In this document: in pieces, positions 1 through 64,000 of the stretch | Position numbering within the stretch: the first letter of the stretch is position 1 | Layout: the number at the start of each line of letters is the position of its first letter | NCBI GenBank assembly: GCA_963723995.1 | Contig: CAVRSZ010000001.1 | Span: forward strand, 1,581,410 to 1,645,409 | Direction of reading: 5' to 3' | DNA from: an uncultured Acidimicrobiales bacterium | Lineage (GTDB): Bacteria > Actinomycetota > Acidimicrobiia > Acidimicrobiales > SZUA-35 | Length of the DNA stretch: 64,000 nucleotides | Made by a program: the position numbers and the translations under genes | The notes under the pieces: model-generated | Databases searched by the model: none | Told to the model about the DNA's origin: nothing | The model's input: the letters and a program-made list of their open reading frames with translations, nothing else

Positions 1-108
1 GTCATGATGCACACGGCCGGTGGTCGGTACACAACTCGGGCCCGGGGATTCCCACACAAGCACGGGCTGGACAGCGCGGCGCCTCGAAAGGGAGAGACCC
101 CGGAGCCG

Positions 109-1725
109 TCAGTCCCGGTCGAGGGGTCCGAGGGTGGCGGTCGGCTCGGGCATGACCAGTCGGCGGGCCCGGGGATCGTCGACATACCAGCTCTGACCGC
201 CGGGTAGCCGGCCGACCCGAAGGCCGAGTGAGCCGGCGGCCGGTGGTGCGGTCTGGGCCGTCCACGGAGCCACTTCGACCCCGTCGACCAGCAGACGGCT
301 GTCGCCGTTCTGATCGGTCCACTGCTCGACCTTGACCCACGCACGCCGTGGCCGAGAGCCTGGGCGCCGGAACCATCAACCGACTCCACCGCACCCGAAC
401 GGCGCCGCAGATCCCAGGTGCCGGCACCCACATAGGCGGCGTCGAACTGATCGGTCGGCGACTGACCGGCCCGAGTACCCGACGCCAGATCGACACCGGT
501 GACGGTCGAGGCCCACCACCAGGTCTCGAACACCGTGCCCGGTTCGTCGAGACCGGTGGCCACGGCCCAGGCGGCTGCTCCCGAGTCCGCCGTCTCGGGA
601 GCAGCCAGAGCAAAACCACCGGACCGAGACTGAACCCCGGACACAGTCCACGGCCCCGGGACATCGGTCTGTTGCTGACCGACCGTGACCGTGAGGGCCT
701 GATCGGCCACGGTGGAGTAACGCAGCGAGACCTCGGTCGCGGTCGGGGCCAGGTGCCCGATCTCGACATGGTCGATCTCACCATCAAGACCCGCCGGTCC
801 CCGTCGACCGATTACCGAGGATCACATCGGTGGAGGTGTCGGTACTCAACGAACCGGAAGCCGCGGCAGTGTCCACCTCCGACCCGTCCACATACAGCCG
901 TACCGTCGAGCCATCCCAGGCGACGGCAACATGATGCCACGTGCCGGTGCTGACGACGCCACCCTGGACGGCGACCGGGCCGCCACCAACACCGAGGGCG
1001 GCCACGGCCTGGCCCGGTGCCGTCGACCCCGAGTTCAAAGACCGGATCGCCGCCCGAGGTCCGCTTCGACACCACAGAGTCGGTTCCGCCAAGGGCTGGC
1101 GGGACGAATCCAGGCACCGACGCTCAAGCTCGGCGTCGGTGACGTCAAGCGCCGGACCCCGCAGCAGGTCGCCGCCGCCGTTGAAGGTGATGAGCCGAAC
1201 CGGCTGTCCCAGCGATAGCCGCCGAAGCCGGATCCAAGCCACCCTCGGCGAACAGGTCGCTACGCCGAACCGAGGCGTCGACCACGAGATCAGCGAACGC
1301 CACCACGGTGACCACAGCCGAGAACTCGGAGCTGGCCCCATAGGAGCCGCCCCCCAGATCCTCGGTGGCGGTGGCGCTCAACAGCATCACCGGCGAACAC
1401 CGCAGGAACCGCAACCACAAACGATTCAGGACCCGAGCCGGTGTGGGTCACGATCTGGGCCGCCGCCAAGCTCTCACCCTCGCCATAACCCGAGGGATCG
1501 GCCCCCTCGGTCGGGTTGGCGAACACCTCGATCCGGTAGTCCCCGGCCGGCACATCCAACTCGACGTCCAAGGTGGTGTCCCCCGAAACCGGAGCAGTAG
1601 AACCGGATGATTCAACAATCCATTGGCCCCGGCGTCGCCATCACCGGCATCATTGGCCGTGACACCGTCGTCGATCCAGCCCGATCCCCAGACTCTCCGT
1701 TGCCGGTGATGGTGTTGCCGAGGAT
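109..1725 (-). repeat. Copy 1 of a ~1.6 kb segmental duplication (C-terminal Ig-like + LamG/ConA-like module), frame-decayed
   Basis: Aligns base-for-base with 15357..16965; I count 5 substitutions in the first ~220 nt after the stop codon. It carries a 2-nt length difference near 340..350. Further indels near ~790, ~1020, ~1125, ~1195, ~1370, ~1600 and ~1690 break the frame that copy 2 keeps intact. Confidence 0.8.
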
Positions 1726-3306
1726 CGCGTTGTCGGCGGCGGAGGCACCGGATACGACAAGGCCGAAGAAGCCGTTGGCTGAGATGGTGTTGCCTTCTCC
1801 GACTCCGGCACCTCCGACCAGCGTCCCCACGGTGTTGGAAAGGTAGACGCCGGCGTGGGTCGAGCTCTCGGTGCCGTTGGGAACGGCCCCGCTCTTGGCG
1901 GAATCGAGACCGACGATGTTGTTCTGGATGATGTTCCCGGTCCCGTTGGGTCCAAAGGCGTAGATGCCGTACCACGGGTTGCCGGAAATCACATTGCCGG
2001 CCGAAGGCGTGCCGATGACCGTGTTTGAGGTGTCGAGGAGGTAGACGCCGGTCTGCTGGTACTGCGGGGTTCCGTCGTAGGGAACGGCGGCCGTACCCGT
2101 GCGATCCACTCCGATGTGGTTGTTGATGATCTGGGTCCCACCCGAGGTGACGGCCGCCCCGTCGGACCAGTCGTCGATGGCGATCCCCCGCTGGCGGTTC
2201 CCGGAGATGATATTGCGGTCGGCGGCCGAGATGCCACCGATGACGTTGCCGGGCGACTGGTCGACCAGCACACCCTGGATGATGTTGCCGACTCCACCGG
2301 TCACGCCGTCGATGCTTGTACCGATGTAGTTGCCGGCGATGGTGTTGGCCGAGCCACCGGTGATGGCGATGCCGGAGCCGAACCGATTGACCACAAACCC
2401 ACGCACCTCACCGTTGGTCCCGGCCAACTCGAGCCCGGTACCGCCGACCCCCGACCCGTTCAGCTCGAGTTCCGGGCCCAGAGCGTTGGGATTGATGATG
2501 GTGGAGCCGTCGGCCGCATCGTAGGCGATGGCATCGAGGATGGTGTCGGCATCGGTCACCACCGGGAGAGAGACGGTGGGGGCCAGGCTCCACCAGATGT
2601 TGCCACCGCCGTCGGAGCCGTTGGCGGCGACCGCCGGGACAAACCGCATGGTGTTGGGACCGGTGATGGCGTTGGCGTTGTCGATGAAGCGACGCAACGA
2701 ACCCTGAGCGGAGGTGGCGTCCGCTCCTTGGAGGTTGGTGACCACATTGAACGAGAAGCCGAAGTCGACATCCTCGATGTACACCCCAGTGCTCAGATCC
2801 AGTCTGGCCAGGTGCTCGGCGGTGCCGGCGTCGGTCTGATCGTCGGAGACCGCCCCCTGTTTGCCTCCGAAGAGCGGACCGGCGGCGACGGCGTACGAAT
2901 AGGAACCGTCGAAGGTGGCGGCGCCGGCCGGGCCGTAGGTCTGCTCGGCCCAACCGCTGCCACCGGCTGATGGAGTGACGGTGGCCGAATCGATTGCGAC
3001 GTAGTAGGTCCCGTCGGGAAGGCCTTCGAAGAAATACCTGCCGGTGGGGCCGCTGACCTTGGTGTCGAAAAGGGTGTCGGTGGTATCGGGCTCGCCGGTG
3101 ACGGTGCCGTCGTCCCGGTAGAGGTTGACGGTGACGCCGGGGACGCCGGGGTCGTTGGCGTCGGTGGGGGAACTGCCCGGCGGCGAGGGCGTCACCATCG
3201 ATGTCGTCGAACACGGTGCCCTCGAGCGACGGCGGGTTGGCGGGCGGCACCGCGAAGGCGAGCGCCCCGTAGGCCGCTCCGTTATCGATGCTGCGGCCGG
3301 CGTCAA
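1612..3306 (-). CDS. Adhesin A fragment 6: Cna-B-like domain + beta-helix cassette (in frame ~1690..3166)
   Basis: Contains TVNLYRDDGTVTGEPDTTDTLFDTKVSGPTGRYFFEGLPDGTYYVAIDSATVTP (SdrD/Cna-B-like) and QGSLRRFIDNANAITGPNTMRFVP, followed by PbH1-type repeats (GNYIGT, ISGN, IINNHIG). The first ~45 and last ~30 residues of the ORF are off-frame. Confidence 0.6.
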   Translation of the reverse strand: MTPAAASITERPTGRSPSRCRPPTRRRSRAPCSTTSMVTPSPPGSSPTDANDPGVPGVTVNLYRDDGTVTGEPDTTDTLFDTKVSGPTGRYFFEGLPDGTYYVAIDSATVTPSAGGSGWAEQTYGPAGAATFDGSYSYAVAAGPLFGGKQGAVSDDQTDAGTAEHLARLDLSTGVYIEDVDFGFSFNVVTNLQGADATSAQGSLRRFIDNANAITGPNTMRFVPAVAANGSDGGGNIWWSLAPTVSLPVVTDADTILDAIAYDAADGSTIINPNALGPELELNGSGVGGTGLELAGTNGEVRGFVVNRFGSGIAITGGSANTIAGNYIGTSIDGVTGGVGNIIQGVLVDQSPGNVIGGISAADRNIISGNRQRGIAIDDWSDGAAVTSGGTQIINNHIGVDRTGTAAVPYDGTPQYQQTGVYLLDTSNTVIGTPSAGNVISGNPWYGIYAFGPNGTGNIIQNNIVGLDSAKSGAVPNGTESSTHAGVYLSNTVGTLVGGAGVGEGNTISANGFFGLVVSGASAADNAILGNTITGNGESGDRAGSTTVSRPMMPVMATPGPMDC

Positions 3307-3634
3307 GCGCTCCCGACGTTGTCGTCACCTGGTACAGCGCACCTGGATCGATCCCCCACAGCTGGCCGGTGGAGTCGAACGAGATGTCGGTGAGGGACTG
3401 CGCCAACGAGCCAATCACCAGAGCATTGCCATTGCCGGTGCGAACGGACACCAGGTAATCGATCCCGGCCCCGTCGGACACAACCCCGTAGAGCTGCCAG
3501 TCGGTCGGGTCGATGGCCAGCCCGGTGTAGTCGGTGGCGCCGCCGTGCTGACGAAGCTTGATGTAGTCGACACCGGCACCGAAACGCGTCGGGAATGTGG
3601 GCGCCCGTGACGGGGTCGATCTGGAACAGCACAT
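2408..3634 (-). CDS. Adhesin A fragment 5 (in frame only ~3170..3605)
   Basis: The stretch PTFPTRFGAGVDYIKLRQHGGATDYTGLAIDP...EGTVFDDIDGDALAAGQFP looks protein-like. The frame is lost at the G5 run 3166..3170, where removing one base gives QFPTDANDPGVPGVTVNLYRDDG in the next ORF. Confidence 0.5.
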   Translation of the reverse strand: MCCSRSTPSRAPTFPTRFGAGVDYIKLRQHGGATDYTGLAIDPTDWQLYGVVSDGAGIDYLVSVRTGNGNALVIGSLAQSLTDISFDSTGQLWGIDPGALYQVTTTSGALDAGRSIDNGAAYGALAFAVPPANPPSLEGTVFDDIDGDALAAGQFPHRRQRPRRPRRHRQPLPGRRHRHRRARYHRHPFRHQGQRPHRQVFLRRPSRRDLLRRNRFGHRHSISRWQRLGRADLRPGRRRHLRRFLFVRRRRRSALRRQTGGGLRRSDRRRHRRAPGQTGSEHWGVHRGCRLRLLVQCGHQPPRSGRHLRSGFVASLHRQRQRHHRSQHHAVCPGGRRQRLRRRWQHLVEPGPHRLSPGGDRCRHHPRCHRLRCGRRLHHHQSQRSGPGTRAERVGGRRYRARVGRDQR

Positions 3635-3809
3635 CGATCAGACCGGGCCGGACATGCACGGCCCAGATGACCCCGGTAAGCGGATGGAACGCCAGACCCG
3701 GCACATTGTCGAAGGTTACGGCACCGTATTCACCGTTGCCGGTGCCGAGGCCGGGGCCGAAGGGCGAGAACACACCGGAGCTCGACATCGAGGGTGCCGA
3801 GTTGATCAC
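3303..3809 (-). CDS. Adhesin A fragment 4 (in frame only ~3605..3780)
   Basis: SSGVFSPFGPGLGTGNGEYGAVTFDNVPGLAFHPLTGVIWAVHVRPGLIDVLFQIDPVTGA continues ...LYAADGDQLGTLDV of the 2002-codon ORF. The Arg-rich tail after ~3605 is out of frame. Confidence 0.5.
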   Translation of the reverse strand: MINSAPSMSSSGVFSPFGPGLGTGNGEYGAVTFDNVPGLAFHPLTGVIWAVHVRPGLIDVLFQIDPVTGAHIPDAFRCRCRLHQASSARRRHRLHRAGHRPDRLAALRGCVRRGRDRLPGVRSHRQWQCSGDWLVGAVPHRHLVRLHRPAVGDRSRCAVPGDDNVGSA

Positions 3810-6800
3810 CGTCGGCGGCGTAGAGAACGCCGGACAGCGGTTCGATGGCGGCGGCCTCGATCCCGGATGTGGCGGTCCCGGTGCCGATGTCGACCTCGTT
3901 GGTGACAGGATCGAAGCTCGCCGGGTCCACCGTGGTCGAGCAGATCGTCCCCTCCTCGATCCCTCCGGTCCCGGCCACCAGGTACGGATCCGACGACGCC
4001 ACGTCGGTGACGGTCCAGGCGAAGGTGTCGGTCACCGCCGGGTTGACACCGTCGGTGACACTGATCTCCACGCTGTAGGGGCTCGACGCCGCGGCGGCAT
4101 GGTTGATCATCCCGGAGACGAGCCCGCTGTCGGGGTCGATGGACAGCCCGAGCGGCAGGCCGGTTGCGGAGTAGACGAGCGTGTCGGCCGGATCGGGGTC
4201 GGTTGCCGCCGCCGACAGCGAGACCCACGAGGCCTCGGCATCGGAACGGTCGAGCAGGTCCTGGTCGAACACCGGCGGCCGGTTGGCGACGACGTTGGCC
4301 GAGAACTCCGATGTCTGCGACACCTTGGTGGCGGTGGCGGCGACGGCGTCGCCGGCGGCAAGGCCGGTGATGCCGGCGAGAGTCCAGTCGCCGGAGCCGT
4401 CGGCCGTTGTGGTCCCGACATGCTCGACACCTTCGCCGTAGTCGGTGCCGGCGCTGGTGTCGGAGCCGTCGCCGTCGGCCACCGCCCGGTAGACCTGAAC
4501 GGTGGCACCGGCACATGCCCGGCCGGTGACCGTGGTGGCAGAGGCGTCATCGATGATCGGAGTATCAAGACCCCCATTGCCGACACCGAGATCGGTCCCG
4601 CACGATGGAGGCGTCGCCGTGTTGGCCGTCACTCCGTCACCCAGCGTGGCCGTCGTGGCGGACAGGTCGATGGCGTTCCCTTCGTTGGCCCCGAACAGGT
4701 TCCGGTCCATGGCGATCTGACCGGCACCGCTCTTGACTACGACACCCGGTCCGGTGTTGCCGGTGATCGTGTTCGTGGTCAGGGTCGCCCCGGTCCCGTC
4801 GACGAGCACACCGGTGGCCCCACTCCCGGTCACCTGATTGTCGGTCATCGTCACCCCGGTAGCGACATAGAGACGCACACCAACGCTCCCATTGTCCTCA
4901 ACCAGGTTGCGATCGACGGCCAGCGTCGACGTTCCCAGGGTGACGAACACGCCATAGGTCCCGTTGAGACGCATGGTGTTGTCCGATACCGACGAACTGA
5001 CCGCACCAATCCACAGACCAACTGTGGAGTTGTTCTGGAAAAGGTTGCGGGTCACGGTGGAGGCGTTGATATCGCCGATGGCCGCCCCCTCGCTTGTGTT
5101 CCCGTCGAAGGTGTTGTCGGTGACGACGACGGTCGTCGGCGGATCGATTACCGACACGCCGGAGTCGCCATTGCCGACGAACCGATTCCGGGCAATGGTG
5201 AAGGAACCGGTGTTGTTGATCTGGATACCACCGCTCGTGCCGTTCGACTCGAAATGGCTGTCCTCCACGGCCCAATTCGGGAGCCCTACCCAGAACCGGG
5301 CGCCGGCGAAGGAGGTGTGAGCCACATGGCTGCGCCGAACCGTGCCATCCGACCAGTCGTCGGCGTAGAGGCCGGTGACCGAGGCCTCGGCCCCCGGATC
5401 GCCACCAACCGGGGTGGCACCGACCACGGCATCCTCGAGCAGGAAACCGGTGCGCGCCGTGTCGCCGGCATCGCCGCCGGCCTGGATGTCGCCATCAGCC
5501 GTGCTACCGAACCCCCAAATGGCCAGCCGCCGGATGGTGGTGTCGTCGGCATCGGTGTCGAGACCGCGCGGCAACCTCCCCGACACCACACCATCGGCGA
5601 TCTCCAACTCCGGCCCGGCCACTGCGGCGATCGAGACTTCATCACCGGTGCCCGGACGTCCATCAGCGCCGACACCCACCGACCCGGCGGTCCCCAACGT
5701 CGCAGTATTGGTGTCGAGCACCGAGGAGCCATCCGTGAAGTCGAACGCCGCCCCATCGATCGTGGTCGACCCATCGGTCAGCACCGGCAGAGCACTGGTC
5801 ACCGATACCCGCCACCACGAATTCCCCCCGCCATCGGTCGCACCGGCAGGCTCCGCCGGTACGAACCGCATGGTGTTGGCACCGGTGATGGCGTTGGCAT
5901 TCTGGATGAACTGGCGCAGCGATCCCTGAACCGTGCGATTGGCCCCGGTGTCATCATCCCGGCTGTCACCACCTTCGCTGGTGGTGACCACATTGAACGA
6001 GAACCCGAAGTCGACACCGGTCACGTCGGCGCCGGGGACGGAGACACTGGCGAGGTGTTCGGCACCGGAGTACCAGGTGGTCAGATCGTCGGAGACCCCG
6101 GCACGACGGCCGCCGTAGCAGGGCCCGGCCGGTGTGACCGCCACCGTCCCGCCCGATCCATTGGCGCAGAACCGGAAGCCCGGTCCGTAGGTCTGTTCCG
6201 CCCAAACATCACCGGGTAGCGCCGTCCCAGCCGCCGGTGTGACCGTCTTCAAGTCGACCACCACAAAGTACTTCCCGCTGCTCAGACCGGAGAAGGTGTA
6301 GGCGCCGCTCGGATCGGTCTGCAAAGTGCTGTGGAAGGTATCGGTCGCCTCGGCGATCCCATCCCCGTCGGTGTCAAGATAGAGGTGCACGTCGACGCTG
6401 CCGGCGCCTGGGTTGTTGGCATCGCCGATTGTGCCGTCGCTCAGGACGTCCCCGACGACGTCCTCGAAGACGGTTCCGGAGATCGAGTGGGTCACGGCCG
6501 ACGCCACCGTGATGGGCGCCGACAGCTCCGAGGTGGAGGCAAACCCGGCCGCTGCGCCGGAGTCGATTCGGGTGGCGGTGGCGGTGACGACATCACCGGC
6601 CGAGCCTGCGAATGTGTGCGTGATCCCGGTCCCGGGCCCTGCGGTGGTGGCGGAGAGGAAACTCTCCCCCTCCCCGTTTCCGGAGGCGTCCGCTCCAGAG
6701 GGATTGGAGAAGAACTCGACCCGATACTGCTCGGGATTGGCCGGTACATCCAGATCGAACGTCACGGTCACTGTCCCGGCCGATTCTTCAGCCGAGGTGA

Positions 6801-9738
6801 TGACCGGGAAGTTGAGCAGGTCGTTGGCACCGGAATCGCCGTCACCGGCGTCGTTGCCGGTGACACCGTCGTTGCCGAGATCGATGCCGAGCTGGCCGTT
6901 GGCGTAGATGTCGTTCCCGAGGATCGGGTTGAGGTTGGCCGAACTGTTCTGCACCATGACACCGTCCTCGGTATTGCGGGCGATGGTGTTGCCGGCCCCG
7001 GCCGCGGTCCCACCGATTCGGTGACCGTCCTCGGTGGTGACCCGTACCCCGTTCGTGCCGTTCCCCAGCGCCGTGGTTCCGTCGGCGCCGCCACCGATCA
7101 GGTTGCCCTCGATGATGGTGCCGGTGGTACCCGTGCCGGGACTGGCACCATCACTGATGATGATGCCGTCGTTGCCGTTGGCCGAGATGACATTGCCCTC
7201 ACCGGCCGCCGAGCCACCGACGATGGTGTTGTTCGCACCGGATTCGATCTGCACACCACGGTCATTGTTGGGCAGCGGGGCGTTGCCGGTGATGTCGACA
7301 CCAATGTAGTTGCCTTTGATGACATTGCCGGTGGTACCGGCGTTCTGCAGGTAGACGCCATCGGTGCCGTTGCCCGAAATCACGTTGCGGTGCCCGGCCG
7401 TGGCCCCACCGACCGTGGTCGTGTTGGCACCGTTGTAGAAGTAGATGCCGGCGCCACCGTTGCCCCGATCCAGAAGGCCGGTGGCGTCGGTGCCGATCAG
7501 ATTGCCCTCGATGCGGTTGTTGGCCGTGGCCGGGTTGGCGTTTCCGTCCAGCATGATGCCGTTGGTCGGGTTCCCCGAGATGATGTTGCCTTCACCGGCG
7601 CCGCTGCCACCGATGTCGGTGTTGTTCACGCCGTCATAGATCACCAGACCGTGGCGGGTGTTGGCCACGAGCGTGGACCCATCGGCACCCAGACCCATGA
7701 TGTTGGCCTGGATCACGTTGCCGGTCAGGTCGTTGTCGAGTTCGAGCCCGTCGTGACCGTTGCCGGAAAGTACGTTGCCGGCCCCGGGCTGGCCGATGAC
7801 GTTGTTGCTACTGGTGCCACCAAGGCTGATACCGTCCTGGCTGTTGGGGATCGAGAGCAGACCGGTCACGTCGGTGCCGATGTAGTTGCCGATGACGGTA
7901 TTGCCGTCGGACTGCCAGATCACGATGCCGTCGTTGCCGTTCCCGGAAATGACATTGCGATCAGCGGCGGAGGTGCCGCCGACGGTGGTGGGCCCGGATC
8001 CGGTGGTCAGATCGATGCCCCGGTCACCGTTCCCCCGATCCACGATCCCGGATGCGTCCAGCCCAAGGTGGTTGCCGGCGATGAGACCGCCGGAGGAGCC
8101 GTTTTGCACGAGGATGCCGTCCCCGCCGAAACGGCCAATGGCCAGTCCCCGGACCTCGACGTTGTCGCCGCTGATGCTCAGGCCGTTGCTGCCGCCACCG
8201 GCCAACGCTCCGTCCAGCTCCACGACCGGCGTGGTCGTCCAACCCGGTTGGGTTGTGCCATCAATTGTCATGGCCGTCGAGACGGTTGGAAGGGCCGAGC
8301 CGGGCGAGATCGTCCACACCCCACCGGAGTGACCCGACTCGGTGGCGGGCATTGCGAATCGGACGGTGTCGATCGTGGCCGAGGCGTTGGCCTCCTGGAT
8401 GGCAGCCCGCAGCGTACACGCCGGATCGCCCTCGGAGTTCGTGCCGCCCGTGTCACACACGTCATCGCCCGGTATGGCGTCCGATGCGTTGCCGGTGGAG
8501 TTGACCACGACGGCACTGGACACGACGGTTGCCGCGCTCGAGATCTCGGACGTCGACGCATAGCCACTTGAGGCTCCGGTGTCGATTCTGGTTGCAGTAG
8601 CCGTGACCACATCCCCGGCCGACCCAGCGAAGGTGTGAGTGAGCCCGGTGCCCGGAGATTTGGTGACGGCGGACAAGAATGTCTCCGCTTCGTAGTTGCC
8701 GGCTCCGTTGGCGCCGGAGGGGTTCGTGAAGAACTCCACCCGATACTGGTCGGGGTTGGCCGGCACGTCGAGATCGAAGTCGACCGTGACCGTACCGCCG
8801 GACTCGATCGCCGAGGTGATCACCGGATAGTTGAGAAGCCCGTTGGGCCCGGAGTCACCGTCACCGGGGTCGTTGCCGGTGACCCCGTCGAGGCCAAGAT
8901 CGATGCCGAGGCTGGTGTTGGAGTGGATGCCGTTCCCGATGACGGTGTTGTTGTTGCCGCTGTCGAGAACCACGCCCCGGTTGTTGTGGGCGATGGTGTT
9001 GCCCTCCCCGGGACCGTCGCCACCGATGAGGTTGTTCGACGATCCGTAGACCTCGTTGAAGATGCCGTGGCCGCCGTTGCCGAGCGTCCGGGTGGCGGTC
9101 GAGTCGGTTCCGATGTAGTTGCCTTGGATCACGGTGTCGTTGTTGTCGTTGATGGTGATGCCATCCTGCGTGTTCCCGGAAACGACGTTGCCGCTGCCGG
9201 CAGCACCGATGACCGTTCCCGACGATCCTCCCTCGAGTCGGATCCCGTCGTAGGCGTTGGGTAGCGCAGCGATCTGCGCCCCATTGGTACCGATGGTGTT
9301 GCGGAGGATCAAGGTGCCGGTGGATCCGGTGTCGAACACGTAGACGCCGTGGACGTCGTTGCCCGAGATCAGGTTGTCGAGGATCTGGGTGTCCGGTGCG
9401 TTGTCAACCCGGACGCCGTGGAGGTTGTTGGCGATGGGGGCTGTGCCGGCGGAGTTGGTGCCGACCTTGTTGTGGCGGACGATGTTGCCGTCGGTGGAGG
9501 CTCCGGTGACCATGATGCCGGCGTCACCGGTGCCGTTACCGGACACGACATTGCCATGCGAGGCGGTTGGGCCACCGATGGTGTTGGCGTTGGCACCACT
9601 GTGGATGTACAGGCCGTAGCGGCCATTGCCCAGCGCCCCGGCACCGTCGGCGGTCACGCCGACATGGTTGCCGGACAGAGTGTTGGCGGTGGCACTTGAC
9701 GTGTAGATGTAGAAGCCGTCCAGGGTGTTGCCCGACAC
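3730..9738 (-). CDS. Adhesin A fragment 3 (2002 codons): repeated beta-helix / Ig-like cassettes, Cna-B/SdrD-like and cadherin-like domains
   Basis: Blocks of PbH1-type parallel beta-helix repeats (GN.I.GN..G) are each followed by GIDLG.DGVTGND.GDGDSG.N.LLN.PVITSA plus an Ig-like sandwich (QYRVEFF.NPSGA ... ATATRID). Also present: SGTVFEDV...YTFSGLSSGKYFVVVD (SdrD/Cna-B-like) and PPVFDQD...YSATGLPLGLSIDPDSGLVSG (cadherin/Ig-like). It joins the upstream frame through a +1 at the C run 9800..9802 (LYG|INIKTTGNIVGG). It leaves frame near ~3780. Confidence 0.75.
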   Translation of the reverse strand: MSGNTLDGFYIYTSSATANTLSGNHVGVTADGAGALGNGRYGLYIHSGANANTIGGPTASHGNVVSGNGTGDAGIMVTGASTDGNIVRHNKVGTNSAGTAPIANNLHGVRVDNAPDTQILDNLISGNDVHGVYVFDTGSTGTLILRNTIGTNGAQIAALPNAYDGIRLEGGSSGTVIGAAGSGNVVSGNTQDGITINDNNDTVIQGNYIGTDSTATRTLGNGGHGIFNEVYGSSNNLIGGDGPGEGNTIAHNNRGVVLDSGNNNTVIGNGIHSNTSLGIDLGLDGVTGNDPGDGDSGPNGLLNYPVITSAIESGGTVTVDFDLDVPANPDQYRVEFFTNPSGANGAGNYEAETFLSAVTKSPGTGLTHTFAGSAGDVVTATATRIDTGASSGYASTSEISSAATVVSSAVVVNSTGNASDAIPGDDVCDTGGTNSEGDPACTLRAAIQEANASATIDTVRFAMPATESGHSGGVWTISPGSALPTVSTAMTIDGTTQPGWTTTPVVELDGALAGGGSNGLSISGDNVEVRGLAIGRFGGDGILVQNGSSGGLIAGNHLGLDASGIVDRGNGDRGIDLTTGSGPTTVGGTSAADRNVISGNGNDGIVIWQSDGNTVIGNYIGTDVTGLLSIPNSQDGISLGGTSSNNVIGQPGAGNVLSGNGHDGLELDNDLTGNVIQANIMGLGADGSTLVANTRHGLVIYDGVNNTDIGGSGAGEGNIISGNPTNGIMLDGNANPATANNRIEGNLIGTDATGLLDRGNGGAGIYFYNGANTTTVGGATAGHRNVISGNGTDGVYLQNAGTTGNVIKGNYIGVDITGNAPLPNNDRGVQIESGANNTIVGGSAAGEGNVISANGNDGIIISDGASPGTGTTGTIIEGNLIGGGADGTTALGNGTNGVRVTTEDGHRIGGTAAGAGNTIARNTEDGVMVQNSSANLNPILGNDIYANGQLGIDLGNDGVTGNDAGDGDSGANDLLNFPVITSAEESAGTVTVTFDLDVPANPEQYRVEFFSNPSGADASGNGEGESFLSATTAGPGTGITHTFAGSAGDVVTATATRIDSGAAAGFASTSELSAPITVASAVTHSISGTVFEDVVGDVLSDGTIGDANNPGAGSVDVHLYLDTDGDGIAEATDTFHSTLQTDPSGAYTFSGLSSGKYFVVVDLKTVTPAAGTALPGDVWAEQTYGPGFRFCANGSGGTVAVTPAGPCYGGRRAGVSDDLTTWYSGAEHLASVSVPGADVTGVDFGFSFNVVTTSEGGDSRDDDTGANRTVQGSLRQFIQNANAITGANTMRFVPAEPAGATDGGGNSWWRVSVTSALPVLTDGSTTIDGAAFDFTDGSSVLDTNTATLGTAGSVGVGADGRPGTGDEVSIAAVAGPELEIADGVVSGRLPRGLDTDADDTTIRRLAIWGFGSTADGDIQAGGDAGDTARTGFLLEDAVVGATPVGGDPGAEASVTGLYADDWSDGTVRRSHVAHTSFAGARFWVGLPNWAVEDSHFESNGTSGGIQINNTGSFTIARNRFVGNGDSGVSVIDPPTTVVVTDNTFDGNTSEGAAIGDINASTVTRNLFQNNSTVGLWIGAVSSSVSDNTMRLNGTYGVFVTLGTSTLAVDRNLVEDNGSVGVRLYVATGVTMTDNQVTGSGATGVLVDGTGATLTTNTITGNTGPGVVVKSGAGQIAMDRNLFGANEGNAIDLSATTATLGDGVTANTATPPSCGTDLGVGNGGLDTPIIDDASATTVTGRACAGATVQVYRAVADGDGSDTSAGTDYGEGVEHVGTTTADGSGDWTLAGITGLAAGDAVAATATKVSQTSEFSANVVANRPPVFDQDLLDRSDAEASWVSLSAAATDPDPADTLVYSATGLPLGLSIDPDSGLVSGMINHAAAASSPYSVEISVTDGVNPAVTDTFAWTVTDVASSDPYLVAGTGGIEEGTICSTTVDPASFDPVTNEVDIGTGTATSGIEAAAIEPLSGVLYAADGDQLGTLDVELRCVLALRPRPRHRQR

Positions 9739-9767
9739 GACGTTGCGGTCGGCGGCGGTGGTCCCGC

Positions 9768-12725
9768 CTACGATATTGCCCGTCGTCTTGATGTTGATGC
9801 CCGTACAGGTTGGGACGGGCGACCGTGCCGGTGACGTCGGTGCCGACGTAGTTGCCGACGATCGTGTTGCCCCCCGTTGGCCTCCAGGTCGATGGCGTCG
9901 TCACCCCACCGGTTGAGCACCAAACCTCGAACTGTGGTTCCGCCACCGGTGATCCAGAGGCCGTTCTCCTCACCGGCACTCACACCGACACCGTCCAGTT
10001 CGATGACCGGACGCCCCTCGGTGACGTACTCGGCCTGGGTGGAGCCGTCGATCGTCATCGCCGTGGAGACTTCCGGCAGCAGGCTGCCGGGCTGAATGGT
10101 GAACGCCACCGGCGAGGGCGAGTAGCCGCTCTCACTGGTGGGAATGTCGAAGTGGATGGCGTCGACGATGAGGGAGGCGTTGGCCTCCTGGATGGCGGCC
10201 CGCAGGGTACAGGCCTCGGCGCCCTCGCTGTTGAGGCTGCCAATATCGCATTTGTCGTCACCGATGGAAATGTCGGGCTGGTCGCCGGTGGAGTTCACGA
10301 CCACGGCAACGGTGGGGGCAAGGTCGATGACGTACACGGCTCCTCGACCCGAGCCGCCGTCGTCGTCGCTGTCCGCGCCGATGGCCAGGCCGATGGTGCC
10401 GTCGCCGTCGAGGTCGCCGATGCCGGCCACGGCGGTACCGAAGTAGTCGGAGCTGTCCAGGGGTCCGTTGAACCCCCCGACGGTTTCGCTGATCTTGTGG
10501 TCGGCTTTGACCGTGCCGTCGGGGTTGAGCAGGACCACATGGACTGCGCCCTGGTTGAGTCCACCGTCGTCGTCGAAGGTTGCGCCGGCGACCAGGTCGG
10601 GGGTGCCGTCGGCGTCGACATCGCCCAGTCCCGACACGGACACACCGAACCAGTCGCCATCGTCCAGGGTGGCGCCGAAACCTCCCTGGGTGTTGCTGAT
10701 CTTCTGCTCGGCCCTCACCGTCCCGTCTGTGTTCAGCAACAGCACATGCACCGCACCCCGGTTCGAGCCGCCGTCATCATCGAAGTAGGCGCCGACTGCC
10801 AGATCCTCGATCCCATCGCCGTCGACGTCGCCGAGACCACCGACGCCTGAGCCGAAGTAGTCGGTGTCGTCCAGGACCCCGGCGAACCCACCGGCGGTAT
10901 CGCTGATCTTCTGCTCGGCCTTGACCGTGCCGTCGGCGTTGAGGAACAGCACATACACCGCGCCCCGCTGGCTGCCCCCGTCGTCGTCCTTGTTGGCTGC
11001 CACTGCGAGATCGTTGATGCCGTCGTCGTCGAGATCACCGAGCCCGGTGACCGCCCACCCGAAATGGTCGGTGTCGTCCAGGACCCCGGCGAACCCACCG
11101 GCGGTGTCACTGATCTTCTGCTCGGCCTTGACCGTGCCGTCGGCGTTGAGGAACAGCACATACACCGCGCCCCGCTCGGCGCCGCCGTCGTCGTCCTGAA
11201 AGGCCCCGACAGCCACATCATTGAGGCCGTCACCATCGATGTCTCCCAGCCCGGCCACGGCCCACCCGAAGCGGTCGGTGTCGTCAAGGACCCCGGCGAA
11301 CCCACCGGCGGTATCGCTGATCTTCTGCTCGGCCTTGACCGTGCCGTCGGCGTTCATGAACAACACGTAGGCGGCACCCCGGGCCGGTCCGCCGTCGTCG
11401 TCGAAGTCCGCCCCGACGATCAGATCGTCGGTACCGTCCCGGTCGAGATCGCCGATGCCGGCCACAGCGTGGCCGAAATGATCCGTGTCGTCCAGCGGGC
11501 CGACCAGCCCCCCCTGGGTCGACGAGATCTTCTGCTCGGAACCGACGACCACCGCGGCCTTGTCGGTTGGGGCATCGAGGTAGTCGGGCCGGCCGTCCCG
11601 ATCGGAATCGACGGCATCCCGAGGATCGCCATCACCGTTGGGATCGGCGTCCTCCGAGACGGTCGGGGTCCCGTCACCGTCGTCGTCGGGATCGCGGTAG
11701 TCGGGAGTGCCGTCGCCGTCGCTATCGGGCCCGGCAACCGTGGTCGGGTCACCATCGCCGTCGGTGTCGGCGTCCTCCCGGCAGTCCTCCAGCCCGTCGC
11801 CGTCGGTATCGGCGGCACCACAGGGGCCCCCGCCAGCCGGGGTGAGGGCCACCAGGTATCCGATGGATCCCGCCGAGGCGTCAACGGTGGCCGTGCGGGA
11901 ACCAGTCGAACCGGCCACCCCCAGCTGCTCGTCGGCGGCCAGAGCCAGGGTCTCGTCGGCCGCGGCGCCCCCGTTGGCGCTGTTGACGTCGGTCCGCTCG
12001 ATCATGCCGGCCGGTGGCGTGCCGGCCCCGTCGTCCCGCACAGCGAAGAAGCCCACCAGCACGGTGCCCCCCACTGTGGTCGTGATCGACGGAGCGGTCA
12101 CGGCGACGGCCGGAGCATTGGCCTGCCCGCCGCCGGCATGGATGGGGTTCGAGGTGTCGACCCCGTCGTAGACCGTGATGGCACCGGCTGCGGTGTCGGT
12201 GGTCCCGCTGGACAGGGTGAAGCTGTACTGTGCCGGCTCGCCGGCGGTGGCGATGCGCCAGTACAGGGCTTGAGTGATGCCGTTGGCCCCGGTCTCGTCG
12301 ATGAGAGCCCAACCGGCCGGCGGGGTGATGAGACCGGCCCCGGTGGCGTTGTAGGCGATCTGGGCGATCATCAGGTCGTCGGCGACCACCGAGCCGGGGA
12401 CCGGCAGATCGATGGTGCTCCCCGACGCATAAGAACCGCCGGCGGTCTCCACGGCCACGAAGGTCGGGTCGATGACCAGCGCCAGTTCAGGGTCATAGGC
12501 CCCCACGCTGAAGCCGACGGTGCCATCGTTACGGACGAGGTAACCGCTGTCGACGGTGACCGGCTCACCGTCGACCTCCTGGAAGGTGATGGGCGCAGTC
12601 GAGAGGTAGTCGGGACCGGACTCGGCTTCGATGAGCAGGTTCCCGTCGGGGCGAAGCGCGACATTGACGGCACGGTCGAAGTCCAGTCTGATATCGCTGG
12701 GATCGGCACCCGGTTCGATCACCAA
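9768..12725 (-). CDS. Adhesin A fragment 2: VIEPGADP-type domain, TSP3-like Ca-binding repeats, FG-GAP propeller, start of beta-helix cassette
   Basis: Contains a VIEPGADPSDIRLDFDRA domain shared with paralogue B and Asp-rich DxDxDG repeats (~11570..11820: DTDGDGLEDC, DSDGDGTPDY, DSDRDGRPDY). Six 69-aa FG-GAP-like repeats follow, then VVNSTGD...CTLRAAIQEANAS opening right-handed beta-helix repeats. The frame is open upstream to ~12955, so GTG 12725 is not a real start. The frame is lost at the C6 run 9870..9875 (ANGG|NTIVGNYVG continues in ORF 9536..9979). Confidence 0.7.
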   Translation of the reverse strand: MVIEPGADPSDIRLDFDRAVNVALRPDGNLLIEAESGPDYLSTAPITFQEVDGEPVTVDSGYLVRNDGTVGFSVGAYDPELALVIDPTFVAVETAGGSYASGSTIDLPVPGSVVADDLMIAQIAYNATGAGLITPPAGWALIDETGANGITQALYWRIATAGEPAQYSFTLSSGTTDTAAGAITVYDGVDTSNPIHAGGGQANAPAVAVTAPSITTTVGGTVLVGFFAVRDDGAGTPPAGMIERTDVNSANGGAAADETLALAADEQLGVAGSTGSRTATVDASAGSIGYLVALTPAGGGPCGAADTDGDGLEDCREDADTDGDGDPTTVAGPDSDGDGTPDYRDPDDDGDGTPTVSEDADPNGDGDPRDAVDSDRDGRPDYLDAPTDKAAVVVGSEQKISSTQGGLVGPLDDTDHFGHAVAGIGDLDRDGTDDLIVGADFDDDGGPARGAAYVLFMNADGTVKAEQKISDTAGGFAGVLDDTDRFGWAVAGLGDIDGDGLNDVAVGAFQDDDGGAERGAVYVLFLNADGTVKAEQKISDTAGGFAGVLDDTDHFGWAVTGLGDLDDDGINDLAVAANKDDDGGSQRGAVYVLFLNADGTVKAEQKISDTAGGFAGVLDDTDYFGSGVGGLGDVDGDGIEDLAVGAYFDDDGGSNRGAVHVLLLNTDGTVRAEQKISNTQGGFGATLDDGDWFGVSVSGLGDVDADGTPDLVAGATFDDDGGLNQGAVHVVLLNPDGTVKADHKISETVGGFNGPLDSSDYFGTAVAGIGDLDGDGTIGLAIGADSDDDGGSGRGAVYVIDLAPTVAVVVNSTGDQPDISIGDDKCDIGSLNSEGAEACTLRAAIQEANASLIVDAIHFDIPTSESGYSPSPVAFTIQPGSLLPEVSTAMTIDGSTQAEYVTEGRPVIELDGVGVSAGEENGLWITGGGTTVRGLVLNRWGDDAIDLEANGGQHDRRQLRRHRRHRHGRPSQPVRASTSRRRAIS
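10319..11552 (-). repeat. Six tandem 207-nt (69-aa) FG-GAP/integrin-alpha-like propeller repeats
   Basis: The pattern EQKIS..T.GGF.G.LDD.D.FG..V.GLGD.D.DG..DL.VGA..DDDGG...GAVYVL.LN.DGTVKA recurs with an exact 69-residue period. Segments 10861..10969 and 11068..11176 differ at only 2 of 109 positions. Confidence 0.85.
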
Positions 12726-12744
12726 GCCGTATTCGACCTCACCG

Positions 12745-14373
12745 TCATCGGAGGTGAAGACGATGTCGATGCCGGGCAGGACCTGGTCGATCTCGATGGC
12801 ATCGTCGTCGTCGGCCGCAGCCGGGTCGGTGGCGAACGGTGGGCCCGGTGAGCGGGCCGGCCCGTCGACGACCGGCGGACCGCCGACGCCGCGGCGAATG
12901 GGCGACGTCGGAAGGACGCGCCCCTTCTGGTTCGGCTGCGGCTCCCACCACGTTCATGACCACGGCGTCGGCCACCGATTGGCCCTCGGCCACCAGTGCC
13001 AGCGAGCCGTCACCGATCACGGCATCGTAGCCCTCGGTCAGCACGGCAAAGTCGACATCGGGGTCGGCTTGACCATCATTGACGGCGAAGTCGACCCCCT
13101 GGGCCGGGTCACCCAGATTCTCCAACCACCGGTCGGTTCGCGCTCCGGCCACGAGACCGTCGTCGACCGGTCGGTCAATCGGCCCGTCGCCGTCCGGATC
13201 ATCATCGCTCGGGTCTTCGGGCGTGGTCCCGACCGCGGCCGGTGCCGGCGGCACCACAATGTCGGTCGGGCCGAAGGGCCCGTCGATGGCGAGGGGCTCA
13301 CCGAGTGACTCACCGGAGTTGGGATCGAACCGCCGGACATCATCGTTCCAGTAGTCGGCCACCCACAGCATGCCGTCGGCCACCGCGACACCGGTCGGTC
13401 CGTCCACCCCATCGGCCACGACGGTCTCCAATCCCGCCGTTCGGCCGTCATCTGCGAGCGGGGGTTCGACGAGAGCGAGCCCACCATCGGTGTCATCCAG
13501 CAGGCTGAGAGCATCGATCCGGTCGATGCGACCGGCAACCGACAGCGCCACATAGAGCAGCCCATCGGGACCAAAGGTGACGTCGGCCGGACCCGACCCG
13601 GGACCGGTGGCCAGGCTCGCCACCGGCCGGCCGTCGAGGGAGAAGACCTCGACCGCGTCGGCGTTCTCATCGGCCACATAGAGCAGCCCGTCGGGGCCGA
13701 CGACGGCTCCCGCCGGGTTGATGAGTCCTTCGGCCACAACAGCTTGAAAGGCACCGGTTTCGGAGTCGAAGGCCAGTACCTCACCGGTTCCGGCCGAAAC
13801 CACCAAGAGCCCACCGTCGGGGGTGAAAGCCAAGCCTCGAGGCCGGCCCAGACCCTCGTCGCCGGCGGTGACAACGACATCGAGCGACGAGTCGCCCTCC
13901 GGGTCGAATCGCCCGATGCGGTTGCCCACGGCATCGGCCACATACAACAGCCCGTCGGGACCGTACGCTGCGGCTCGGGACGCCTGGACCCGATCCTCGC
14001 CCTGATCGGACAGTGCAACCAGGGCGTCGTCGTCAGTGGAGAATCGGAATAGCAGGCCGGCGCCATCGAAGCCGGTGACCACCACATCGGCCGGGGAGGC
14101 GGCAGCGATGCCGGCGCCGTCACCGGCCTGAAGCCGGGGCGGGGCGGTGACCGAGCCGGCGTTGTCGATCCCGATTGGCGTCGATAGCAGGTAGGGGCTC
14201 AGGCCCGACGCTCCGGAAGCAACCGAAGACATGATCAGAACGGCGGCGATGGCGGATGCCGTAACCCGGGTCCGAGATGACGAGAAGAGCCCTAGTCGAG
14301 AGGTGGGGGGAAGGCGGCGGGAGCCTCTGCGGGGCCGACGCGGCGACGCCGGCGGGTTGGTGGAGTCGACCAT
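12745..14373 (-). CDS. Adhesin A fragment 1: signal/TM segment + NHL-type beta-propeller
   Basis: A basic N-terminus is followed by the hydrophobic segment AIAAVLIMSSVASGASG. Repeated blades (GPDGLLYVAD, GLAFTPDGGLLV, FGPDGLLYVA) resemble NHL/SMP-30-like propellers. The biologically consistent frame leaves this ORF at the C4 run 12921..12924 (after AAAEPEG) and continues GRVLPTSPI in the frame of ORF 9768..12725. This matches paralogue B (GRLLDESPI). Confidence 0.7.
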   Translation of the reverse strand: MVDSTNPPASPRRPRRGSRRLPPTSRLGLFSSSRTRVTASAIAAVLIMSSVASGASGLSPYLLSTPIGIDNAGSVTAPPRLQAGDGAGIAAASPADVVVTGFDGAGLLFRFSTDDDALVALSDQGEDRVQASRAAAYGPDGLLYVADAVGNRIGRFDPEGDSSLDVVVTAGDEGLGRPRGLAFTPDGGLLVVSAGTGEVLAFDSETGAFQAVVAEGLINPAGAVVGPDGLLYVADENADAVEVFSLDGRPVASLATGPGSGPADVTFGPDGLLYVALSVAGRIDRIDALSLLDDTDGGLALVEPPLADDGRTAGLETVVADGVDGPTGVAVADGMLWVADYWNDDVRRFDPNSGESLGEPLAIDGPFGPTDIVVPPAPAAVGTTPEDPSDDDPDGDGPIDRPVDDGLVAGARTDRWLENLGDPAQGVDFAVNDGQADPDVDFAVLTEGYDAVIGDGSLALVAEGQSVADAVVMNVVGAAAEPEGARPSDVAHSPRRRRSAGRRRAGPLTGPTVRHRPGCGRRRRCHRDRPGPARHRHRLHLR

Positions 14374-14445
14374 CGGGACGTCCCCTTAACCCGACGGACG
14401 ATTACAGCTGCGGGCGGCCGACCACCATGTCACCCCGGGCACCGC

Positions 14446-14473
14446 GATCACCGCGACCGAAGCCGCGGTGATC
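14446..14473 (-). terminator. Perfect 10-bp GC-rich hairpin between TasA-like gene and adhesin A (attenuator/processing site candidate)
   Basis: GATCACCGCG-accgaagc-CGCGGTGATC lies ~35 nt after the TasA-like stop codon. It has no U-tract. A paralogous hairpin sits at 25005..25042 in the same relative position. Confidence 0.4.
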
Positions 14474-14508
14474 ACCGTCTCAGGAGACATCATGGCCGCC
14501 ATGACTGG

Positions 14509-15171
14509 TTACGGGTTGTTGGTGGTCTGCTCGGCGTCGAAGGTGAACGTCGCCGTGGTCGACAACCCCTGCACCGCATTCGACGCTGCGTTGGGCAACG
14601 TCACATTGAAACACAGGTTCTCATTGGCTGTGGCCGCCAGCACCCGGTCACCGCCCTGGGCACCCTGGGTCGGGTCGCCAACCACATTGGAAGTGCCGGT
14701 CGAACCGAGAATGCCGGCATAGATCACCGTGCCATCGGCAGCCCAATTGGCGTCATCACAGGTCGTGACACCGGACTTGACCGTCAGCACCAACTCGGCA
14801 GCCAACGTGTCCTCGGTGCTGGTCGAGGTCATCGAATACCGGAACTCCAACGAGCCGCTGTTCGACACATTGATAGGGGCCGTGACCTGATCGCCGGGAA
14901 CCATGTCGCTGGCGTTGACCACGGCGGTGGCCGGGGCCGCCACCAGATCGATCGAACCGGTGGAGAACGCGTTGGCTCCCACCGCCTGCTGGTCGGTGAA
15001 CAACGCCAGCGACGACACCGTGAAAATGCCACCGGCCAGAGCCAGCACAGCCAGACTGGCCAGAATCCTGGTCCCGGTCCGCTGCGGTCGATCCGCCTCC
15101 TCGGCATGATCGGTGCTCGACGGCTCAGGTCCATCGGTCTGGTGTTCGGGGGGTTGTGTTAGTGGGTTCAT
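14509..15171 (-). CDS. TasA/camelysin-like secreted protein with SipW-type signal peptide (paralogue 5)
   Basis: 220 aa. The hydrophobic segment ILASLAVLALAGGIFTVSSLA is followed by LFTDQQAVGANAFSTGSIDL, then DMVPGDQ...INVSNSGSL. This resembles, from memory, the B. subtilis TasA precursor (...AAFNDIKSKDATFASGTLDL...LKPGD...NNGSL). AGGAG lies 6 nt before the ATG. Confidence 0.8.
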   Translation of the reverse strand: MNPLTQPPEHQTDGPEPSSTDHAEEADRPQRTGTRILASLAVLALAGGIFTVSSLALFTDQQAVGANAFSTGSIDLVAAPATAVVNASDMVPGDQVTAPINVSNSGSLEFRYSMTSTSTEDTLAAELVLTVKSGVTTCDDANWAADGTVIYAGILGSTGTSNVVGDPTQGAQGGDRVLAATANENLCFNVTLPNAASNAVQGLSTTATFTFDAEQTTNNP

Positions 15172-15236
15172 GTGGATCTCCTGATAATCCCCTCGATCCG
15201 TTTTTCGGTCAGAGTTAGCGATTGCCCCACCTTTTA

Positions 15237-15247
15237 GGTGAGCTTGC
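15237..15247 (-). promoter_or_regulatory. Conserved 11-nt motif GCAAGCTCACC (minus strand) 66-76 nt upstream of the TasA-like start
   Basis: The identical 11-mer occurs at 25805..25815, at the same distance from the start of the paralogous TasA-like gene. The surrounding intergenic sequence is otherwise diverged. Confidence 0.35.
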
Positions 15248-15356
15248 CACGAGCCGGTAGGCTCATCGGATCAGAGCCCTATCGACGGGGGCCGAACGGC
15301 CCACCGACCTATGCCCGATCTGACCGATCCGTCGGGCCTTGCATGGCGGGTCGGGG

Positions 15357-16965
15357 TCAGTCTCGGTCGAGGGGTCCGAGGGTGGCGGTCGGTTCGGGCA
15401 TGACCAGTCGGCGGGCCCGGGGATCGTCGACATACCAGCTCTGACCGCCGGGCAGCCGGCCGACCCGAAGGCCGAGTGAGCCGGCGGCCGGTGGTGCGGT
15501 CTGGGCTGTCCACGGAGCCACTTCGACCCCGTCGACCAGTAGACGGCTGTTGCCGTTCTGATCGGTCCACTGCTCGACCTTGACCCAGGCACCGGTTGTC
15601 AGAGCCTGGGCGCCGGAACCGTCAACGGAGTCCGCCGCACCCGAACGGCGCCGCAGGTCCCAGGTGCCGGCACCCACATAGGCGGCGTCGAACTGGTCGG
15701 TCGGCGACTGACCGGCCCGAGTACCCGAGGCCAGATCGACCCCGGTGGCGATCGAGGCCCACCACCAGGTCTCGAACACCGCCCCCGGCTCGTCGATACC
15801 GGTGGCCACGGCCCAGGCGGCTGCTCCCGAGTCCGCCGTCTCGGGAGCAGCCAGAGCAAAACCACCGGACCGGGACTGAACCCCGGACACAGTCCACGGC
15901 CCCGGGGCATCGGTCTGTTGCTGACCGACCGTGACCGTGAGGGCCTGGTCGGCCACGGTGGAGTAACGCAGAGAGATCTCGGTTGCGGTCGGGGCCAGGT
16001 GCCCGATCTCGACATGGTCGATCTCACCATCAAACCCGCTGGTCCCCGTCGACCGATTACCGAGAATCACCTCGGTGGAGGTGTCGGTACTCAACGAGCC
16101 GGAAGCCGGGACAGTGTCCACCTCCGACCCGTCCACATAGAGCCGTACCGTCGAGCCATCCCAGGCGACGGCCACATGATGCCATGTGCCGGTGCTGATG
16201 ATGCCACCCTGCACGGTGACCGGGCCGCCACCAATACCGAGGGCGGCCACGGCCTGGCCCGTGCCGTCCACCCCGAGTTCAAAGACCGGATCGCCGCCCG
16301 AGGTCCGCTTCGACACCACAAGGTCGGTACCACCAAGGGCTGCGGGACGAATCCAGGCACCGACGCTCAGCTCGGCGTCGGTGATGTCGAGCGCCGGACC
16401 CCGCAGCAGATCGCCGCCGCCGTTGAACGTGAGAGCCGAACCGGCCGTCCCAGCGATGGCCGCCGAAGCCGGATCCAAGCCACCCTCGGCGAACACGTCG
16501 CTACGCCGAACCGAGGCGTCGACCACGAGATCAGCGAACGCCACCACGGTGACCACAGCCGAGAACTCGGAGCTGGCCCCATAGGAGCCGCCCCCCAGAT
16601 CCTCGGTGGCGGTGGCGGTCAACACATCACCGGCGAACACCGCAGGAACCGCAACCACAAACGATTCAGGACCCGAGCCGGTGTGGGTCACGATCTGGGC
16701 CGCCGCCAAGCTCTCACCCTCGCCGTAACCCGAGGGATCGGCCCCCTCGGTCGGGTTGGCGAACACCTCGATCCGGTAGTCCCCGGCCGGCACATCCAAT
16801 TCGACGTCCAAGGTGGTGTCCCCCGAAACCGGAGCAGTCAGAACCGGATGATTCAACAAACCATTGGCCCCGGCGTCGCCATCACCGGCATCATTGGCCG
16901 TGACACCGTCGTCGTCCAGATCCAGGCCGATTCCTCCGTTGCCGGTGATGGTGTTGCCCAGCACG
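15357..16965 (-). repeat. Copy 2 (intact frame) of the ~1.6 kb segmental duplication
   Basis: Near-identical to 109..1725. The duplication begins at the shared stop-proximal sequence and ends just after the codons for LGNTITGNG. Confidence 0.8.
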
Positions 16966-19487
16966 CTCATGGTGCCGGTACCGACGAAGGTGATGGCGTC
17001 GAATTCGGACGCCACGATGGTGTTGGCATCTGCGGCCGTGGTACCCCCGACCAGAAACGAGCCGGTGGTGTTGGACCAGATTCCGCTCCGGTTGCCGATC
17101 GTGGTGAGGCCGTCGGCGGCGGTGCCGATCAGGTTGCCGGTCAGCACCGTGTCGGTGCTGTCGTTACCGATCACGATGGCGGCCGCCGCAGTCTGGCCGG
17201 ACACCACGTTGTCGACCAGTGAGGTACCGGTGGCCGTGCTCTGGACGACGATGCCTTCAGTGCCGTTGCCCGCTGCGGTCACCCCGTCGGCCGACATCCC
17301 GATGTAGCTGTCGGTTATCAGTGTGTTGTCGCCGTTGACGGTGATGCCGTCGTCGGGGAAGGAGATCACGGCCATGGCTGAAACCACCACCCCGTCGGCG
17401 GTACCGCCGACCACGAGGCCGTCACCGCCGGCGCCCAGTGCGGAACCTTCGAGCTCGATGACCGGAGATCCGGAGTAGCCGGTCTGGGTGGTGGCATCGA
17501 TGGTGACGGCGGCATCGAGTTGGGGAAGGGTTGTGGCCGGCGAGACCGTCCAGACGCCACCGACGTGACCGGCATCGGAGGTCGGGATGGCGAACTGGAT
17601 GGTGTCGACCACGGTCGAGGCGTTGGCCTCCTCGATGGCGGCCCGCAACGTACACTCCGGGTCGCCTTCGGAGTTGGTTCCACCGGTGTCGCAGGCGTGG
17701 TCACCGGTTCCGGAGTCGCCACTGTCACCGGTGGAGTTCACGGTGACGACAGGATTCGTAGGCGGGGGCGTGGCCATGGCATTCCACAGGAACAGGAAGG
17801 GCTGGTTCTTGGTGTCGCCGGTGTTGGTGGTCACCTCGTTGACGCTCACCCAGGTGGTGCCGTTCCAATAGGTGTAGTTGAGGTCGGAGGCGGAGTCCTG
17901 GGTGGCCAGCATCACCTCGTCGGTCACCGGGTTGGCATACAGCATCACCGAGTTGGGGATCGTGCGCCGATGTCGAGGGCGTTGGCTTGGGCCGACCAGC
18001 CGGTACCTGCGGCCCAGGTCCGGTACTCGGGTGTGTTGTCGACGCCGCTGTAGGCGGCGAGCGCCTGGCCCGAGGTGCCCTCGAAGGCCACGGCCACCGC
18101 CGGACGATTCGTCCCGCTGGCGGTCGTGGTGGCCGCTGTCACGTTCATCCACGCCGCCCCGTCCCAGACTGGCCAGCCAGACGTCGGCGCCGTCGGTCAG
18201 CACACCGAGGGCGATCCGGTCGGTGGTGGGATCGGCGGCCAGGGTGGTCCAGCGGGCGTAGCCGGCAACGCCGCCCGGCCGCGCCCGCTGGGCCTCGCTG
18301 CTCCAGCCGCCGTTCCAGGTCCGGTAGTACACGTCCTCGGTGCCCTTGCCGTAGACGACCAGGGCGGTACCCGACTGCTGCTCGTAGGCGACGTAGACGT
18401 CGGTACGGTCGCCGGCTCCGCCTGCGTGCAAGGTGACCGGGTTGCCCCAGGCCGAGCCGTCCCAGACGAGCGCATAGTCCTGGCTGGAGTCGTCGCTGAC
18501 GACCAGCACCATCTCGTCGGCCCACGGGTGGGAGGCGAGCTGCATCTGGCGGGGCGTGCCGGCCAGCGGCTCGGTAATCGAGGCCTCGGCGCTCCAGGTC
18601 GATCCGTTCCACACCCGGTAGTTGAGGTTGGCGCCGTCGGCGTACACGACCATGGCATCACCGCTGACCGCCTCGTAGGCAACGTCGAAGCTCCACCAGT
18701 AGGTCTGGGTGGTGGAGCCGAGGGCGGGAAGGGCGGTCCAGCTCGATCCGTTCCACCGCTCACCGGCAATGGTTCCGGTGACGTTGTCGACCCCGACGAC
18801 GATGGCCTCGTCCCGGCTCGGCGATTCCGCGCCCTGGATGATGCGGAACTCGCCCACGGTGGCCGAGACCAGCTCCCCACCGAAGATCGTGCCGTTCCAG
18901 GCCTGGTGACGGGGAGCGGTCTGACCGCTCCTGCGGTAGATGGCTCTGGGCAGCGAGTGGGCGGTGACGGTCACCGTCACCAGTGCCGTGTCGGTCGAGC
19001 CGTTGCCATCGGAGATGGTGTAGGCGAACACGTCGGTTCCGGAGAAGGCGGTGCCGCCGCTGTAGGTGACCGTCCCGTCCCCGTTGTCGACGACGGTGCC
19101 GTTGCTGCCGTCGACCACGTCGATCACCGTCAGCGGGTCGGTGTCGGCGTCGCTGTCGTTGGCCACGACGTCGATGGTGACGGGAACGCCCTGGGCCGTG
19201 GTGGCGGTGTCGTCGGCGGCGACGGGGGCCGAGTTACCGGGGGCGAGATCGTCGGCCCCGGACACGTAGGCTGCGAACAGGCTCTCGGTGTTGTCGTCGA
19301 AGCCGGTGTCCGACCCGTCGAACACCAGGGTGGCGGTGGCCGAGGTGGTGCCGGCGACGAGGGTGGTGGCGGTGATGTCGACGGCGAACAGGTCCCACCG
19401 CTGCACCGGGAGACCGGCAACCGTGGTCTCACCGTCGGTGGTCAGCAGGACCGTGCCCTCGTCAAGCGTCGTGCCCCCGACGGTCAC
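15357..19487 (-). CDS. Adhesin B fragment 5: cadherin-like domain, WNG-repeat propeller, beta-helix cassette, Ig-like + LamG C-terminus
   Basis: Contains VAADDTATTAQGVPVTIDVVANDSDADTDPLTVIDVVDGSNGTVVDNGDGTVTYSG (cadherin-like) and seven YR.WNG..WS-type blades. These are followed by VNSTGDSGD...CTLRAAIEEANAS + PbH1 repeats and GLDLDDDGVTANDAGDGDAGANGLLNHPVL. The LamG/ConA-like signature TGTWHHVAVAWDGSTVRLYVDGSEV is present. MTVGG is not a real start. Residues ~445-510 are out of frame (see findings). Confidence 0.7.
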   Translation of the reverse strand: MTVGGTTLDEGTVLLTTDGETTVAGLPVQRWDLFAVDITATTLVAGTTSATATLVFDGSDTGFDDNTESLFAAYVSGADDLAPGNSAPVAADDTATTAQGVPVTIDVVANDSDADTDPLTVIDVVDGSNGTVVDNGDGTVTYSGGTAFSGTDVFAYTISDGNGSTDTALVTVTVTAHSLPRAIYRRSGQTAPRHQAWNGTIFGGELVSATVGEFRIIQGAESPSRDEAIVVGVDNVTGTIAGERWNGSSWTALPALGSTTQTYWWSFDVAYEAVSGDAMVVYADGANLNYRVWNGSTWSAEASITEPLAGTPRQMQLASHPWADEMVLVVSDDSSQDYALVWDGSAWGNPVTLHAGGAGDRTDVYVAYEQQSGTALVVYGKGTEDVYYRTWNGGWSSEAQRARPGGVAGYARWTTLAADPTTDRIALGVLTDGADVWLASLGRGGVDERDSGHHDRQRDESSGGGRGLRGHLGPGARRLQRRRQHTRVPDLGRRYRLVGPSQRPRHRRTIPNSVMLYANPVTDEVMLATQDSASDLNYTYWNGTTWVSVNEVTTNTGDTKNQPFLFLWNAMATPPPTNPVVTVNSTGDSGDSGTGDHACDTGGTNSEGDPECTLRAAIEEANASTVVDTIQFAIPTSDAGHVGGVWTVSPATTLPQLDAAVTIDATTQTGYSGSPVIELEGSALGAGGDGLVVGGTADGVVVSAMAVISFPDDGITVNGDNTLITDSYIGMSADGVTAAGNGTEGIVVQSTATGTSLVDNVVSGQTAAAAIVIGNDSTDTVLTGNLIGTAADGLTTIGNRSGIWSNTTGSFLVGGTTAADANTIVASEFDAITFVGTGTMSVLGNTITGNGGIGLDLDDDGVTANDAGDGDAGANGLLNHPVLTAPVSGDTTLDVELDVPAGDYRIEVFANPTEGADPSGYGEGESLAAAQIVTHTGSGPESFVVAVPAVFAGDVLTATATEDLGGGSYGASSEFSAVVTVVAFADLVVDASVRRSDVFAEGGLDPASAAIAGTAGSALTFNGGGDLLRGPALDITDAELSVGAWIRPAALGGTDLVVSKRTSGGDPVFELGVDGTGQAVAALGIGGGPVTVQGGIISTGTWHHVAVAWDGSTVRLYVDGSEVDTVPASGSLSTDTSTEVILGNRSTGTSGFDGEIDHVEIGHLAPTATEISLRYSTVADQALTVTVGQQQTDAPGPWTVSGVQSRSGGFALAAPETADSGAAAWAVATGIDEPGAVFETWWWASIATGVDLASGTRAGQSPTDQFDAAYVGAGTWDLRRRSGAADSVDGSGAQALTTGAWVKVEQWTDQNGNSRLLVDGVEVAPWTAQTAPPAAGSLGLRVGRLPGGQSWYVDDPRARRLVMPEPTATLGPLDRD

Positions 19488-19837
19488 GTCCCGCTCGATC
19501 AGGTCGATACCTTCGATGGTGCCGCCGAGACCGACGTCGGCCAGGTCGGCCAGCTCGGTCAGAGGTCCCGGCCGTGGTGCCGAGACCGGTGGCGTCGACG
19601 GTGTAGCGCATCAGTCGTTTCGGATCCGACGACGACGAGAACAGGCAGCGTCCCCGGGGTGAGGAAGGTGTCACCGACGATGGTCGGCTGCCTCGACCAC
19701 GGTGAGGGCGTGGGCGGTGCCGGCCGACGCCGGGTTCTCCAGCAGGTAGTGGAACTCACCGGGCGACGACGGGTCACCGGGGGCATCGGGCCGGAAGACG
19801 AAGACATCGGAGTCGCTCACCGTGATCACCGTCGTGG

Positions 19838-20359
19838 TCACCGATAGAAGGTCTCGCCGGCGTCGCTGACCAGTACCAGGTCGCCGGGCACCAGATCGAA
19901 GGCGGTGGGCCCGGTCCCGACCGTGAGCGCCGTGCGCATCTCGTGCATGGCGCCGATCTTGGCCGCACCGTCGGAGGCGAACCGGTCGAGATCCACGACC
20001 TTGGCCACGGTGGCTGAGGTGGTCGGGGGATCGAGGGCCAGCCCGGGATCACCGAGGGAGAGCACCTGGCCGGTGCTCCACGAGGTCAGGCCGGGGGTTC
20101 CCGAGGCGACCACCGGGTCGTTGGTCGCCACCCACAACTCCGGTGTCCGCACGTCGACAGTCACGGTGGCCACGGCCGACTCCGTGCCGTCGGTGGCGGT
20201 GTAGGTGAAGGCGTCGGCGCCGCTGTGGCCGTAGTCGGGGCTGTAGGTCAGGGTGCCGTCGCCGTTGTCGGTGACCGTGCCGTTGGTGGGCTGGGTGAAC
20301 GACACGATGGACAGCGGGTCGCCGTTGGGGTCCTCGTCGTTGACCAGCGGGGCGACCAC
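19838..20359 (-). CDS. Adhesin B fragment 4: cadherin-like domain + unknown domain
   Basis: Begins PLVNDEDPNGDPLSIVSFTQPTNGTVTDNGDGTLTYSPDYGHSGADAFTYTATDG. It ends ...DLVLVSDAGETFYR, and the sequence then continues (VTTTVITVSDSDVFVFRPDAPGD...) in another frame. Confidence 0.55.
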   Translation of the reverse strand: MVAPLVNDEDPNGDPLSIVSFTQPTNGTVTDNGDGTLTYSPDYGHSGADAFTYTATDGTESAVATVTVDVRTPELWVATNDPVVASGTPGLTSWSTGQVLSLGDPGLALDPPTTSATVAKVVDLDRFASDGAAKIGAMHEMRTALTVGTGPTAFDLVPGDLVLVSDAGETFYR

Positions 20360-21276
20360 TCGAGGGATGTCGACGGCTGGTCCGCACGCGTGTCGTCGAC
20401 GGCGGATGGGGTCGTGATCGGCGTACCGCCGACAAGATCGATGCCGCGTAGATCTTCGTCGTTGACGTCGAGACCGACGTCGCTGCCGTCGAAGAACAAG
20501 GTGGCGTCACCGGCGGCCAACCCGGTCGGCCCGGCGGTCGTGCGGGTGAGTTCCAGCAGGAAGACGTCCTGGCGGACCACGGCGATGCCATTGTCGCCGA
20601 CGGCGGCGTCGGTGTTGTCGATCGAGACCAGCAGGTCACCGGCGGTGAGGTCGATTCCATCGACTCGCACGGCGGCATCGACCAGATGGATACCGACGAT
20701 GTTCTGGTCGATGGCGACATCGGGTCCATTCAGCAGGACGGTCGGTACCCCGGGGGCAACCAGTGGACCGGCCCCGGTCGGATCCAGGTGGTACACGATC
20801 TTGGAATCCGTCATCAGGACGCTGCCGGCCGGGAGGAGCTGGTCACCGACCATCGTGTCCGACTTCGACCAGCGAGACATCGACCACGGTGCCCAGCGGC
20901 TGGTCGAGGAGCACCGAGAAGGTACCCGAGGTGTAGTCGCCCGGCGTCTGGGGCCGGAACCGGACGACGTCTTTCGACAACGCCTCGGTGGTGGAGGTGT
21001 CCCAGTTGACGAACATTTCGTCGTTGGCCGTGGACAGCAGCAGGTCGCCCGGGAGCAGGCTGACCGTCGGTGAGGCCCCCACGTCGGTCGCCGTCTCGAC
21101 CAGGTCGAGACCGACAAGCACGACGTTGCCATCCTGGCCCTGGGCGTCCAGATCGGCGAGAAGCGAGAACGTGCCACTGGTCGACGGGGGCTCGAATGCC
21201 AGCGACGGGTCACCGAACTCGAGCATCGACCCCGCCGACCACGAACCGAGCCCCGGCGCCCCGCTGGGAGACCCAA
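20248..21276 (-). CDS. Adhesin B fragment 3 (in frame ~20370..20860)
   Basis: The protein-like stretch is MVGDQLLPAGSVLMTDSKIVYHLDPTGAGPLVAPGVPTVLLNGPDVAIDQ...LFFDGSDVGLDVNDEDLRGIDLVGG. Both ends of the ORF are Arg/Pro-rich off-frame sequence. Confidence 0.5.
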   Translation of the reverse strand: MGLPAGRRGSVRGRRGRCSSSVTRRWHSSPRRPVARSRFSPIWTPRARMATSCLSVSTWSRRRPTWGPHRRSACSRATCCCPRPTTKCSSTGTPPPPRRCRKTSSGSGPRRRATTPRVPSRCSSTSRWAPWSMSRWSKSDTMVGDQLLPAGSVLMTDSKIVYHLDPTGAGPLVAPGVPTVLLNGPDVAIDQNIVGIHLVDAAVRVDGIDLTAGDLLVSIDNTDAAVGDNGIAVVRQDVFLLELTRTTAGPTGLAAGDATLFFDGSDVGLDVNDEDLRGIDLVGGTPITTPSAVDDTRADQPSTSLEWSPRWSTTRTPTATRCPSCRSPSPPTARSPTTATAP

Positions 21277-21850
21277 CGTCGGCGGCGGTCGAGAGCCACA
21301 GGGTGGCGGTTTCGGTCAACACCGTGACGGCAGCGGAGAGCTCCGAGGTCGAGGAGAACCCGGTGGCGGCTCCGGTGTCGATGCGGGTGGCGGTGGCCGT
21401 GATCACATCCCCGGCCGATCCGGAGAACACATGGGTCAGTCCGGTGCCGGGGCCGGTCGTGACCGCCGAAACGAACGTCTCGGCCTCCCCGTAGCCGCTC
21501 GGATCGGCACCGGACGGGTTGACGAAGAACTCCACCCGGTACTGGTCGGGGTTGGCCGGCACATCGAGATCGTACGTCGCCGTCACCGTCCCACCCGACT
21601 CCTCGGCCGAGGTGATCACCGGGAAGTTCAGGAGATCATTGGACCCTGAGTCCCCATCGCCGGAGTCGTTGTCCGTTAGGCCGTCGTCCTCGAGATCGAT
21701 CCCGAGGCCGGTGTTGGCCCACACCTCGTTACCGAGCAGGGTGTTGTCGAAGCTGGTCGTGCGGACAGTGATGCCGGCTCCCCCGCTGCCGGCCACGCGG
21801 TTTCCGTCGTTCGGCCCGGTGCCACCGACCAGGTTGCCCACGGCATCCAC
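20843..21850 (-). CDS. Adhesin B fragment 2: end of beta-helix, GIDLEDDGLTDND motif, Ig-like sandwich
   Basis: Contains GLGIDLEDDGLTDNDSGDGDSGSNDLLNFPVITSAEESGGTVTATYDLDVPANPDQYRVEFFVNPSGADPSGYGEAE...ATATRIDTGA, the same cassette seen twice in gene A. Confidence 0.65.
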   Translation of the reverse strand: MDAVGNLVGGTGPNDGNRVAGSGGAGITVRTTSFDNTLLGNEVWANTGLGIDLEDDGLTDNDSGDGDSGSNDLLNFPVITSAEESGGTVTATYDLDVPANPDQYRVEFFVNPSGADPSGYGEAETFVSAVTTGPGTGLTHVFSGSAGDVITATATRIDTGAATGFSSTSELSAAVTVLTETATLWLSTAADVGSPSGAPGLGSWSAGSMLEFGDPSLAFEPPSTSGTFSLLADLDAQGQDGNVVLVGLDLVETATDVGASPTVSLLPGDLLLSTANDEMFVNWDTSTTEALSKDVVRFRPQTPGDYTSGTFSVLLDQPLGTVVDVSLVEVGHDGR

Positions 21851-21869
21851 CGTGACCAGGATCCCGTTG

Positions 21870-24869
21870 TCAGTATTGCCGACGACGGCTACCCGTCACA
21901 TCGAGTCCGACCCAGTTGTTGGTGAGGACGTTGTCGTCGCCGAAAGTGGTGGAGCCGTCGATCTCGAGTCCTTCGTCGGGGAACGAGTGCACGATGAAGC
22001 CGGAGATGGTGCTGTTGTTGGCCCGCAGTGCGAGCCCGGCGGTGGCTCCGACGGCCGAACTTCCATCGAGCTCGACGATTGGGTCGCCGGCCCAGCCTGG
22101 CTGGGTGGTGGCGTCGATCGTGACCGTCGAGGTGATGAGGGGATAGCCCGATGCCGGCGTCAGTGTGTAGGACAGGGGCGAAGCCGAGTACCCGGACTCG
22201 GTGGACGGGATGTTGAAGGTGACCGTATCGACCACCCCCGAAGCGTTGGCCTCCTCGATCGCTGCTCGCAGCGTGCACTCCGGATCGCCCTGGGAGTTGG
22301 TGGCGCCGGTGTCGCACACGTCGTCACCGACGGTGTCGTCGGAGGCGTCGCCGGTGGAGTTGACCACGACGATACTCGGGTCCGGGGTCAGGGCGACCAG
22401 GTGGCCGATCGATCCGGCGGTGGCCGCGACGGTAGCCGTTCGGGGTCCGGCGGCTCCGGCGGCGCCAAGGGTGTCGTCGGCCGAGGCGGCGATGACCTCG
22501 TCGGCCGGCGCTCCACCGGCGGCACTGGTGACATCGGCCCGCTCGTTCATGCCTCCCGGTGGAGTCACGACACCGTCGTCGCGAACGGCGAAGAAGGCGA
22601 TAAGGGTCGCGCTGTCGACGGTGGAGGTGATGGAGGGGGCGGTGACGGCGGCGCCGGAGGAGTTGGCCTGCCCGTTGGAGGCGTCGATCGGGCTTGCGGT
22701 GTCGACCCCGTCATAGACGGTGATGGATCCGGCTGCGGTATCGGTCGATCCGCTGGACAGGGTGAAGCTGTACTGGGCCGGCTCGCTTGCCGTGGCCACC
22801 CGCCAGTACAGGGCCTGGGTGATCCCGTTGGCCCCGAGCGTGTCGATCTCGGTCCAGCCGGCCGGTGGGGTGACGATGCCACCGCCGGTGGCGCTGTAGG
22901 CGATCTGGGCCAGCATCAGATCATCGGTGTCGGTGGTCGACGGGACCGGCAGATCGATGGTGGAGCCGCTGGTATAGGATCCACCGGCGGTCTCGACGGC
23001 AACGAACGTCGGGTCGATGATCACCGGAAGGGTCGGGTCGTAGGAGCCAAGGGTGAAGGCGACGGTGCCGTCGTCACCGATCGCATAGGAGCTGTCGACG
23101 ATGACCGGCTCGCCGTCGATCTCCTGGTAGGTCACGGGAGCGGTGGAGCGGTAGTCGGGTCCCGACTCGGCCTCGATCAGCAGATCGCCGTTCGGCTCGA
23201 TCCGCAGCCCGACGGCACCGTCGAAGTCGAGGGAGATGTCGTCGGGATCGGCCCCCGGTTCGATGACAAAGCTGTACTCGACGTCGCCACCATTGGCCGA
23301 GTAGACGACATCGACCCCGGGTAGGACGTCATCGAATTCGATGGCGTCATCGTCATCGTCATCGCCGGATGCCGCATCCGGCACCTGGGCCTGAGCGGGA
23401 GTCGGATCCGACCCGGGCCCGATCGGCCCGGACGGAGTCCGGCGACGTCCCTTTTCAGCGCCGAGGTCGACGTCGGTCAGAATCGGCGACTCGTCGAGCA
23501 GCCGGCCCACTGGTTCGCCTGCCCGGTCGACCACGTTCATGATCACCGCATCGGCCAATGGCTGCCCTTCGGCCACCAGAGCGACCTCGCCATCACCGAC
23601 GACGGCGTCATAGCCGGCAGTGACAATGGCAAAGTCGACCTCGGTGTCGGCCGAGCCTTCGTTGGCGACGAAGTCGACCCCCGCCGCCGGATCGGCCAGA
23701 CCGTTCAACCACCGGTAGGTTCGATCGCCCGACTCGAACCGGGTGTCGCTCACCATCCCACCGTCGCCGTCAATCAGGAAGGCCAGATCGGTTGGACCGA
23801 AGGGGGCGTTCCCGGCCACGACCACGCCCAGGTCGCGGCCGGTGGCGAGATCGATGCGACGAATCTCGTCGGCCCCGTAGTCGGCGATCCACAGTGCACC
23901 GTCGGGACCGATCACCAGCGACGTGGGAGCCGTCACGATTCCCTCGACCATGGTCTCGACCGTGGCTTCCGGTTCACCTCCGCGGCGAGCACCGGCTTGG
24001 GCATCGAAGGTGACGCGATCGATACGGGCCCCGTCGACCATGGCAACCAGCAGCTCTCCGGTCGGACCGATCACCACGTCGACCGGGCCCGAGCCCGGCC
24101 CGGTGTCGATCAACTGCCGACGGGTGCCGTTCGTGCGGTAGATTCCGACCGTGTCGTCGTTCTGGTAGGTCACCGAAATGAGGCCGTTCGGTCCGACCGC
24201 CAGTCCCCCCGGGTTGTCGAGCCCGTCGTCGATGAGCACACCGAGGAAACGGCCGGTGTCACCGTCGTATTCGAGTACCTGCCCGGTTGCCGCCGAGGTC
24301 ACCAGGAGCGTGCCGGTCGAGCTGAAGGCCAGCCCGCTCGGGTTTCGAAGGCCGCCGGTGCCGGCCGCAACGAACACGTCGACCATGGAGTTGGTGTCGG
24401 GATCGAAGCGGACCACGCGGTCGGTGTCGCCGCCGGCGGCATAGACCAGACCATCGGGGCCGACGGCCAGCGCCCGTGCCGCCCCGAGTTCGCCCTGGCT
24501 CGGATTCAGTTGTCCGGCCTGCGACCCGTCGACCGAGCGGTAGCGGCGGACCAGGTCGACACCATCGAAGCCGGCAACCAGCAGATCGCCGTCCCCGGCG
24601 GCATCCCCGCTCGTGACCGTGGAGCCCGGAGTGGGCGCTGACTGATCCTGGAACGAAGACGTCCCTGCAGCGCCGGAGAAGGTGTCGAATGCCGAGACCG
24701 GGCTCGAGCGCAGGAAAGGGCTGAGACCGGAGGCGGCCGGGGAGACAATCGAGGTGACGACCGACAGGGCGGCGACGATGACCAGCGCCGGACGGATCCG
24801 ATGTCCGAACCGGCGATGGGTCTCAGTTCCGACTGGACGCAATGCGGGCGGGTTGCCGGCGTCGACCAT
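21870..24869 (-). CDS. Adhesin B fragment 1: signal/TM, NHL-type propeller, VIEPGADP domain, CTLRAAIEEANAS + beta-helix start
   Basis: 999 codons, collinear with fragments 1+2 of gene A but lacking the TSP3/FG-GAP insert. It ends ...NNWVGLDVTG, then shifts frame near ~21890 to AVVGNTDNGILVTVDAVGNLVGG. Confidence 0.7.
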   Translation of the reverse strand: MVDAGNPPALRPVGTETHRRFGHRIRPALVIVAALSVVTSIVSPAASGLSPFLRSSPVSAFDTFSGAAGTSSFQDQSAPTPGSTVTSGDAAGDGDLLVAGFDGVDLVRRYRSVDGSQAGQLNPSQGELGAARALAVGPDGLVYAAGGDTDRVVRFDPDTNSMVDVFVAAGTGGLRNPSGLAFSSTGTLLVTSAATGQVLEYDGDTGRFLGVLIDDGLDNPGGLAVGPNGLISVTYQNDDTVGIYRTNGTRRQLIDTGPGSGPVDVVIGPTGELLVAMVDGARIDRVTFDAQAGARRGGEPEATVETMVEGIVTAPTSLVIGPDGALWIADYGADEIRRIDLATGRDLGVVVAGNAPFGPTDLAFLIDGDGGMVSDTRFESGDRTYRWLNGLADPAAGVDFVANEGSADTEVDFAIVTAGYDAVVGDGEVALVAEGQPLADAVIMNVVDRAGEPVGRLLDESPILTDVDLGAEKGRRRTPSGPIGPGSDPTPAQAQVPDAASGDDDDDDAIEFDDVLPGVDVVYSANGGDVEYSFVIEPGADPDDISLDFDGAVGLRIEPNGDLLIEAESGPDYRSTAPVTYQEIDGEPVIVDSSYAIGDDGTVAFTLGSYDPTLPVIIDPTFVAVETAGGSYTSGSTIDLPVPSTTDTDDLMLAQIAYSATGGGIVTPPAGWTEIDTLGANGITQALYWRVATASEPAQYSFTLSSGSTDTAAGSITVYDGVDTASPIDASNGQANSSGAAVTAPSITSTVDSATLIAFFAVRDDGVVTPPGGMNERADVTSAAGGAPADEVIAASADDTLGAAGAAGPRTATVAATAGSIGHLVALTPDPSIVVVNSTGDASDDTVGDDVCDTGATNSQGDPECTLRAAIEEANASGVVDTVTFNIPSTESGYSASPLSYTLTPASGYPLITSTVTIDATTQPGWAGDPIVELDGSSAVGATAGLALRANNSTISGFIVHSFPDEGLEIDGSTTFGDDNVLTNNWVGLDVTGSRRRQY

Positions 24870-25004
24870 TGCGAACCTCCCTATCCCGTCGGGTCGAAGC
24901 CGGGCGTGCGGTAAGGAAACCAGGCCACAGGCGCAACAACTGGAAGCGGGGGTGAAGAGGAACAGCGGCAGGACCAGAGGTATGGCGGTGACGCCACCCG
25001 GGGC

Positions 25005-25042
25005 GCGGCGACCACCGCGGCCGAAGCCGCGGTGGTCGCCGC
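25005..25042 (-). terminator. Perfect 16-bp GC-rich hairpin between TasA-like gene and adhesin B (attenuator/processing site candidate)
   Basis: GCGGCGACCACCGCGG-ccgaag-CCGCGGTGGTCGCCGC lies 33 nt after the TasA-like stop. It has no U-tract. Confidence 0.45.
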
Positions 25043-25075
25043 ATCAGGAGACGTCGTTCCCGCCATCATCGGTGG

Positions 25076-25738
25076 TTACGGGTTGTTGGTGGTCTGCTCG
25101 GCGTCGAAGGTGAAGGTGGCCGTGGACGACAACCCCTGCACGGCATTCGATGCGGTGTTGGGTAGGGTCACGTTGAAGCAGAGGTTCTCGTTGGCGGTGG
25201 CCGCCAACACCCGGTCACCGGCCTGAGCCCCCTGGGTGGGGTCGCCGACGACATTGGCCGTACCGACGCTGCCGAGAATGCCGGCGTAGATCACCGAGCC
25301 GTCAGCCTGCCAGTTGGCGTCGTCGCAGGTGGTGACACCGGACTTGACCGTCAACACCAGCTCACCGGCCAGGGTGTCCTCGGTGGTGGTCGAGGTCATC
25401 GAGTACCGGAATTCGAGGCTGCCACTGTTCGACACGTTGATCGGGGCCGTGGCCTGATCACCGGGGACCATGTCGGTGGCGGTGACCACCGCCGTGGCCG
25501 GGGCCGCCACCAGGTCGATCGAGCCGGTGGAAAAGGCGTTGGCTCCCACCGCCTGCTGGTCGGTGAACAGCGCCAGCGACGACACGGTGAAGATGCCGCC
25601 GGCCAGGGCCAGGACGGCCAGGCTGGCCAGGATCCTGGTACCGGTTCGCTGCGGTCGGCCCGCCTCCTCATCGTGATCGGCACTCGGCAGCTGAGAGCCG
25701 TCGTTGTCAAGTTCGGGGGGTTGTGTTGTTGGTTTCAT
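25076..25738 (-). CDS. TasA/camelysin-like secreted protein with SipW-type signal peptide (paralogue 4)
   Basis: 220 aa, with 24 differences from the 14509..15171 product, half of them in the first 27 residues. It has the same LALFTDQQAVGANAFSTGSIDL motif. AGGAG lies upstream of the ATG. Confidence 0.8.
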   Translation of the reverse strand: MKPTTQPPELDNDGSQLPSADHDEEAGRPQRTGTRILASLAVLALAGGIFTVSSLALFTDQQAVGANAFSTGSIDLVAAPATAVVTATDMVPGDQATAPINVSNSGSLEFRYSMTSTTTEDTLAGELVLTVKSGVTTCDDANWQADGSVIYAGILGSVGTANVVGDPTQGAQAGDRVLAATANENLCFNVTLPNTASNAVQGLSSTATFTFDAEQTTNNP

Positions 25739-25804
25739 GGTGGGTCTCCTGATATTTCTCTCAATCGATTAATCGGCCGGTGATGGCCAATTTCCTAACT
25801 ATTG

Positions 25805-25815
25805 GGTGAGCTTGC
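25805..25815 (-). promoter_or_regulatory. Conserved 11-nt motif GCAAGCTCACC (minus strand) 67-77 nt upstream of the TasA-like start
   Basis: Identical to 15237..15247 at the same spacing. It lies in the 176-nt gap, the only sizeable gap between 37473 and 24869. Confidence 0.35.
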
Positions 25816-25914
25816 TTCGAAGCGCTGGGCCGCCGGAATCGGGGGATTCGGCCCGGGCCGGACGACCCATTGACCGGCGGCTCGCCGCACTCTGTCATTG
25901 GTTCGGTCATGGGG

Positions 25915-27744
25915 TCATGGCGCCCCCAGGAAGGTGAGGTCGGCGTCGGGTCCGAACGTCCCGGGCCGGTCCTGCTGGTCGACGGCGGTTGGATTGCCGT
26001 AGTAGAGGAACAATTCGGTGTCCGTGACCGAGGAGATCGCCGGAACCCGAACCCAGGCCCGGACCGAGCCGGTGGCCGGGTTGTAGCTCTCGATGGTGTG
26101 ATCCAGCCGGGTCACACCATCGGCGGCGGTGATCACCAGGTCGTCCCCGTCGGCCTGGGCTCCGGCCTGGACGTCGGTGTCATCAATGGCCAGATAGAGC
26201 ACGAAGTCGGTGACGTCGGCGTCGACCCGGTCGGCGTCGACCACGATCGGTTTGCGGTAGGCCCAGGTTCCGGCATCGAGCCAGGTTCCGACTTCGACCG
26301 GACCGGCCACGGTGAAGGAGGCAGGGGTGTCGTGGTTGGCCACCTCGGCCGCCAGCCACTCCGGCGACCGCACTGCGGTGACCAGCCGAACCTCGTCGAG
26401 CACGCCGTTGAAGGGGTCGGCCCCACCGGGAGCGGCCCCGATGGCCGTGGCGTCGGTGCTGGCAGGCAGGAGCCCGGCGGCCGGCTGCTGGGCCACCTGG
26501 ACACCATCGATGTAGAGCCGGATGACGGTGCCGTTCCAGGTGGCGGCAAGATGATGCCAGGTCCCGGCGGTGACGGTACCGCCCGACACCGTGACCGGAC
26601 CGTCGGCCGTGGTGTTGACGGTGGCCGAGGCCGTGCCCCCGGCGGCCACCGAGAGATCGAACCAGGTGGCCGCCCCTCGCTTGGTCACCACCACCGAATC
26701 GGCGACCACCGAATCGGCGACCACCCAGGCCGACATGGTCAACGAGCCTCGGCCCCCGAAGTCGACCGAGTCGACCGAGGCCCAGTCGTCGGAGCCGTCA
26801 AAGTCAAGGCCGTAGCCGATCCGTCCGGCAACGAGATCACCGGCCGTCATCGACCCCTGGCTCAGGCCGTCGAGATTGTTGATGGTGGAGTCGTCGATCT
26901 GGGGGGCGGTGCCGGCCGGATCTCGGGCCAGGTGCCACACCCCGGCCGCCTGCGGGGTCCACGTGGCTCTCACATCCTGCTGATCGGGAGCGTCGGCCGC
27001 CCCGAACACCAGGTAGACGGTGGTGTCGACCGACGACGACAGCACCGGCACCCGAACCCAGGTCTGCAACTCACCGGTGCCGGCGTCGAACCGTTCGATC
27101 TCGTGATCGAGCGGTGTCGTGCCGTCGGCGGCCACGAAACGGATGTCGGAGCCATCGGGCTGGGCCTGTACGGCGAGCGAACCATCGGTGATCGACACCA
27201 ACAAGGGGTAGTCGGCGAGATCGGCCTCCACCTGGGCGGCAGGCACCGTGATCGGAATACGACGGGTCCACGGGTCGGCCGAATACCAGGCGGTTCCGGC
27301 CGTACGGTCCTCGAAGTCGCCCAGGGTTCCGGAGTCGAAGTTCTCGGTGAGCAGGAACACGTTCTCGGGATCGTCGAGCACCGGAGCCGGGGAAGGATGA
27401 CCGAAGTACAGCCAGTAGCTGCTGATGCCCTCGGCCTCGATACCGGCCATCAGTCCGGAACAGGATGGTGGTGTCGGTCTGACCCCAGCCCGAGCCATCC
27501 TGCAGGACCCGGTCGAGTTCGATCCAGGCGGTCCCGTCCCAGCGCAGCACCCGAACGTCGGAGCCGTCGCCGACAGCGGCCCCGATGGCGACCAGGGCAT
27601 CGTGGTCGAAGGTGACGGGAACCGTGTAGCCGTTGGGAGCGGCTGCGGTGGAGGTCTCCACGTCGATGCGTTGGCGGAACAGATAGTTCGAGTCCCACCA
27701 CCCTGGGCCGGCCCATTCGATGACCTGCCAGGCGAAGGAGGCAT
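25915..27744 (-). CDS. C-terminal continuation: DUF2341 - LamG/ConA-like - DUF2341
   Basis: In frame from ~27455. Contains WTRRIPITVPAAQVEADLADYPLLVSI...DGSDIRFVAADGTTPLDHEIERFD...TWVRVPVLSS...VYLVFG (DUF2341-like), TAGTWHHLAATWNGTVIRLYIDGVQV (LamG), and a second YRKPIVVDADRV...DFVLYLAI...DHTIESYN...AWVRVPAISS...LFLYYGN. Confidence 0.65.
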   Translation of the reverse strand: MPPSPGRSSNGPAQGGGTRTICSANASTWRPPPQPLPTATRFPSPSTTMPWSPSGPLSATAPTFGCCAGTGPPGSNSTGSCRMARAGVRPTPPSCSGLMAGIEAEGISSYWLYFGHPSPAPVLDDPENVFLLTENFDSGTLGDFEDRTAGTAWYSADPWTRRIPITVPAAQVEADLADYPLLVSITDGSLAVQAQPDGSDIRFVAADGTTPLDHEIERFDAGTGELQTWVRVPVLSSSVDTTVYLVFGAADAPDQQDVRATWTPQAAGVWHLARDPAGTAPQIDDSTINNLDGLSQGSMTAGDLVAGRIGYGLDFDGSDDWASVDSVDFGGRGSLTMSAWVVADSVVADSVVVTKRGAATWFDLSVAAGGTASATVNTTADGPVTVSGGTVTAGTWHHLAATWNGTVIRLYIDGVQVAQQPAAGLLPASTDATAIGAAPGGADPFNGVLDEVRLVTAVRSPEWLAAEVANHDTPASFTVAGPVEVGTWLDAGTWAYRKPIVVDADRVDADVTDFVLYLAIDDTDVQAGAQADGDDLVITAADGVTRLDHTIESYNPATGSVRAWVRVPAISSVTDTELFLYYGNPTAVDQQDRPGTFGPDADLTFLGAP

Positions 27745-29548
27745 TCGACGCCATCACCGCCCGCTCGGCCGTGACCGTGGTCCCGTCGGTGATCTCGAAG
27801 GTGGCGGCCGCCTCACCCACCACGTCGTCGGCCACGTGGTCGGTGCGGCCACCGGCCACCGGGCCGGGCACGGCGACGGTGGAGATGGCGGTGGACCTGG
27901 AGGGGTCGAACGGTTCGACGGCGATCGGCTTCGACGACTCGCCGACGGCGAAGTCGACGACGCCATGCCGGACGGTGGTACCGTCCCGCAGATCGACCAC
28001 CTGCACCCGGACATCGAGCGGATCGCCGGCCACCGATCGGGTCACCTCGACGGTGCTGGAATCGGTCAGCCGGGCTCGGACCAGGCGCTCGCCGATATCG
28101 GCTCCCGTCGAGGCCGAGGTGACCGAGGCCAGCAGGAAGGTGTTGCCGGCTCGAACCGGCGAGCTCAGGACCCCGGAGTTGGCCGTGGCTCCCGAACCGA
28201 GGGAGACGTCAATGGTCTGAACCACGGCATCGGCCGGATCGGCGAAGGTCACCACCTGCCAGGCGAACGAGCGATCGGCGCCCAGGGCGGCCCCGGCCGA
28301 CTCGATGGTCAGATCGGACCCGGTGCCGAGATCGGCCCGGACCAGATCGTCGTACTCGAAGTCGCTGGAGGTCGCCGGGGGCGCGGTGCTCACGGTGACG
28401 AAACTGGCGGTGGGGTCCACGGCAGTCAAGGGCACCGTGACCGAGGGGGCGCCGGTGCCGCTGACCACGCCCCGCTGGACCGACACCCCACAGCCGTATT
28501 CGACCACCGACCACGCCACCACCACCGGCGGCGGTGAGCCGTTGTCGGTGTTGCGCACGATCTCGACCGCCGAGCCGTCGCCGGCCAATTGAACCTGGGC
28601 CGTGCCGTCGGCCGGCTCGTTGCCGCTGCTACGGACCGAGGCGAGCACGAACGACGTCGCCGCATCGACTGCAGTGATGGGCACGGTCACCGTTCCGGTC
28701 ACGGCATGAATCGATTCGCCGTCCTGGACCGAGGCCAGTTGCGGATCGAAACAGTCGGCCGAACCGAAGACGTTGTCGGGGACGGCCTCGGTGGTGGTGA
28801 ACAAGGCCCACGCCACACCTAGTCCGGCCATGGTCAACATCGGGGCCACGCCGAGGGTGGCCAAGCGTCGACGCCGCCGGCCACGGCCGGAGCCTCGGAC
28901 ACGACGACCGAGCCGGGAGGCACCGTCATCGACCCTGTTCCTTGGGCTCGTCGAACCGGCAGGCGACGCACCGACCGGGGAGGCCGACGAGCCGGTCCAG
29001 ATCCAGCGCAGAGCCTGGAACGTGAGCACAATGGTGGCCAGTGCCACCAAGGCCAGTGCCGGCCCGGGCTGGAACACGGTCATGACCCAACCCCCGAGGC
29101 GGGGGTAGATCCAGCGACCAACCAGCTCCTGGCCACCGTCGAGCGGGTAGGGGGCGGCGTCAGGGGCCTCGTTGGCGTCGCCCTGGGTAATGGCGAAGCG
29201 AGAACCACCGTTGGCCTCGATCTCGATCACCCGGTGGGTGATGGGGGCCTCCCCGGGCCGCCTCATGACCAGGATGTCCCCGACGGCCACGGCGCCGGCC
29301 TGACGGGGTTCGGCCACGATCAGGCTCCGAGGGGGTGCGGTCTCGCCCATCGATCCGGTGAGGATGACCACCGGACGGTAGCCGGCGATGAGACCACCCA
29401 CGACGGCGCCGGTGCCCAGGATCGTCGCCACCGAGACCGCGACCAGCAGCCACGACATGACTCGGCGGAGCGGGCTCCGCTTGGCTGTCCGGCGCCCGGC
29501 CGGAGCGGTGTTCCCGCCCGATGTCGTTCGCCTTCGACCCGTTCTCAT
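27071..29548 (-). CDS. Signal peptidase I (ER/SipW type) + passenger, N-terminal two thirds
   Basis: A TM segment (SWLLVAVSVATILGTGAVVGGLIAG) is followed by the SPase boxes VVILTGSMGE (Ser), APITHRV (His) and ITQGDANEAPD. A second TM follows, then an internal signal-like RRRRRLATLGVAPMLTMAGLGVAWALFTTTEAVPDNVFGS (28759..28900). After that come repeated ~110-aa beta-rich units (...SFAWQVV... appears twice). Confidence 0.7.
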   Translation of the reverse strand: MRTGRRRTTSGGNTAPAGRRTAKRSPLRRVMSWLLVAVSVATILGTGAVVGGLIAGYRPVVILTGSMGETAPPRSLIVAEPRQAGAVAVGDILVMRRPGEAPITHRVIEIEANGGSRFAITQGDANEAPDAAPYPLDGGQELVGRWIYPRLGGWVMTVFQPGPALALVALATIVLTFQALRWIWTGSSASPVGASPAGSTSPRNRVDDGASRLGRRVRGSGRGRRRRRLATLGVAPMLTMAGLGVAWALFTTTEAVPDNVFGSADCFDPQLASVQDGESIHAVTGTVTVPITAVDAATSFVLASVRSSGNEPADGTAQVQLAGDGSAVEIVRNTDNGSPPPVVVAWSVVEYGCGVSVQRGVVSGTGAPSVTVPLTAVDPTASFVTVSTAPPATSSDFEYDDLVRADLGTGSDLTIESAGAALGADRSFAWQVVTFADPADAVVQTIDVSLGSGATANSGVLSSPVRAGNTFLLASVTSASTGADIGERLVRARLTDSSTVEVTRSVAGDPLDVRVQVVDLRDGTTVRHGVVDFAVGESSKPIAVEPFDPSRSTAISTVAVPGPVAGGRTDHVADDVVGEAAATFEITDGTTVTAERAVMASNASFAWQVIEWAGPGWWDSNYLFRQRIDVETSTAAAPNGYTVPVTFDHDALVAIGAAVGDGSDVRVLRWDGTAWIELDRVLQDGSGWGQTDTTILFRTDGRYRGRGHQQLLAVLRSSFPGSGARRSRERVPAHRELRLRNPGRLRGPYGRNRLVFGRPVDPSYSDHGACRPGGGRSRRLPLVGVDHRWFARRTGPARWLRHPFRGRRRHDTARSRDRTVRRRHR

Positions 29549-30264
29549 TCCTCGACCTCCAGGTTGGAACCGTTGACGACCGCGTCGGACCGAGTCGCGG
29601 CCGGCGAGTGTTGGGCGAAGACGACCAGCTCGATGTCGAGCCGGGCGTCCTGGGTCTCGTTGGGGGCGGACAGCGGCAACCGGGCTCCAAGACACACCAT
29701 GGTCGACTGGTCGGGCTCCAGCCGCAGTCCCGGTGTGTCGGTCCCGGGTCGACCGAGGATGGGAACCTCATCGCCACCGAGGATGAGGTTGGTGATGTAG
29801 ACCTCATCGGCGGCGGCAATGCCGTCGCGGCATCGTTCGGCTCGCCAGACGTCGTACAGCAACCAGTCGGCCAGCGGCGACGAGGCCGGGGAGGCCGACG
29901 CCGTCATCCAGTATCGGATGGGAAGCGTGCCGGTGTTGCCCACGGCCAGTGCCCCGGTGACCGAGTCGCCCGGTGCCATGTTGGTGGCCGAGAACGGCTG
30001 GGGTGCACTCGGCGTGGTGGGACGTCCATTCAGCACGGAGATGCCATCGACATCGACGGCCTCGCTGACGGCCAGCTCCACCGATCCGGCACCGAGCCGG
30101 TTCCCGGTGAACTCCTCCCGGTCGGCAAAGTTGGCGTCCGACGACAAGGCGCATCGGCTGAGCAACCAGGGCAGGGCCACCACCGCCAGCACCACCAGGA
30201 CGGACACCGAGGGTGACATGCGGACACGGCGAAACGATGTCGGTTCGATCTCGGAACCGGTCAT
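29545..30264 (-). CDS. TasA/camelysin-like secreted protein (paralogue 3, divergent)
   Basis: 239 aa. The hydrophobic segment VSVLVVLAVVALPWLL is followed by SSDANFADREEFTGNRLGAGSVELAV and NMAPGDSVTGALAVGNTGTL. There are ATGA overlaps at both ends. Confidence 0.65.
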   Translation of the reverse strand: MTGSEIEPTSFRRVRMSPSVSVLVVLAVVALPWLLSRCALSSDANFADREEFTGNRLGAGSVELAVSEAVDVDGISVLNGRPTTPSAPQPFSATNMAPGDSVTGALAVGNTGTLPIRYWMTASASPASSPLADWLLYDVWRAERCRDGIAAADEVYITNLILGGDEVPILGRPGTDTPGLRLEPDQSTMVCLGARLPLSAPNETQDARLDIELVVFAQHSPAATRSDAVVNGSNLEVEE

Positions 30265-30869
30265 GCCGGCTTCACCTCCCAGATGAACCCGACGCTGGCG
30301 GCGCGCCCCAGCGCCTCCTCTCGATCCTGGAGGGCGAACCGGACCCGGTAGGTGCGGGAGTCACCCTGATTGAAGAATCGCTCCAGCTCGAGCCGGTTCC
30401 GGTCCAGTTCGTCCAGCGTGCCGTCGAACACCAGCCCGGAGGACACAAAGCCGTCGCAGTCACCGAAACCCCCCGATGGCCCCCGCTCGATGAGCACATC
30501 GAGAAATGGGGCGAGATCGCCGGTGATCTCGGCCTTCATGGTCAGATCGACCGGCACGATGGTTCCGCCGTAGGAGATGTTGATGCACTCCTCGTTGGCT
30601 CGACCGGGAGCCATATCGGTCAGATCGAACAGCGAGCTGCCGTTGTCGTCGTCGGACAGTTCGATGGTCCCCGACGTCACCTCCGATGCGGTCGTGGTGC
30701 CCTGAATGTCCAGGGCCTCGCCCGAACGGCTGATGACGAAGGTGGCGATGAGCAGGGCGGAAAGGGCGGCGGCGAACGCCCGGGCCGTGCCCTGATTGAC
30801 CCAGGTTCCCTGGGCCTCATCCTCCACATCGTTGGATCGGAGGTCTTCGAGGGTCAACGGACGAGCCAC
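30261..30869 (-). CDS. TasA/camelysin-like secreted protein (paralogue 2, divergent)
   Basis: 202 aa. The hydrophobic segment FAAALSALLIATFVI is followed by TTTASEVTSGTIELSD and DMAPGRANEECINISYGG. A GTG start lies 7 nt after an AGGAG that spans the upstream stop codon. Confidence 0.6.
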   Translation of the reverse strand: MARPLTLEDLRSNDVEDEAQGTWVNQGTARAFAAALSALLIATFVISRSGEALDIQGTTTASEVTSGTIELSDDDNGSSLFDLTDMAPGRANEECINISYGGTIVPVDLTMKAEITGDLAPFLDVLIERGPSGGFGDCDGFVSSGLVFDGTLDELDRNRLELERFFNQGDSRTYRVRFALQDREEALGRAASVGFIWEVKPA

Positions 30870-30878
30870 GGTGTACTC

Positions 30879-33800
30879 CTAGTGCGGCGAGACGGTGCTG
30901 GCCGCCGCAAGCTTGGCCTCCGGCGCCGGCGGTATCGGAGGACGGGCCGACCGGGCGATGTTTTCCCGAGCCAGGAGATCGGCCAGCTCGGCGGAGGTCA
31001 TGGGCCGATACAGGCCGTAGCCCTGCAGCAGGTCGGCACCGGCAGCCATGACCGCCGTTTTGTGACCTTCGGTCTCGACCCCTTCGGCCACCACCTCGAA
31101 ACCGAGGTTGTGGCCCAGTTCGACGACCGAGTTCAAGATGATGCGGTCCGAGTCGCTGGTGCAGGCCTGATGGACCAGCATTCGATCGAGCTTCAGCTGG
31201 CGAATGGGGAGACGACGGAGGTGACCGAGTGAGGTCCGCCCCTCGCCGAAGTCGTCCAACGACAAACCCACGCCCAGCCTGACCAGTTCGGTCACCACCT
31301 GTTCCAGGTCGTCGCCCGATGCCACGATGCGCTCACTGAGCTCCACCACCACCTGGCTTGGCCGAACCCCGGTCAGCAGCAGGGCATCGCCCAGGTTGGG
31401 AATCAGCGTCGGCGACGACAGTTCGGCCGGTGAGGCGTTGATGGCCAGCGTGAACGGTCGCTCACCGGAGATCGGCCAACGGCTCATTTCACCCAGCGCG
31501 GTGTGGACGATCCAGCCGTTCAGTTCACTGACCAGATCGGCCTGCTCGGCCATCTGCAGCGCCATGCCCGGTCCGAGCGCACCCAACTCGGGGTGATTCC
31601 ACCGGAGGAGAACCTCGGCACCCATGATGCGGTGACCGACGGTCGAGACCAGGGGTTGGAACACCAGGTCGAGGCCGTCGTGTTCGAGAGCCCGCTTGAA
31701 CTCGCCGACCAGGCGGCCCCGGCGGGGTTCGGCCAGGTCGAGATCGGCGTGATAATAGGAAACCCGGCGGGACGACGACGACTGCTTGGCTGCGTACATG
31801 GCGGCATCGGCCCGTCGCAACCACTCGCTGGAATCGACGCCGTCCTCGTGGAAGGCGATGCCGATACTGGCACCGACCACCACCGTGTCCTGATCGAGTT
31901 CGATCGGTTCGGCCAGCGCGGCGTGAATGGCGCTGGCCACGTTCGAGGCATCACCGCCCCGGCACCGTGGCAACAGCACGGTGAACTCGTCCCCGCCGAG
32001 GCGGGCCACCAGACCAAAGGAATCGGCGACGGTCTGCAACCGCGTGGCCACCACCTTGAGCAGTTCGTCGCCGGCATCGTGACCAAGGGTGTCGTTGACC
32101 GGCTTGAACCCGTTGAGATCGAGGAACAGCACGGCCATCATGTCATCCGGACCCCGTTCGGCCATCGCTTCGGGCTCCAACTCCCGGCTGAGCTCCCGAA
32201 GGAAGTAGGCCCGGTTGGGCAGGCGGGTCAGGGCGTCATGCAGGGCCTGGTGTTCGAGTTCGGAATGCAGGTCCTTCAGCTCGTTGACCAGATCCCGGTT
32301 CTGGAGGGCAACGGTGGCCTGGCCGCACAGCAGTCGAAGGGCCTCGACCGGTCCGGCGTCGAAGGGACGGCCCACGAAGTTGGCACCTCGGAGCACGATC
32401 AGGGTCTCGTCGGTGGAAAGGGTGATGCGAACCAGGGCGTCCAGGCCGGCCTCGAACAGACCCTCGACCTCCTGTCCGTCGCCGTCGCTGCCGTCGACCA
32501 ACACCTCGGGGTGGGGCAGATCGACCATGCGCAGCCCGCTGGCGGGCTGCCCGGGCTGGGGCAGATGCCGGGCATACAGTTCCTCGGATACTTCGATTCG
32601 GGTCCAGCCGCCGGTCGGGGTACGGGCCCATGCATCAACGACGTCGAACCCGAGGCTTGCCGCCGATTTGGTCAGGGTCTCGAACAGGGCCGTTCCGATC
32701 CTGGTCACTTCGAATCCCAGCTCGGCCACGTTCTCGAGCAGGCGTCCCCGGGCCACGGCATCAACGGTGGCCCGACGCTGCAGGATGACATCGCCCAGAA
32801 GCTGCTCGGCCAGGAAGGCACCGGGAATGACCACCAGCAACAGCACACTCATCTGATCCAGGAGCTGCTCCAGTTCACCGATCAGCTGGTTCGAGGGGCT
32901 GTCGATACTGTTGAGAATCCAGACCCGTCCAAGAATGGTGAGCACCGCCATCAGCATCCAGTGGACGAGGGCTCCGGCCAGGCGGTATCGGACCGCGGCC
33001 TCCACGATGGGAAGTGCGGTCAGCACCCAACCGATGCCGGAACCGCCGGTGGCGGTGGTCAACAGCACCACCAGCAGGGTGTCGGCCACCAACTGAAACA
33101 GACCGACCCATTGGCTCTCCCCTACCTGATCGAGCCGACCCGAGACCACATTGGTTCCGGCCAACCACAGCAGCGAGAGCGCCAGAAGCTGGGCCGGCCC
33201 GATGTTGACGGCCTCGATGACGAAGCGGCTGCCATCGATGGCGTACTGACCGGTGATCATGACCGCGATCAGGATGCGGACCCGTCGAACAGCCTGATCG
33301 GCCAGAGTCGAGGTGCGCTCGTTCAGCAGGGCCTTGATCCGCCGCTTGCGACTACTGAGATCCCGAACGGCGATGCCGATGGCGGCCAACGACAGCACGG
33401 CGAAGGCGCCAAGTGACACCAGGTCGGCCCGGCCCAACCAGACCGCGGGAAGCCCGATAAGGGGGATGACGAGTCGGGCCGCACCAATGACCGAGGCGGC
33501 GGGAACAAGGTCGGTATCGGGTGTGGGATTGGCGTCGCCCTTGGTGACATAGGCCTCTTTCTCCTCCAACACCTCGAAGACCCGGTGCGTGATGATGTCA
33601 CCGTCACGGTCGAAGGTGATCACCGATCGCTGGCCCAGGAGCTCATCCGGTCGATCCTCGATCATCACCACATCGCCGGGGCGCAGCACCGGGGCCATCG
33701 AGCCGGAGACGATCACCACCGGATTCCAGCCGGCGCCCAGGGTCACGATGACCACCCATAGCCCGAGCATGCCGGCCAGGTAGAGGTAGATCCACGAGAT

Positions 33801-33899
33801 CAGGGACACCACGGGAACGAACCGTCCATGACCGATGAGGGCTGGAATACCCGTCCTCACCACGGCGGGTCGGGCCGGGCTGAAGCGTTCCACGTTCAC
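30879..33899 (-). CDS. Fusion protein: SipW/archaeal-type signal peptidase I - polytopic membrane domain - GAF-like - GGDEF - EAL
   Basis: 1006 codons, with a GTGA overlap with the upstream gene. SPase boxes: VVIVSGSMAPVLRPGDVV, GDIITHRV, TKGDANPTPD. About 6-7 hydrophobic helices span aa ~140-365. The GGDEF domain reads RLGGDEFTVLL (nt 31983..32000). The EAL domain carries EVLLRW, AINASP, ELSE, DDFGEG, KLDR, EGVETE and QGYG. Confidence 0.8.
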   Translation of the reverse strand: MNVERFSPARPAVVRTGIPALIGHGRFVPVVSLISWIYLYLAGMLGLWVVIVTLGAGWNPVVIVSGSMAPVLRPGDVVMIEDRPDELLGQRSVITFDRDGDIITHRVFEVLEEKEAYVTKGDANPTPDTDLVPAASVIGAARLVIPLIGLPAVWLGRADLVSLGAFAVLSLAAIGIAVRDLSSRKRRIKALLNERTSTLADQAVRRVRILIAVMITGQYAIDGSRFVIEAVNIGPAQLLALSLLWLAGTNVVSGRLDQVGESQWVGLFQLVADTLLVVLLTTATGGSGIGWVLTALPIVEAAVRYRLAGALVHWMLMAVLTILGRVWILNSIDSPSNQLIGELEQLLDQMSVLLLVVIPGAFLAEQLLGDVILQRRATVDAVARGRLLENVAELGFEVTRIGTALFETLTKSAASLGFDVVDAWARTPTGGWTRIEVSEELYARHLPQPGQPASGLRMVDLPHPEVLVDGSDGDGQEVEGLFEAGLDALVRITLSTDETLIVLRGANFVGRPFDAGPVEALRLLCGQATVALQNRDLVNELKDLHSELEHQALHDALTRLPNRAYFLRELSRELEPEAMAERGPDDMMAVLFLDLNGFKPVNDTLGHDAGDELLKVVATRLQTVADSFGLVARLGGDEFTVLLPRCRGGDASNVASAIHAALAEPIELDQDTVVVGASIGIAFHEDGVDSSEWLRRADAAMYAAKQSSSSRRVSYYHADLDLAEPRRGRLVGEFKRALEHDGLDLVFQPLVSTVGHRIMGAEVLLRWNHPELGALGPGMALQMAEQADLVSELNGWIVHTALGEMSRWPISGERPFTLAINASPAELSSPTLIPNLGDALLLTGVRPSQVVVELSERIVASGDDLEQVVTELVRLGVGLSLDDFGEGRTSLGHLRRLPIRQLKLDRMLVHQACTSDSDRIILNSVVELGHNLGFEVVAEGVETEGHKTAVMAAGADLLQGYGLYRPMTSAELADLLARENIARSARPPIPPAPEAKLAAASTVSPH

Positions 33900-34465
33900 G
33901 GCCTGGCCTCCACGATCAGTGCGAAGTCGGTGTAGCGACCCTCGGCATCGGGGTCATCGAGCAACTCGGCTCGGGCCGCCAGGGTGACTCGGCTTCCCTG
34001 CTCGATTCCCGTTCCCAGAACCAGCCCGTCGGCGTAGCTGCCGTGGGTCTGCCACATCTCGGTCAAGGTGCCGTCCAACGCCGGGTCGGGCGGTGGCCCC
34101 TCGGTCGGACACGGTTCGTCGCTGGTCCACACCTGGAAGCGGATGTAGCGGTCCAGCTCGGTTCCCCCCAATCGACGACCGTGGAGGCGAAGATCGGCTT
34201 CGATCGAACCCCGATAGATCACCTCGACACAGGCGTCGGTGAACGAGCCCGGGTACAGCTCGTCCTCGTTGAACAGCAACTCCACCGCATCCCCGACCTG
34301 GTCGAGTTCGATCGACCCGGCACTGAAGAGTCCCGCGGTCGAGGTCGAGGCCGAGACCTCGGCCTGACTGGTGCGGATGCCGTTGATCACAACGACGCCG
34401 GCGGCCAGCACAACAATGGCGGCCGCCAGCCGACGCCCGGCGGCGAACCAACGTTCCGCCGTCAT
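33896..34465 (-). CDS. TasA/camelysin-like secreted protein (paralogue 1, divergent)
   Basis: 189 aa. The hydrophobic segment LAAAIVVLAAGVVVI is followed by AEVSASTSTAGLFSAGSIELDQ and ELYPGSFTDACVEV. There is an ATGA overlap with the upstream gene. Confidence 0.6.
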   Translation of the reverse strand: MTAERWFAAGRRLAAAIVVLAAGVVVINGIRTSQAEVSASTSTAGLFSAGSIELDQVGDAVELLFNEDELYPGSFTDACVEVIYRGSIEADLRLHGRRLGGTELDRYIRFQVWTSDEPCPTEGPPPDPALDGTLTEMWQTHGSYADGLVLGTGIEQGSRVTLAARAELLDDPDAEGRYTDFALIVEARP

Positions 34466-37400
34466 TGGTCGCCGTCCTGTTCCGCACCGACCGGCGTCTC
34501 CTCGCCCGCTTCGCCGCCACCCGGCGTGGGCCCCTCGACCTCGTTGCCCTCGACCTCGTTCCCGTCGACCTCGCCACCCCCGACCTCGTTCCCGTCGACC
34601 TCGCCACCCCCGACCTCGCTATCCCCGACCTCGCTGCCCTCGACCTCGCTACCCTCGACCTCGTTCCCGTCGACCTCGTTGCCCTCGACCGAGTCGGGGC
34701 TCTCGGTACCCCCCTGGGGGATGCTGGAACCATCTGCCGGGGTCGTGACATCGGCCGCCGTCCCCGGGGTCGCGGCATCACCGACAGCGGCCACGGTCAC
34801 GCCGCCGGCGCCGATGGTGACGAGCTGCCCTGCGCCGACCTCGATCCGCTCGATGGTGAATGCGTCACCGGCGCCGGGAACGGGATCGTCGGGACTTCCG
34901 GCGCCGACCCCGGGGTCGGTCGAACCGGCCGCCGGGGTGATGCGAACGGTGTAGCGACCGGGAACCAGGATCTCGCCGTCAACCGCCGCCCGCCACCGGC
35001 CACCGGGGCCGACCAGCTCGACGGTACCGGCATCGAGACCGGCATCGGTTTCGATTCGCAGCCGGCTCAGAACCAGGGTGGCGTCGTCGGGTATGGGTGC
35101 GACGTGGCGATCGGGCCCCAGGGAGACCTCGATCAGCGCCTCGCCCGACCATGCGGCCACCGTGTCGGGGCGCAGGAATCCGCCGCTACCGTCGCCCTCC
35201 AGCGGTTCCGACCAGGCGTCGGTGTAGACCCGCAGTCGAAGATCGTCCTCGGCCACAAACGGGCCGGCCGATCCGGCGCCGTCGCCCACGTCGTCGTCGA
35301 GAGAGGGAACCAGCACGGTCAGGATGGGAGGGATGGTGGCCGAACCCTGCTCACCGGGCTGAGCCGACGCCGGTCCGGCCACAGGGCCCAGGAACAGGGC
35401 GAGGACGGCGGCCACCGTGGCCACCGCCGCCAGCAGTCTGAGCAAGTTGAGGTCGCTGCGGGAGAAGCCGGTTGACAGATCCTCGGGGTGGGAGTGGGCT
35501 ATCGCCGATTCACCAGCCTGCCACCCGCCGTCCGATCTCGAGTTGTGGAACGATCCCCTTCCGGCCGCATCGTGACCGACCTCGAACGCGTCGTGGGCAC
35601 CGAGGGCACAGTACTCACCGAGGGCACAGTACTCGGTGAGCGCGATCCGGTCGTCGTCGCTCAGCTCCTCGAACTCCATTCCCACCCGCACCAATCCCGA
35701 CTCGTGCCGGGTGGCGGCCCGGACCCGGGCCGTCGTGGCGACGCCGTGCTCGGTGCCGTCGGCCCTCGGTACCGAGAAGCGGATGGAAACGGTCTCGTCC
35801 AGAGCGGGGGCCGATTCGAGCACGGCACCGACGCCGACCGGGGTGACATCCAGGGTGGTTCCCCGCCGGCCGGCCAACGTGATCCCGGCCTCGAGCGGAA
35901 CACGGGGAGCGCGGCGGCGCTGGCGGTGCCATACCAGCGCTCCGAGCACGTCGACCAGGATGTAGGTCGTCGCCAGGGCCACCAGGATGAGCACGGTGCT
36001 GTGCCGACGGGTCATGGCCGGCAACAGCGTGGGGTAGACGGTGTTGAAGGCTCGGGCGGCGAAGGCCACCTCGAAGAAGCTGAAAACCACGACCAGGACC
36101 TGGAGCTGACCCAGTGCGTCGCGACGACCCTGGCTTCGAACACGGTCCCGCCGATCAGGCAGGGGCGACACGGTCGGGGCGAGGGCGGCCAGGTCGGCCC
36201 CCAAGGTTCGCCAGCCGTGACGGGTCCAGTCCCCGAACGACATGATCCCACCCGACAGCAGGCGCCGGGCCGTCATGTTGGCGGCGGCGAAACCAACCAT
36301 GGCCGTCACAACCGTGGTCAACTCGCCCTCAAATGGCAGCCGACCCAGAAGCAGAGCCGCGGCCAGCACCGAAGTGACGGCCAGCTGGCGTATGCCGTAG
36401 GTCAGCGACACCCCGGCGGCCATGGCCGCCCACCGGGCGGTGCGGGTCACACCACGGGTGGTGAAGGCCGCCCCCAGGCTGATCAGGGCCGCCGCGCTGC
36501 GGTCACGGCGAGCCACCAGGTAGGGCTGGAGCGTATCGGGTGCCAGGTCCCGAATGAGGGGCCGCGAATCGTGGCCGGTGGACCAGCCATCCCGATGGAG
36601 GGCGACGGCCCACTCCGGCACCATCCAGTAGGAGGGGGCCTGGTCGACCAGGTCCCTCAGCGCAGCGCGTCGAACCAGCGAAGCCGGGCCCCGCCATGGG
36701 GCAACTCCCCGACTGGCCAGGGCCGGACCGATCAGCTGACGTTCCAGGGCTTCCTCGTCACCACCCCGTTTGAGATGGAACAGCGAGTTGGGATTGAGCA
36801 GACCGACGGCCAGCTGCCGGACGGCAGCACGGTCATCGATCGGCGAGTCGACCACGGCGTCGAACAGTCGGGGCATGGGAACCTGACCCGCCTGCAGCCA
36901 CAACAACCACGCCCCGTCGCCGATGTCGGCCATCGAGGGCAGCGGGCTGACTGCGCTCGAATGGTCGATCCCCAATTCGAGCCGAAGTGCAGTCGTTGAA
37001 TCGAAACGATCGATGACGGTCTGGACATCGGGATCGACCCGGCCGGTCAGCACGGTCGTCGTGCGCTGCCAGCCGGTGACGGCGAGACCGACCATGGTGC
37101 GCTCCAGATCGGTCGCCGTCGACTCGGGACCGACCGTGATCACGACGTCGATCTCATCCCGGTCGATGCGGGAACCGGCGTCGACCGGTCGGCGTTTGGG
37201 CACGACCTGGAATCGAAACAGCAGGAGCTGAACCCACGACCAGATCTCGGCCCACAGCACCGGCAACGACAGGGCCAGGATCCAACCCCGTCCAATGGTG
37301 GTGGTCCGCCAGGCCAGATAACCCAGACCGGCGACGAGCACGACGGCCACGACCAGACGCGTCAGAAGGGTCACATCGACCGGTGCGTCGGGGTCGACCT

Positions 37401-37473
37401 GACGGTGATCGGCGGCCGGGGCCACAAGGCCCGAACGACCGGTGGTCGGTTGATCGGAAGGGGATGCGTGCAC
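34462..37473 (-). CDS. BcsA-like (GT2 fold, catalytic motifs degenerate) membrane protein with PilZ domain and extracellular acidic-repeat C-terminus
   Basis: 1003 codons; GTG start with GAGG 5 nt upstream. The arrangement of TM helices and IDVVITVGPES ... LWLQAGQVP (where DxD is expected) ... ALHRDGWST ... DLAPDTLQPYLVARRDRS (where QxxRW is expected) is collinear with cellulose synthase BcsA as I remember it. PilZ motifs: RRRAPR (RxxxR) and DVTPVG (D-x-S/T-x-x-G), at nt ~35637..35925. A late TM/signal-like segment (LLRLLAAVATVAAVLALFLGPVAGPASA) is followed by ~300 aa ending in EV[EDG]G[NSG] pentapeptide repeats. Confidence 0.65.
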   Translation of the reverse strand: MHASPSDQPTTGRSGLVAPAADHRQVDPDAPVDVTLLTRLVVAVVLVAGLGYLAWRTTTIGRGWILALSLPVLWAEIWSWVQLLLFRFQVVPKRRPVDAGSRIDRDEIDVVITVGPESTATDLERTMVGLAVTGWQRTTTVLTGRVDPDVQTVIDRFDSTTALRLELGIDHSSAVSPLPSMADIGDGAWLLWLQAGQVPMPRLFDAVVDSPIDDRAAVRQLAVGLLNPNSLFHLKRGGDEEALERQLIGPALASRGVAPWRGPASLVRRAALRDLVDQAPSYWMVPEWAVALHRDGWSTGHDSRPLIRDLAPDTLQPYLVARRDRSAAALISLGAAFTTRGVTRTARWAAMAAGVSLTYGIRQLAVTSVLAAALLLGRLPFEGELTTVVTAMVGFAAANMTARRLLSGGIMSFGDWTRHGWRTLGADLAALAPTVSPLPDRRDRVRSQGRRDALGQLQVLVVVFSFFEVAFAARAFNTVYPTLLPAMTRRHSTVLILVALATTYILVDVLGALVWHRQRRRAPRVPLEAGITLAGRRGTTLDVTPVGVGAVLESAPALDETVSIRFSVPRADGTEHGVATTARVRAATRHESGLVRVGMEFEELSDDDRIALTEYCALGEYCALGAHDAFEVGHDAAGRGSFHNSRSDGGWQAGESAIAHSHPEDLSTGFSRSDLNLLRLLAAVATVAAVLALFLGPVAGPASAQPGEQGSATIPPILTVLVPSLDDDVGDGAGSAGPFVAEDDLRLRVYTDAWSEPLEGDGSGGFLRPDTVAAWSGEALIEVSLGPDRHVAPIPDDATLVLSRLRIETDAGLDAGTVELVGPGGRWRAAVDGEILVPGRYTVRITPAAGSTDPGVGAGSPDDPVPGAGDAFTIERIEVGAGQLVTIGAGGVTVAAVGDAATPGTAADVTTPADGSSIPQGGTESPDSVEGNEVDGNEVEGSEVEGSEVGDSEVGGGEVDGNEVGGGEVDGNEVEGNEVEGPTPGGGEAGEETPVGAEQDGDQ
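34531..34690 (-). repeat. About 10.5 tandem copies of a degenerate 15-bp unit (cctcgacctcgttgc-like) encoding EV[EDG]G[NSG] pentapeptides
   Basis: Read directly from the sequence: ...ctcgacctcgttgccctcgacctcgttcccgtcgacctcgccacccccgacctcgttcccgtcgacctcgccacccccgacctcgctatccccgac... Confidence 0.85.
35598..35633 (-). repeat. Perfect 18-bp tandem duplication (caccgagggcacagtact x2), in frame (EYCALG-EYCALG)
   Basis: Read directly from the sequence. It lies immediately C-terminal to the PilZ domain. Confidence 0.95.
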
Positions 37474-37522
37474 GATTGCCTCAGAACTGTTCTCCCTCGA
37501 TCATCGGCACATGGCCGACGCC

Positions 37523-37565
37523 CATTGAGTAGTCACCCGGGTCGGCCGCACTATTTGACTCAATG
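37523..37565. promoter_or_regulatory. 8-bp perfect inverted repeat CATTGAGT-N27-ACTCAATG, 50-90 nt upstream of the operon start
   Basis: Read directly: 37523..37530 and 37558..37565. Confidence 0.25.
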
Positions 37566-37721
37566 ACCGATGACCCTTGGGTAGAACACCTTCCACCGAC
37601 ACTCATGTCGGGGCCGTTCGGCCCATGTTCGTATGGAGCGGGCGACCCCGACCCCGGTTCCGGCGGCGCCGAATCATCGACCGTCGATCGGTGCCGGCGC
37701 CGTGTCGGCCTGTGAGTTTCG

Positions 37722-37794
37722 AGTGGACAACCAGTGGGTTTCTCCACAAAATCTGGGGACATCCAAGAAAGTCTGCGGACAACCCTGGGGATAT
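37722..37794. promoter_or_regulatory. Cluster of five DnaA-box-like 9-mers
   Basis: The five 9-mers are: 37722..37730 rc TTGTCCACT; 37740..37748 TTCTCCACA; 37754..37762 rc ATGTCCCCA; 37774..37782 rc TTGTCCGCA; 37786..37794 rc ATATCCCCA. They match the actinobacterial consensus TTGTCCACA at 7-8 of 9 positions. A TTGACG hexamer follows at 37806..37811. Confidence 0.3.
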
Positions 37795-37989
37795 CGAAAA
37801 AGCCCTTGACGCCCTCTCGGCGGCATGTCACGATGCCTATCACTCAGGTGAACACCAGCCGATCGACGGGGAACGGCGACAGCGAATCGGGTCAAACCGA
37901 GACGAGGTCGACGGGCTCCCGAAGGCGGAAAGGCTCATCTGATAGAGGTGGTTTCCCCTCGACGACCGACGGTCAAGGTTTCGGACTCC

Positions 37990-38385
37990 GGTCCGGAATC
38001 CGATCACGGGCTTCGGCCCGGGATCCGGTGTCAAGCTTCGGCTCGAGATCGGATCGGCGGTTGTCACGGCGCCCCCGCAGGTCTTCGGATCGCTGGGACG
38101 GCGACAGGGAGCGATGCTTCGGCCCAGCGCACTGCTACGGCAAATTGGTCAACCGGTGGCTCCACCGGACGATCACGAACTGTAGCGACGCCCACAAGGC
38201 GGCGTTGGTGAAACAGCGTTCACATATGAGAACTGCCCGCCGGGCTCACGCACGACGGGCAGTGATAAACACTATCGGTACTGACAGTACACCTGAACAG
38301 GTCGATAGTGGTGGATCCACCTCGAACTTGATGGCGCCTCCGGTTCGTCGGCTTCGGCCGACATCTCCGGAGGCGTCAACTTTTT
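37990..38385 (+). ncRNA. Candidate structured RNA (unknown family); boundaries uncertain
   Basis: CTTCGG occurs five times, each time capping a possible stem: 38007..38020 CGGGC-UUCG-GCCCG; 38034..38043; 38080..38091; 38111..38130; 38347..38362 GUCGGC-UUCG-GCCGAC. The region ends in a terminator-like hairpin with a U5 run. It has no protein-like ORF. Confidence 0.2.
38335..38385 (+). terminator. Terminator-like compound hairpin followed by TTTTT
   Basis: The 9-bp outer stem CGCCTCCGG/CCGGAGGCG (38335..38343 / 38367..38375) encloses the 6-bp GTCGGC-ttcg-GCCGAC. A T5 run lies at 38381..38385, 5 nt after the stem. Confidence 0.4.
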
Positions 38386-38820
38386 CCCGAAGCCACCGGG
38401 TATCGGTGAAGGAGATCGTGTCGGGCCACGAGCTAGGGGTGGCCCGGCACGCTCCCCGCGTCACCGGGTCGGGGCGTCCGAACCAACCATGCGACGGCCC
38501 GCAACGGCATCTCGTCCTGCGGCAGATTCGTGCCACAAAGATCTCGATGTGGATCCCCAACACCCTGCCTTGTCGAACCCCGCAGAGTCCGCTGGTTGCT
38601 CGATCATTCAACATTGCGGCACGTCTCAGGAACGTTCGCCCGCAGGCCGAACTTCAGGCCGGCCTCGGCCGGCGGCAGGTGCTCGAGGACTTCGGGTTCA
38701 GGTCCGTGGGCTGGCGATCAGCGAGTCACGCCCACATGAGGACCGTTCCGGCCCAGTACACGCCCCACACTCCATCGGATGTGAACTAATAGATTCACCT
38801 GAAATAGTTGCTAGGAATGC

Positions 38821-38849
38821 TTGTTTATCGAACATGTGTTTGCTATAGT
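38821..38849 (+). promoter_or_regulatory. Sigma-70-type promoter giving a leaderless mRNA for the HNH gene
   Basis: TTGTTT (38821..38826), a 17-nt spacer, then TATAGT (38844..38849). The ATG at 38856 begins 7 nt after the -10 element. The local sequence is AT-rich. Confidence 0.5.
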
Positions 38850-38855
38850 GAAGGC

Positions 38856-40079
38856 ATGACCACCGGCGAGTTGGCACCACAACCACACAGCGACGATCTG
38901 ACGCCGTTGGAGACCGCTCTCGATGCCATGGTGGCAACCGACCCCGACTGCCTTCCTGTGGCCGAGCTGCTGGACCGGGCCTGTCGCCTGCAACGGTTGA
39001 CGGCCCGGCTCGACGCTCTACGGGCCACCGTGTTGGCCGCCGCCGATTCGGCGTCCGAAGCGCCCGGCGTGCTGAGAGAGCTCGGGTTTCGCAACGCCTC
39101 ACAAGTAGTGGCCGCCGAAACCGGGGCACCAGCCCGGGAGATCCACGCCACCGCCCGCACCGGGCGATGGCTCGATGAGTTCCCGGTCTTCGCTCAGGCG
39201 GCCGCCGAGGGGGTGTTGACCCTGCGACACCTGCGGGAATTGAAGAGCTTGGACACAGCCAACCGGCGAGACGCCCTGGTGGCGTCCCAGGACGAGTTGG
39301 TGGCTGCGGCTCGGGAACACGACTTTGTGGAGTTCACCAACCGGGTCACCGTGTGGTTGATCAACCACACCACGTCCGACGAGGTGCAAGAACAGGTCAA
39401 GAAGACCTCGTGCACCTGGAACACCAACACCGACGGGTCCATCGACGGCCGGTTCCACCTCGACCCGCTCTCAGCGGCCGCAGTCGGAACCGCACTGGGT
39501 GATGAGATGCAGCGCCTGTTCCGCCAACAATCCGAAGGGCCCGGCAACGCCGAAACACCGAATCGGCGGCGAGGCCAAGCCCTCGTTAGCCTGATCGTCG
39601 GTGGGGCCGAAACCCCTGGGTCGGCCACCACCACCCCGTTGGTGAACCTGGTCATCGGACAGAAGGTCTTGGAGAACCTCCTGGAGCGGTTCCTCGATCC
39701 TGACACAGCGACAATCGACGTCGATCGGGATGATCCCGACTACCGGTGTGAACGCATCGACGGGACACCAATCCACCCTGATCTTGCGTTTGTAGCCACC
39801 GCGGTGGCCGAGTTCGAACGGATCGTGCTCAACGAGAAGTCCAGAGTGATCGACATGTCGGTCAAAGCCCGGGGGTTCCCCGACTGGATGAAACGAGCGT
39901 TACTGATCGAAGCCAGAGGCAGATGTCGAACCCGGGGCTGTGATGCGCCCTACCACTGGTTGCAAGTTGATCATGTCGAACCCCACTCGAAGGGCGGGCC
40001 CACCAGCCTGGCCAACGGACAGATCCTCTGCGATCCAGACAACAAGTGGAAGCGCGATCTCGTACAGGCCGTGGCCTGA
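38856..40079 (+). CDS. DUF222 domain HNH endonuclease (REP13E12-type)
   Basis: The helical N-terminal region (LDRACRLQRLTARLDALRATVLAAAD...) is typical of DUF222. The C-terminal HNH reads CRTRGCDAPYHWLQVDHVEPHSKGGPTSLANGQILCDPDNKWK. I chose the start at MTTGELAP because of the leaderless promoter; the ORF track starts at 38808. Confidence 0.8.
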   Translation: MTTGELAPQPHSDDLTPLETALDAMVATDPDCLPVAELLDRACRLQRLTARLDALRATVLAAADSASEAPGVLRELGFRNASQVVAAETGAPAREIHATARTGRWLDEFPVFAQAAAEGVLTLRHLRELKSLDTANRRDALVASQDELVAAAREHDFVEFTNRVTVWLINHTTSDEVQEQVKKTSCTWNTNTDGSIDGRFHLDPLSAAAVGTALGDEMQRLFRQQSEGPGNAETPNRRRGQALVSLIVGGAETPGSATTTPLVNLVIGQKVLENLLERFLDPDTATIDVDRDDPDYRCERIDGTPIHPDLAFVATAVAEFERIVLNEKSRVIDMSVKARGFPDWMKRALLIEARGRCRTRGCDAPYHWLQVDHVEPHSKGGPTSLANGQILCDPDNKWKRDLVQAVA

Positions 40080-40212
40080 ACAAGGCGAGGACGAGCACTC
40101 CGCTCCACACCTGAACCTTGAAAACCGAATAGAACCCGGGCCGGGCCGTTGGACATCGAGAGAGGAGTACCACGATGGTGCTCATGTCGGTGAACGAGTG
40201 GAACCAATCCAT

Positions 40213-41154
40213 CTAGGTTCCGGCGTCCCCGCTCCACCGCATCAGACCCTCCTGGACGCAAGTGGCGACAAGTGACCCATCGGCCTGATACAGCCGTCCC
40301 GTGGTCAACCCCCGCCCCCGTCCGGTGGATTCGACCACCTGGTCGAACAGCAGCCACTGGTCGGCCACCGCCGGCCGGTGGAACCACATGGCGTGATCCA
40401 AACTGGCCCCGAGATTCGCCCGGTCGTGCCAGCGTCGACCGTGAGGAAGGTAGACATGGTCGATCAAGGTGGTGTCGCTGATGTAGGCCACGGCACAGTC
40501 GTGGACCCACTGCGGCTCACCGGTCAACGACTGCGACAGTCGCATCCACATCCGTTGGGGGGCATCGGTGGCCTCCGACCCCCGGGGCGGATCAAGATAG
40601 CGGATCTCCACCGGCCGGGCTGCGCCCCACCAGCCCTCGTCGCCGCCCCCCGCCCCGCCATCGAACCGATCACCGACCCCGGACACGTAGGCGTCGTAGG
40701 TCATCGGGGCCCGCTCCGGACCAGCGACCGTGGGCATGACGGGCTGATACTCCGGCCCCGGCTCGGGACGGTGAAACGACACCATCATCTGGAACAACAG
40801 CCGACCGCCCTGACTGGCCGACACGTTGCGCGCCGCAAACGACCGCCCATCGCGAATGACCTCGACGAGATACCGGGTACTCGAGCCGGGATCGCCGGGC
40901 CGCAGGAACTGGGCATGAAGGGAATGAACCCCGGCCGACGGCTCCCCGCCGTTACCGACGTCGCGGTCGTCGCCGGGCCGGTGGACCGTGCCATACGCGG
41001 CGGCCAGCCCCTGGGCCAGGAACTGCCCGCCGAACAACCGGCCCTCGGGCTCGGGACCCGGCGGTCCGTCCATCACCACGTCCGGGGGCCCGATGGGCGG
41101 CGTCGGCGACCCCGGCGACAGCCGCAGTAACGAGGTGAAGACCGTGGCCGTCAC
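40213..41154 (-). CDS. tesB: Acyl-CoA thioesterase II
   Basis: Contains GRLFGGQFLAQGLAAA...VHSLHAQFLRPGDPG..RYLVEVIRDGRSFAARNVSASQGGRLLF, a double hot-dog TesB pattern. The GTG 41154 start is tentative; the ORF extends to 41256. Confidence 0.75.
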   Translation of the reverse strand: MTATVFTSLLRLSPGSPTPPIGPPDVVMDGPPGPEPEGRLFGGQFLAQGLAAAYGTVHRPGDDRDVGNGGEPSAGVHSLHAQFLRPGDPGSSTRYLVEVIRDGRSFAARNVSASQGGRLLFQMMVSFHRPEPGPEYQPVMPTVAGPERAPMTYDAYVSGVGDRFDGGAGGGDEGWWGAARPVEIRYLDPPRGSEATDAPQRMWMRLSQSLTGEPQWVHDCAVAYISDTTLIDHVYLPHGRRWHDRANLGASLDHAMWFHRPAVADQWLLFDQVVESTGRGRGLTTGRLYQADGSLVATCVQEGLMRWSGDAGT

Positions 41155-41176
41155 GATCGGTGATGCCGCCCTGGCA

Positions 41177-41563
41177 CTACTCGCCTTCGACAGGCCGGGA
41201 GCGGATCGAGAACCGATCGCCGTAGAACCCGACGTGTCCGGCGATGGCGGCCACACCTTCCAGTGGCTCGGGGTAGTACCACACGCCGTCCTCGACCGTG
41301 GTGTCGTTCACCCGGACCGAGTAATAGGACGCCGATCCCTTGACCGGGCAATGTGTGGTGAGATCGCTTGGTTCCAGCAATTCGGAGCGAACATCGGACA
41401 GCGGGAAGTAGGGAACAGGGGTAAGTTCGGTGCCGTTGTAGTTTTCGAGGACCAACACCACGTCGGTCGATTCGGCCACCGGCACGCCGTCGTGGTCGAC
41501 CCGCCACAGCAGGTCGGAAGCCTCGGTGCGGGCGGTGTGGGACGGGCGGGGTGCGTTGCTCAT
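41177..41563 (-). CDS. DUF427 domain protein
   Basis: Only the last 128 codons of ORF 41177..42091 are protein-like: VPYFPLSDVRSELLEPSDLTTHCPVKGSASYYSV...VWYYPEPLEGVAAIAGHVGFY. ATG at 41563. Confidence 0.7.
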   Translation of the reverse strand: MSNAPRPSHTARTEASDLLWRVDHDGVPVAESTDVVLVLENYNGTELTPVPYFPLSDVRSELLEPSDLTTHCPVKGSASYYSVRVNDTTVEDGVWYYPEPLEGVAAIAGHVGFYGDRFSIRSRPVEGE

Positions 41564-41666
41564 ATCGGTCTCGGTTTTGCTCTTGGTGGGAGAACCGGCG
41601 ATCGGGGGACCGTTTCCAACCGGGTCAAGTCCGTGGAACGAACATCTTACATGGCATTCTTGATCC

Positions 41667-42995
41667 ATGACCGAGCCCACCGGCCAGCGATCGGGATCGA
41701 CCACCATACTCAGGAACGGACGGACCCTGGACCGGAGGTCGATCGTCGATCTCACCGTCACCGACGGAATCATCGCCGCCATCGAGCCATCGATCGAGCG
41801 GACAGCCCAATCCCACAGGGACCCGACAGGGGAGCCGGGCGGGGCACAGGCACGGGCCGCCACCGTCGTCGACCTCGGGGGTCGGCTGGTCCTGCCGTCC
41901 ATGGCCGAGCCCCACGCCCATCTGGACAAGGCGCTGGTGGCCGATGAGGTGCCGAACCCGACCGGTGACCTCACGGGGGCCATCGACGCCATGGACCGGG
42001 CGGCGGACCAGGGGCTCCTGAGCCACGACGCCGTGGTCGAGCGGGCGGCTCTCGCCGTGGAACTGTTGCTGGGCCGGGGGGTGACGGACATCCGCAGTCA
42101 CATCAACGTCGGCGACGGCTTCGGCGCCGCCTATGTGCGGGCCGCCACCGAGGTGCGGGACCGGATCCGCCATATGGTCGACCTCGACCTGGTGGCCCTG
42201 ACCCACAGCCCGGTAACCGGTGCCGACGGCGCCGGCAATCGGCGGGCCCTGGCCGACGCGATCGAGGCCGGCGTCGACGTCGTCGGCGGCTGCCCTCATC
42301 TGGAGGACGACCCCGAGGGCTCCATCGACCTGTTCCTCGAGGCGGCGACCGAGGCCGGTATCGGCCTCGACCTCCACATGGACGAAACCCTCGATCCGGC
42401 CGTGTTCCACCTGGACTATCTGGCCCGCCGGGTACTGGACACCGGCTTCGACCGTCCGGTGGTGGCCGGCCACAGCATCACTCTGGGATTGCAGGACTTG
42501 GCCACCCAGCACAAGACTGCCGGGCTGCTGGCCCGGGCCGGGGTGGCCGTGGTTGCCCTACCCCAGACCAACCTCTTCCTACAGGGCCGGGACCACCCGG
42601 TGGCCACTCCCCGGGCCCTGACCCCGGTCGCCGTGCTCCAGGACGCCGGGGTCACGGTGGTCGCCGGCGGCGACAACATGCAGGATCCGTTCAACCCCAT
42701 GGGCCGGGGCGACCAGCTGGAGATCGCCAACCTCATGGTGTTGACGGCCCACCGGCGGCCCGAGGTGGCCTTCGACATGGTGAGCAACCAGGTCCGGGCC
42801 ATGATGGGTCGGCCTCCGGTGGAGGTGGCGGTCGGTTCCCGGGCCGATCTGGTGGCCGTCCCCGCCTCCGGCATCCGCCATGCCCTGGCCACCCAGCCCC
42901 ACGACCGTCTGGTGTTCCGAGCCGGACGGCTGGTTGCCTCGTCGACGGCCACGTCCACGATTCACCACCATCACGGCCGGCCCGACGACCGGTAA
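41667..42995 (+). CDS. Amidohydrolase, cytosine deaminase (CodA)-like
   Basis: Metal-ligand pattern: EPHAHLDK, GGCPHLEDD, LDLHMDET, VAGHSITL, GGDNMQDPFNPMGRGD. Confidence 0.75.
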   Translation: MTEPTGQRSGSTTILRNGRTLDRRSIVDLTVTDGIIAAIEPSIERTAQSHRDPTGEPGGAQARAATVVDLGGRLVLPSMAEPHAHLDKALVADEVPNPTGDLTGAIDAMDRAADQGLLSHDAVVERAALAVELLLGRGVTDIRSHINVGDGFGAAYVRAATEVRDRIRHMVDLDLVALTHSPVTGADGAGNRRALADAIEAGVDVVGGCPHLEDDPEGSIDLFLEAATEAGIGLDLHMDETLDPAVFHLDYLARRVLDTGFDRPVVAGHSITLGLQDLATQHKTAGLLARAGVAVVALPQTNLFLQGRDHPVATPRALTPVAVLQDAGVTVVAGGDNMQDPFNPMGRGDQLEIANLMVLTAHRRPEVAFDMVSNQVRAMMGRPPVEVAVGSRADLVAVPASGIRHALATQPHDRLVFRAGRLVASSTATSTIHHHHGRPDDR

Positions 42996-43088
42996 ATCAT
43001 CGACCGACTGTACTACCGTTGGCAACAGGAGCCGGTGGTCGAAAACCGCCGGCCGGCCAAACCATGGCAGCAGCAGGGAGATATCGGA

Positions 43089-43361
43089 GTGAGCGAACGG
43101 ATTGTCCGACCCCGCCAGGGACGCATGATCGCCGGGGTGGCGGCCGGTATCGCCCGGCGCTACGGCTGGGACCCCACCCTGGTTCGCCTGGCCTTCGTGC
43201 TGTCGATCCTGCTGCCCGGCCCCCAGGTCATCCTCTACCTGGTCGCCTGGTTGGTCATCCCCGAAGAACCGGCGTCCGAACTGCCCCCGTACTACCAGGG
43301 CCCACCGGTTCCTCCCCCCGGCGACACTCCTCCGCCGCCTGCTCCGCCCTCAGCCGGGTAG
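43089..43361 (+). CDS. PspC domain membrane protein
   Basis: Contains RPRQGRMIAGVAAGIARRYGWDPTLVRLAFVLSILLPGPQVILYLVAWLVIPEE. A GTG start has GGGAG 8 nt upstream; the ORF track starts at 43035. Confidence 0.75.
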   Translation: MSERIVRPRQGRMIAGVAAGIARRYGWDPTLVRLAFVLSILLPGPQVILYLVAWLVIPEEPASELPPYYQGPPVPPPGDTPPPPAPPSAG

Positions 43362-44231
43362 GGGTACCCACGGTTCGTGGTCGCCGGGCACGGTGGGGAA
43401 ACGCTGAGCCCGCCAGTCGGCCTTGGCCTGCTCGATCCGGTCGAGGTCGGAGTGAACGAAGTTCCACCAGATGTGGCGCCGACCCACCGGTTCGCCCCCC
43501 AGGACGACGGCTCGACCGGTGCCGTTGAGCCGCGGTGACGAGCCCGGCCTCAGCACCACGAGGTGGCCGACCGGGAGGCGGTGGCCGTCCAGGTCGAGTT
43601 CGCTGTGCAGCGCCACCACCGCACGCTCGGCGTGATCGACCGGGATCGGCACCGATCCGCCGTCGAGATCGGCCGTGGCCAGCACCAGCGGGGACGACAC
43701 CCCAACCGGCGACACCAGGCCCCAGCCCGTGCCGGCCGACACCGTGACCCTGGCTCCTGGTCCACCGTCGCTCGGCATGTCGGCCCGTCGATGATGCTCG
43801 AACCCGGGCTCGAGTTCCTCGGCCTCGTCGGGAAGGGCAATCCACATCTGCAGGCCGTGCACCGAGCGGAATCTCGACCAATCGTCGGGATGCGGTCGCT
43901 CGGTGTGGGTGACCCCGGCACCGGCCGTCATCCAGTTCACGTCACCCGGTTCGATGGTCTGGACCACCCCGGTCGAGTCGCGGTGGACCATCCGGCCATC
44001 CAGCAGGTAGGTCAGTGTGGACAGACCGATGTGAGGGTGGGCGTCGACACCGCGATCGGAGTCGGGCGCCAACTCCTCGGGACCGATGTGGTCGACGAAG
44101 ATGAACGGACCGACCATTCGCCGCTGCCGAAACGGCAGGAGCCGCTCCACGGTCCCCGATCCGACCGGACGGGTCCGGGGGGCGATGGTCAGCTCGACGG
44201 CTGCAGCGCCGGTGACATCGGGGGCCGTCAT
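43350..44231 (-). CDS. Pirin family protein
   Basis: Contains RRMVGPFIFVDHIGP...DAHPHIGLSTLTYLLDGRMVHRDSTG...GDVNWMTAGAGVTHTE. Confidence 0.85.
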   Translation of the reverse strand: MTAPDVTGAAAVELTIAPRTRPVGSGTVERLLPFRQRRMVGPFIFVDHIGPEELAPDSDRGVDAHPHIGLSTLTYLLDGRMVHRDSTGVVQTIEPGDVNWMTAGAGVTHTERPHPDDWSRFRSVHGLQMWIALPDEAEELEPGFEHHRRADMPSDGGPGARVTVSAGTGWGLVSPVGVSSPLVLATADLDGGSVPIPVDHAERAVVALHSELDLDGHRLPVGHLVVLRPGSSPRLNGTGRAVVLGGEPVGRRHIWWNFVHSDLDRIEQAKADWRAQRFPTVPGDHEPWVPLPG

Positions 44232-44704
44232 CGAACCGGCTCCTCGACCGAGCGGGCACGGCGCAGCCGATCCATGACCGTGGTGATCGTGTCCAGTTCG
44301 TCGGGGCCGAGGCGGTCGAAGTATTCGGACTGGAGCTCGTCGAGATGGGTGCGGGTGGCGGCATCCAGCTTGGCCCTACCGACCTCGGTCAGGCGAGCCC
44401 AATGGACTCGCCGGTCCTCGGGGCAGGCTTTTCGTTCCACATAGCCCGCTTCGACCAGGCGGTCGACCAGGCGGGTCACTCCCCCGCTGGTGATGGCCAG
44501 CTGGTCGGCCAGCTCGCTCATCATCAGCTCGTGGTTGGGGGAACGCCCGAGCCGGAGCATCACCTCGAACCAGGCCATCGACAGGCCGCTGTCGGACCGC
44601 AGCGATCGTTCCAGCTGGCGGTGCAGCCGACCGAACCCCTCGGCCAGCATGCCGAAACGGGTGATGCGGTCATCGAGGTAGCTGGGAACGGGTGATGTGG
44701 CCAC
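44228..44704 (-). CDS. MarR family transcriptional regulator
   Basis: Winged helix: MSELADQLAITSGGVTRLVDRLVEAGYVERKACPEDRRVHWARLTEVGRAKL. There is an ATGA overlap with the pirin gene. Confidence 0.85.
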   Translation of the reverse strand: MATSPVPSYLDDRITRFGMLAEGFGRLHRQLERSLRSDSGLSMAWFEVMLRLGRSPNHELMMSELADQLAITSGGVTRLVDRLVEAGYVERKACPEDRRVHWARLTEVGRAKLDAATRTHLDELQSEYFDRLGPDELDTITTVMDRLRRARSVEEPVR

Positions 44705-44710
44705 GGTTCC

Positions 44711-44773
44711 ACTCTAGCCGGCAACTATCTGATTCATCAAAGGTTGACAAATCAGGCAACTCTCCAATAGAGT
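44711..44773. promoter_or_regulatory. Divergent marR / yceI promoters with shared inverted repeat
   Basis: Minus strand: TTGATG (44735..44740), 18-nt spacer, TAGAGT (44711..44716), then 6 nt to the GTG at 44704, so marR is leaderless. Plus strand: TTGACA (44744..44749), 18-nt spacer, TAGAGT (44768..44773). The inverted repeat CTGATT (44729..44734) / AATCAG (44750..44755) brackets both -35 boxes. It is flanked by direct GGCAACT repeats. Confidence 0.45.
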
Positions 44774-44933
44774 ACTTTAGAGTGTCATTAGCTGACAGAT
44801 CAACCAATGACCGATCATGGAGTATCGCACCGCCGGGAAACAGCACCGTCGTGAAGTCCCGGCAAGGCCACACTCCATCCCCCTACAGCGAATCGAGGCG
44901 TCGACGTTCGGTCGACGAGAAAGCGAGACTCTC

Positions 44934-45479
44934 ATGAGCAACCTTCCCACTCCCGGTCGTTACACGATCGATCCCACCCATTCCAGCATCGACTTCGTGG
45001 TTCGACATCTGATGGCGGCCAAGGTTCGGGGCGGTTTCACCTCGTTCTCCGGCGCCGTGACCGTCGGTGAGACGATCGAGGCGTCCTCGGTCGAGGTCCA
45101 GATCGAGGTGGCCTCAATCGACACCGGGGTGGAGGACCGGGACAACCATCTCCGCTCGGCCGACTTCTTCGATGTCGAGAAGAACCCGACGGCGCGCTTC
45201 GTCTCCACTGCGGTCAACGCCAAGGGTGGCGAACACTACGCCGTCACCGGCGACCTCACCATCGCCGGTGTCACCAAGTCGGTCGACCTCGACATGGAGT
45301 TCGCCGGACAGGTCGTCGACCCGTGGGGCAACAAACGCCTGGTGTTCAGCGCCTCCACCGAGATCAACCGGGAGGACTTCGGCCTGACGTGGAACCAGAC
45401 ACTGGAGACCGGCGGTGTACTGGTGTCCAAGAACGCCAAGATCGAAATCGAGGTCCAGGTGGTGCAGGCGGGCGACTGA
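44934..45479 (+). CDS. YceI family periplasmic/lipid-binding protein
   Basis: Contains YTIDPTHSSIDFVVRHLMAAKVRGGFTSFSG...VASIDTGVEDRDNHLRSADFFDVEKNPTARF...GDLTIAGVTKSV. Confidence 0.85.
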   Translation: MSNLPTPGRYTIDPTHSSIDFVVRHLMAAKVRGGFTSFSGAVTVGETIEASSVEVQIEVASIDTGVEDRDNHLRSADFFDVEKNPTARFVSTAVNAKGGEHYAVTGDLTIAGVTKSVDLDMEFAGQVVDPWGNKRLVFSASTEINREDFGLTWNQTLETGGVLVSKNAKIEIEVQVVQAGD

Positions 45480-45509
45480 TCGCCAATCCTCCAGCCGGTG
45501 GTGGAGGGC

Positions 45510-45995
45510 TCAGGCCCCCTTGGCCAGGTCCTCCACCACCTCGGCGCCGACGGCCAGGAGAATGTCGGGCGGGGCCAGGATTTTCCGGTCCCTCCCGCCG
45601 CCACCCAGCACGATACGATCCCGCTCCATGACCCGGGCGTCGATCCAAAGGGGGAGATCCCCGGGGAGCCCGAACGGCGTGACGCCTCCGATCGTCATGC
45701 CGGTCAACCGCTCGGTTTCGTCACCGCCGGCAAACGACGCCTTGCGAACCCCGAGCCGCTTGCGCACCACCTTGTTGACATCGAGCCTGGTGGTGGCCAA
45801 CACGACGCAGGCGGCGTAGACCGGCGGCTCCGACTTGCCGACCACGACGATGGTGTTGGCCGAGTCCTCCATGGCATAGCCGTAGGCCTCACAGAAACGG
45901 GCGGTGTCGGCCAATTCGGGGTCGCAGTCGACCAGCTCGTAGGAGACGCCGGTCGCTTCCAGGGCCTCGATCAGGGTGTCGGAGGAACGGGTCAT
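45510..45995 (-). CDS. YbaK/EbsC-family aminoacyl-tRNA editing domain protein
   Basis: Contains NTIVVVGKSEPPVYAACVVLATTRLDVNKVVRKRLGVRKASFA...ERLTGMTIGGVTPFGLP...IDARV. The start at ATG 45995 gives 161 aa. Confidence 0.7.
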   Translation of the reverse strand: MTRSSDTLIEALEATGVSYELVDCDPELADTARFCEAYGYAMEDSANTIVVVGKSEPPVYAACVVLATTRLDVNKVVRKRLGVRKASFAGGDETERLTGMTIGGVTPFGLPGDLPLWIDARVMERDRIVLGGGGRDRKILAPPDILLAVGAEVVEDLAKGA

Positions 45996-46116
45996 CGGGC
46001 GCAGTGTAGGGTCGATGGAGGGCTCGGCCACAGTTGTCATAGGTGGCATTGCCGCCGCCGCAGTTCTGACCGGGGCCGGAACTCAGCACTTCGTGTGTTG
46101 CGCCGACCATGCCTTC

Positions 46117-47241
46117 ATGAAGCGTCGTTTGGCAAGAGTGAAACGGTACCTCGCGGGCCGGAACACCGACCCCCGCCTCTCCCAGTACCGTCCTCGACCG
46201 GCGCTGCGGCTACCGGTCACGACGGTGGACGAACCGTGCCACGCGGTCATCGACGCCCACAACCATCTCGGTCGATGGCTGAGCGATGGCCGGTGGATGA
46301 TCGGCGATGTCGAGGATCTGCTGGCGGCCATGGACGCCGCCGGGGTGCAGACGGTGGTCAACCTCGACGGCCGGTGGGGCCGGGAGCTGGTCGACAATCT
46401 CCAACGCTATGACCGGGCCCACCCCGATCGATTCGTGACCTTCTGTCACGTCGACTGGTCCATGCTGGCCACCGGCGACGACCCCCGGCCGTTGATCGAG
46501 CACCTGCAGCACAGCGTGGAGGCCGGGGCCAAGGGGGTGAAGGTGTGGAAGGACCTGGGCCTGATGTTCCGAGACCAGTCCGGCCGCCTTCTCGGCCCCG
46601 ACGACGAGCGGGTGATCCCGGTCATCCGATCGGCCGGAGCAGCGGGGGTGCCGGTGCTGATCCACACCGCCGATCCCCTCGCCTTCTTCCAACCGCTGGA
46701 TCATCACAACGAACGTCTCGAGGAACTGCTGGGCCATCCCGAGTGGTGGTTCGGCGGCCCCGAACACCCGGACTTCTGGCACTTGCTCAATGGGTTGGAG
46801 CGCTTGGTCGCGGCCTGCCCCGACACCACCTTCATCGGCGCCCATGTCGGGAACTGCGCCGAGGATCTGTTGTGGGTCGACCGCATGCTCGGCACCTACG
46901 CCAACTTCCACATCGATCTCGGTGGCCGTATGGCCGAGTTGGGACGTCAGCCCCGGGCCGCCCATCGGCTCATCACCACCCACGCCGACCGGGTGCTGTT
47001 CGGCACCGACATCTACCCGGTGAAGACCGAGGACTATCGCCTCTGGTATCGGTTCATGGAGTCCGAGGACGAGTGTTTCGACTATGCCCCGGGCTGCCGG
47101 GTCCCGCCCCAGGGCCGATGGCAGGTGTCCGGCCTGGGACTGCCACCCGATGTGCTGGCCAAGGTCTACTACGAGAACGCCCGGCGGCTACTCGGCCTTG
47201 GCCGGGCCCGGCCGGCATCGGTCACCACCATGTCCGCCTGA
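46117..47241 (+). CDS. Amidohydrolase family (TIM-barrel metal-dependent hydrolase)
   Basis: Contains VIDAHNHLG, GAKGVKVWKDLG, VPVLIHTADP, IGAHVGN, LFGTDIYP. Start at ATG 46117 (MKRRLARV). Confidence 0.75.
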   Translation: MKRRLARVKRYLAGRNTDPRLSQYRPRPALRLPVTTVDEPCHAVIDAHNHLGRWLSDGRWMIGDVEDLLAAMDAAGVQTVVNLDGRWGRELVDNLQRYDRAHPDRFVTFCHVDWSMLATGDDPRPLIEHLQHSVEAGAKGVKVWKDLGLMFRDQSGRLLGPDDERVIPVIRSAGAAGVPVLIHTADPLAFFQPLDHHNERLEELLGHPEWWFGGPEHPDFWHLLNGLERLVAACPDTTFIGAHVGNCAEDLLWVDRMLGTYANFHIDLGGRMAELGRQPRAAHRLITTHADRVLFGTDIYPVKTEDYRLWYRFMESEDECFDYAPGCRVPPQGRWQVSGLGLPPDVLAKVYYENARRLLGLGRARPASVTTMSA

Positions 47242-47381
47242 CTCCATTGTCTCATCCGAGCTTCTGTCCCTCGCCGTCCCCCTCTTGGGACGAGGAGCGG
47301 CAAGAGATTGGGGATTGGGGGACGAGGAGCCGCAACAGCTCCGGGTTTGCGAGACGATGAGTCGCCGAAGCCGGCGGGCGC

Positions 47382-48704
47382 TCAGGACGAGCCGGTGAAG
47401 CTGGGGCCCCGGTGCTCGTGCAGGGAGGCAATGCCGGCCGCCTTGTCCGCCTCACGATTCCTGACCTCGGCCCGGGCCACCACGAAGTGGTGGACCTCGT
47501 CGGGACCGTCGGCCAGGCGCAGGGTGCGCTGGGAGTGCCACATCTCGGGCAGCGGGAACCACTGGCTGATGCCGGCGGCACCGTGCATCTGGATGGCCTC
47601 GTCGATGATGTCACAGCACTTCTCGGGCACCATGGCCTTCACCGCGCTGACCCAGATCCGGGCCTCGGCGTTGCCCAGGGTGTCCATGGCCTTTGCCGCC
47701 CGCAGCACCATGAGCCGCATGGCCTCGACCTCGATGCGGGATCGGGACAGCACCTCCATGTTCTTGCCCAGGTTGATGAGCTTCTTGCCGAAGCCCTCAC
47801 GGCTGGTGCCCCGGTCGACCATCATCTCGATGGCCTTCTCGGCCGCCCCGATGGAGCGCATGCAGTGGTGGATGCGTCCCGGGCCCAGGCGGAGCTGGGA
47901 GATCTCGAACCCTCGGCCCTCACCCCACAGGATGTTCTCCTTCGGCACCCGGACATCGTTGAACCGGATGTGCATGTGGCCGTGAGGGGCATCGTCCTGG
48001 CCGAAGACATGCATGCCCTCCACGATCTCCACTCCAAGGGTGTCCTTGGGGACCAGGATCTGGGACTGCTGTTTGTAGGTGTCGGCCTCGGGGTTGGTCT
48101 TGACCATGGTGATCATGATCTTGCACCGGGGATCACCGGCCCCCGAGATGTAGAACTTCTGCCCGTTGATGACCCACTCGTCGCCGTCGAGATAGGCACT
48201 GGTCTCGATCTGCTTGGCGTCCGAACTCATGACCTGGGGTTCGGTCATGGCATAGGCAGAACGGATCTTGCCCTCCAGCAGCGGCTCCAACCACTGCTTC
48301 TTCTGCTCCGGGGTGCCGACCCGCTCCAGCACCTCCATGTTCCCGGTGTCGGGGGCCGAACAGTTCAGGCACTCGGAGGCCAGCCGGTTCTTGCCCAGCT
48401 CGTTGGCGATGTAGGCGTAGTCGAGGTTGCTGAGACCCTGTCCGGTTTCGGCGTCGGGCAGGAAGAAGTTCCACAGCCCCTTCTCCCGGGCCTTGTTCTT
48501 GGCTCCTTCCAGCAGCTCGAGCTGGCCGGGGGCCCAGCTCCAGCGGTCCTCCCGACCCTCGCCCAACCGGTAGAACTCCTCGGTGATGGGGTCCACCTCG
48601 TCGCGTATGAAGGCCTTCACCGCCTCGTAGAGCGGACGTACCTCCTCCGACATGCGCAGGTCGAAGTCGTCCATGCTGGCGCTCTTCAGTGCTCCACCGG
48701 TCAT
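47382..48704 (-). CDS. Acyl-CoA dehydrogenase
   Basis: Contains AYAMTEPQVMSSDAKQIETSA...DEWVINGQKFYISGAGDPRC...RIHHCMRSIGAAEKA...QMHGAAGIS...RTLRLADGPDEVH. Confidence 0.9.
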   Translation of the reverse strand: MTGGALKSASMDDFDLRMSEEVRPLYEAVKAFIRDEVDPITEEFYRLGEGREDRWSWAPGQLELLEGAKNKAREKGLWNFFLPDAETGQGLSNLDYAYIANELGKNRLASECLNCSAPDTGNMEVLERVGTPEQKKQWLEPLLEGKIRSAYAMTEPQVMSSDAKQIETSAYLDGDEWVINGQKFYISGAGDPRCKIMITMVKTNPEADTYKQQSQILVPKDTLGVEIVEGMHVFGQDDAPHGHMHIRFNDVRVPKENILWGEGRGFEISQLRLGPGRIHHCMRSIGAAEKAIEMMVDRGTSREGFGKKLINLGKNMEVLSRSRIEVEAMRLMVLRAAKAMDTLGNAEARIWVSAVKAMVPEKCCDIIDEAIQMHGAAGISQWFPLPEMWHSQRTLRLADGPDEVHHFVVARAEVRNREADKAAGIASLHEHRGPSFTGSS

Positions 48705-48840
48705 GTCGATCGTGCTCGTTTCTCTCGGTTGGGTCGGATTCTGTCGGTTCCCGGGCCATCCCGATGGTAGTTGCCCCCACCGGTTCCGGCGCCAACCGGA
48801 TCGGGCGGGCACGCTGGGCAGGAGCTCGACCCCGCTCGAC

Positions 48841-50598
48841 CTAGAGCGCCGCTCCGACCAGGATCCCGCTGAGCACGGCGACCGCGATCAGCAGACCGGC
48901 TTCGATGGCCACCACCATCGAGAACCCGATCCGCGGCGACGGGACCCTACCGTCGGCCGTCGCCCGAGCCGCCATTCGGGGCAGCAGTACGAAGTGGTTG
49001 TAGCCGCCAAGTGCGGCTCCAGCAGCAACCAGGGCCAGCTTGACCAGCAGGAGTCGACCCCAGTCGGTGGTCCACAACTGCGACGGCGAGTCCACGATCA
49101 TGGCGGTCAGGGCCACACCGACCACACCGACGACCACCAGTCCGGTGGCGGCGACCACGGAGAAGCGGGCACCGAGTTCGGCACCGTTGACCGGTGGCCG
49201 CCGGCGCCTCCGCAACAGGGTCAGGGTCAGCGCCACCACTCCCCCGGCCCAGGCCCCGGCGGCGGCGACGTGGGAGATGGCGGCCAACGACATGACGACA
49301 CGATTACCCCTACTCAGGGTGTGCCCGTCGAAGATATGCGACGTGGCCAGCATGATCGAGGCGATGATGGCCACCACCGCCGCCGAACCGAACCGCCACG
49401 CCACCGACGGCGCAGCCGCAGGAGCCTCGACCACCGCCTCGACCGCGTCGGGAATCACCGTTTTGGTCGACACGGCCGACGGCGAACGGGGTTGGCCGCC
49501 GGACATCGGGGCCGAAACGGGCTGCATGGGTGGCTGGGAACCGGCACCACCGGCCGGCCTGCGGTCGGCGCCGTGTCGCCACTTGAGTCGGGGCATGGGC
49601 AGGGCCCACAGCAACGCACCGCCCATGGCTCGAAGGCCGGCCGAGTAACCCAGCTCGGTGTCGGCCATCTCCAGCAGGTTCGCAAACGACCATCGGCCGT
49701 ACTCGACATAGATCTGGGCCATGACCTGGAGGGCGGCACCGCACACCACGATCAGGCCACACGTTCCGGCCCAGCGAGCCACGGCCACGATGTCGTCCGG
49801 CCGATCGAGAACGAACACGGCGAAGACCAGGGCGCCGATGGCCAGCACCGCACCGGCATAGGCCATCCCGCGGCCCAGGTTGGCCACCAGCTCGGCGTTC
49901 CCCAGTCGCTCGACACCTGCGGTGGCAAAGTCGGCGGCGCTGTCGACCTCCACCACCCGGCTGACGATGGTGTTCTCACCGGCACCGCTGTTCTCGCTCA
50001 CACCGGCAGAGCCGGAATCAGGGTCGACCGGCTCGGGGCCGGCAGCCGGCGGCGCCCCATCCTGGGACTGGCCGACCAGTGCCTCGTCGGCGTCGCTCGA
50101 GTCCCCAAACGACACCGTCGCCGCGTCCGACACCGCACCGATCGCCGGTTCGGTCCCCGACTGAGCGATGGCATCGGTGGTGGCGTCGAGCGTCGGGTCG
50201 GGCTCGGCGTCCCGGGACACGGCCTGGGCGGTCACGGTGAACGAGAACCCGCCGGAGATGGCGTGGGCGTCAGGGGCCTTGACCGTCCAGCGAATCGCCA
50301 CCTCGCCACCGGATAGGGGCGGATCGAACCGCAACAACCACTCTGACCCGTTTTGGGCCACCACCTCGTCGGGGCTGCGGACCCCACGCGTCGGATCGAG
50401 AGCCACGAAACCCTCCCCGGTGGGCTCGGCCTCGCCGGTGAAGGTGATGACAACCTCGCTCACGGGCTCGGACAGCCGATCACCGTCTGACGGCTCGGAA
50501 CCGTCGAAGCCGGTGTGGGCGGCGGCCGGCGTCGAATGCAGCACCGACTGAAGGGCGATCACCACCAACAGCCAGGCGGCGACGATGATGACCCGCAT
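48841..50598 (-). CDS. CopC-CopD fusion copper resistance/transport protein
   Basis: A signal peptide is followed by AAAHTGFDGSEPSDGDRLSEPVSEVVITFTGEAE (CopC-like). The C-terminal half has ~8 hydrophobic helices (CopD-like). Start at ATG 50598 (MRVIIVAAWLL). Confidence 0.8.
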   Translation of the reverse strand: MRVIIVAAWLLVVIALQSVLHSTPAAAHTGFDGSEPSDGDRLSEPVSEVVITFTGEAEPTGEGFVALDPTRGVRSPDEVVAQNGSEWLLRFDPPLSGGEVAIRWTVKAPDAHAISGGFSFTVTAQAVSRDAEPDPTLDATTDAIAQSGTEPAIGAVSDAATVSFGDSSDADEALVGQSQDGAPPAAGPEPVDPDSGSAGVSENSGAGENTIVSRVVEVDSAADFATAGVERLGNAELVANLGRGMAYAGAVLAIGALVFAVFVLDRPDDIVAVARWAGTCGLIVVCGAALQVMAQIYVEYGRWSFANLLEMADTELGYSAGLRAMGGALLWALPMPRLKWRHGADRRPAGGAGSQPPMQPVSAPMSGGQPRSPSAVSTKTVIPDAVEAVVEAPAAAPSVAWRFGSAAVVAIIASIMLATSHIFDGHTLSRGNRVVMSLAAISHVAAAGAWAGGVVALTLTLLRRRRRPPVNGAELGARFSVVAATGLVVVGVVGVALTAMIVDSPSQLWTTDWGRLLLVKLALVAAGAALGGYNHFVLLPRMAARATADGRVPSPRIGFSMVVAIEAGLLIAVAVLSGILVGAAL

Positions 50599-50690
50599 CA
50601 GCCGGCCACAATGACCGGGAGCGTACCGATACCCGCGACTCCCCAAGGATCAACACGGTATCGGACTTCATGGCCCCGCGCCTGCAGTAT

Positions 50691-50762
50691 GGGGATTTCG
50701 CGATGTTCCAGGAAATCCCCCGGACTCCCCGGAGGCTCGGTCGACATCGGGGTGATGTCGAC
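50691..50762 (-). terminator. Two tandem perfect 9-bp hairpins between the carotenoid oxygenase stop and the copCD start
   Basis: GTCGACATC-ggggt-GATGTCGAC lies at 50740..50762, and GGGGATTTC-N12-GAAATCCCC at 50691..50720. They may act as terminators or as an operator. Neither has a U-tract. Confidence 0.35.
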
Positions 50763-50813
50763 TTGAAGGTCTGCGGTGAAGGTCTTGCGGTGGGTGAATC
50801 CCAGGGTTGAACG

Positions 50814-52172
50814 TCAGCGGTGCTGGGCGATGGCGACAGGGTCGGTGATCCAGCTGCCGTGGAATCCCATGGGCACCCGTTGGGGCATCGTGACACGGGC
50901 CACCGGACCGGCGTCGACGGCGTCGGCCGCCACCAGCCACAGCTCCGAACTGTCCCCGGCCCGATCGTAGACATAGCTCAACAGCCAGCCGGCGGCGTCC
51001 GGGGCCTCGGGATCGGCCACCGGGACCGGCTCCGCCGCCTCCTGATCGCTCAGTTCCAGCAGCTGGGTGACCCCGGTGTCCAAGTCATAGCCCACCAGCC
51101 CGGACCGCTCGAGAGCGAGCACGGCACCATAGACACGGCCGTTGGCCCGACCGACGGCGGCGTCCGGCACCCGGGGGAACTCGATGGGCAGATCGTCGAG
51201 CTGGGTCTCGGCCACGGTTCCGGTTTCGAGGTCGATGACCCAGCGATGGAGGTTGGCGTCGGGGGTGAAGTCGTCCGAGCCCCGGCGCCAGAATTCGGGG
51301 TACCGGGCCACATCGAACACGATGTGACCGCCGGCCCGCTCGAAGCTGTTGGCGGGATGGAAGACATAGCACGGCTCGATGTCGAACCAACGGGTCCGGT
51401 CGCTCCCAGCGCCTCGGGGCATCACCCCGAGCCGGGCCCCGTAGTCGTCGTCCCACCGGTAGGGCATGGTGCCGGCAAGGGCCAACTCGAGGTCGAACAC
51501 CACGGGCAGATCCATGAACAATACGTGGTTCTCGGTGATGGAGAAGTCATGGACCATGGTCGGCCCCGGGACTTCGATGACCTCCGACTGGACCAACCGG
51601 CCCCGAGCATCGGCCCGGTGATAGGTCAGGTAGGGAGGGGCGAACCCGTAGCCGAAGAAGTGGAGCTCACCGGTGATGGGGCAGATCTTGGGATGGGCGG
51701 TCATGGCCGTGGTCAGGCCCCCGTCGAAGTCCCATGGACCGATGGTGTCGAGCTCGGCGTCGATGCGGCACGGGAAGCTCGACTCGACCAGGGCCAGGAT
51801 GGAACCGGCGTGGGCCACCACATGGGTGTTCGACACCCCGACGGTCAAATCGACGGTGCCATCGTCGGCGATGAGCCGGGCGCCGGGATCGGTGAACGGC
51901 TTCGTCCTGACCCAACGGTTCCGGTACCAGGCGGCACGGCCGTTGTGAATGCGTACGCCGTGGATCATTCCGTCGCCAAGGAACCAGTGGGGGGACCGGC
52001 CCGACTTCGGGTTGGGCCCATTGCGAAGGAACAGCCCATCCAGTGAGGCCGGGATCTCACCGACCACCGGCAGGTCGTGGGCCGTCACCTCCCGATCGAC
52101 GGGTCGGAAGTTGCCGGTGAGGTGAAACGGCGTGTCGGTGGTCTGCTCGGTGACCGAATCGGTGAGTCCCAT
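50814..52172 (-). CDS. Carotenoid oxygenase family (carotenoid/apocarotenoid cleavage dioxygenase)
   Basis: Contains TGNFRPV..E....LPVVGEIPASLDGLFLRNGPNP...HWFLGDGMIHGVRI...NTHVVAHAG..LAL.E....ELDT...TAHPK.....GELHFFGY...MVHDFSITENHVLFMDLP...GFHGSW. The upstream 233 codons of the ORF are antisense to the ABC ATPase gene. Confidence 0.85.
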   Translation of the reverse strand: MGLTDSVTEQTTDTPFHLTGNFRPVDREVTAHDLPVVGEIPASLDGLFLRNGPNPKSGRSPHWFLGDGMIHGVRIHNGRAAWYRNRWVRTKPFTDPGARLIADDGTVDLTVGVSNTHVVAHAGSILALVESSFPCRIDAELDTIGPWDFDGGLTTAMTAHPKICPITGELHFFGYGFAPPYLTYHRADARGRLVQSEVIEVPGPTMVHDFSITENHVLFMDLPVVFDLELALAGTMPYRWDDDYGARLGVMPRGAGSDRTRWFDIEPCYVFHPANSFERAGGHIVFDVARYPEFWRRGSDDFTPDANLHRWVIDLETGTVAETQLDDLPIEFPRVPDAAVGRANGRVYGAVLALERSGLVGYDLDTGVTQLLELSDQEAAEPVPVADPEAPDAAGWLLSYVYDRAGDSSELWLVAADAVDAGPVARVTMPQRVPMGFHGSWITDPVAIAQHR

Positions 52173-52257
52173 ACGCCAGTCTTCCACAGCCGCCGACCCG
52201 CCGGGTATTCCCGCTGCTCGGTCTGCCCCTCGCGGATAGGCTTGACGGGTGAGTGTG

Positions 52258-53229
52258 ATGATCGAAGCCCGAAACCTCCACAAGCGGTTCGGAGAGACGC
52301 TGGCCCTGGCCGGGCTAGACCTGGAAGTGGCCGAGGGCCTGGTGTTCGGCATGCTCGGACCCAACGGGGCGGGCAAGACCACGGCGGTGCGAGTCTTGGC
52401 CACCCTGCTCCAGCCCGACCAGGGCTCGGCCCGAATCGACGGTGTCGACGTACTGGCCGAGCCGGCGAGGATTCGGGCCCGGATCGGAGTGACCGGCCAG
52501 TACGCCGCGGTCGACGAGGGGCTCACGGCCCGGGAGAACCTGGAGATCGTCGGTCGGTTCAACCATCTGTCGGGCCGGCAGACGCAGCTTCGAGCCAACG
52601 AGCTGTTGGAGCGCTTCGCCCTCACCGACGCCGCCGATCGGGTGGTCAAGGGCTTCTCCGGCGGCATGCGCCGTCGCATCGACATCGCCATGAGCCTGGT
52701 GGCTCGACCCCGGGTGCTGTTCCTGGACGAGCCGACAACCGGGCTCGATCCCCGAAGCCGGCTGGCGATGTGGGATCTCATCACCGAGCTCAAACATGAC
52801 GGCATGACCACCCTGCTCACCACCCAGTACCTGGACGAGGCCGACCGGCTGTCCGATGACATCATGGTCATCGATCAGGGCCAAGCCATCGCCCACGGCA
52901 CGGCGGCCGAACTCAAAGAACAGGTGGGTGGGGCCCGGGCCGTGATCACCACCTCGGCCCCGATCGACGACGTGGTTCGGGCCGTGGGCGATCTGGCCAA
53001 ATCGGCGGCAACCCCGTATCGAGACGGCGATACCGTCTCCATCGCCGTGCACCGCACCACCACCACCCCCGATCTCGTTCGCCGCCTCGACACCGTCGGC
53101 ATCCCCGTCACCGAGGTGGCGGTGACCACGCCGACCCTGGACGATGTCTTCCTCACCCTCACCGGTCACCACGCCGAGGTGGGGGACGACGGGACGACAG
53201 CAGGCAACACCCTGGAAGGGGTTCACTGA
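52258..53229 (+). CDS. ABC transporter ATP-binding protein (DrrA-like)
   Basis: Walker A GPNGAGKTT, signature FSGGMRRR, Walker B VLFLDEPTTGLD. The start could also be GTG 52249. Confidence 0.9.
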   Translation: MIEARNLHKRFGETLALAGLDLEVAEGLVFGMLGPNGAGKTTAVRVLATLLQPDQGSARIDGVDVLAEPARIRARIGVTGQYAAVDEGLTARENLEIVGRFNHLSGRQTQLRANELLERFALTDAADRVVKGFSGGMRRRIDIAMSLVARPRVLFLDEPTTGLDPRSRLAMWDLITELKHDGMTTLLTTQYLDEADRLSDDIMVIDQGQAIAHGTAAELKEQVGGARAVITTSAPIDDVVRAVGDLAKSAATPYRDGDTVSIAVHRTTTTPDLVRRLDTVGIPVTEVAVTTPTLDDVFLTLTGHHAEVGDDGTTAGNTLEGVH

Positions 53230-54062
53230 TGACCACACTCGCCGGTGAGCCGGCCACGGCGGCGACATCCGACGACGATCGCTACGAGCCCAAGACCGGC
53301 CCGATCTGGGCCCTGCGGGATTCCTGGACCGAAGCCGTCCGTCATCTCCGCATCATCCCCCGCAACATCGAGTTGATCATGTTCGCCACCCTGCAGCCCA
53401 TCATGTTCGTGCTGCTGTTCAACTTCGTGTTCGGAGGCGCCATCGCCGGGGTCGACAACTACACCCAATTCCTGCTGCCCGGCGTGTTCGCCCAGACCGT
53501 GCTCTTCGGTTCGGCCTTCACCGGGATCGGGCTGGCCACCGATATGGAGAAGGGCTACGTCGACCGGCTCCGGACCCTGCCCATCTCCCAGTCGGCGGTG
53601 CTAACCGGCCGTACCCTGTCCGACTTCATCCGGAACCTCATCACCTTCACCGTGATGATCATCGTCGGCTTCCTCATCGGCTTCCGGTTCGAGGGCGGCA
53701 TCGCCGATGGGTTGCTGGCATGCCTGCTCTTGCTGGCCTTCAGCTACGCCTTCAGCTGGGTCCAGGCCCTGATCGGCCTGTCGGTCAATTCGGTGGAGGC
53801 GGCCAACTCGGCCGGATTCATCTGGATGTTCCCCCTGACCTTCGTGTCGTCGGCGTTCGTGCCCACCGAATCCATGCCGAGCTGGCTACAGCCGGTGGCC
53901 GACGCCAACCCCTTCACCAAGGTCACCAACGCCGCCCGTGCCCTGTACGGCGGTCTGCCGGCCGGCGACGACGTCTGGATTTCGATGCTGTGGGCCATCG
54001 GTATCACCGTGGTGTTCGCCTTTCTGGCCGTGCGAAAGTTCACCGGCTCCGTGACCAGGTGA
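53229..54062 (+). CDS. ABC-2 type transporter permease (DrrB-like)
   Basis: There is a TGATG overlap with the ATPase gene. Six hydrophobic segments are present, plus the ABC-2 type motif LPISQSAVLTGRTLSD. Confidence 0.85.
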   Translation: MTTLAGEPATAATSDDDRYEPKTGPIWALRDSWTEAVRHLRIIPRNIELIMFATLQPIMFVLLFNFVFGGAIAGVDNYTQFLLPGVFAQTVLFGSAFTGIGLATDMEKGYVDRLRTLPISQSAVLTGRTLSDFIRNLITFTVMIIVGFLIGFRFEGGIADGLLACLLLLAFSYAFSWVQALIGLSVNSVEAANSAGFIWMFPLTFVSSAFVPTESMPSWLQPVADANPFTKVTNAARALYGGLPAGDDVWISMLWAIGITVVFAFLAVRKFTGSVTR

Positions 54063-54100
54063 GGCCCGGGGGGGCAGGTGGCCACCGCGGGAGACGGTCG

Positions 54101-55474
54101 ATGGGTGACATTCTCGCCGGTACGACACGGGTGGTCGTGGTCGGGGCCGGCTTCGCCGGTCTGGATGCGGTCAAGGAGTTGGAGGACGCCCCGGTCGAGG
54201 TGACGCTCCTCGACCGCCGCAACCATCACCTGTTCCAGCCCCTGCTGTATCAGGTGGCCACAGCCGGGCTGAACCCATCCGACATCGCCCAACCCATCCG
54301 CCATGTGGTCGGCGGCCAGCGCAATTGCCGGGTGCTGATGGCCGACGTCGCCGATGTCGATCTCGATGCCCGCCGGTTGCAGACCGATCTCGGACCGATC
54401 GACTACGACTATCTGATCGTGGCCACCGGAGCCACCCACGACTATTTCGGCAACCAGGAATGGGCCCGCCATGCTCCGGGACTCAAGACGGTGGAGGATG
54501 CCTTGGATATCCGGCGCCGTCTCCTCACCGCCTTCGAACGGGCCGAGACCACGGCCGACCGGACCGAACGACAGCAACACATGACCTTTGTGGTGGTCGG
54601 GGCCGGGCCGACCGGGGTGGAACTGGCCGGCGCCATCAAGGAGATCGCCACCCACAGCCTGAGCGGCGACTTCCGGGTCATCGACACCTCGGAGGCCAAG
54701 GTGCTCCTGGTCGAGGCCGGACCCCAGGTGCTGCCGGCGTTCCCGGAGAAGCTGTCGGCGTCGGCCGAGCGGCAGTTGACCAACCTCGGTGTCGAGGTAC
54801 GAACCTCATGCATGGTGGTGGACGTACGGGCCGACGGTGTCTCGGTCAGGGCCACCGGCACCGAGGACGCGCCGACCGACATCGCCTCGTCCACCGTTGT
54901 GTGGGCCGCCGGCGTGGCGGCGTCACCGTTGGGGGCGGCCCTGTCCGGGAGCAGGGACAAGGCGGGGCGGGTGCCGGTCACGGTCGGCCTGAACCTGGCC
55001 GGCCACGACGAGGTGTTCGTGATCGGGGATCTGGCCGCCATCAGCGACGCCAAGGGAGTCGAGGTGCCCGGTGTGGCCCCGGCGGCGCAGCAGGCCGGGC
55101 GTCACGCCGCCCGATCGATCATGGCCGATCTCGAGGGCCGGGGCCGTGACGCCTTCGTCTACCGGGACAAGGGTTCGATGGCCACCATCGGCCGGTCGGC
55201 GGCCGTGGTCCATCTCGGTCCCTTCGACTTCTCCGGCTACCCGGCCTGGGTGGCGTGGTGGCTGGTCCACATCTGGTCGCTGATCGGATTCCGTTCACGG
55301 GCCGCCGTCATGGCCGGCTGGGCCTGGCAATACCTCACCCGGCGCCGCGTGGCTCGCCTGATCACCGCTCCGACTCCGTTGCCCGGGCCGGATCGGCCTG
55401 CCGATCATCACCCTCGGCTCGATCATCCGGAGACAGCCGGCGAGAACCGCCGTCATCAGAGCCCGTCGAGCTGA
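54101..55474 (+). CDS. ndh: Type II NADH dehydrogenase (NDH-2)
   Basis: Contains RVVVVGAGFAGL, HLFQPLLYQVATAGL, FVVVGAGPTGVELAGA, VFVIGD. GGGAG lies 8 nt before ATG 54101. The ORF track extension to 53720 overlaps the permease. Confidence 0.85.
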   Translation: MGDILAGTTRVVVVGAGFAGLDAVKELEDAPVEVTLLDRRNHHLFQPLLYQVATAGLNPSDIAQPIRHVVGGQRNCRVLMADVADVDLDARRLQTDLGPIDYDYLIVATGATHDYFGNQEWARHAPGLKTVEDALDIRRRLLTAFERAETTADRTERQQHMTFVVVGAGPTGVELAGAIKEIATHSLSGDFRVIDTSEAKVLLVEAGPQVLPAFPEKLSASAERQLTNLGVEVRTSCMVVDVRADGVSVRATGTEDAPTDIASSTVVWAAGVAASPLGAALSGSRDKAGRVPVTVGLNLAGHDEVFVIGDLAAISDAKGVEVPGVAPAAQQAGRHAARSIMADLEGRGRDAFVYRDKGSMATIGRSAAVVHLGPFDFSGYPAWVAWWLVHIWSLIGFRSRAAVMAGWAWQYLTRRRVARLITAPTPLPGPDRPADHHPRLDHPETAGENRRHQSPSS

Positions 55475-56486
55475 CCTCATCAGCTCCGGGCCCATCGGAC
55501 TCGCCCCGAGCCGACACCACCCACTCCGGGGCCGGCACGCCCTCGGAGCGAATGCGGATGTCGTGTTGGGAGAACGGGATCTCGATGCCCTCCTCGTTGA
55601 ACCGGCGCTTGATCTCGGCCCGGACTTTGCGGCCCACCACCCACTGTTCACCCGGTTCGGTCTTGACCAGCATGCGGAGCACCACCGAGCTGGGACCGAA
55701 CTCCTCGACACCGAGCAACTTCGGTTCCTCGATGATGGTGGCCTCCTCGTCGGCGGCCTCCCGCACGGCGTTGGCCGCCGCCACCATGGCCTGACCGGCG
55801 CGTTCGATGTCGTTCTCGTAGGCGATCCCGACGTCGAGAACAGCGCGGGACCACAGCTTGGAGTAATTGCCGACCCGGGTGATCTCGCCGTTCGGGATGT
55901 ACCATGCCCGCCCCTCCAGATCCCGCAGGCGGGTGAACCGCAGCGTGATGCGCTCCACCTCGCCGATCGCCGGCCCCAGGTCGACGATGTCCCCGACCCC
56001 GTACTGGTCCTCGAGCACGATGAAGAACCCGGCCAGCAGATCACGGATAATCTGCTGGGCCCCGAACCCGATGGCAACCCCGGCCACCCCGGCCCCGGCC
56101 AGCAGTGGCGCCAGTTCGACATCGAGTTCCCCCAGCACCAGGAGAATGCCGATGAACCAGACAGTGATGGTGAGCACCGACACGGCGACCACGGCCAGGG
56201 TCCTGGCCCGTTGCCGGGCCCGTTCCCGGCTGAGCTGTCGGGCCGCGTAGTTCTCCTGAGAACCACGAATCTCGTCGAAGTTCGACTCGTCCTGCTCCCG
56301 GCTCGTGATGATGCGATCGACGGTTCGGGGAACCCACCGTTTGACGATGGCCACCAGCACGGCGGTGGCCACCAGGATGAGCACGATCCGCAGGGCGACC
56401 ACGCCGATGTCAGCCACGAGTGACAGGTTCTCGTCGGTCAACACCTCGTCGGTCAGCGGGTTCTCGGTAAGGATGTTGTCGTCCAT
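55362..56486 (-). CDS. Small-conductance mechanosensitive channel (MscS family)
   Basis: Contains GAGVAGVAIGFGAQQIIRDLLAGFFIVLEDQYGVGDIVD...GEVERITLRFTRLRDLEGRAWYIPNGEI. Its 3' end overlaps ndh convergently by 113 nt. Confidence 0.85.
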   Translation of the reverse strand: MDDNILTENPLTDEVLTDENLSLVADIGVVALRIVLILVATAVLVAIVKRWVPRTVDRIITSREQDESNFDEIRGSQENYAARQLSRERARQRARTLAVVAVSVLTITVWFIGILLVLGELDVELAPLLAGAGVAGVAIGFGAQQIIRDLLAGFFIVLEDQYGVGDIVDLGPAIGEVERITLRFTRLRDLEGRAWYIPNGEITRVGNYSKLWSRAVLDVGIAYENDIERAGQAMVAAANAVREAADEEATIIEEPKLLGVEEFGPSSVVLRMLVKTEPGEQWVVGRKVRAEIKRRFNEEGIEIPFSQHDIRIRSEGVPAPEWVVSARGESDGPGADEVSSTGSDDGGSRRLSPDDRAEGDDRQADPARATESER

Positions 56487-56599
56487 CTCCGAGGCAGGAT
56501 AGCGACTCCGCGCCGTCGGGCTTCGCGTCCATCCCTCGATGCGTCACCGTCGCGGTCATGGACACAGCAGCCGCGCCGGCGGTGCCGGGCATCGTCGAC

Positions 56600-57670
56600 T
56601 CAACCCGTCGTCGCTCGACCGGCCTCGGTGAACAGATGACACATCACGACGCCCTCGGCGTCGGGTTCGGCATCATGCAGGCCGGCTCTCGACACCGGCT
56701 CGGGGAACGACGAGGAGCAGGGCTCGAAGGCATGCGGACAGCGGGTGACGAACGGGCAGCCGTAGTGGGGCACCGAACTCCACGGCCCCAGATCGTCGTC
56801 GGTGCTGAGATCCAGCCGCCGTTCGGGCTCGATCACCGGGTCCTGTTCCGGTCTCGCCGCCGTCGACAACAGCAGCTGGGTGTAGGGATGACGCGGGTTG
56901 TCGTGAATCTGATCCGACGGGGCGACCTCGACGATTCGACTGTGATACATCACGGCGATGCGATCGGCCACATGTCTGACCATGGCCAGGTCGTGGGCGA
57001 TGAACAGATACGTCAATCCCAGGTCGGCCTGTAGTTCACCGAGCAGGTTGATGACCTGGTTCTGGGTCGGCACGTCCATGTTCGACACCGGCTCGTCCAG
57101 AATCAGAACCCTTGGATCTCCGATGATGGCGCGGGCAATGGCGATTCGTTGCCGTTGACCACCCGAATACTCGTACGGATGGTGCTCGAGATCCCGGCGC
57201 CGCAGGCCGACCCGAACCAACAGATCACCGGCCCGGTCCAGTTGCCGCTGAGCCGACTCGCCGCGCGACGACAGCCTGGGCTGACTCAGAATCTGCCCGA
57301 CGGTCATGGACGGGTTCAACGAACCGGCCGACTCCTGCATGATGAGCTGGATGAAGTGCCGGTAGGCCCGGGGCACCGAGCGACCGAAGCCGGTCACATC
57401 GAACTCGCCGACCCTGATGGAACCCGACGTCGGCCTGATGGTTCGCAGCAGGGTCCTGGCGATCGTCGACTTGCCCGAGCCGGATTCGCCGACCAGACCC
57501 AACGTCTCACCGGAATCGACGTGGAAGGTGGCGTTCTGCACGGCCCACGTCTTGTTGCCCGACGGCGACAACCACCCCCACTTGCTCCCGGCGAAGGTCA
57601 CCGTCAAGTCATTCACCTCGACCAGCACCGGGTCGAGTTCGGCCGCCGAAAAGCCGGTCATGGCCACCAA
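56600..57670 (-). CDS. Oligopeptide/dipeptide-type ABC ATP-binding protein (OppF/DppF-like), orphan
   Basis: Contains GESGSGKST, YSGGQRQR, ILDEPVSNMD, and a C-terminal Cys-rich tail (HYGCPFVTRCPHAFEPC). No permease or binding protein lies nearby. ATG 57664 is an alternative start. Confidence 0.8.
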   Translation of the reverse strand: MVAMTGFSAAELDPVLVEVNDLTVTFAGSKWGWLSPSGNKTWAVQNATFHVDSGETLGLVGESGSGKSTIARTLLRTIRPTSGSIRVGEFDVTGFGRSVPRAYRHFIQLIMQESAGSLNPSMTVGQILSQPRLSSRGESAQRQLDRAGDLLVRVGLRRRDLEHHPYEYSGGQRQRIAIARAIIGDPRVLILDEPVSNMDVPTQNQVINLLGELQADLGLTYLFIAHDLAMVRHVADRIAVMYHSRIVEVAPSDQIHDNPRHPYTQLLLSTAARPEQDPVIEPERRLDLSTDDDLGPWSSVPHYGCPFVTRCPHAFEPCSSSFPEPVSRAGLHDAEPDAEGVVMCHLFTEAGRATTG

Positions 57671-57704
57671 CGGTATCGCAGCCCGGGACCGGCTTCAGTC
57701 TGCT

Positions 57705-58652
57705 CTACCGCCAGGGGGCGCCGTCGGGGTCGATCCTGCGGTCGCCTCGATCGAGTCGATCCAGGCGGCGCAGCTCATCGTCGGTGAGACGGAGACGATG
57801 AGCAGCCCAATTGTCGATCAGGTGCTCGGAGCTGGAGGTTCGGGGGATGGCGCTGACCCCGGGTTGAGCCAGTAGCCAGGCCAGAGCCACCTGGCCCGCC
57901 GTGGCCCCATGGCCGGCGGCGATGTCACCGATGACGTCGTCTTCGAACACGGCGCCTCTGACCAGCGGGGTGTAGGCGGTGAAGGCCCATGCGTGCTCGT
58001 TGCACCAACGGCGCAACTCGTGCTGCTGGAGGTAGACGTGACACTCAACCTGAAGCGCCTCCAGTGGCGCCAGGTCCTTGATCTGCTCCAACTGGTCGAC
58101 GGTGAAGTTGGAGACCCCGATGTGGTGGGCCCGACCCGAGGCCTGCACCTGGGCCAGGGCGGCCAATGTGGCGTTGATGATCTCCCACCGTACCGGCCAG
58201 TGGATGAGCAGGAGGTCGACGTAATCGGTTCCGAGGTCGACCAGGCTCCGATCGAACGACTCGACCAGGTCGGCCGGATCGTGGCTGGAATTGTCGATCT
58301 TGGTGGTGATGAACAGCTCGTCCCGATCGACGCCGGCATCGACGACGCCCAGGCCGACGCCGTGCTCGTTGCCGTACATCTGGGCCGTGTCGAGGTGGCG
58401 ACAGCCCAGAACGATGGCTTCGGCCACCATGTTCCTGGCCTCGGCCGGGGTCAGCCCGTAGGTGCCGAAGCCGAGCGCCGGCATGACCATGCCGCCGACG
58501 CCATCGACCGTGGGCTGGCCGCCGAAGGACTTGCCCTTGCCATCGACCAGTGGATGATCGCCCCCCTCGCCTTCACGAACGGGCACGGGGTGGCCCGAGG
58601 CCCTGGAGCTTCGGGCTGCCGCATCGGTTGTGGAGTAGTCGGCCATGATCAT
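57705..58652 (-). CDS. Aldo/keto reductase
   Basis: Contains MPALGFGTYG, HLDTAQMYGNE, LFITTKI, YVDLLLIHWP, IGVSNF, IPRTSSSEHL. The start was chosen downstream of the hutH stop. Confidence 0.85.
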   Translation of the reverse strand: MIMADYSTTDAAARSSRASGHPVPVREGEGGDHPLVDGKGKSFGGQPTVDGVGGMVMPALGFGTYGLTPAEARNMVAEAIVLGCRHLDTAQMYGNEHGVGLGVVDAGVDRDELFITTKIDNSSHDPADLVESFDRSLVDLGTDYVDLLLIHWPVRWEIINATLAALAQVQASGRAHHIGVSNFTVDQLEQIKDLAPLEALQVECHVYLQQHELRRWCNEHAWAFTAYTPLVRGAVFEDDVIGDIAAGHGATAGQVALAWLLAQPGVSAIPRTSSSEHLIDNWAAHRLRLTDDELRRLDRLDRGDRRIDPDGAPWR

Positions 58653-58683
58653 CCGGCCTACCCGTGACCGGATACCACAAACA

Positions 58684-60279
58684 TCAGCCGAGCGTCGATT
58701 CGGCCGACTCACCGAGTTCGAGTGGCCCGACGGCGGCTTGGACCGCCTCGACCAGACCATCATCGGTCAACAACCCGGCCGCCGCCGCCAGTTCCGGCGC
58801 CACCACCCGGTCCGGGCCCGGTCCCGGCACCCGGCGGCGCAGCAGACCCAGGGCGGCCCCGGTCCCGGCCGCCGGTTGCAGCGGGGCCCGGAGTTCCACC
58901 GCCCGGGCGGCCGCCACCCATTCGATGGCCACGACGTGGCGGACGTTGTCGATGACGGTTCGCAGCTTGCGGGCGGCGGCCCAGGCCATTGCCACGTGGT
59001 CCTCCTGGAGGGCCGAAGTGGGGATCGAGTCCACACTGGCCGGGGCGGCGAGACGGCGGTTCTCGGCGCACAGGGCGGCCGCCGTGTACTGACCGATCAT
59101 GAGGCCACTGTCCACACCGGGGTCATCGGCCAGGAACGGGGGCAGGCCATGGGAGCGGTTGTGATCCAACATGCGATCGAGCCGCCGCTCCGACACCGAC
59201 CCGAGCTCGGCCACGGCCATGGCCAGATGATCGGCCACCAGGCCCAGCGGTATGCCGTGGAAGTTGCCGCACGACTCGACCCGACCGTCGGCCAGCACCA
59301 TGGGGTTGTCGATGGCGGCCACCAGCTCACGGTCGATCACGGTGGTGAACCAGTCCAGGGTGTCCCGCACCGCGCCGTGAATCTGGGGCGTGCACCGCAC
59401 CGAGTAGGCATCCTGGACTCGATGATCGTCCTCCCGGTGGCTGGCCACCAGGGGCGAACCGGCCAGCACGGTGCGGAGCACGGCGGCACTGACAGCCTGA
59501 CCGGGGTGGGGCCGAAGGGCGATCAGCTCCGAGGCGAAGGGGCGGTCGGTGGCCAGGACGGCCTCGACGGTAAGGCCGGCGATGATGTCGGCCTGGGTCA
59601 GCAGGCGGGCGACGTCGAGCCGGGCCAGGCACAGCATGCCGAGGATGCCGTCGGTTCCGTTGGTGAGGGCCAGGCCCTCTTTCTCGGCCAGCACCACCGG
59701 TTCCAAGCCGTGGCGGGCCAACGCCTCGGCCGCGGCCAGCGGCTCGGAGAGGTCGGCGTCCACCGTCACCATGCCCTCGCCGATGAGGGCCAGGGCGGCG
59801 TGGGCCAGCGGGGCAAGATCGCCACTGCACCCAAGCGAACCATGCTCCGGGACCACCGGCGTGATCCCGGCGTTCAGCATGGCGGCCATGGCATCGACCA
59901 GCAGCGGTCGGGCCCCACTGGCTCCCATGGCCAGGGTGCGGGCCCGGAGGAACATCATGGCCCGAACCACCTCCGGCTCCACCGGCGGTCCGACACCGGC
60001 GGCATGGGACCGCACCAGCGACACCTGGAGCGTGGCTCGCCGCTCAGGGGGAATGAAGGTGGTGGCCAGGGCGCCGAAACCGGTGGTGATCCCGTAGGCC
60101 GGATCGCGATCGGCTGCCGTGAGGGCCTCGACCACGGCCCGACTCCGGTCCATGGCCGCTCGGGCCACCGGTCCCAGCTCGACCCGGGCCCGGTCTCGGG
60201 CCACGGCGGCAACGTCGTCGATGGTCACCGGTCGACCGTCGAGGACCACGACGGTTGCGTCTACTCGGTTGTCGGTCAC
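58684..60279 (-). CDS. hutH: Histidine ammonia-lyase (MIO enzyme)
   Basis: Contains AYGITTGFGALA, SLVRSHAAGVG (an S-H selectivity pair as in HAL) and GSLGCSGDLAPLAH (the MIO tripeptide is C-S-G here), along with QEDHVAMAW. Confidence 0.85.
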   Translation of the reverse strand: MTDNRVDATVVVLDGRPVTIDDVAAVARDRARVELGPVARAAMDRSRAVVEALTAADRDPAYGITTGFGALATTFIPPERRATLQVSLVRSHAAGVGPPVEPEVVRAMMFLRARTLAMGASGARPLLVDAMAAMLNAGITPVVPEHGSLGCSGDLAPLAHAALALIGEGMVTVDADLSEPLAAAEALARHGLEPVVLAEKEGLALTNGTDGILGMLCLARLDVARLLTQADIIAGLTVEAVLATDRPFASELIALRPHPGQAVSAAVLRTVLAGSPLVASHREDDHRVQDAYSVRCTPQIHGAVRDTLDWFTTVIDRELVAAIDNPMVLADGRVESCGNFHGIPLGLVADHLAMAVAELGSVSERRLDRMLDHNRSHGLPPFLADDPGVDSGLMIGQYTAAALCAENRRLAAPASVDSIPTSALQEDHVAMAWAAARKLRTVIDNVRHVVAIEWVAAARAVELRAPLQPAAGTGAALGLLRRRVPGPGPDRVVAPELAAAAGLLTDDGLVEAVQAAVGPLELGESAESTLG

Positions 60280-60368
60280 GGCGGCTACCCTACTTCACGG
60301 CGTCGACAGGAGACGGTCTCCGGGCCCGGCGACGGGGACGGCGGGCATCGCAACCAAGGAGCGCAGCC

Positions 60369-61148
60369 ATGGGAGAGTTCTCGCTGGTGGAACGAGATGG
60401 TCACCTGATGACCATCACCATCAACCGACCCGAGGTCATGAACGCGCTGCACCCCATGGCCAACACCGAGCTGTCGGCGGTATTCGATGATTTCCAGGCC
60501 GATCCCGACCTGTGGGTGGCCATCATCACCGGGGCCGGGGACCGAGCCTTCAGCGCCGGCAACGATCTCAAGTTTCAGGCCGCAGCGGGAGGACATCGCC
60601 CGGCCCATCCCGCCACCGGCTTCGCCGGGCTCACGGCCCGATGGGATCTGGACAAACCGGTGATCGCCGCCGTCAACGGTGTGGCCATGGGCGGCGGTTT
60701 CGAGATCGCCCTGGCCTGCGACCTCATCATCGCCTCCGACAACGCCACCTTCGCCCTGCCCGAACCGAAGGTCGGGCTGGCCGCCCTGGCCGGCGGCATC
60801 CACCGTCTTCCCCGCCATATCGGGCTGAAGCCGGCCATGGGCATGATGCTGACCGGGCGTTCGGTCAATGCGGCCGAAGGTCGGGAACTGGGGTTCGTCA
60901 ACGAGGTGGTCCCCAGGACCGATCTCATGACCCGGGTTCGGGAATGGGCCGACATGATCCTGGCCTGCTCACCGATGTCGATCCGGGCCACCAAGCAGGC
61001 CGCCTACCAGGGCCTGGAGGAGGCCGGGGTTCGGGCCGCCCATGAACGTCACTACGAGGCGGTCCGGGCCATGGTCGACAGTGAGGATTTCATCGAGGGG
61101 CCGCTGGCCTTCGCCGAGAAGCGACCGCCCCGCTGGAAGGGGCGGTAG
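60369..61148 (+). CDS. Enoyl-CoA hydratase/isomerase family protein
   Basis: Contains ITINRPEVMNAL, ITGAGDRAFSAGNDLK, AAVNGVAMGGGFEIALACD, DFIEGPLAFAEKRPPRW. AAGGAG lies 8 nt before ATG 60369. Confidence 0.9.
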   Translation: MGEFSLVERDGHLMTITINRPEVMNALHPMANTELSAVFDDFQADPDLWVAIITGAGDRAFSAGNDLKFQAAAGGHRPAHPATGFAGLTARWDLDKPVIAAVNGVAMGGGFEIALACDLIIASDNATFALPEPKVGLAALAGGIHRLPRHIGLKPAMGMMLTGRSVNAAEGRELGFVNEVVPRTDLMTRVREWADMILACSPMSIRATKQAAYQGLEEAGVRAAHERHYEAVRAMVDSEDFIEGPLAFAEKRPPRWKGR

Positions 61149-61219
61149 ACGAGCAGTTCCAAAGCTGCGCACCGTCTTGGTGCTCCCCGCTGTGATCTGA
61201 GCACAGCGAAACGGCCGAT

Positions 61220-62734
61220 TCAGGCTCGGGCCCGATAGCTGGCCCGGCCCCCCACACTGTCCTTGTTGAGCCGCTTGGACAGATGCAGACCCTCGAGGAT
61301 CAGCTCCACGGCCGAGGCCACAACCCCGGCCGACAGCCCGGCGATCGACGATTCGGTCGCCGGCGAGTCGGCCGGTTCGGAGCCGGCCAGGTGGGCCACA
61401 AGGGTCTGGAGTGCGGGAACCCGCTGCACCAGCTCGACATAGGCCGATGCCGGGAGATCATCGCCGGCATTGGCCACCACGTCGTCCTCGAACGCCTCCA
61501 CCAGCGATGCCACCGCGCCGGCCGAGTCGGGACCGGAAACCCGCTGCTTGTAGACGGTGAGCACGGCCCCCCGCAGAAGGTGATCGATGACCTCGGCATC
61601 GCGATCCTCGTCCAGGGCTTCGACCTCGATCTTGCCCGCCGTCGATGAGATCAGGGCATCGAGATCGCTGACCCGGGGCACGACCTCGACTTCTCCCAGC
61701 CGCAACGAACGCCGGGTGGCGGCCGCCACCAGCGTCTCCAGATTGGCCACGGTGAGCCGAACCGAGACGCCGGAACGCTGATTGATGTGGGAGCTGCTGC
61801 GGGCCAGATGGGTGAAGGTGGCCACCAGCTCCTCCATGAAGTGGGGCAGCAACAGGGGCGGGGCGTCGGCGTCCGAGTCGTGACCGGGTAGCAGCGCCTC
61901 CTGGCGGGCGATCGAGATCTCGGTCTCGATTTCCAACGGATAGTGGGTGCGGATCTGGGCCCCGAAGCGGTCCTTGAGCGGGGTGATCATGCGGCCCCGG
62001 TTGGTGTAGTCCTCGGGGTTGGCCGAGGCCACCAGCATGACATCCAGGGGTAGGCGAACCTTGTAGCCCCGGATCTGGACATCCCGCTCCTCCAGCACAT
62101 TGAGCAGACCGACCTGAATGCGCTCGGCCAGATCGGGCAGCTCGTTGATGGCGAAGATGCCCCGGTTGGTTCGGGGCACCAGACCGTAGTGCAGGGTGAG
62201 CTCGTCCGACAGGTAGCGACCCTCGGCCACTTTGATGGGATCGACCTCGCCGATGAGGTCGGCCACCGAGGTGTCGGGAGTGGCCAGCTTCTCGCCGAAC
62301 CGCTGATCCCGATGGACCCAGCCGATCGCGGTGTTGTCGCCGTGTTCGGCCACCAGGTCCAGGGCATAGCGGGAGATCGGGTGATAGGGGTCGTCGTTGA
62401 TCTCCGACCCGGCAATGATGGGCATCCACTCGTCGAGCAGGCCGGTCAAGGTGCGGATCATGCGGGTCTTGGCCTGGCCCCGCTCCCCAAGGAAAATGAT
62501 GTCGTGACCAGCCAGGATGGCGTGCTCCAGTTGGGGCAGGACCGTATCCTCATAGCCCAGCACGCCGGGAAACAGCTGCTTTCCCGACCGGATCCGGGCC
62601 ACGGCGTTGGACCGCAGTTCCTGCTTGACCGTCCGGGATCGCCAGCCCGACTGCCGCAGGGCCCCGACCGTTCTCGGCAGATTCTCCGGTCCGGTGCCCG
62701 GATCGATGGCCGACGCTTCCGCTGATTGCTCCAC
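61220..62734 (-). CDS. AAA+ ATPase, Mg-chelatase ChlI-like (often annotated as a sigma-54-interaction-domain protein)
   Basis: Contains FLGERGQAKTR (Walker A-like), IFAINELPDLAERIQVGLLNVLEERDVQIRGY, MLVASANPEDYTNRGRMITPLKDRFG. No VWA partner gene is adjacent. Confidence 0.7.
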   Translation of the reverse strand: MEQSAEASAIDPGTGPENLPRTVGALRQSGWRSRTVKQELRSNAVARIRSGKQLFPGVLGYEDTVLPQLEHAILAGHDIIFLGERGQAKTRMIRTLTGLLDEWMPIIAGSEINDDPYHPISRYALDLVAEHGDNTAIGWVHRDQRFGEKLATPDTSVADLIGEVDPIKVAEGRYLSDELTLHYGLVPRTNRGIFAINELPDLAERIQVGLLNVLEERDVQIRGYKVRLPLDVMLVASANPEDYTNRGRMITPLKDRFGAQIRTHYPLEIETEISIARQEALLPGHDSDADAPPLLLPHFMEELVATFTHLARSSSHINQRSGVSVRLTVANLETLVAAATRRSLRLGEVEVVPRVSDLDALISSTAGKIEVEALDEDRDAEVIDHLLRGAVLTVYKQRVSGPDSAGAVASLVEAFEDDVVANAGDDLPASAYVELVQRVPALQTLVAHLAGSEPADSPATESSIAGLSAGVVASAVELILEGLHLSKRLNKDSVGGRASYRARA

Positions 62735-62807
62735 AACGCGACCCTAGCAGTGCCGTTTCCGGGGAGACATATCGGCACCCTCCTGTCGGACCTCGTAGGC
62801 TCGATTC

Positions 62808-64000
62808 ATGCAGCTGATCGGACCGTGGCGGGCCACCGCCGTCGACGACGAGTTACGGCGCACCGGCGCCGATCCCGGACTCGACGACGGTCACTGGCCG
62901 GTCGTCGCCGTCCCCGGGCACTGGTCGGCCTATCCCGATGTCGATGGTCGGGATGGTCCCGTTCTCTATCGGTCCCGGTTCGAGAATCGTGACGTCGGCT
63001 GTCATGAGCCCGAGCACTGGTCGCAGGAGACGGGCAAACGCTACTGGCTGCGCTTCGACGGGGTCATGAGCGGTTCCGAGGTCTGGCTTGACGGCCGGTA
63101 TCTGGGCGACACGGTCGGCTACTTCGCCCCCCACCGATTCGAGATCACCGACCAACTGCGTCGCCGATCCGAGCACGTCCTGGCCGTCGACGTGTCCTGT
63201 CCTGCCGGTGGTGGACTCGACGACGAGAATCGCACCAAGGTGGCGCTGACCGGATCGCTGCAAACTGGACCGCTGGCTCCACCGGGGAACCCCGGTGGCC
63301 TGTGGCGGCCCGTGTTCATCGACACCACCGGGCCGATCGCCATTCGCCACAGTCGGCTGCTGTGCACCGGTGCCGACGACTTCCGAGCCACCCTGCAGAT
63401 CAGGCTGGTCATGGACGCCGCAGCGTCCACCACCGCAACCTTGACCACGACTGTGGGCGAGCCGGCCGGAGACCCCACGGATCCCGACCGGTACCGGCAG
63501 ATCACCCGATCACAGCAGACCCGCGATCTGGCCGCCGGTGAGAACCGGTTGGAGTGGACCGTCGACATCGAGGAACCGATGTTGTGGTGGCCGGCCGCAC
63601 TGGGGGGCCAGCCTCTGTACCGGGTCGAGGTGACGGTGACCGAGGACGCATCCTCCCAGGTGTCGCCGCCGGTGTCGGACGCCAGGGCTTGGACCACGGG
63701 GCTGCGAGATGTGGAGTTCGACGACTTCGTCTTCCGATGCAACGGGGAGCGACAGTTCCTGGCCACGGTGGCCTACGGACCGGCAGGACCCCACCTGGGC
63801 GACGTTTCGGCGCAACAGTTCGCACAGGATCTGGCTGCGGCCCGCGACGCCGGTTTCGTCATGGTCCGGGTCTTCGGCCACATCACCCGACCCGAGTTCT
63901 ACGAGGAGGCCGATCGAACGGGCATGCTGCTGTGGCAGGACCTGCCGCTGGTCGGCGGCTATTCGTCGAAGGTGCGGCGAGCGGTGAAGACCACGATGCG
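62808..64000 (+). CDS. Glycoside hydrolase family 2 (beta-mannosidase/beta-galactosidase-like), 5' part; continues beyond the window
   Basis: My own translation from ATG 62808 is open to the end of the window: WRATAVDD...VAVPGHWS...YRSRFE...YWLRFDGVMSGSEVWLDGRYLGD..GYFAPHRFEIT...GGLWRPVFI...FRCNGERQFL...DAGFVMVRVFGH...EFYEEADRTGMLLWQDLPL. It is absent from the ORF track because it lacks a stop codon. Confidence 0.7.
   Translation, partial: MQLIGPWRATAVDDELRRTGADPGLDDGHWPVVAVPGHWSAYPDVDGRDGPVLYRSRFENRDVGCHEPEHWSQETGKRYWLRFDGVMSGSEVWLDGRYLGDTVGYFAPHRFEITDQLRRRSEHVLAVDVSCPAGGGLDDENRTKVALTGSLQTGPLAPPGNPGGLWRPVFIDTTGPIAIRHSRLLCTGADDFRATLQIRLVMDAAASTTATLTTTVGEPAGDPTDPDRYRQITRSQQTRDLAAGENRLEWTVDIEEPMLWWPAALGGQPLYRVEVTVTEDASSQVSPPVSDARAWTTGLRDVEFDDFVFRCNGERQFLATVAYGPAGPHLGDVSAQQFAQDLAAARDAGFVMVRVFGHITRPEFYEEADRTGMLLWQDLPLVGGYSSKVRRAVKTTM

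Follow-up and report, generated by a model that had tools for sequence, protein, structure and literature searches.

A candidate TasA-superfamily fibre and adhesin locus with its own c-di-GMP circuit in Acidimicrobiales

Known fibre loci of the TasA superfamily encode, besides a dedicated signal peptidase, both major and minor subunits and a tip protein, with TapA and TafC supplying the initiating donor strand (PMC11821415; bioRxiv 10.64898/2026.01.04.697558). Genes for diguanylate cyclases and HD-GYP proteins, moreover, occur 'frequently' in bacterial abpX neighbourhoods (2026 preprint, bioRxiv 10.64898/2026.01.04.697558). The locus described here, found in a 64,000-nucleotide stretch of an uncultured Acidimicrobiales genome (the window), shares with the tapA-sipW-tasA operon of B. 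subtilis a dedicated ER/archaeal-type signal peptidase encoded beside TasA-fold subunits, a Peptidase_M73/TasA family member (G8) with a mature N-terminus alignable with that of TasA, and an accessory protein, TapA in Bacillus and the passenger of G6 here, one strand of which is similar to the N-terminus of the subunit, no TapA homologue being seen at the locus. It differs in having five TasA-like paralogues instead of one and two peptidases, each fused to other modules, in bringing c-di-GMP synthesis, breakdown and sensing inside the operon, and in its Actinomycetota host and attached giant adhesin genes. Likewise, the AbpA/AbpX bundling pili and the haloarchaeal Tafi (tafA-G) combine, in a comparable way, a major subunit with minor ones, a tip or initiator protein and a dedicated peptidase, the latter a signal peptidase I (TIGR02228) often carrying extra TM helices or domains. 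Here, however, the c-di-GMP enzymes are not products of neighbouring genes but in-frame extensions of the peptidase, the second peptidase carries a tip-like passenger, and the locus gains a PilZ pseudo-glycosyltransferase; searches of the locus revealed no DUF5305 accessory, and a profile of the five small window proteins is closest to TasA (5OF1/8AUR, E 7.5e-5), as against E 0.24 for AbpX.

A similar logic, coupling the inner c-di-GMP state to outer proteolysis, is found in the LapD-LapG-LapA system of Pseudomonas, where a membrane GGDEF-EAL protein governs extracytoplasmic cleavage of a giant adhesin, but the protease of G3 belongs to an unrelated family, its GGDEF and EAL domains seem capable of catalysis, protease and signalling domains share one polypeptide and the host is monoderm. 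PilS-PilA pilin inventory sensing offers a more distant parallel, in that the 6-TM segment of G3 weakly matches the PilS TM domain (in 6 of 45 orthologues); the predicted output of G3 is nevertheless c-di-GMP turnover and not a histidine kinase, and TasA-like proteins take the place of type IV pilins as subunits.

Six tightly packed genes on the minus strand occupy positions 25915-37473, as a preliminary description had proposed: G1 (34462-37473, 1003 aa), G2 (33896-34465, 189 aa), G3 (30879-33899, 1006 aa), G4 (30261-30869, 202 aa), G5 (29545-30264, 239 aa) and G6 (25915-29548, frameshifted and lying in two frames here), of which G1-G5 (~7.9 kb) are intact. The four 4-nt start/stop overlaps of that description can be read directly from the sequence (ATGA at 34462-34465, GTGA at 33896-33899, ATGA at 30261-30264 and ATGA at 29545-29548), as can the 9-nt gap between G3 and G4 (GAGTACACC), but the AGGAG assigned to this gap spans 30876-30880 and takes in the final two bases of the TAG stop codon of G3, so that it lies partly outside. 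The translational overlaps are conserved, those of 4 nt also in the short-read MAG L084. A lower-GC HNH endonuclease gene, absent from the closest relative (L085), is inserted just upstream in the window. The original label of 'export locus' is too strong, because only signal peptidases are present, with no dedicated translocon, and these act after export that is presumably by Sec.

The order G2-G3-G4-G5-G6-G8 is kept in ~50 Acidimicrobiales species representatives, all relatives of the locus being uncultured MAGs. Counted over representatives with enough flank, G2 is present in 52 of 52, the GGDEF domain in 53 of 53, EAL in 52 of 52, G4 and G5 each in 48 of 48, the G6 peptidase in 44 of 47 and G8 in 35 of 38, a recurrence that is more than chance. 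G1 is an accessory gene, present in 19 of 46 loci. One genome carries the system split, with G2-G3-G4-G5 in one place and G1-G6-G8 with a 7333-aa adhesin 240 kb off, which supports the pairing of genes into these two modules.

The small proteins G2, G4, G5, G8 and G14 are TasA/camelysin-fold paralogues, each with a single N-terminal hydrophobic (signal-anchor) segment. The two TasA-like genes noted downstream of the operon, both on the minus strand, match Peptidase_M73 directly: G8 (25076-25738) with 39.2 bits and G14 (14509-15171), 89% identical to G8 in amino acids, with 43.9 bits. G8 also matches the TasA model NF046066 (E 2.4e-5) and, with 17.4 bits, falls short of the cut-off of 19 for the SipW-cognate signal peptide model TIGR04088. 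For the three small secreted proteins of the operon the proposed TasA kinship holds by hhalign, by fold and by transitive Pfam matches, but not by direct Pfam matches, of which G2, G4 and G5 of the window have none. Against the M73-positive G8 group, hhalign gives E 7e-40 for G5, 7e-11 for G2 and 1.6e-8 for G4, and G2 aligns with G4 at E 1.5e-29. In fold searches with AF2 models, TasA 5OF2 had the highest TM-score (0.48) among the matches listed for G2 (pLDDT 82), and TasA 5OF1/5OF2 were the top two PDB matches of G4 (pLDDT 76.6, E 2e-5), the TM-scores to TasA being only 0.4-0.5. Peptidase_M73 is weakly matched by 12 of 51 G2 orthologues and 16 of 49 G4 orthologues, and is the sole recurrent family among distant relatives of the G2/G4 family (31 of 125); the family profiles of G2 and G4 yielded no PDB sequence matches. 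This subfamily has a conserved Cys pair, joined in G4 by an invariant DDDxG motif. G5 is nearest to G8 (BLASTP 28.7% over 188 aa), and its orthologue in L084 weakly matches PF12389. Among the small proteins of the locus G8 is the best conserved, with cross-species identities of 50-82% compared with 27-63% for G2, G4 and G5; it is probably the major fibre subunit, and G2 a probable minor or accessory one.

G3 is a fusion protein that starts with a signal peptidase of the S26B class (ER/archaeal/SipW-type) and continues through a 6-TM segment resembling PilS and a GAF-like domain to GGDEF and EAL. The extracytoplasmic peptidase domain (33429-33809, minus strand) is covered by TIGR02228, the archaeal-type signal peptidase model (aa 31-157; 76.5 bits against a cut-off of 51.85); human SEC11A/C are its best PDB matches (E 1e-8), the motifs SGSM, HRV and GDAN align with their SEC11A counterparts, and Peptidase_S26 is matched by 7 of 8 homologues. 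With the N-terminal module of G6 also above the cut-off (52.0 bits at aa 54-138; SipW model NF046067, E 3e-9), both peptidases, by their sequence, are of the ER/archaeal type, as had been claimed (Ser-His-Asp). The middle region of G3 is only weakly assigned as PilS-like and GAF, 6TM_PilS (best E 5.9e-5) and GAF_2 (best E 5.3e-4; 6 of 45 orthologues) being the sole recurrent families. The cytoplasmic GGDEF (31773-32246, minus strand; aa 552-709, 143.5 bits) and EAL (31002-31703, minus strand; aa 733-966, 196.7 bits) domains have intact RLGGDEF, EVLLR, DDFGEG and EGVE motifs, in agreement with the predicted GGDEF-EAL enzyme. GGDEF is found in every orthologue ORF reaching the domain, and nearly all have EAL motifs of the E[AV]LLR type; the G3 sequence has no RxxD I-site.

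In G6 the S26B peptidase is followed by an Arg-rich linker, an internal signal peptide and a passenger of ~950 aa, which consists of three beta repeats, two DUF2341 domains (91.5 bits) and a LamG domain (Laminin_G_3, 96.7 bits), as expected of the DUF2341/LamG passenger originally named. The internal signal peptide (TM3) and the TasA-like mature N-terminus (28760-28864, minus strand) read LATLGVAPMLTMAGLGVAWA followed by LFTTTEAVPDNVFGSADCF, with the putative cleavage position between them, and all 22 full-length orthologues keep the motif 'AWALF..V..N.F'. The mature end copies the N-terminal motif of G8. In one relative (L055) the passenger is a separate gene, with the same motif forming a true N-terminal signal peptide, and in another (L054) the peptidase is fused to a G8-like protein, a natural peptidase-TasA fusion arranged as in G6. 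The passenger would be the substrate of the G6 peptidase; since an internal SipW-type signal peptide precedes a TasA-like N-terminal strand, it is probably cleaved in cis to give a TapA/TafC-like cap or anchor. G6 was described as a single gene but is not one open frame in the window: tblastn places it in frame -1 from 29548 to ~27452 and in frame -2 from ~27441 to 25915, and blastn against L085 locates a 1-nt insertion at 27441-27452 on the minus strand ('CGGACTGATGGCCGG' compared with 'CGGACCGA-AGCCGC'). The gene is one ORF in relatives (1167-1221 aa in 22), and the frameshift is either an assembly error or recent pseudogenisation. Likewise, the two giant adhesin genes reported downstream on the minus strand are present, but their open reading frames are broken by frameshifts in the assembly. 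Gene A (about 15357-24869), delimited by Pfam, ORF tiling and tblastn with intact homologues, encodes an NHL propeller, DUF7948, beta-helix/CSLREA, cadherin/Big_9 and LamG domains and has several frameshifts, the same position in L085 being a single ORF of 2768 aa; gene C (about 3730-14373), with NHL, DUF7948, FG-GAP and beta-helix/NosD, has at least two.

The PilZ receptor on a BcsA-like scaffold that had been assigned to G1 was upheld, with a PilZ domain at 35623-35922 (minus strand; PF07238, aa 518-617, 31.1 bits) and true BcsA homology, the G1 family profile matching BcsA 4HG6/4P00/5EJ1 at E ~2e-23 and E. coli BcsA 7LBY at E 1e-20. Homology across the GT, TM and PilZ regions, together with GT2 Pfam matches in 5 of 10 homologues, would be in keeping with an active c-di-GMP-gated polysaccharide synthase in an operon making exopolysaccharide as well as protein fibres, a reading which is extremely improbable given that DxD is replaced by an invariant AGQ, the catalytic Asp of TED by V or another residue, and QxxRW by ARRDR, both R and W being replaced in all 10 homologues, and that profile annotation finds no other polysaccharide genes within the operon. 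Unlike BcsA, G1 has no BcsB or other cellulose gene at its locus, and it scores 36 bits against the CelA model TIGR03030, for which the cut-off is 699. Judged from its motifs, with all those of the glycosyltransferase lost, G1 appears to be a catalytically dead BcsA-like membrane protein. The c-di-GMP-binding motifs of PilZ, RxxxR (R520...R524) and the DxSxxG-type D-x-T-x-x-G (D542...G547), are intact, and none of R519, R520, R524, D542, G547 and G549 varies among 10 homologues; the BcsA motifs 'RRAAPR' and 'DAStSG' align with this region, which also matches the YpfA PilZ 5VX6 (E 2.7e-6). Beyond PilZ, G1 adds to the BcsA plan a C-terminal TM helix (677-695), an extracellular domain that is conserved and a tail of acidic repeats. 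Where present, it is probably a c-di-GMP receptor.

Since G1 is missing from 27 of the 46 loci, it is not a universal receptor and another is needed there, a point in favour of control from the inside out by analogy with LapD. G3 would then be mainly a c-di-GMP-regulated protease, in which nucleotide at EAL or GGDEF shifts the 6-TM/GAF module and toggles the extracellular peptidase, such that c-di-GMP made elsewhere in the cell decides subunit maturation. This partly overlaps with our main explanation, keeping the fibre and reversing the direction of signalling, and accords with a single polypeptide in which a membrane module links cytoplasmic GGDEF-EAL to an extracytoplasmic protease, and with the LapD match of G3 among NCBIfam models, albeit as a generic GGDEF-EAL match. 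LapD-type receptors, however, have, as far as is known, degenerate motifs, whereas those of G3 are intact wherever covered; with the lack of an I-site and a peptidase unrelated to LapG, we regard such control as rather unlikely. The name of the Pfam family, a metallo-endopeptidase, and the great divergence of the G2/G4 subfamily from TasA could instead point to a locus that makes no fibre at all and serves to mature surface proteins and giant adhesins, its small proteins being camelysin-like monomers, either secreted or associated with the wall (proteases, coat or surface-layer components). The match of the mature G8 N-terminus to the TasA N-terminal region, the polymerisation by donor-strand exchange of the characterised superfamily relatives cited above, and the fit of several paralogues, with a passenger sharing the N-terminal strand alone, to a major/minor/tip organisation make this improbable. 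As G6 and both adhesin genes are frameshifted, with several frame changes per adhesin gene, and as the HNH gene sits just upstream, the system could also be decaying and inactive in this genome; this too seems quite unlikely, in that G1-G5 are intact, the G6 frameshift is a single base, and long-read sister MAGs carry similar scattered frameshifts at other positions, which indicates assembly error.

On balance, we favour, with reasonable rather than high confidence, an Acidimicrobiales-specific cluster for a TasA-superfamily extracellular fibre and adhesins with its own c-di-GMP circuit. In such a system, precursors would be exported by Sec and then cleaved by the two dedicated peptidases, G3 acting on G2, G4 and G5, and G6 on its own passenger and G8. 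G8 would polymerise by N-terminal donor-strand exchange as in TasA, G2, G4 and G5 serving as minor, initiator or adaptor subunits, and the released lectin-like passenger would give a TasA-like strand capping or anchoring the fibre, as proposed for TapA and TafC. G3 would couple the synthesis and hydrolysis of c-di-GMP to the site at which precursors are processed, and perhaps to their load, and the PilZ domain of G1, where present, would read this signal and relay it across the membrane to the module of G6, G8 and adhesin. The preliminary description took the combination to be undescribed, and our literature survey indeed found no account of the operon, of its peptidase fusions or of a dead-BcsA PilZ receptor, nor an identical operon already named and characterised, but it is not wholly without precedent, because the 2026 preprint notes c-di-GMP enzymes beside TasA-superfamily (abpX) loci. 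What would set the Acidimicrobiales locus apart is that one signal peptidase is joined to c-di-GMP-synthesising and c-di-GMP-degrading enzymes, while the other is fused to what is presumably its own substrate.

Six consecutive genes on the minus strand (25915-37473) constitute an operon whose conservation extends over an entire order of uncultured Actinomycetota and in which three domain fusions are unusual. The genes, as read from their open reading frames, are G1 (34462-37473), G2 (33896-34465), G3 (30879-33899), G4 (30261-30869), G5 (29545-30264) and G6 (25915-29548), and the 4-nt start/stop overlaps on which the preliminary description had based its proposal of translational coupling are real, being read directly at the junctions as ATGA (34462-34465, 30261-30264 and 29545-29548) and GTGA (33896-33899). 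At the G3/G4 junction the described 9-nt gap is likewise present, but the AGGAG placed within it sits at 30876-30880, two of its bases belonging to the G3 stop codon. G6 similarly holds its position as an operon gene, although not as a single open frame in the window, where the frame changes mid-gene, such that the peptidase part runs to ~27452 and the DUF2341/LamG part from ~27441 in another frame. The cause is one extra base in 'CGGACTGATGGCCGG' at 27441-27452 by comparison with L085, the closest relative with a long contig, which shows 86-90% nucleotide identity across the operon. In this relative and about 22 others G6 is one ORF of ~1170-1220 aa, and at positions broken in the window L085 has single ORFs for G6 (1181 aa) and for an adhesin (2768 aa). 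In the window, which is ~67% G+C, the frames of G1 to G5 are intact and single-base frameshifts break G6 and both giant adhesin genes; further frameshift sites were noted at ~21860, ~21000-20250, ~19500, within 15357-19487, at ~12800 and at ~9750. Since scattered frameshifts of this kind also occur, at other positions, in sister long-read MAGs, those of the window are likely, though not proven, to be assembly errors. An Rfam scan of the whole window returned neither a c-di-GMP riboswitch nor any other RNA match, and a promoter/terminator consensus scan of 24800-38600 yielded nothing informative, the count of terminators being at the level of shuffled sequence.

The conservation of the operon was assessed by a scan of GTDB species representatives, in which component counts were taken only from loci with enough flank. 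The full G3 region was found in about 56 loci, of which almost all bear the label Acidimicrobiales, Acidimicrobiia or Actinomycetota and the best is 92% identical. Three Ilumatobacter MAGs (L022, L028 and L039) are among the carriers of the operon core. G2 (52/52 loci), the GGDEF (53/53) and EAL (52/52) domains of G3, and G4 and G5 (48/48 each) were present in every locus counted, the G6 peptidase in 44 of 47 and its passenger, the C-terminal part of the protein, in 29 of 39, the downstream TasA-like gene G8 in 35 of 38, and G1 in 19 of 46. G8 is also the most conserved of the small proteins (50-82% identity against 27-63% for the others), and in the related loci whose gene tables were examined a giant adhesin gene follows it. 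In the 27 loci lacking G1 the region upstream of G2 contains no alternative PilZ and no other conserved gene, only unrelated housekeeping, regulator and adhesin genes. One 5.17-Mb genome possesses the system in split form on the same contig, with G2-G3-G4-G5 at one locus (L010) and, ~240 kb away (L083), G1-G6-G8 followed by a 7333-aa adhesin, G1 and G6 here overlapping by 4 nt. In another Acidimicrobiales MAG (L060:9761-12769) a 262-aa peptidase ORF overlaps a 569-aa TM-GGDEF ORF devoid of EAL and is followed by a 205-aa TasA-like gene, which suggests that the triad of peptidase, cyclase and TasA protein also exists in simpler forms.

The G3 protein begins with the predicted ER/archaeal-type signal peptidase (TIGR02228, 76.5 bits against a trusted cut-off of 51.85), which among solved structures is matched best by human SEC11A and SEC11C (E 1e-8), the SGSM, ITHRV and KGDAN of G3 aligning with SGSMEP, IVHRV and KGDNN of SEC11A. 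Both this domain and the second peptidase, in G6, display the Ser-His(-Asp) catalytic residues by which we recognise the S26B class, and not a Ser-Lys dyad; against the Bacillus SipW equivalog NF046067 (cut-off 190 bits) G6 reaches 36.6 bits and G3 is absent from the matches listed, and the two are SipW-type enzymes without being SipW orthologues. Behind the G3 peptidase six more hydrophobic segments can be read (a simple hydropathy scan resolves fewer), and then a cytoplasmic domain; in this middle region the only recurrent Pfam families among 45 orthologues are 6TM_PilS (6/45, best E 5.9e-5) and GAF_2 (6/45, best E 5.3e-4). The GGDEF domain (PF00990, 143.5 bits) has an intact RLGGDEF in the window and likewise in all orthologue ORFs long enough to include it, and the EAL domain (PF00563, 196.7 bits) has EVLLR, DDFGEG, EGVE and QGY, the E[AV]LLR-type motif being intact in nearly all orthologues and DDFGEG and EGVE in most or many. 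Taking as criteria the domain together with GG(D/E)EF for a cyclase, and the domain together with EAL/EVL, N, ExxE, DDFG, K, EGVE and QG for a phosphodiesterase, G3 is predicted to contain both enzymes. An RxxD I-site is absent. Among 5.8 billion proteins only 15 share words with the peptidase/6-TM/GAF region, and every one of these comes from an Acidimicrobiia MAG.

G1, the proposed receptor, contains a PilZ domain at aa 518-617 (PF07238, 31.1 bits, gathering threshold 22.5), and of the two motifs, RxxxR and (D/N)xSxxG, that together with the domain match we use to define a PilZ receptor, the one is invariant (R520-x3-R524) and the other is kept as D542-V-T-P-V-G547, with Thr for Ser and with invariant D and G; G1 is thus a predicted c-di-GMP receptor. 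The BcsA-like scaffold proposed for it emerges from a family profile of 10 homologues, which matches 4HG6, 4P00 and 5EJ1 (E ~2e-23) and E. coli BcsA (1e-20), and GT2 Pfam models are matched by half of these homologues; the PDB sequence search with G1 alone gave no BcsA match, so that the family profile was needed. For a cellulose synthase we required at least 699 bits against the CelA equivalog TIGR03030 as well as the catalytic DxD, TED and QxxRW motifs. G1 reaches 36.4 bits, and we reject an active synthase because none of the three motifs survives in the alignment with BcsA, 'FDADHVP' being replaced by 'LWLQAGQVP' (AGQVPMP being invariant in the G1 family), the catalytic Asp of TED by Val and 'QQRGRW' by 'ARRDRS'. 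G1 is accordingly a BcsA homologue and not a cellulose synthase, and the shortfall against TIGR03030, the retained PilZ motifs and the lost catalytic motifs together argue for a pseudo-glycosyltransferase which has kept its predicted c-di-GMP sensor. C-terminal to PilZ follow a TM helix (aa 677-695), a conserved domain of ~200 aa and an acidic repeat tail. Just after the helix (window 35380-35445, aa ~677-699) stands 'GPVAGPASA|QP', and because this resembles a signal-peptidase cleavage site the extracellular domain might itself be released. Two local peculiarities were also observed, an in-frame 6-aa tandem duplication (EYCALG EYCALG, window ~35590-35630) just after PilZ, which the homologues lack, and an expansion of the acidic (G/D)xEV(E/D/G)-type repeat tail (~34519-34690), the length of which differs among close relatives.

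The attribution of the small secreted proteins to the TasA group is direct for the two downstream genes, G8 and G14, which match Peptidase_M73 (PF12389) with 39.2 and 43.9 bits against a gathering threshold of 22.5 and of which G14 is an 89%-identical copy of G8. By this threshold they are the only members, the Pfam scan of the window's G2, G4 and G5 giving no direct match. Homology of these three to the G8 group is nonetheless detected by hhalign (G5, E 7e-40; G2, E 7e-11; G4, E 1.6e-8), the profiles of the orthologue groups being homologous over their full length (G2-G4, E 1.5e-29), and a profile of the window's five small proteins matches TasA (5OF1/8AUR) with E 7.5e-5. When the PDB was searched by sequence with the orthologue profiles of G2 and of G4, TasA was not matched, and profile-profile comparison and fold search were needed: for the AF2 model of G4 (pLDDT 76.6) the top two PDB matches are TasA (E 2e-5), and for that of G2 (pLDDT 82.3) TasA 5OF2 has the highest TM among the matches listed, 0.48. 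Peptidase_M73 is, moreover, the only recurrent Pfam family in G2 orthologues (12/51), in G4 orthologues (16/49) and in distant relatives (31/125, best E 2e-7). Comparison and modelling thus place G2, G4 and G5 in the TasA superfamily at the level of fold. The G2/G4-type family comprises 2,327 clusters at 50% identity (E <= 1e-3), the sampled members being mostly without Pfam annotation. A single hydrophobic segment lies at the N-terminus of each small protein; against the SipW-dependent signal peptide model TIGR04088 (cut-off 19 bits) G8 scores 17.4 bits (E 0.0038) and the others give no match. The G4 group has an invariant DDDxG directly after the first strand, and both it and the G2 group an invariant Cys pair, features carried also by the wider family of > 2,300 clusters (consensus 'G.V.L.DDD.G...C...C'). 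By analogy with AbpX these may be a calcium site and a disulfide; for an AbpX-type calcium site at the DDDxG of G4 no link to the AbpX residues could be made.

The N-terminal peptidase of G6 lies marginally above the TIGR02228 cut-off (52.0 against 51.85 bits), and its motifs TGSMG, ITHRV and QGDAN are conserved in all orthologues, while the second reading frame contains DUF2341, in two stretches (91.5 bits, threshold 23.4), and Laminin_G_3 (96.7 bits, threshold 27.6). All 22 full-length orthologues have the same order of peptidase, second TM helix, variable linker with an Arg-rich end, third hydrophobic segment and, after this, the motif '(A/S)W(A/S)L(F/Y)..(..)V..N.F.T..C(F/W)D'. The unfused state of G6 is found in a related locus, L055 (5827-9351 and 14029-14691), with a stand-alone 220-aa peptidase and a separate passenger gene upstream of G2, the product of which has an N-terminal signal peptide ending 'ISFALFDDTDDVGANTFDTTDCF'. 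The G6 motif corresponds to this signal peptide and the mature end of the unfused passenger, and in alignment resembles both the 'SLALFTD..V..N.F.TG' of G8 and the N-terminal region of mature TasA. On account of these matches we take the third hydrophobic segment for a putative internal signal peptide of SipW type, and regard the passenger as a candidate cis substrate, fused to its own peptidase. As the passenger has in common with the subunits the N-terminal strand only, and no TasA domain, it could serve as strand donor but not as acceptor, and this would fit a cap, initiator or anchor, as has been proposed for TapA and TafC (PMC11821415). In comparison with the tapA-sipW-tasA operon the passenger is proposed as an analogue of TapA in function only; TapA is not among the families matched by the operon proteins in Pfam and NCBIfam scans, libraries which may contain no TapA model. 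A further related locus (L054:4728-5804) has one continuous 358-aa ORF consisting of peptidase, Arg-rich linker, signal peptide and a G8-like TasA protein, which represents either a fusion of enzyme and substrate that occurs in nature or an artefact of assembly.

The two giant adhesin genes described downstream are present, with starts at 24869 and 14373. The region contains a tandem duplication, G8 with adhesin A (15357-25738) corresponding to G14 with adhesin C (3730-15171), in which the adhesins have NHL/DUF7948 N-terminal parts in common and differ in their C-terminal modules. Giant adhesins of the window and of related loci (L085:22385 and L083:17408) begin with an unusual, conserved 'MVD..NPP', and a long N-region rich in Arg separates this start from the hydrophobic core; a TasA-like donor strand at their N-terminus was considered and rejected, 'MVD..NPP' being accompanied by an ordinary signal peptide and no consistent motif across loci. 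On the other side of the operon, the 1.3 kb upstream of G1 contain no recognisable gene and have nothing in common with any related locus. Upstream of this gap lies a lower-GC HNH endonuclease gene on the plus strand (38808-40079, within the 38001-40000 stretch at 63% GC), which is absent from the corresponding place in L085 and seems to have been inserted recently, as a mobile element, beside the start of the operon. Beyond it the gene order thioesterase, DUF427, amidohydrolase, pirin and MarR is shared with L085.

It is established that loci of the TasA superfamily can combine major with minor subunits, a tip protein and a TIGR02228 peptidase of their own, examples being tapA-sipW-tasA, AbpA/AbpX and Tafi (PMC11821415; bioRxiv 10.64898/2026.01.04.697558). 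Their peptidases sometimes have extra TM helices or fused accessory domains, and diguanylate cyclases and HD-GYP proteins are frequent in bacterial abpX neighbourhoods (bioRxiv 10.64898/2026.01.04.697558). The preliminary description knew of no account of the combination found here, and a literature search of necessarily partial coverage yielded no account of the Acidimicrobiales operon, nor, within the same coverage, any description of a signal peptidase fused to GGDEF-EAL, of a peptidase fused to a tip-like substrate, or of a catalytically dead BcsA as PilZ receptor in a TasA-type locus; for DUF2341/LamG it returned irrelevant papers only. The observation of the operon is thus confirmed, and its interpretation in the preliminary description, as a c-di-GMP-wired locus for the export of TasA/SipW-type fibres and adhesins, is supported with the qualifications introduced here.

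From the computed elements, namely the parts list, the motif status of the domains, the conserved operon, its split into modules and the substrate-like passenger, we infer every functional statement on the locus. After export, the two dedicated peptidases would process the precursors, G6 its own passenger at AWA|LF and G8 at SLA|LF, and G3 the proteins G2, G4 and G5. Judging by the similarity of its N-terminal motif, G8 would polymerise through donor-strand exchange; G2, G4 and G5 would be minor subunits of the fibre, and the lectin-like passenger would occupy one of its ends. G3 would couple c-di-GMP turnover to precursor processing, and G1, where present, would sense c-di-GMP and act on the module of G6, G8 and adhesin.

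The direction of signalling through G3 can be conceived in two ways. The signal could run from outside inwards, the precursor load altering c-di-GMP via G3 in the way PilS reads PilA (PMC6058289), and the intact catalytic motifs of both GGDEF and EAL favour G3 as an enzyme. It could also run from inside outwards, c-di-GMP gating the G3 peptidase according to the logic of LapD, a reading for which the absence of G1 from most loci leaves room. In the most far-reaching reading the operon would be complete in itself as a c-di-GMP circuit, largely post-translational, that serves a matrix fibre of Gram-positive type. G3 would sense uncleaved TasA-like precursors in the membrane by its peptidase domain and PilS-like 6-TM region, and its GGDEF and EAL domains would turn the precursor load into a local c-di-GMP signal; the catalytically dead BcsA, G1, would read this signal through PilZ and relay it outward via the extra TM helix and the extracellular domain, and the relay would gate the step at which G6, the second and substrate-fused peptidase, cleaves, releases or anchors the giant adhesins and the fibre with its lectin tip. 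That all five of these steps hold jointly we consider unlikely.

TasA-type fibres are a widespread matrix scaffold, and we know of no account of how their secretion and assembly are regulated post-transcriptionally. The operon offers three natural experiments in this respect: one signal peptidase joined to a predicted c-di-GMP cyclase and phosphodiesterase, another joined to what may be its own substrate, and a cellulose-synthase scaffold apparently recycled as a PilZ receptor without catalysis. Should the wiring be real, second-messenger control would act at the level of signal-peptide cleavage, and the Acidimicrobiales, which are abundant and poorly studied Actinomycetota of waters and soils, would possess a defined module for adhesion and biofilm formation.

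Follow-up and report, generated by a model that had tools for sequence, protein, structure and literature searches.

The closest described systems include the TasA/TapA/SipW system of Bacillus subtilis, in which residues 28-38 of TasA form the donor strand linking the fibre subunits and the N-terminus of TapA resembles this strand (PMC9674648); TasA owes its processing by SipW, rather than by a LepB-type enzyme, to Trp at P2 and Phe at P2' (PMC10269814). In the archaeal AbpA/AbpB bundling pili, which belong to the TasA superfamily, a jelly-roll subunit polymerises by donor-strand complementation, and AbpB, the larger partner, has been proposed to provide the first complementing strand along with distal adhesin domains (PMC9245690). 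The locus described here lies within a 64,000 nt stretch of DNA from an uncultured Acidimicrobiales bacterium (the window). Like the B. subtilis system, it has an ER/archaeal-type Ser-His signal peptidase inside a TasA-family fibre operon (PMC10269814, PMC9674648, PMC4551309), apparent substrates whose P1 residue is small, with Trp at P2, an aromatic residue at P2' and a downstream ...N.F... motif, and a candidate accessory protein with an N-terminus resembling the major subunit's donor strand. It differs in that the enzyme and accessory protein are fused, the signal being internal (residues ~214-248) and following two transmembrane (TM) helices; in the passenger, which shows no detectable likeness to TapA; in the host, which belongs to a high-GC Actinomycetota class; and in the operon, which has a second SipW (a GGDEF-EAL fusion) and five TasA-like paralogues. 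The archaeal operon has neither a dedicated peptidase nor a fusion, and the likeness to it is one of concept only. A fusion of a peptidase to its own putative substrate in an Acidimicrobiia biofilm-fibre operon has apparently not been described so far.

The best solved-structure match to the peptidase is to SEC11/archaeal Sec11b (MEROPS S26B): the nearest entries are human SEC11A and SEC11C, and the match to SEC11A (7P2P; E = 5e-7) brings the Ser, His and Asp boxes into alignment. Unlike the fusion, SEC11 acts on separate substrates as part of a multi-subunit complex. We know of no SEC11 that carries its own substrate, and literature searches for one found none. The self-cleaving proteins LexA and UmuD (S24) belong to the same clan as S26, SF, and make a Ser-dependent cut in their own chain, in cis or in trans. 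They share with the fusion a Ser-dependent peptidase fold of this clan and a site within the same polypeptide; however, their catalytic dyad is Ser-Lys, they work in the cytoplasm, and the site that they cut lies in a regulatory linker, not in a signal peptide; we do not claim the fusion as a member. In viral polyproteins, translocation is restarted by a hydrophobic segment midway along the precursor, which host signal peptidase, a separate enzyme, cuts on the exoplasmic side, whereas here the precursor itself begins with the peptidase. Papers on internal signals of this viral kind include PMC4974537.

The gene starts at an ATG (29548) that overlaps, as ATGA, the stop codon of the TasA-like gene before it, with GGAGG 7 nt upstream. 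No stop codon separates peptidase from passenger in the frame read from this ATG in the window. Hence the proposal of the sequence-only reading that the two form a single polypeptide is upheld, and the first TM segment, signal peptidase boxes, second TM segment, Arg-rich stretch and further hydrophobic segment all lie where it had placed them (Table 1); the product is most likely a three-pass membrane precursor. As assembled, the gene is represented by an 825 aa ORF (27071..29548), the in-frame remainder falling within a second ORF (25915..27744). A frameshift had been suspected near 27455, and comparison with orthologues shows it to be real in the assembly and located at 27449, where the window reads GATGGCC and the orthologous loci L004 and L002 read GA-GGCC. 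Deletion of the extra T gives a corrected product of 1210 aa, whose alignment with P0187, a metagenomic protein of 1180 aa and 89% identity, has no gaps. Given the frameshift in the assembly, the window's strain may not produce the C-terminal modules.

Table 1. Features of the fusion gene and neighbouring genes, in window coordinates; residue numbers of the C-terminal modules follow the corrected product where marked.
Feature	Residues	Position	Strand	Remark
SipW-type peptidase with multi-TM region, GGDEF and EAL	1006 aa	30879..33899	minus	first SipW-type peptidase of operon
Upstream TasA-like paralogue	239 aa	29545..30264	minus	translationally coupled to fusion gene
Whole fusion gene		25915..29548	minus	SipW-type peptidase, internal signal peptide and passenger
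Arg-rich cytoplasmic N-terminal tail	1-30	29459..29548	minus	
TM1	31-56	29381..29458	minus	N-in/C-out anchor of peptidase; hydropathy, AF2 helix 26-54
Predicted extracytoplasmic catalytic domain		29069..29380	minus	ER/archaeal-type (S26B, SipW/SEC11-like) signal peptidase
Ser66		29351-29353	minus	
His105		29234-29236	minus	
GDANEAPD		29159-29182	minus	
TM2	161-185	28994..29068	minus	returns chain to cytoplasm; hydropathy, AF2 helix 161-185
Cytoplasmic linker	186-228	28865..28993	minus	ends in RRRRR n-region (P24-P21)
Internal h- and c-regions	229-248	28805..28864	minus	LATLGVAPMLTMAGLGVAWA
Predicted mature N-terminus	249-266	28751..28804	minus	LFTTTEAVPDNVFGSADC; ends at invariant Cys266
Passenger core	267-617	27698..28750	minus	three all-beta repeat modules
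First DUF2341-like module	618-715 (corrected)	27403..27697	minus	split by frameshift
Extra base (T, coding strand)		27449	minus	shifts frame; missing in orthologues
DUF2341 (PF10102)	798-862 (corrected)	26962..27156	minus	
Laminin_G_3/concanavalin-A-like lectin domain (PF13385)	917-1065	26353..26799	minus	
C-terminal DUF2341		25993..26265	minus	second PF10102 stretch; coordinates read off sequence
Downstream TasA/camelysin-family protein	220 aa	25076..25738	minus	signal SSLA / LFTDQQAVGANAFSTG

The order TasA-like, SipW:GGDEF:EAL, TasA-like, TasA-like, fusion, TasA-like recurs across loci, and the island in the window holds five TasA-like proteins. The 220 aa protein matches PF12389 (E = 8.8e-10), scores 17.4 bits with TIGR04088 (cut-off 19), and is likely to be the major fibre subunit; the paralogue upstream of the fusion has the signal region motif ...A / NFAD..F.GN.LGAG.V[DE]L. 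The passenger is encoded together with the peptidase and this likely major subunit, and its N-terminus shares, at identical spacing, the motif of the putative donor strand, as would be expected of a TapA/AbpB-like accessory protein. No co-variation between the N-termini of the passenger and the TasA-like proteins was detected when pairs within genomes were compared with those between genomes (p about 0.3).

Hydropathy peaks at aa 30-57 and 155-185 give the peptidase the two-TM layout of SipW and, by the positive-inside rule, the catalytic domain between TM1 and TM2 would face outside. The boxes LTGSMGE (Ser66), ITHRV (His105) and TQGDANEAPD (aa 121-130) contain the catalytic features of the S26B type, namely Ser in a GSM box, His in an HR box where P-type enzymes have Lys, and a GDxN...D box (D124, D130). 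These four residues, together with C266 and C353, are invariant among 15 fused proteins of 31-65% identity, and the N-terminal third of the fusion looks like an active ER/archaeal-type signal peptidase. With TIGR02228 it passes at the borderline, scoring 52.0 bits against a cut-off of 51.85, and the neighbouring SipW:GGDEF:EAL protein scores 76.5 bits. The Bacillus-specific SipW equivalog NF046067 is not reached by the fusion peptidase (36.6 against a cut-off of 190), which excludes it as an orthologue of B. subtilis SipW.

Both parts are encoded in a single open frame at 40 of the 43 species-representative loci that carry both a peptidase box and the passenger motif; these 40 come from Acidimicrobiia genomes, many of them short-read assemblies, and 18 further representatives of 50%-identity clusters have the same architecture. 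The exceptions are L001, where the passenger has a GTG start and overlaps the peptidase by 16 nt in another frame; L051, a MAG with several broken genes, where a stop lies between them; and L044, where they are in different frames and other genes are also broken. A stop and start between the parts, which would have spoken for two genes, are confined to L001 and L051 (2/43). The suggestion of a recent fusion is wrong, as the fused sequences diverge down to about 31-35% identity; the fusion is old and conserved. It is scarcely credible that it represents an artefact of assembly or annotation, or a recent event specific to this strain: although the frameshift in the same gene indicates that the assembly is not error-free, the fusion recurs in 40 independent species-level genomes, short-read assemblies included, and in the metagenomic P0187, and conserved sequence joins the two parts, which together rule this explanation out.

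The exceptional loci also bear on the idea that two chains arise without proteolysis, the passenger being translated separately from an internal start or through a change of frame. The arrangements in L001 and L044 are consistent with this, as are the in-frame TTG, GTG and ATG codons at L229, V233, M236 and M240 of the window protein. However, the window has no in-frame start upstream of the RRRRR, such that an internal start would produce a signal with no n-region; L044 has further broken genes; and the frame is single and unbroken in 40 loci. We consider separate translation very improbable.

Stand-alone homologues of the passenger, with the n-h-c segment and motif at the N-terminus, are found in L043, L047, L049, L050, L052, L053, L060 and L063 and in P0018, P0020 and P0022. 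The peptidase occurs alone in L058, L059, L061 and L043, the passenger in the last of these being a separate gene. In L064/P0078 and P0071, the peptidase is fused directly to a TasA-like protein via the latter's own signal peptide, whilst some fusions, such as P0145, have an LPXTG-type sorting signal at the C-terminus. The motif is weaker in some members, for instance P0025 and L037.

At the junction, an Arg-rich stretch (aa 214-228), a hydrophobic segment (aa 229-248) and ALFTTTEAVPDNVFGS (aa 248-263) together span approximately nt 28760-28909. This third hydrophobic segment ends in GVAWA, followed after the putative cut by LFTTTEAVPDNVFGSADC; with a short h-region, P5 Gly, P3-P1 Ala-Trp-Ala and P1'-P2' Leu-Phe, it has the full anatomy of a cleavable SipW-type signal, although the peptidase and two TM helices precede it, such that it begins around residue 214 and not at the N-terminus of the precursor. 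By analogy with the TWA / AF site of TasA (PMC10269814), cleavage is predicted after Ala248 (AWA / LF), between nt 28805 and 28804. The layout of RRRR, 15-residue h-region and patterned P5-P1 and P1'-P2' positions is conserved in 41 fused sequences: Arg is retained at P24-P21, and before the cut there is G at P5 in 34, A or V at P3 in 38, W at P2 in 29 and A or S at P1 in 40. After it, L is found at P1' in 35 of the 41, F or Y at P2' in 36, V at P8' in 38, N at P11' in 40 and F at P13' in all. The linker (aa 186-228) varies in both length and sequence among homologues, and is predicted to be disordered.

A (P1), L (P1'), F (P2'), V (P8'), N (P11') and F (P13') recur with identical spacing in the TasA-like proteins, the motif L-[FY]-x5-V-x2-N-x-F-x-T being common to them and to the mature N-terminus of the passenger; the N-termini encoded by the TasA-like genes starting at 25738 and 15171 bear SLALFTDQQAVGANAFSTGS. 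Aligned with hhalign, profiles of the internal segment and of TasA-like N-termini match in the same register (probability 96.2%, E = 2.4e-9). Given this E value and the conservation of the segment in 41 sequences, the resemblance is, at the level of sequence, far beyond chance, bearing out the earlier description of the junction as a TasA-type signal-like segment with the motif seen at 25738 and 15171. A locally built HMM of TasA-like N-termini likewise finds the internal segments, in the correct position, at several loci. The SipW-cognate signal model TIGR04088 (cut-off 19 bits) does not match the internal segment in the window and matches 4 of 32 orthologous segments weakly (best E = 0.0024); the model is insensitive in this lineage, since even the bona fide TasA-like protein of the window reaches only 17.4 bits.

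That the window's segment goes unscored by TIGR04088 would also fit with TM3 being an uncut, permanent anchor, the passenger then being a tethered extracellular domain of the peptidase that might recruit or hold TasA-like subunits, sense the matrix or fix the fibre to the membrane. AF2 models TM3, within aa 1-617, as one unbroken helix through residue 251 with the site outside the active site; this monomer model, built from a shallow alignment, does not dock the site as a strand on the peptidase domain. The weaker motif of P0025 and L037 points the same way, as does a second, peptidase-independent role reported for B. subtilis SipW (Terra et al. 2012, as cited in PMC4551309). However, the small residues (P3, P1), the Gly (P5) and the short h-region are retained next to a freely varying linker, and the stand-alone homologues use the segment as a true N-terminal signal peptide. 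Furthermore, positions P1'-P15' keep the mature TasA-like pattern, which is hard to explain if they never become N-terminal, and the LPXTG-type sorting signal of P0145 implies release from the membrane. Hence we regard permanent anchoring as rather unlikely. In both AF2 models, the predicted cut is followed by ~20 residues of low-pLDDT coil and then by a confidently folded domain.

The passenger is roughly 960 aa long and predicted to be extracellular. What had been described as ~550 aa of repeat-rich sequence is instead a ~350 aa domain of three beta-sandwich modules (aa 267-617), modelled by AF2 with a pLDDT of 92.4 and pTM of 0.90, whilst the order DUF2341-LamG-DUF2341 beyond it was correctly recognised. 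Between the two lies the frameshift-interrupted DUF2341-like module, identified by eye and by alignment to homologues, with no Pfam score; in the corrected product, PF10102 (94.2 bits, two stretches) and PF13385 (95.1 bits) both reach the gathering score. Searches of Pfam, NCBIfam and PDB sequences gave no match to the core; with Foldseek, the best meaningful matches (TMq about 0.25-0.36) are to the C-terminal domain of PCSK9 and the APC-beta domain of apicomplexans. The passenger does not match PF12389 (TasA/camelysin), its predicted fold is not the TasA jelly-roll, and neither Foldseek nor the PDB sequence search revealed similarity between the core and the TapA or TasA folds. As the core is unlike these folds, a donor-strand role would rest on ~15 residues.

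We think it fairly probable, from the sequence features above, that the peptidase releases a TapA-like accessory protein with a new N-terminus mimicking the donor strand of the TasA-like proteins. TM3 would restart Sec translocation, such that the passenger is exported and the site AWA248 / L249 comes to share a face of the membrane with Ser66 and His105. The SipW-type peptidase of the same or a neighbouring chain would then cut after Ala248, freeing the passenger and leaving the 'signal peptide' as the third TM helix of the enzyme; such self-processing could take place in cis or in trans. The freed passenger would begin with LFTTTEAVPDNVF, patterned like a TasA-like mature N-terminus. Because this pattern matches the donor-strand stretch of TasA that TapA imitates, the passenger may be a TapA/AbpB-like minor component that would nucleate or cap the fibre by plugging its N-terminal strand into a TasA-like subunit, and would display its lectin-like DUF2341/LamG modules as an adhesin. 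If this is the case, the fusion would keep the peptidase and the fibre-initiating protein at a 1:1 ratio and in one place, with the peptidase still free to act on the island's five TasA-like proteins.

The gene joining a SipW-type peptidase to a secreted passenger starts at ATG 29548 on the reverse strand, where it shares bases with the stop of the gene before it (ATGA) and is preceded by GGAGG, and its frame is open to about 27450. Peptidase and passenger form one polypeptide, as had been read from the sequence, with zero stop codons between the two parts in this frame. The peptidase domain scores 52.0 bits on TIGR02228 ('signal peptidase I, archaeal type'), against a curated cut-off of 51.85; among solved structures it comes closest to human SEC11A and SEC11C, and its Ser, His and Asp boxes can be aligned with theirs; hence it is of the ER/archaeal (SipW-like) type rather than the LepB type. 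It is the second SipW-type enzyme of the operon, the first being the fusion to GGDEF and EAL domains, SipW:GGDEF:EAL.

Features of the fusion gene, its product and the surrounding island
Feature	Coordinates	Strand	Description
Fusion gene	25915..29548	(-)	SipW-type peptidase, internal signal-like segment, passenger
Arg-rich tail	aa 1-30		
TM1	aa 31-56		
Peptidase boxes			LTGSMGE (Ser66), ITHRV (His105), TQGDANEAPD (aa 121-130)
TM2	aa 161-185		
Linker	up to aa 228		ends GRGRRRRR
Third hydrophobic stretch (TM3)	aa 229-248		LATLGVAPMLTMAGLGVAWA
Sequence directly after TM3			LFTTTEAVPDNVFGSADCFD
SipW:GGDEF:EAL	30879..33899	(-)	1006-aa ORF; TIGR02228 76.5 bits; multi-TM, GGDEF, EAL
TasA-like paralogues (five, one island)	33896..34465, 30261..30869, 29545..30264, 25076..25738, 14509..15171	(-)	
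PilZ (c-di-GMP-binding) protein	34462..37473	(-)	1003 aa; no further domain recognised
Very large predicted surface proteins, in a row	3730..24869	(-)	2002-aa beta-helix/NosD, 985-aa FG-GAP/DUF7948, 542-aa NHL, 1376-aa cadherin-like/LamG, 999-aa NHL/DUF7948

A frameshift had also been suspected near 27455, and DNA alignment to the orthologous loci L004 (84% nt identity) and L002 traces it to one extra T at 27449 (GATGGCC in the window, GA-GGCC in the orthologues), after which the product goes on in another frame. Without this base the product is 1210 aa long; since it then aligns gapless over 1180 residues to P0187, an 89%-identical full-length metagenomic protein found by cluster look-up, the frameshift is an isolated lesion of the assembly or strain. 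Programmed frameshifting was rejected, the orthologues being plainly in frame there and the shift not conserved at the site. Pfam recognises DUF2341, in two stretches, and Laminin_G_3 in the corrected product, and an additional DUF2341-like module straddles the lesion. Frameshifts or stops at differing positions are found in many public homologues (P0006, P0008, P0011, P0016 and P0023; loci L044 and L051), and are probably for the most part assembly errors.

Residues 1-617, used as query in a word-indexed protein search, brought up 44 relatives, around 19 of which combine the peptidase boxes with the passenger (34-68% identity, 75-99% of the query covered). Residues invariant among 15 aligned fused proteins include S66, H105, D124, D130, C266 and C353. 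Orthologous loci were compared by scanning one genome per GTDB species, which gave 75 loci, and a script then looked for a single open frame containing both the peptidase box RPVxxTGSM and the passenger motif WSVVEYxCG. Such a frame is present in 40 loci, many of them from short-read assemblies, and all of them Acidimicrobiia, Acidimicrobiales or Ilumatobacter-type MAGs except one bin labelled Chthoniobacterales; the parts lie in different frames only in L001 and L044, and are separated by a stop only in L051. An exhaustive comparison of residues 1-270 with 1.84 billion cluster representatives added about 18 with the same architecture. The 15-protein alignment, the 40 one-frame loci and P0187 together exclude both an assembly artefact and the recent fusion of two genes that the sequence-only reading had entertained.

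That reading had further likened the segment between the two parts to the N-termini of the TasA-like proteins, the candidate fibre subunits of the operon. Residue frequencies in 41 fused sequences, anchored on the invariant Cys, were set against those in 44 TasA-like proteins of the same loci, numbering from the predicted cleavage site Ala248|Leu249; both sets space the motif identically. The linker just ahead of the segment is freely variable in both sequence and length (~10 to ~90 aa). Profile-profile comparison bears the likeness out (hhalign probability 96.2%, E 2.4e-9), bringing AWA/LY..V..N.F.T of the internal segments into register with SLA/LFTD..V..N.FtTG of the TasA-like proteins (cleavage at the slash, here and below). 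An HMM of the TasA-like N-termini, run against the 8834 ORFs of the loci, also matches several fusions at their internal segments and stand-alone passengers at their N-termini, in each case at the right position.

Residue counts around the predicted cleavage site
Position	Internal segments (41)	TasA-like proteins (44)
P24-P21	mostly Arg	
P20-P6	hydrophobic	
P13	Pro 21/41	
P5	Gly 34/41	V/I 38/44
P3	A or V 38/41	S 42/44
P2	Trp 29/41	L 44/44
P1	Ala or Ser 40/41	A 44/44
P1'	Leu 35/41	L 40/44
P2'	Phe or Tyr 36/41	F 43/44
P8'	Val 38/41	V 41/44
P11'	Asn 40/41	N 43/44
P13'	Phe 41/41	F 43/44
P15'	Thr 34/41	T 39/44
P18'	Cys 41/41	V/I/L

Passengers encoded as separate genes begin with the identical n-h-c segment and motif, for example ...RRDRRWIVGLGVVASAIVAWFAISFA/LFDDTDDVGANTFDTTDC in L043, and the same segment and motif likewise open the passengers of L047, L049, L050, L052, L053, L060, L063, P0018, P0020 and P0022. 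TasA of B. subtilis is cleaved at TWA/AF, and owing to its P2 Trp and P2' Phe it suits LepB poorly and is a substrate for SipW (PMC10269814); the site predicted in the window, AWA/LF, has the same two residues. The SipW-cognate signal model TIGR04088 did not match the window's internal segment and matched 4 of 32 orthologous segments weakly, whilst TIGR04089 gave one weak match among the 32 and none to the window's segment. The window's own TasA-like protein also falls below the TIGR04088 cut-off (17.4 against 19 bits), and this model is clearly tuned to Firmicutes; both being too insensitive in this lineage, the local HMM and profile-profile comparison were used in their place.

For the passenger itself, residues 249-617 were modelled by AlphaFold2 with a pLDDT of 92.4 and pTM of 0.90, from 44 aligned sequences, as a low-confidence coil of around 20 residues followed by an all-beta core of three similar modules. 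The core had no sequence match in the PDB, belonged to no Pfam or NCBIfam family, and had no close relative in the PDB by Foldseek. The only geometrically sensible structural matches, at TMq ~0.25-0.36, were to the PCSK9 C-terminal domain and the APC-beta domain of apicomplexan perforin-like proteins, both three-module, pseudo-threefold beta domains; the top-ranked ones, PrgB and integrin, had an rmsd above 30 Å and are meaningless. On the family searches and the predicted fold, the idea that the passenger is a TasA-like subunit itself was rejected. Two cysteines are conserved in every passenger, fused or stand-alone: C266 (nt 28751-28753), 18 residues past the predicted cleavage site, and C353 (nt 28490-28492), within the WSVVEYxCG motif. 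A disulfide between them could plausibly hold the free N-terminal strand against the domain. P0019 and P0025 end immediately after the three-module domain, hence the DUF2341/LamG tail is optional.

Natural variants also separate or recombine these parts. In L058, L059 and L061 the second peptidase stands alone in the same operon with the TasA-like gene directly after it, and in L043 it is again alone, the passenger being encoded separately at another place in the cluster, with its own N-terminal signal. A second kind of peptidase-substrate fusion is represented by P0078 (L064, 4710..5804) and P0071, in which the peptidase is joined directly to a TasA/camelysin-family protein, an assignment supported for P0071 by PF12389. 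The junction is the TasA-like protein's own signal peptide, ISSLA/LFTDSEIVSGDSF, and such direct fusions may have arisen by deletion between two similar signal-coding segments. Elsewhere, SipW-type peptidases precede, behind an internal signal-like segment, a surface-protein cargo with an LPRTG-type C-terminus (P0145), a cargo with a C-terminal TM (P0116) or, after two peptidase domains, a cupredoxin (P0077), and P0179 joins one to a cargo with the motif TGA/YFTDAGSANFG; enzyme-cargo fusion thus seems to recur among Actinomycetota. In P0146 two SipW-type peptidases stand in tandem, without cargo.

By hydropathy and the positive-inside rule, the catalytic domain faces outwards and TM3 ends on that same outer face of the membrane. 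In the mechanism considered most likely, TM3 would serve as an internal signal sequence and set translocation going again, and a SipW-type peptidase would cut after Ala248, the passenger leaving with the new N-terminus LFTTTEAVPDNVF; the enzyme responsible could be the peptidase of the same chain, that of a neighbouring chain, or SipW:GGDEF:EAL. The AlphaFold2 model of the precursor (aa 1-617; pLDDT 84.6) has the three-TM layout, with helices at 26-54, 161-185 and 222-251 and a disordered linker (187-223); TM3 is helical, residues 251-263 have a pLDDT below 50, and the cleavage region is not docked on the peptidase. The main rival reading, in which TM3 stays in place as a permanent anchor with the passenger tethered to it, is considered unlikely. 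L001 might translate its passenger separately, but this is improbable in the window, where there is no in-frame start codon upstream of the n-region.

If the passenger is indeed released by cleavage, precedents suggest what it might do. Residues 28-38 of mature B. subtilis TasA are the donor strand joining subunits (PMC9674648), and the minor component TapA, with an N-terminus similar to that of TasA, is thought to supply the first strand (PMC9674648; PMC4551309); a comparable role, with distal adhesin domains, has been proposed for archaeal AbpB (PMC9245690), and the window's passenger carries lectin-like modules. Because of these modules, and of a TasA-like mature N-terminus pattern that extends to P15', well beyond the needs of a cleavage site, the passenger is probably the TapA/AbpB-like accessory of this fibre system. 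This is the weakest step of the argument, drawing on about 15 residues, and within-genome co-variation between passenger and TasA-like N-termini was not significant (p about 0.3; 34 pairs, with the window's own out of register). A stricter version of release, an obligate self-processing module in which the cut occurs in cis, the severed signal stays attached to the enzyme as TM3 and the substrate window opens to TasA-like subunits only afterwards, is doubtful. If true, it would couple adhesin release to subunit maturation in space, time and 1:1 stoichiometry, and P0071, P0078, P0145, P0077 and P0179 would mark a general, unrecognised route to 'enzyme plus cargo' precursors in Actinomycetota.

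The operon has a conserved order: a 189-aa TasA-like gene, SipW:GGDEF:EAL, 202-aa and 239-aa TasA-like genes, the fusion, a 220-aa TasA/camelysin-family gene and a large DUF7948/NHL protein. SipW:GGDEF:EAL holds the same position in about 40 Acidimicrobiia loci, and links signal-peptide processing of matrix proteins with c-di-GMP turnover. Each of the five TasA-like paralogues has its own variant of signal and N-terminal motif, and the N-terminal halves of the copies at 25076 and 14509 are nearly identical. The PilZ protein lies just upstream of the TasA-like/SipW cluster, whilst the large surface proteins follow on its downstream side, similarly oriented; as a whole, the region (~35 kb) resembles an island for matrix or adhesion functions.

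Signal peptidases are usually regarded as acting on separate precursor proteins. The individual parts of this system (SipW-type peptidase, SipW-type signal peptide, TasA-family subunits, DUF2341 and LamG) are already known, and its working can be likened to that of tapA-sipW-tasA; what is new is a peptidase covalently joined to its cognate substrate through an internal signal peptide, conserved across the class, with other peptidase-cargo fusions alongside. Full-text searches of open-access papers turned up no description of a peptidase-substrate fusion, and if cleavage is confirmed this would be the first case known to us of a signal peptidase making its own substrate. The finding corrects the public annotation of these ~1200-aa proteins, which is merely 'signal peptidase I', and shows a dedicated SipW-type peptidase and a protein with its cognate signal kept together throughout a class of Actinomycetota whose members are mostly uncultured. 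Should cleavage be confirmed, the fusion would offer a simple natural model of substrate recognition by ER-type signal peptidases, with enzyme and substrate fixed at 1:1 within a single membrane protein, and a 'Rosetta stone' for pairing orphan SipW-type peptidases with their substrates, as well as a clue to the nucleation and anchoring of TasA-type fibres outside Firmicutes.

Follow-up and report, generated by a model that had tools for sequence, protein, structure and literature searches.

[quoted passage not shown] 2012, as cited in PMC4238804). The fused protein described in this study resembles SipW in its Ser-His catalytic centre, its N- and C-terminal anchors and its TIGR02228 class, and both are encoded among TasA-family genes, their presumed substrates. 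In contrast, SipW is about 190 aa long with a short cytoplasmic tail, whereas the fused protein extends for about 820 aa beyond its second anchor through a membrane module and GAF, GGDEF and EAL domains. Signal peptidases of the ER/archaeal type (MEROPS S26B) use His as the general base, in contrast to Lys in bacterial P-type enzymes. MucR and MorA of Pseudomonas aeruginosa are, like the fused protein, membrane-bound GGDEF-EAL tandems with both motifs intact. MucR reportedly supplies a local c-di-GMP pool to Alg44, the PilZ protein of the alginate polymerase, and this pairing is paralleled by a BcsA-like PilZ neighbour of the fused gene. However, the inputs of these two proteobacterial proteins are MHYT or PAS modules rather than a protease, and neither has a secretion enzyme in its polypeptide. 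The mycobacterial proteins DcpA/MSDGC-1 and Rv1354c, from the same phylum, share the order GAF-GGDEF-EAL of the cytoplasmic domains, and both cyclase and phosphodiesterase activities have been reported for them; unlike the fused protein, they are soluble and have neither a membrane module nor a peptidase. A further comparison is the LapD-LapG system of Pseudomonas fluorescens, where LapD, a membrane GGDEF-EAL protein, is functionally linked to an extracytoplasmic protease whose target is a biofilm surface protein. The GGDEF and EAL domains of LapD are degenerate and non-catalytic, whereas both c-di-GMP motifs of the fused protein are intact, and LapG is a separate cysteine protease sequestered by LapD, whereas here a serine signal peptidase is covalently fused. 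Finally, in SipA/LepA of Streptococcus pyogenes, which is among the fold matches of our model (4n31, Foldseek), a signal-peptidase fold has been recruited to pilus biogenesis. SipA has neither catalytic residues nor signalling domains and resembles the pseudo-peptidase state of distant fused relatives, whereas the protein analysed here keeps its catalytic residues.

We analysed a stretch of 64,000 nucleotides (the window) from an uncultured Acidimicrobiales bacterium, in which an earlier note had proposed, from the letters alone, a signal peptidase I joined to a GGDEF-EAL module in a single 1006-codon ORF. The ORF was confirmed: it has a GTG start, encodes 1006 aa and is read without a stop or frameshift between the peptidase and the membrane modules. 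The fused gene and its parts are as follows.

30879..33899, minus strand: whole fused gene including its stop codon, in the order signal peptidase, TM, six-TM module, GAF-like domain, GGDEF, EAL
33429..33809, minus strand: TM1 (about aa 31-58) and ER/archaeal-type signal peptidase I catalytic domain (aa 31-157), from TIGR02228, SEC11A and Foldseek
33699-33701, 33585-33587, 33534-33536 and 33516-33518, minus strand: catalytic codons of the peptidase for Ser67, His105, Asp122 and Asp128, respectively
33360..33422, minus strand: TM2 (about aa 160-180), C-terminal anchor of the peptidase, from family-averaged hydropathy, K+R counts and the model
32796..33284, minus strand: six-segment membrane module (about aa 206-368), shared by the unfused relatives of about 800 aa
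32265..32762, minus strand: cytoplasmic GAF-fold domain (about aa 380-510) and signalling helix (aa 515-545), from AlphaFold2 and Foldseek
31773..32246, minus strand: GGDEF domain (aa 552-709), Pfam PF00990, 143.5 bits
31002..31703, minus strand: EAL domain (aa 733-966), Pfam PF00563, 196.7 bits

The start codon of the fused gene and the stop codon of the 189-aa gene before it overlap as GTGA, GGAGG lies 8 nt 5' of this start, and the TAG stop of the fused gene is embedded in the AGGAG ahead of the next gene. In 44 of 52 species-level Acidimicrobiia genomes the ORF is likewise uninterrupted, 900 aa or longer and equipped with GGDEF, EAL and DDFG motifs, and the combination of peptidase, GGDEF and EAL that had been claimed recurs as the full architecture in about 25 protein clusters at 50% identity. 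The window belongs to an assembly of metagenome type and high GC, frameshifts break up several public orthologues (into 849+151 aa or 836+161 aa, for instance) and a neighbouring gene in the window carries a probable 1-nt indel, so that the fusion might be thought an artefact of assembly, sequencing or gene calling that joins two genes. However, the reading frame continues from the peptidase into the membrane module both in the window and in 44 independent species-level assemblies, the splits of the orthologues lie within the EAL region and not between these two modules, and GC at the three codon positions is 0.72/0.44/0.81 over the full length of the ORF, as is typical of coding sequence. We regard an artefact as extremely improbable, and these results confirm that the fusion is real. 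In the literature we found no paper on a signal peptidase-GGDEF-EAL architecture, and database names for such proteins read only 'signal peptidase I'.

More distant relatives of about 800 aa have the order 6TM-GAF-GGDEF-EAL and no peptidase. In two of three unfused loci examined (those of P0052 and P0058), a stand-alone SipW-type peptidase gene with intact catalytic boxes lies directly upstream, stop and start overlapping. These separate genes are a Rosetta-stone pair for the fused protein, and the arrangement shows that the fusion arose from adjacent overlapping genes.

The Ser, His and Asp boxes of ER/SipW type reported for the N-terminus were borne out by profile, alignment and fold. The NCBIfam model TIGR02228 'signal peptidase I, archaeal type' matches aa 31-157 with 76.5 bits (cut-off 51.85), while the Pfam Peptidase_S26 match to the fused protein is weak (E 0.049). 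Human SEC11A was matched at E 9e-9 (phmmer against PDB), its SGSMEP, IVHRV and TKGDNN aligning with SGSMAP, ITHRV and TKGDAN of the window protein, where the motifs lie at aa 65-68 (SGSM, nt 33696-33707), 104-107 (THRV, nt 33579-33590) and 121-124 (GDAN, nt 33528-33539); Asp128 aligns with the Asp that follows TKGDNN in SEC11A. In a Foldseek search with an AlphaFold2 model (pLDDT 77 overall, about 75-88 in the peptidase domain), SEC11C (7p2q_A) matched at E 9e-4 with a TM-score on target of 0.59 and 25% identity, and SEC11A (7p2p_A) was also among the fold matches. A curated profile and a fold search thus both back the peptidase and confirm that the N-terminal domain belongs to the ER/archaeal (SipW/Sec11) type of signal peptidases and that Ser67, His105, Asp122 and Asp128 are intact. 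Since the fused protein gave no match to the NCBIfam SipW equivalog NF046067 (cut-off 190 bits), the peptidase is of the SipW type and not a SipW orthologue. The general remark that signal peptidases are small, stand-alone enzymes does not quite hold in this lineage, where many are fused to extracellular LamG, CBM96 or RCC1 modules; a cytoplasmic signalling module was found on none of the other signal peptidase fusions examined there.

Eight hydrophobic segments in all are predicted in the fused protein, two in the peptidase (aa 31-58 and 161-179) and six in the conserved module; the membrane helices noted previously are thereby borne out. A helix at aa 160-192 of the AlphaFold2 model covers TM2, which is followed by a Lys/Arg-rich loop (aa 181-208) predicted to be cytoplasmic. 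An arrangement with the N-terminus inside, the peptidase outside and the C-terminus inside fits family-averaged hydropathy and the Lys/Arg distribution with eight segments, the even number being based on hydropathy together with the positive-inside rule and a requirement for GTP from the cytoplasm; AlphaFold2 merges two of the predicted segments (aa 289-331) into one long helix. The peptidase is thus predicted to be anchored at both ends with its catalytic domain on the outer face, as in SipW. The six-segment module matched no Pfam or NCBIfam family and is the best-conserved part of the fused protein, with an invariant, polar-rich set of residues (D273, T274, W291, P297, E300, H313, W314, D348, Q349, P359, G360, E365 and Q366). 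The GAF-like linker suggested earlier was supported by structure: GAF domains are the top Foldseek matches of the model, at E values of about 2e-4 to 1e-3. No Pfam GAF match was obtained for the window protein itself, and the relative P0058 gives a faint GAF_2 match.

The RLGGDEF motif was intact as described, but it spans 31983-32003 (aa 633-639) and does not end at 32000; GGDEF itself occupies aa 635-639 (nt 31983-31997). The domain also has NDxxGHxxGD and RRADxAMYxAK and is conserved in nearly all relatives, and its profile score, like that of the EAL domain, greatly exceeds the cut-off. The first GGDEF box reads DLNGFK in the window protein, with the second Asp replaced by Asn, and DLDGFK or DLNGFK in relatives. 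Compared with the generally known consensus, the 'DxD' box is thus DLN in the window protein. No RxxD was found at the canonical I-site, as had been observed: residues 626-629, at -9 to -6 from G635, are D-S-F-G, so that no product-inhibition site is predicted. All the EAL landmarks that had been listed were located, namely EVL (762-764), AINASP (819-824), ELSE (853-856), DDFGEG (882-887), KLDR (903-906), EGVET (939-943) and QGYG (959-962), and the catalytic set E762, N821, E853/E856, D882/D883, K903, E939 and Q959 is conserved in relatives. Loop 6 reads DDFGEGRTS in the window protein and DDFG(E/Q)G(K/R)TS across the family. The loop 6 consensus DFG(T/A)GYSS goes with active EAL enzymes, and the atypical loop appears to depart from this consensus linked to phosphodiesterase activity.

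These features bear on the direction in which the two halves may communicate. With an external protease-related domain, membrane helices and then a cytoplasmic GGDEF-EAL part, the protein could work inside-out as LapD does in governing a periplasmic protease: the GGDEF-EAL part would mainly sense cytoplasmic c-di-GMP, binding it at the EAL or GGDEF site, and by way of the GAF domain and the membrane module would turn the peptidase outside the cell on or off, so that fibre-subunit maturation would be gated post-translationally by the c-di-GMP level. The family-wide loop DDFGEG[R/K]TS could favour binding over hydrolysis, and the NCBIfam LapD model gives a partial match (135.6 bits against a cut-off of 1020). 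On the other hand, unlike in LapD, every catalytic residue checked in GGDEF and EAL is kept across about 40 relatives, which argues for selection on catalysis and against a LapD-type receptor, and far better matches were obtained with the enzymatically active tandems MucR (5m3c, E 3.5e-81) and MorA (4rnh, E 1e-74), the closest PDB relatives of the C-terminal 460 aa. We therefore consider control from the inside unlikely. It differs only in direction from the bifunctional enzyme proposed below, and both could hold.

The fused gene always lies between two TasA-superfamily paralogues within a cassette whose gene order, w189 - fusion - w202 - w239 - second peptidase/LamG - w220, is conserved across loci. 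Its neighbours in the window are listed below.

34462..37473, minus strand: 1003-aa BcsA-like protein with a GT2-fold domain, membrane helices and PilZ (Pfam PilZ 31 bits; BcsA fold)
33896..34465, minus strand: w189, 189-aa TasA-superfamily paralogue with an N-terminal signal anchor, upstream; its stop overlaps the fused-gene start
30261..30869, minus strand: w202, 202-aa TasA-superfamily paralogue, downstream of the fused gene
29545..30264, minus strand: w239, 239-aa TasA-like protein, from BLASTP to w220, a weak Peptidase_M73 match and synteny
27071..29548, minus strand: second signal peptidase of SipW type, extended by a long extracellular part (TIGR02228 51.9 bits; SipW model 36.5 bits)
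25076..25738, minus strand: w220, 220-aa TasA/camelysin-family protein (Pfam Peptidase_M73, PF12389, 39.2 bits)

w189 is found at its position in nearly all related loci, and w202 also lies downstream of the unfused relatives, a w202-like gene being found there for P0052 and P0058, and of pseudo-peptidase relatives. The NCBIfam TasA model matches w220 at E 2.4e-5, and its SipW-cognate signal peptide is near threshold (TIGR04088, 17.4 bits against a cut-off of 19). w239 matches w220 at E 1.6e-11, a value from a small database. In hhalign comparisons the w189 and w202 families matched each other at 99.6% and the Peptidase_M73-type w220 family at 94% and 91%, respectively; judging from these profiles, w189 and w202 are TasA-superfamily paralogues. 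A strand of the form F-x-x-G-T/S-I/V-D/E-L is visible after the N-terminal signal anchor in the TasA-like flanking proteins.

The second peptidase has intact catalytic boxes and is the only peptidase of the operon to match the SipW equivalog model (36.5 bits, cut-off 190). Its ORF is listed to 29695, but translation probably begins with the ATG at 29548, which overlaps the w239 stop. In orthologues it continues in frame into the DUF2341/LamG ORF (25915..27744); the second peptidase/LamG gene keeps to one frame in 34 of 34 loci, 28 of them without any interruption, and the window has one extra base near 27450 in it. As the cassette always includes this second peptidase of SipW type, the fused peptidase may be redundant for processing. 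Moreover, Ser, His and/or the GDAN box have disappeared from seven distant fused relatives (P0045, P0046, P0048, P0054, P0057, P0060 and P0088) that keep the fold, and several of them retain GGDEF and EAL intact, so that the peptidase fold may support the c-di-GMP module as a sensor or dock that needs no catalysis. The fused protein would then be a c-di-GMP receptor-enzyme with an unusual input domain, chiefly sensing or docking TasA-like anchors or N-termini outside the cell or holding the protein at the export site, with the second peptidase doing the processing; the return of SipA, an inactive signal-peptidase homologue for pilus polymerisation, from the fold search is in line with such a role. 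However, Ser67, His105, Asp122 and Asp128 are invariant among 13 close-clade relatives, a pattern not easily accounted for unless catalysis is under selection, 49 of 52 Acidimicrobiia species loci have the peptidase boxes, and the stand-alone peptidase next to unfused relatives keeps its boxes as well. A chiefly non-catalytic role in the window protein thus seems decidedly unlikely.

Two genes upstream of the fused gene lies the BcsA-like gene, which is found upstream of the cassette in only the closer loci, about 20 in number. Its PilZ domain (aa 518-617) has the near-canonical motifs RQRRRAPR and DVTPVG, and among relatives of the 1003-aa protein PilZ was matched in 11 of 11 and GT2 in 4 of 11. 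The model of the protein matches BcsA (9b8v/4p00) at E values of about 1e-22 (Foldseek). In a by-eye alignment its catalytic motifs appear to be replaced, QAGQVP standing where DxDHVP is expected. These features make it a candidate c-di-GMP receptor, which may be non-catalytic.

Taken together, our data favour, with somewhat better than even confidence, a bifunctional enzyme that would mature fibre subunits outside the cell and set a local c-di-GMP pool inside it. Outside, the SipW/Sec11-type Ser-His domain would trim the signal anchors off w189, w202, w239 and w220, and this cleavage would expose the N-terminal strand used by TasA-type subunits in fibre assembly. Inside, the GAF-GGDEF-EAL part would make and/or break c-di-GMP at the same membrane site, and the PilZ domain of the BcsA-like protein, possibly with other receptors, would read the local pool. 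Through the shared membrane site and the reading of this pool, we propose that fibre-subunit export and c-di-GMP-dependent matrix functions are coordinated, with the six-segment module and the GAF domain, which lie between the two enzymes, as the likely transmission path. The coupling of precursor processing and c-di-GMP level suggested in the earlier note is supported by the overlapping separate genes of distant relatives, the invariant TasA-like flanks and the BcsA-like PilZ protein; the enzyme activities and the direction of coupling are inferred. A bolder proposal, which we hold to be rather unlikely, is that the peptidase is the input of a new type of c-di-GMP sensor and relays to the balance of cyclase and phosphodiesterase through the GAF domain, the input being engagement or cleavage of TasA-like anchors outside, or capture of released signal peptides by the polar six-segment module. 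The fusion would physically link matrix-protein export to second-messenger signalling. If the sensor proposal were true, the cell would monitor the flux of its fibre export by means of a second messenger, and lineages in which the catalytic residues have been lost would have gone over from a mode of 'cleave and report' to one of 'bind and report'.

The earlier note had described positions 30879 to 33899 of the minus strand as one 1006-codon ORF joining a signal peptidase to a GGDEF-EAL module, and this was confirmed. Its codon-position GC (0.72/0.44/0.81, in a genome of 67% GC) is typical of coding sequence, and its junctions are tight: the start codon, GTG, shares bases with the stop codon of the 189-aa gene before it (GTGA), a GGAGG precedes it by 8 nt, and the TAG stop lies inside the AGGAG preceding the next gene. 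The exact protein is present in NCBI/ENA without a name. All motifs reported in the note were found in their places, with the correction that RLGGDEF spans nt 31983–32003 and not 31983–32000, and inspection of the GGDEF I-site position agreed that RxxD is absent. Pfam detected the GGDEF domain (aa 552–709, 143.5 bits) and the EAL domain (aa 733–966, 196.7 bits). At the N-terminus, Pfam gave weak matches only (Peptidase_S26, E 0.049; Peptidase_S24, E 0.12) and would by itself have rejected a peptidase. The ER/archaeal-type assignment was settled by three other searches. The curated NCBIfam model of archaeal/ER-type signal peptidase I, TIGR02228, matched with 76.5 bits against a cut-off of 51.85; phmmer against PDB matched human SEC11A at E 9e-9, whose SGSMEP, IVHRV and TKGDNN align with SGSMAP, ITHRV and TKGDAN of the fused protein; and an AlphaFold2 model of aa 1–545 (pLDDT 77) gave fold matches to SEC11C and SEC11A. 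GAF domains were the best matches in the same fold search, which supports the proposed GAF-like linker at the level of fold.

From hydropathy and Lys/Arg counts, taken as means over 13 relatives, and from the AlphaFold2 model, we infer the following topology.

Predicted layout of the fused protein
Start of the protein: short cytoplasmic N-terminus
aa 31–58: first transmembrane segment (TM1)
aa 59–157: peptidase domain, predicted to be external
aa 161–179: second transmembrane segment (TM2)
aa 181–208: Lys/Arg-rich cytoplasmic loop
About aa 206–368 (window 32796–33284): membrane module of six further hydrophobic segments
About aa 380–510: cytoplasmic helix leading into a GAF fold
aa 515–545: signalling helix, followed by GGDEF and EAL

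Residues 289–331 form one long helix in the AlphaFold2 model, and hydropathy together with a conserved RxR at 304–306 suggests two segments there; an even number of segments is needed because GGDEF-EAL must stay in the cytoplasm. The six-segment module had no family match in Pfam or NCBIfam and is the most conserved part of the fused protein, above either enzyme domain, with D273, T274, W291, P297, E300, H313, W314, D348, Q349, P359, G360, E365 and Q366 as its polar or structural invariants. The invariant Asp, Glu, His, Gln and Pro residues sit inside predicted membrane helices.

A word-indexed search retrieved 14 close relatives (46–62% identity), all from Acidimicrobiia MAGs and named, where they carry any name, 'signal peptidase I'. 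When aa 1–545 were searched exhaustively with HMMER against 1.84 billion representatives, 45 proteins were found at E < 1e-30, and domain-wise phmmer recognized the full architecture of peptidase, membrane module, GAF, GGDEF and EAL in 25 representatives (960–1056 aa where complete). When one genome per GTDB species was scanned and loci with a long N-terminal match were kept, 52 loci were obtained, the nearest 92% identical and nearly all labelled Acidimicrobiales, Acidimicrobiia or Ilumatobacteraceae. Of these, 49 retain the Ser, His and Asp boxes. In 44 of the 52, the ORF runs for at least 900 aa without a break and has GGDEF, EAL and DDFG motifs, bearing out the continuous frame from peptidase to membrane module; the reading of the fusion as an artefact of two genes was rejected on this count. 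The ORF was truncated by contig ends in three loci and broken downstream of the membrane module in five, the mapped breaks lying within the GGDEF-EAL part and not at the peptidase/membrane junction.

Some relatives carry irregular sequences. Two long-read MAG relatives have an orthologue broken within the EAL region (849+151 aa in L001/L015 and 836+161 aa in L002/L035), and several relatives from databases carry Arg/Pro-rich tails at their ends, as is typical when high-GC sequence is frameshifted. These splits and tails are probably assembly errors, and such relatives inflate the apparent count of 'GGDEF-only' variants. One locus with the full cassette (CAXMRH010000059.1) is labelled 'Chthoniobacterales' (Verrucomicrobiota), all others being Acidimicrobiia; the label probably reflects a binning error rather than horizontal transfer.

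The peptidase was missing in 14 representatives, eight of which are complete proteins of about 780–840 aa, 33–37% identical, that start at the membrane module. We looked up the neighbourhoods of three such unfused relatives. Directly upstream of P0052 lies a gene for a 196-aa SipW-type peptidase that overlaps it by 4 nt and keeps TGSM, THRI and GDAN, and downstream lies a gene resembling w202, the 202-aa neighbour of the fusion. A 170-aa Peptidase_S26-like gene directly precedes P0058 with an 8-nt overlap, and another peptidase gene and a Peptidase_M73 gene are found further upstream. No peptidase gene was found upstream of P0075, so two of these three unfused loci show the adjacency. Given the overlapping peptidase genes, the fused architecture looks like a merger of two adjacent, translationally coupled genes, and the occurrence of the pair in fused and adjacent form is independent evidence for a functional link between the peptidase and the c-di-GMP unit.

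In a table of motifs, the SGSM/THR/GDAN/D, GGDEF and EAL residues are kept nearly throughout the window's clade. Seven distant fused relatives, 27–33% identical (P0045, P0046, P0048, P0054, P0057, P0060 and P0088), have other residues in place of the Ser, His and/or GDAN box. GGDEF and EAL motifs are intact in P0045 and P0057 despite the altered peptidase boxes and GGDEF is kept in P0054 and P0088; P0048 has lost every motif. Altered peptidase boxes beside intact c-di-GMP motifs imply that the peptidase fold can persist as a non-catalytic external domain. The seven form a natural pseudo-peptidase series. By eye, the gene upstream of P0045 (locus L084) resembles the C-terminal portion of the peptidase-fusion protein P0015. 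The existence of pseudo-peptidase relatives, and of a second peptidase in the operon, would fit a peptidase domain that serves mainly as a non-catalytic sensor or dock, but the catalytic residues are strictly conserved in the window's clade, and we consider this reading quite unlikely for the window protein.

Comparison of the window neighbours with all loci by tblastn showed that gene order is conserved as w189 – fusion – w202 – w239 – second peptidase – DUF2341/LamG – w220, in which the w genes encode TasA-like proteins named by their length in aa. The w220 protein matches Peptidase_M73/TasA (39.2 bits), with sub-threshold matches to TasA and SipW-cognate signal models. Neither w189 nor w202 had a family match in Pfam or NCBIfam, so their kinship to TasA is seen only by profile–profile comparison. 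With profiles built from alignments of related loci, hhalign matched w189 to w202 at 99.6%, and the w189 and w202 families to the w220 family at 94% and 91%. In all four TasA-like neighbours, a signal anchor leads into an F/S-x-x-G-T/S-I/V-D/E-L strand, which resembles the N-terminus of mature TasA. [quoted passage not shown] The second peptidase matches TIGR02228 (51.9 bits) and has a long extracellular extension. Its ORF (27071..29695) and the DUF2341/LamG ORF (25915..27744, both minus strand) form one frame in all 34 related loci, 28 of them without interruption; the window has one extra base near 27450 (...TTCCGGACTGATGGCC...), which splits this gene into two overlapping ORFs and reflects either an error of sequencing or a genuine frameshift or pseudogene.

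In about 20 closer loci, the cassette is preceded by a gene for a 1003-aa PilZ protein (34462–37473, minus strand, in the window). PilZ was detected in all of 11 relatives of this protein and GT2 families in four. Although phmmer of the protein against PDB returned nothing useful, a model built on the 11 relatives matched the bacterial cellulose synthase BcsA (E ~1e-22), including its c-di-GMP-bound form. The protein carries RQRRRAPR and DVTPVG as its PilZ motifs but has QAG at the GT2 DxD position. QAGQVPMP, invariant in the family, sits at the BcsA D-x-D-H-V-P metal site, TED and QxxRW look substituted, and the last 80 aa are an acidic E-V-D/E-G-N/S repeat. With its GT2 sites substituted in this way, the BcsA-like protein may act as a c-di-GMP receptor and have lost the ability to polymerise sugar.

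On balance, we favour, with modest confidence, a bifunctional protein that combines an active SipW-type peptidase with a GAF-GGDEF-EAL unit. Outside the cell, the peptidase would mature the TasA-like subunits of the operon; inside, the GAF-GGDEF-EAL unit would set a local c-di-GMP pool that would be sensed by the BcsA-like PilZ protein or by other receptors. Among solved structures, the C-terminal half is closest to the GGDEF-EAL tandems of MucR and MorA, and MucR serves as a model of local signalling to a polymerase that bears a PilZ domain. Control in the other direction, with c-di-GMP gating peptidase activity as in LapD-like systems, seems unlikely given the intact catalytic motifs. Overall, the interpretation in the earlier note, with its predicted activities, was supported.

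Promoter and terminator scans of 24500–40500 performed no better than on shuffled sequence, and an Rfam scan of the upstream gap returned one snoRNA match at chance level and nothing else. The roughly 2.7 kb upstream of the PilZ gene (37474–40212) has a lower GC of 0.59–0.65 and no ORF with typical codon bias; a 423-aa ORF (38808..40079, plus strand) has an HNH endonuclease domain. This region may be a mobile or degraded element at the island edge. Downstream of the cassette, a long run of giant predicted surface proteins (1612–24869, minus strand) suggests a large adhesion or matrix island.

Predicted surface proteins downstream of the cassette
1612–3306, minus strand: SdrD-like protein
3730–9738, minus strand: beta-helix/NosD protein, 2002 aa
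9768–12725, minus strand: FG-GAP/DUF7948 protein
15357–19487, minus strand: cadherin-like/LamG protein
21870–24869, minus strand: NHL/DUF7948 protein

The nearest known peptidase is SipW, which, unlike the fused protein, has no signalling domain; a passage of PMC4238804 citing Terra et al. (2012) calls it bifunctional, its second role being biofilm-specific. Other long SipW-type peptidases that we retrieved are fused to extracellular CBM96, RCC1-like or LamG domains, not to cytoplasmic signalling domains. Within the literature searched, we found no paper on a signal peptidase–GGDEF/EAL fusion or on c-di-GMP in Ilumatobacter-type bacteria, and no described case of a protein-export enzyme in one polypeptide with a c-di-GMP enzyme. 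Very many input domains have been described for c-di-GMP enzymes. Each component part here is of a known kind; what is new is the combination, together with its conservation and Rosetta-stone origin. The architecture is surprising and ties protein export to c-di-GMP, yet it recombines familiar domains in uncultured organisms, with putative activities. Acidimicrobiia are a widespread, almost uncultured actinobacterial class, and the fusion, together with the unfused adjacent-gene form, is genomic evidence that TasA-type fibre biogenesis is wired to c-di-GMP signalling in them. The fused protein offers a compact system for asking in what way local pools of c-di-GMP are linked to particular matrix machines and whether sensing can be a function of a signal peptidase; peptidase domains both active and catalytically dead occur as a natural series and provide ready-made controls.
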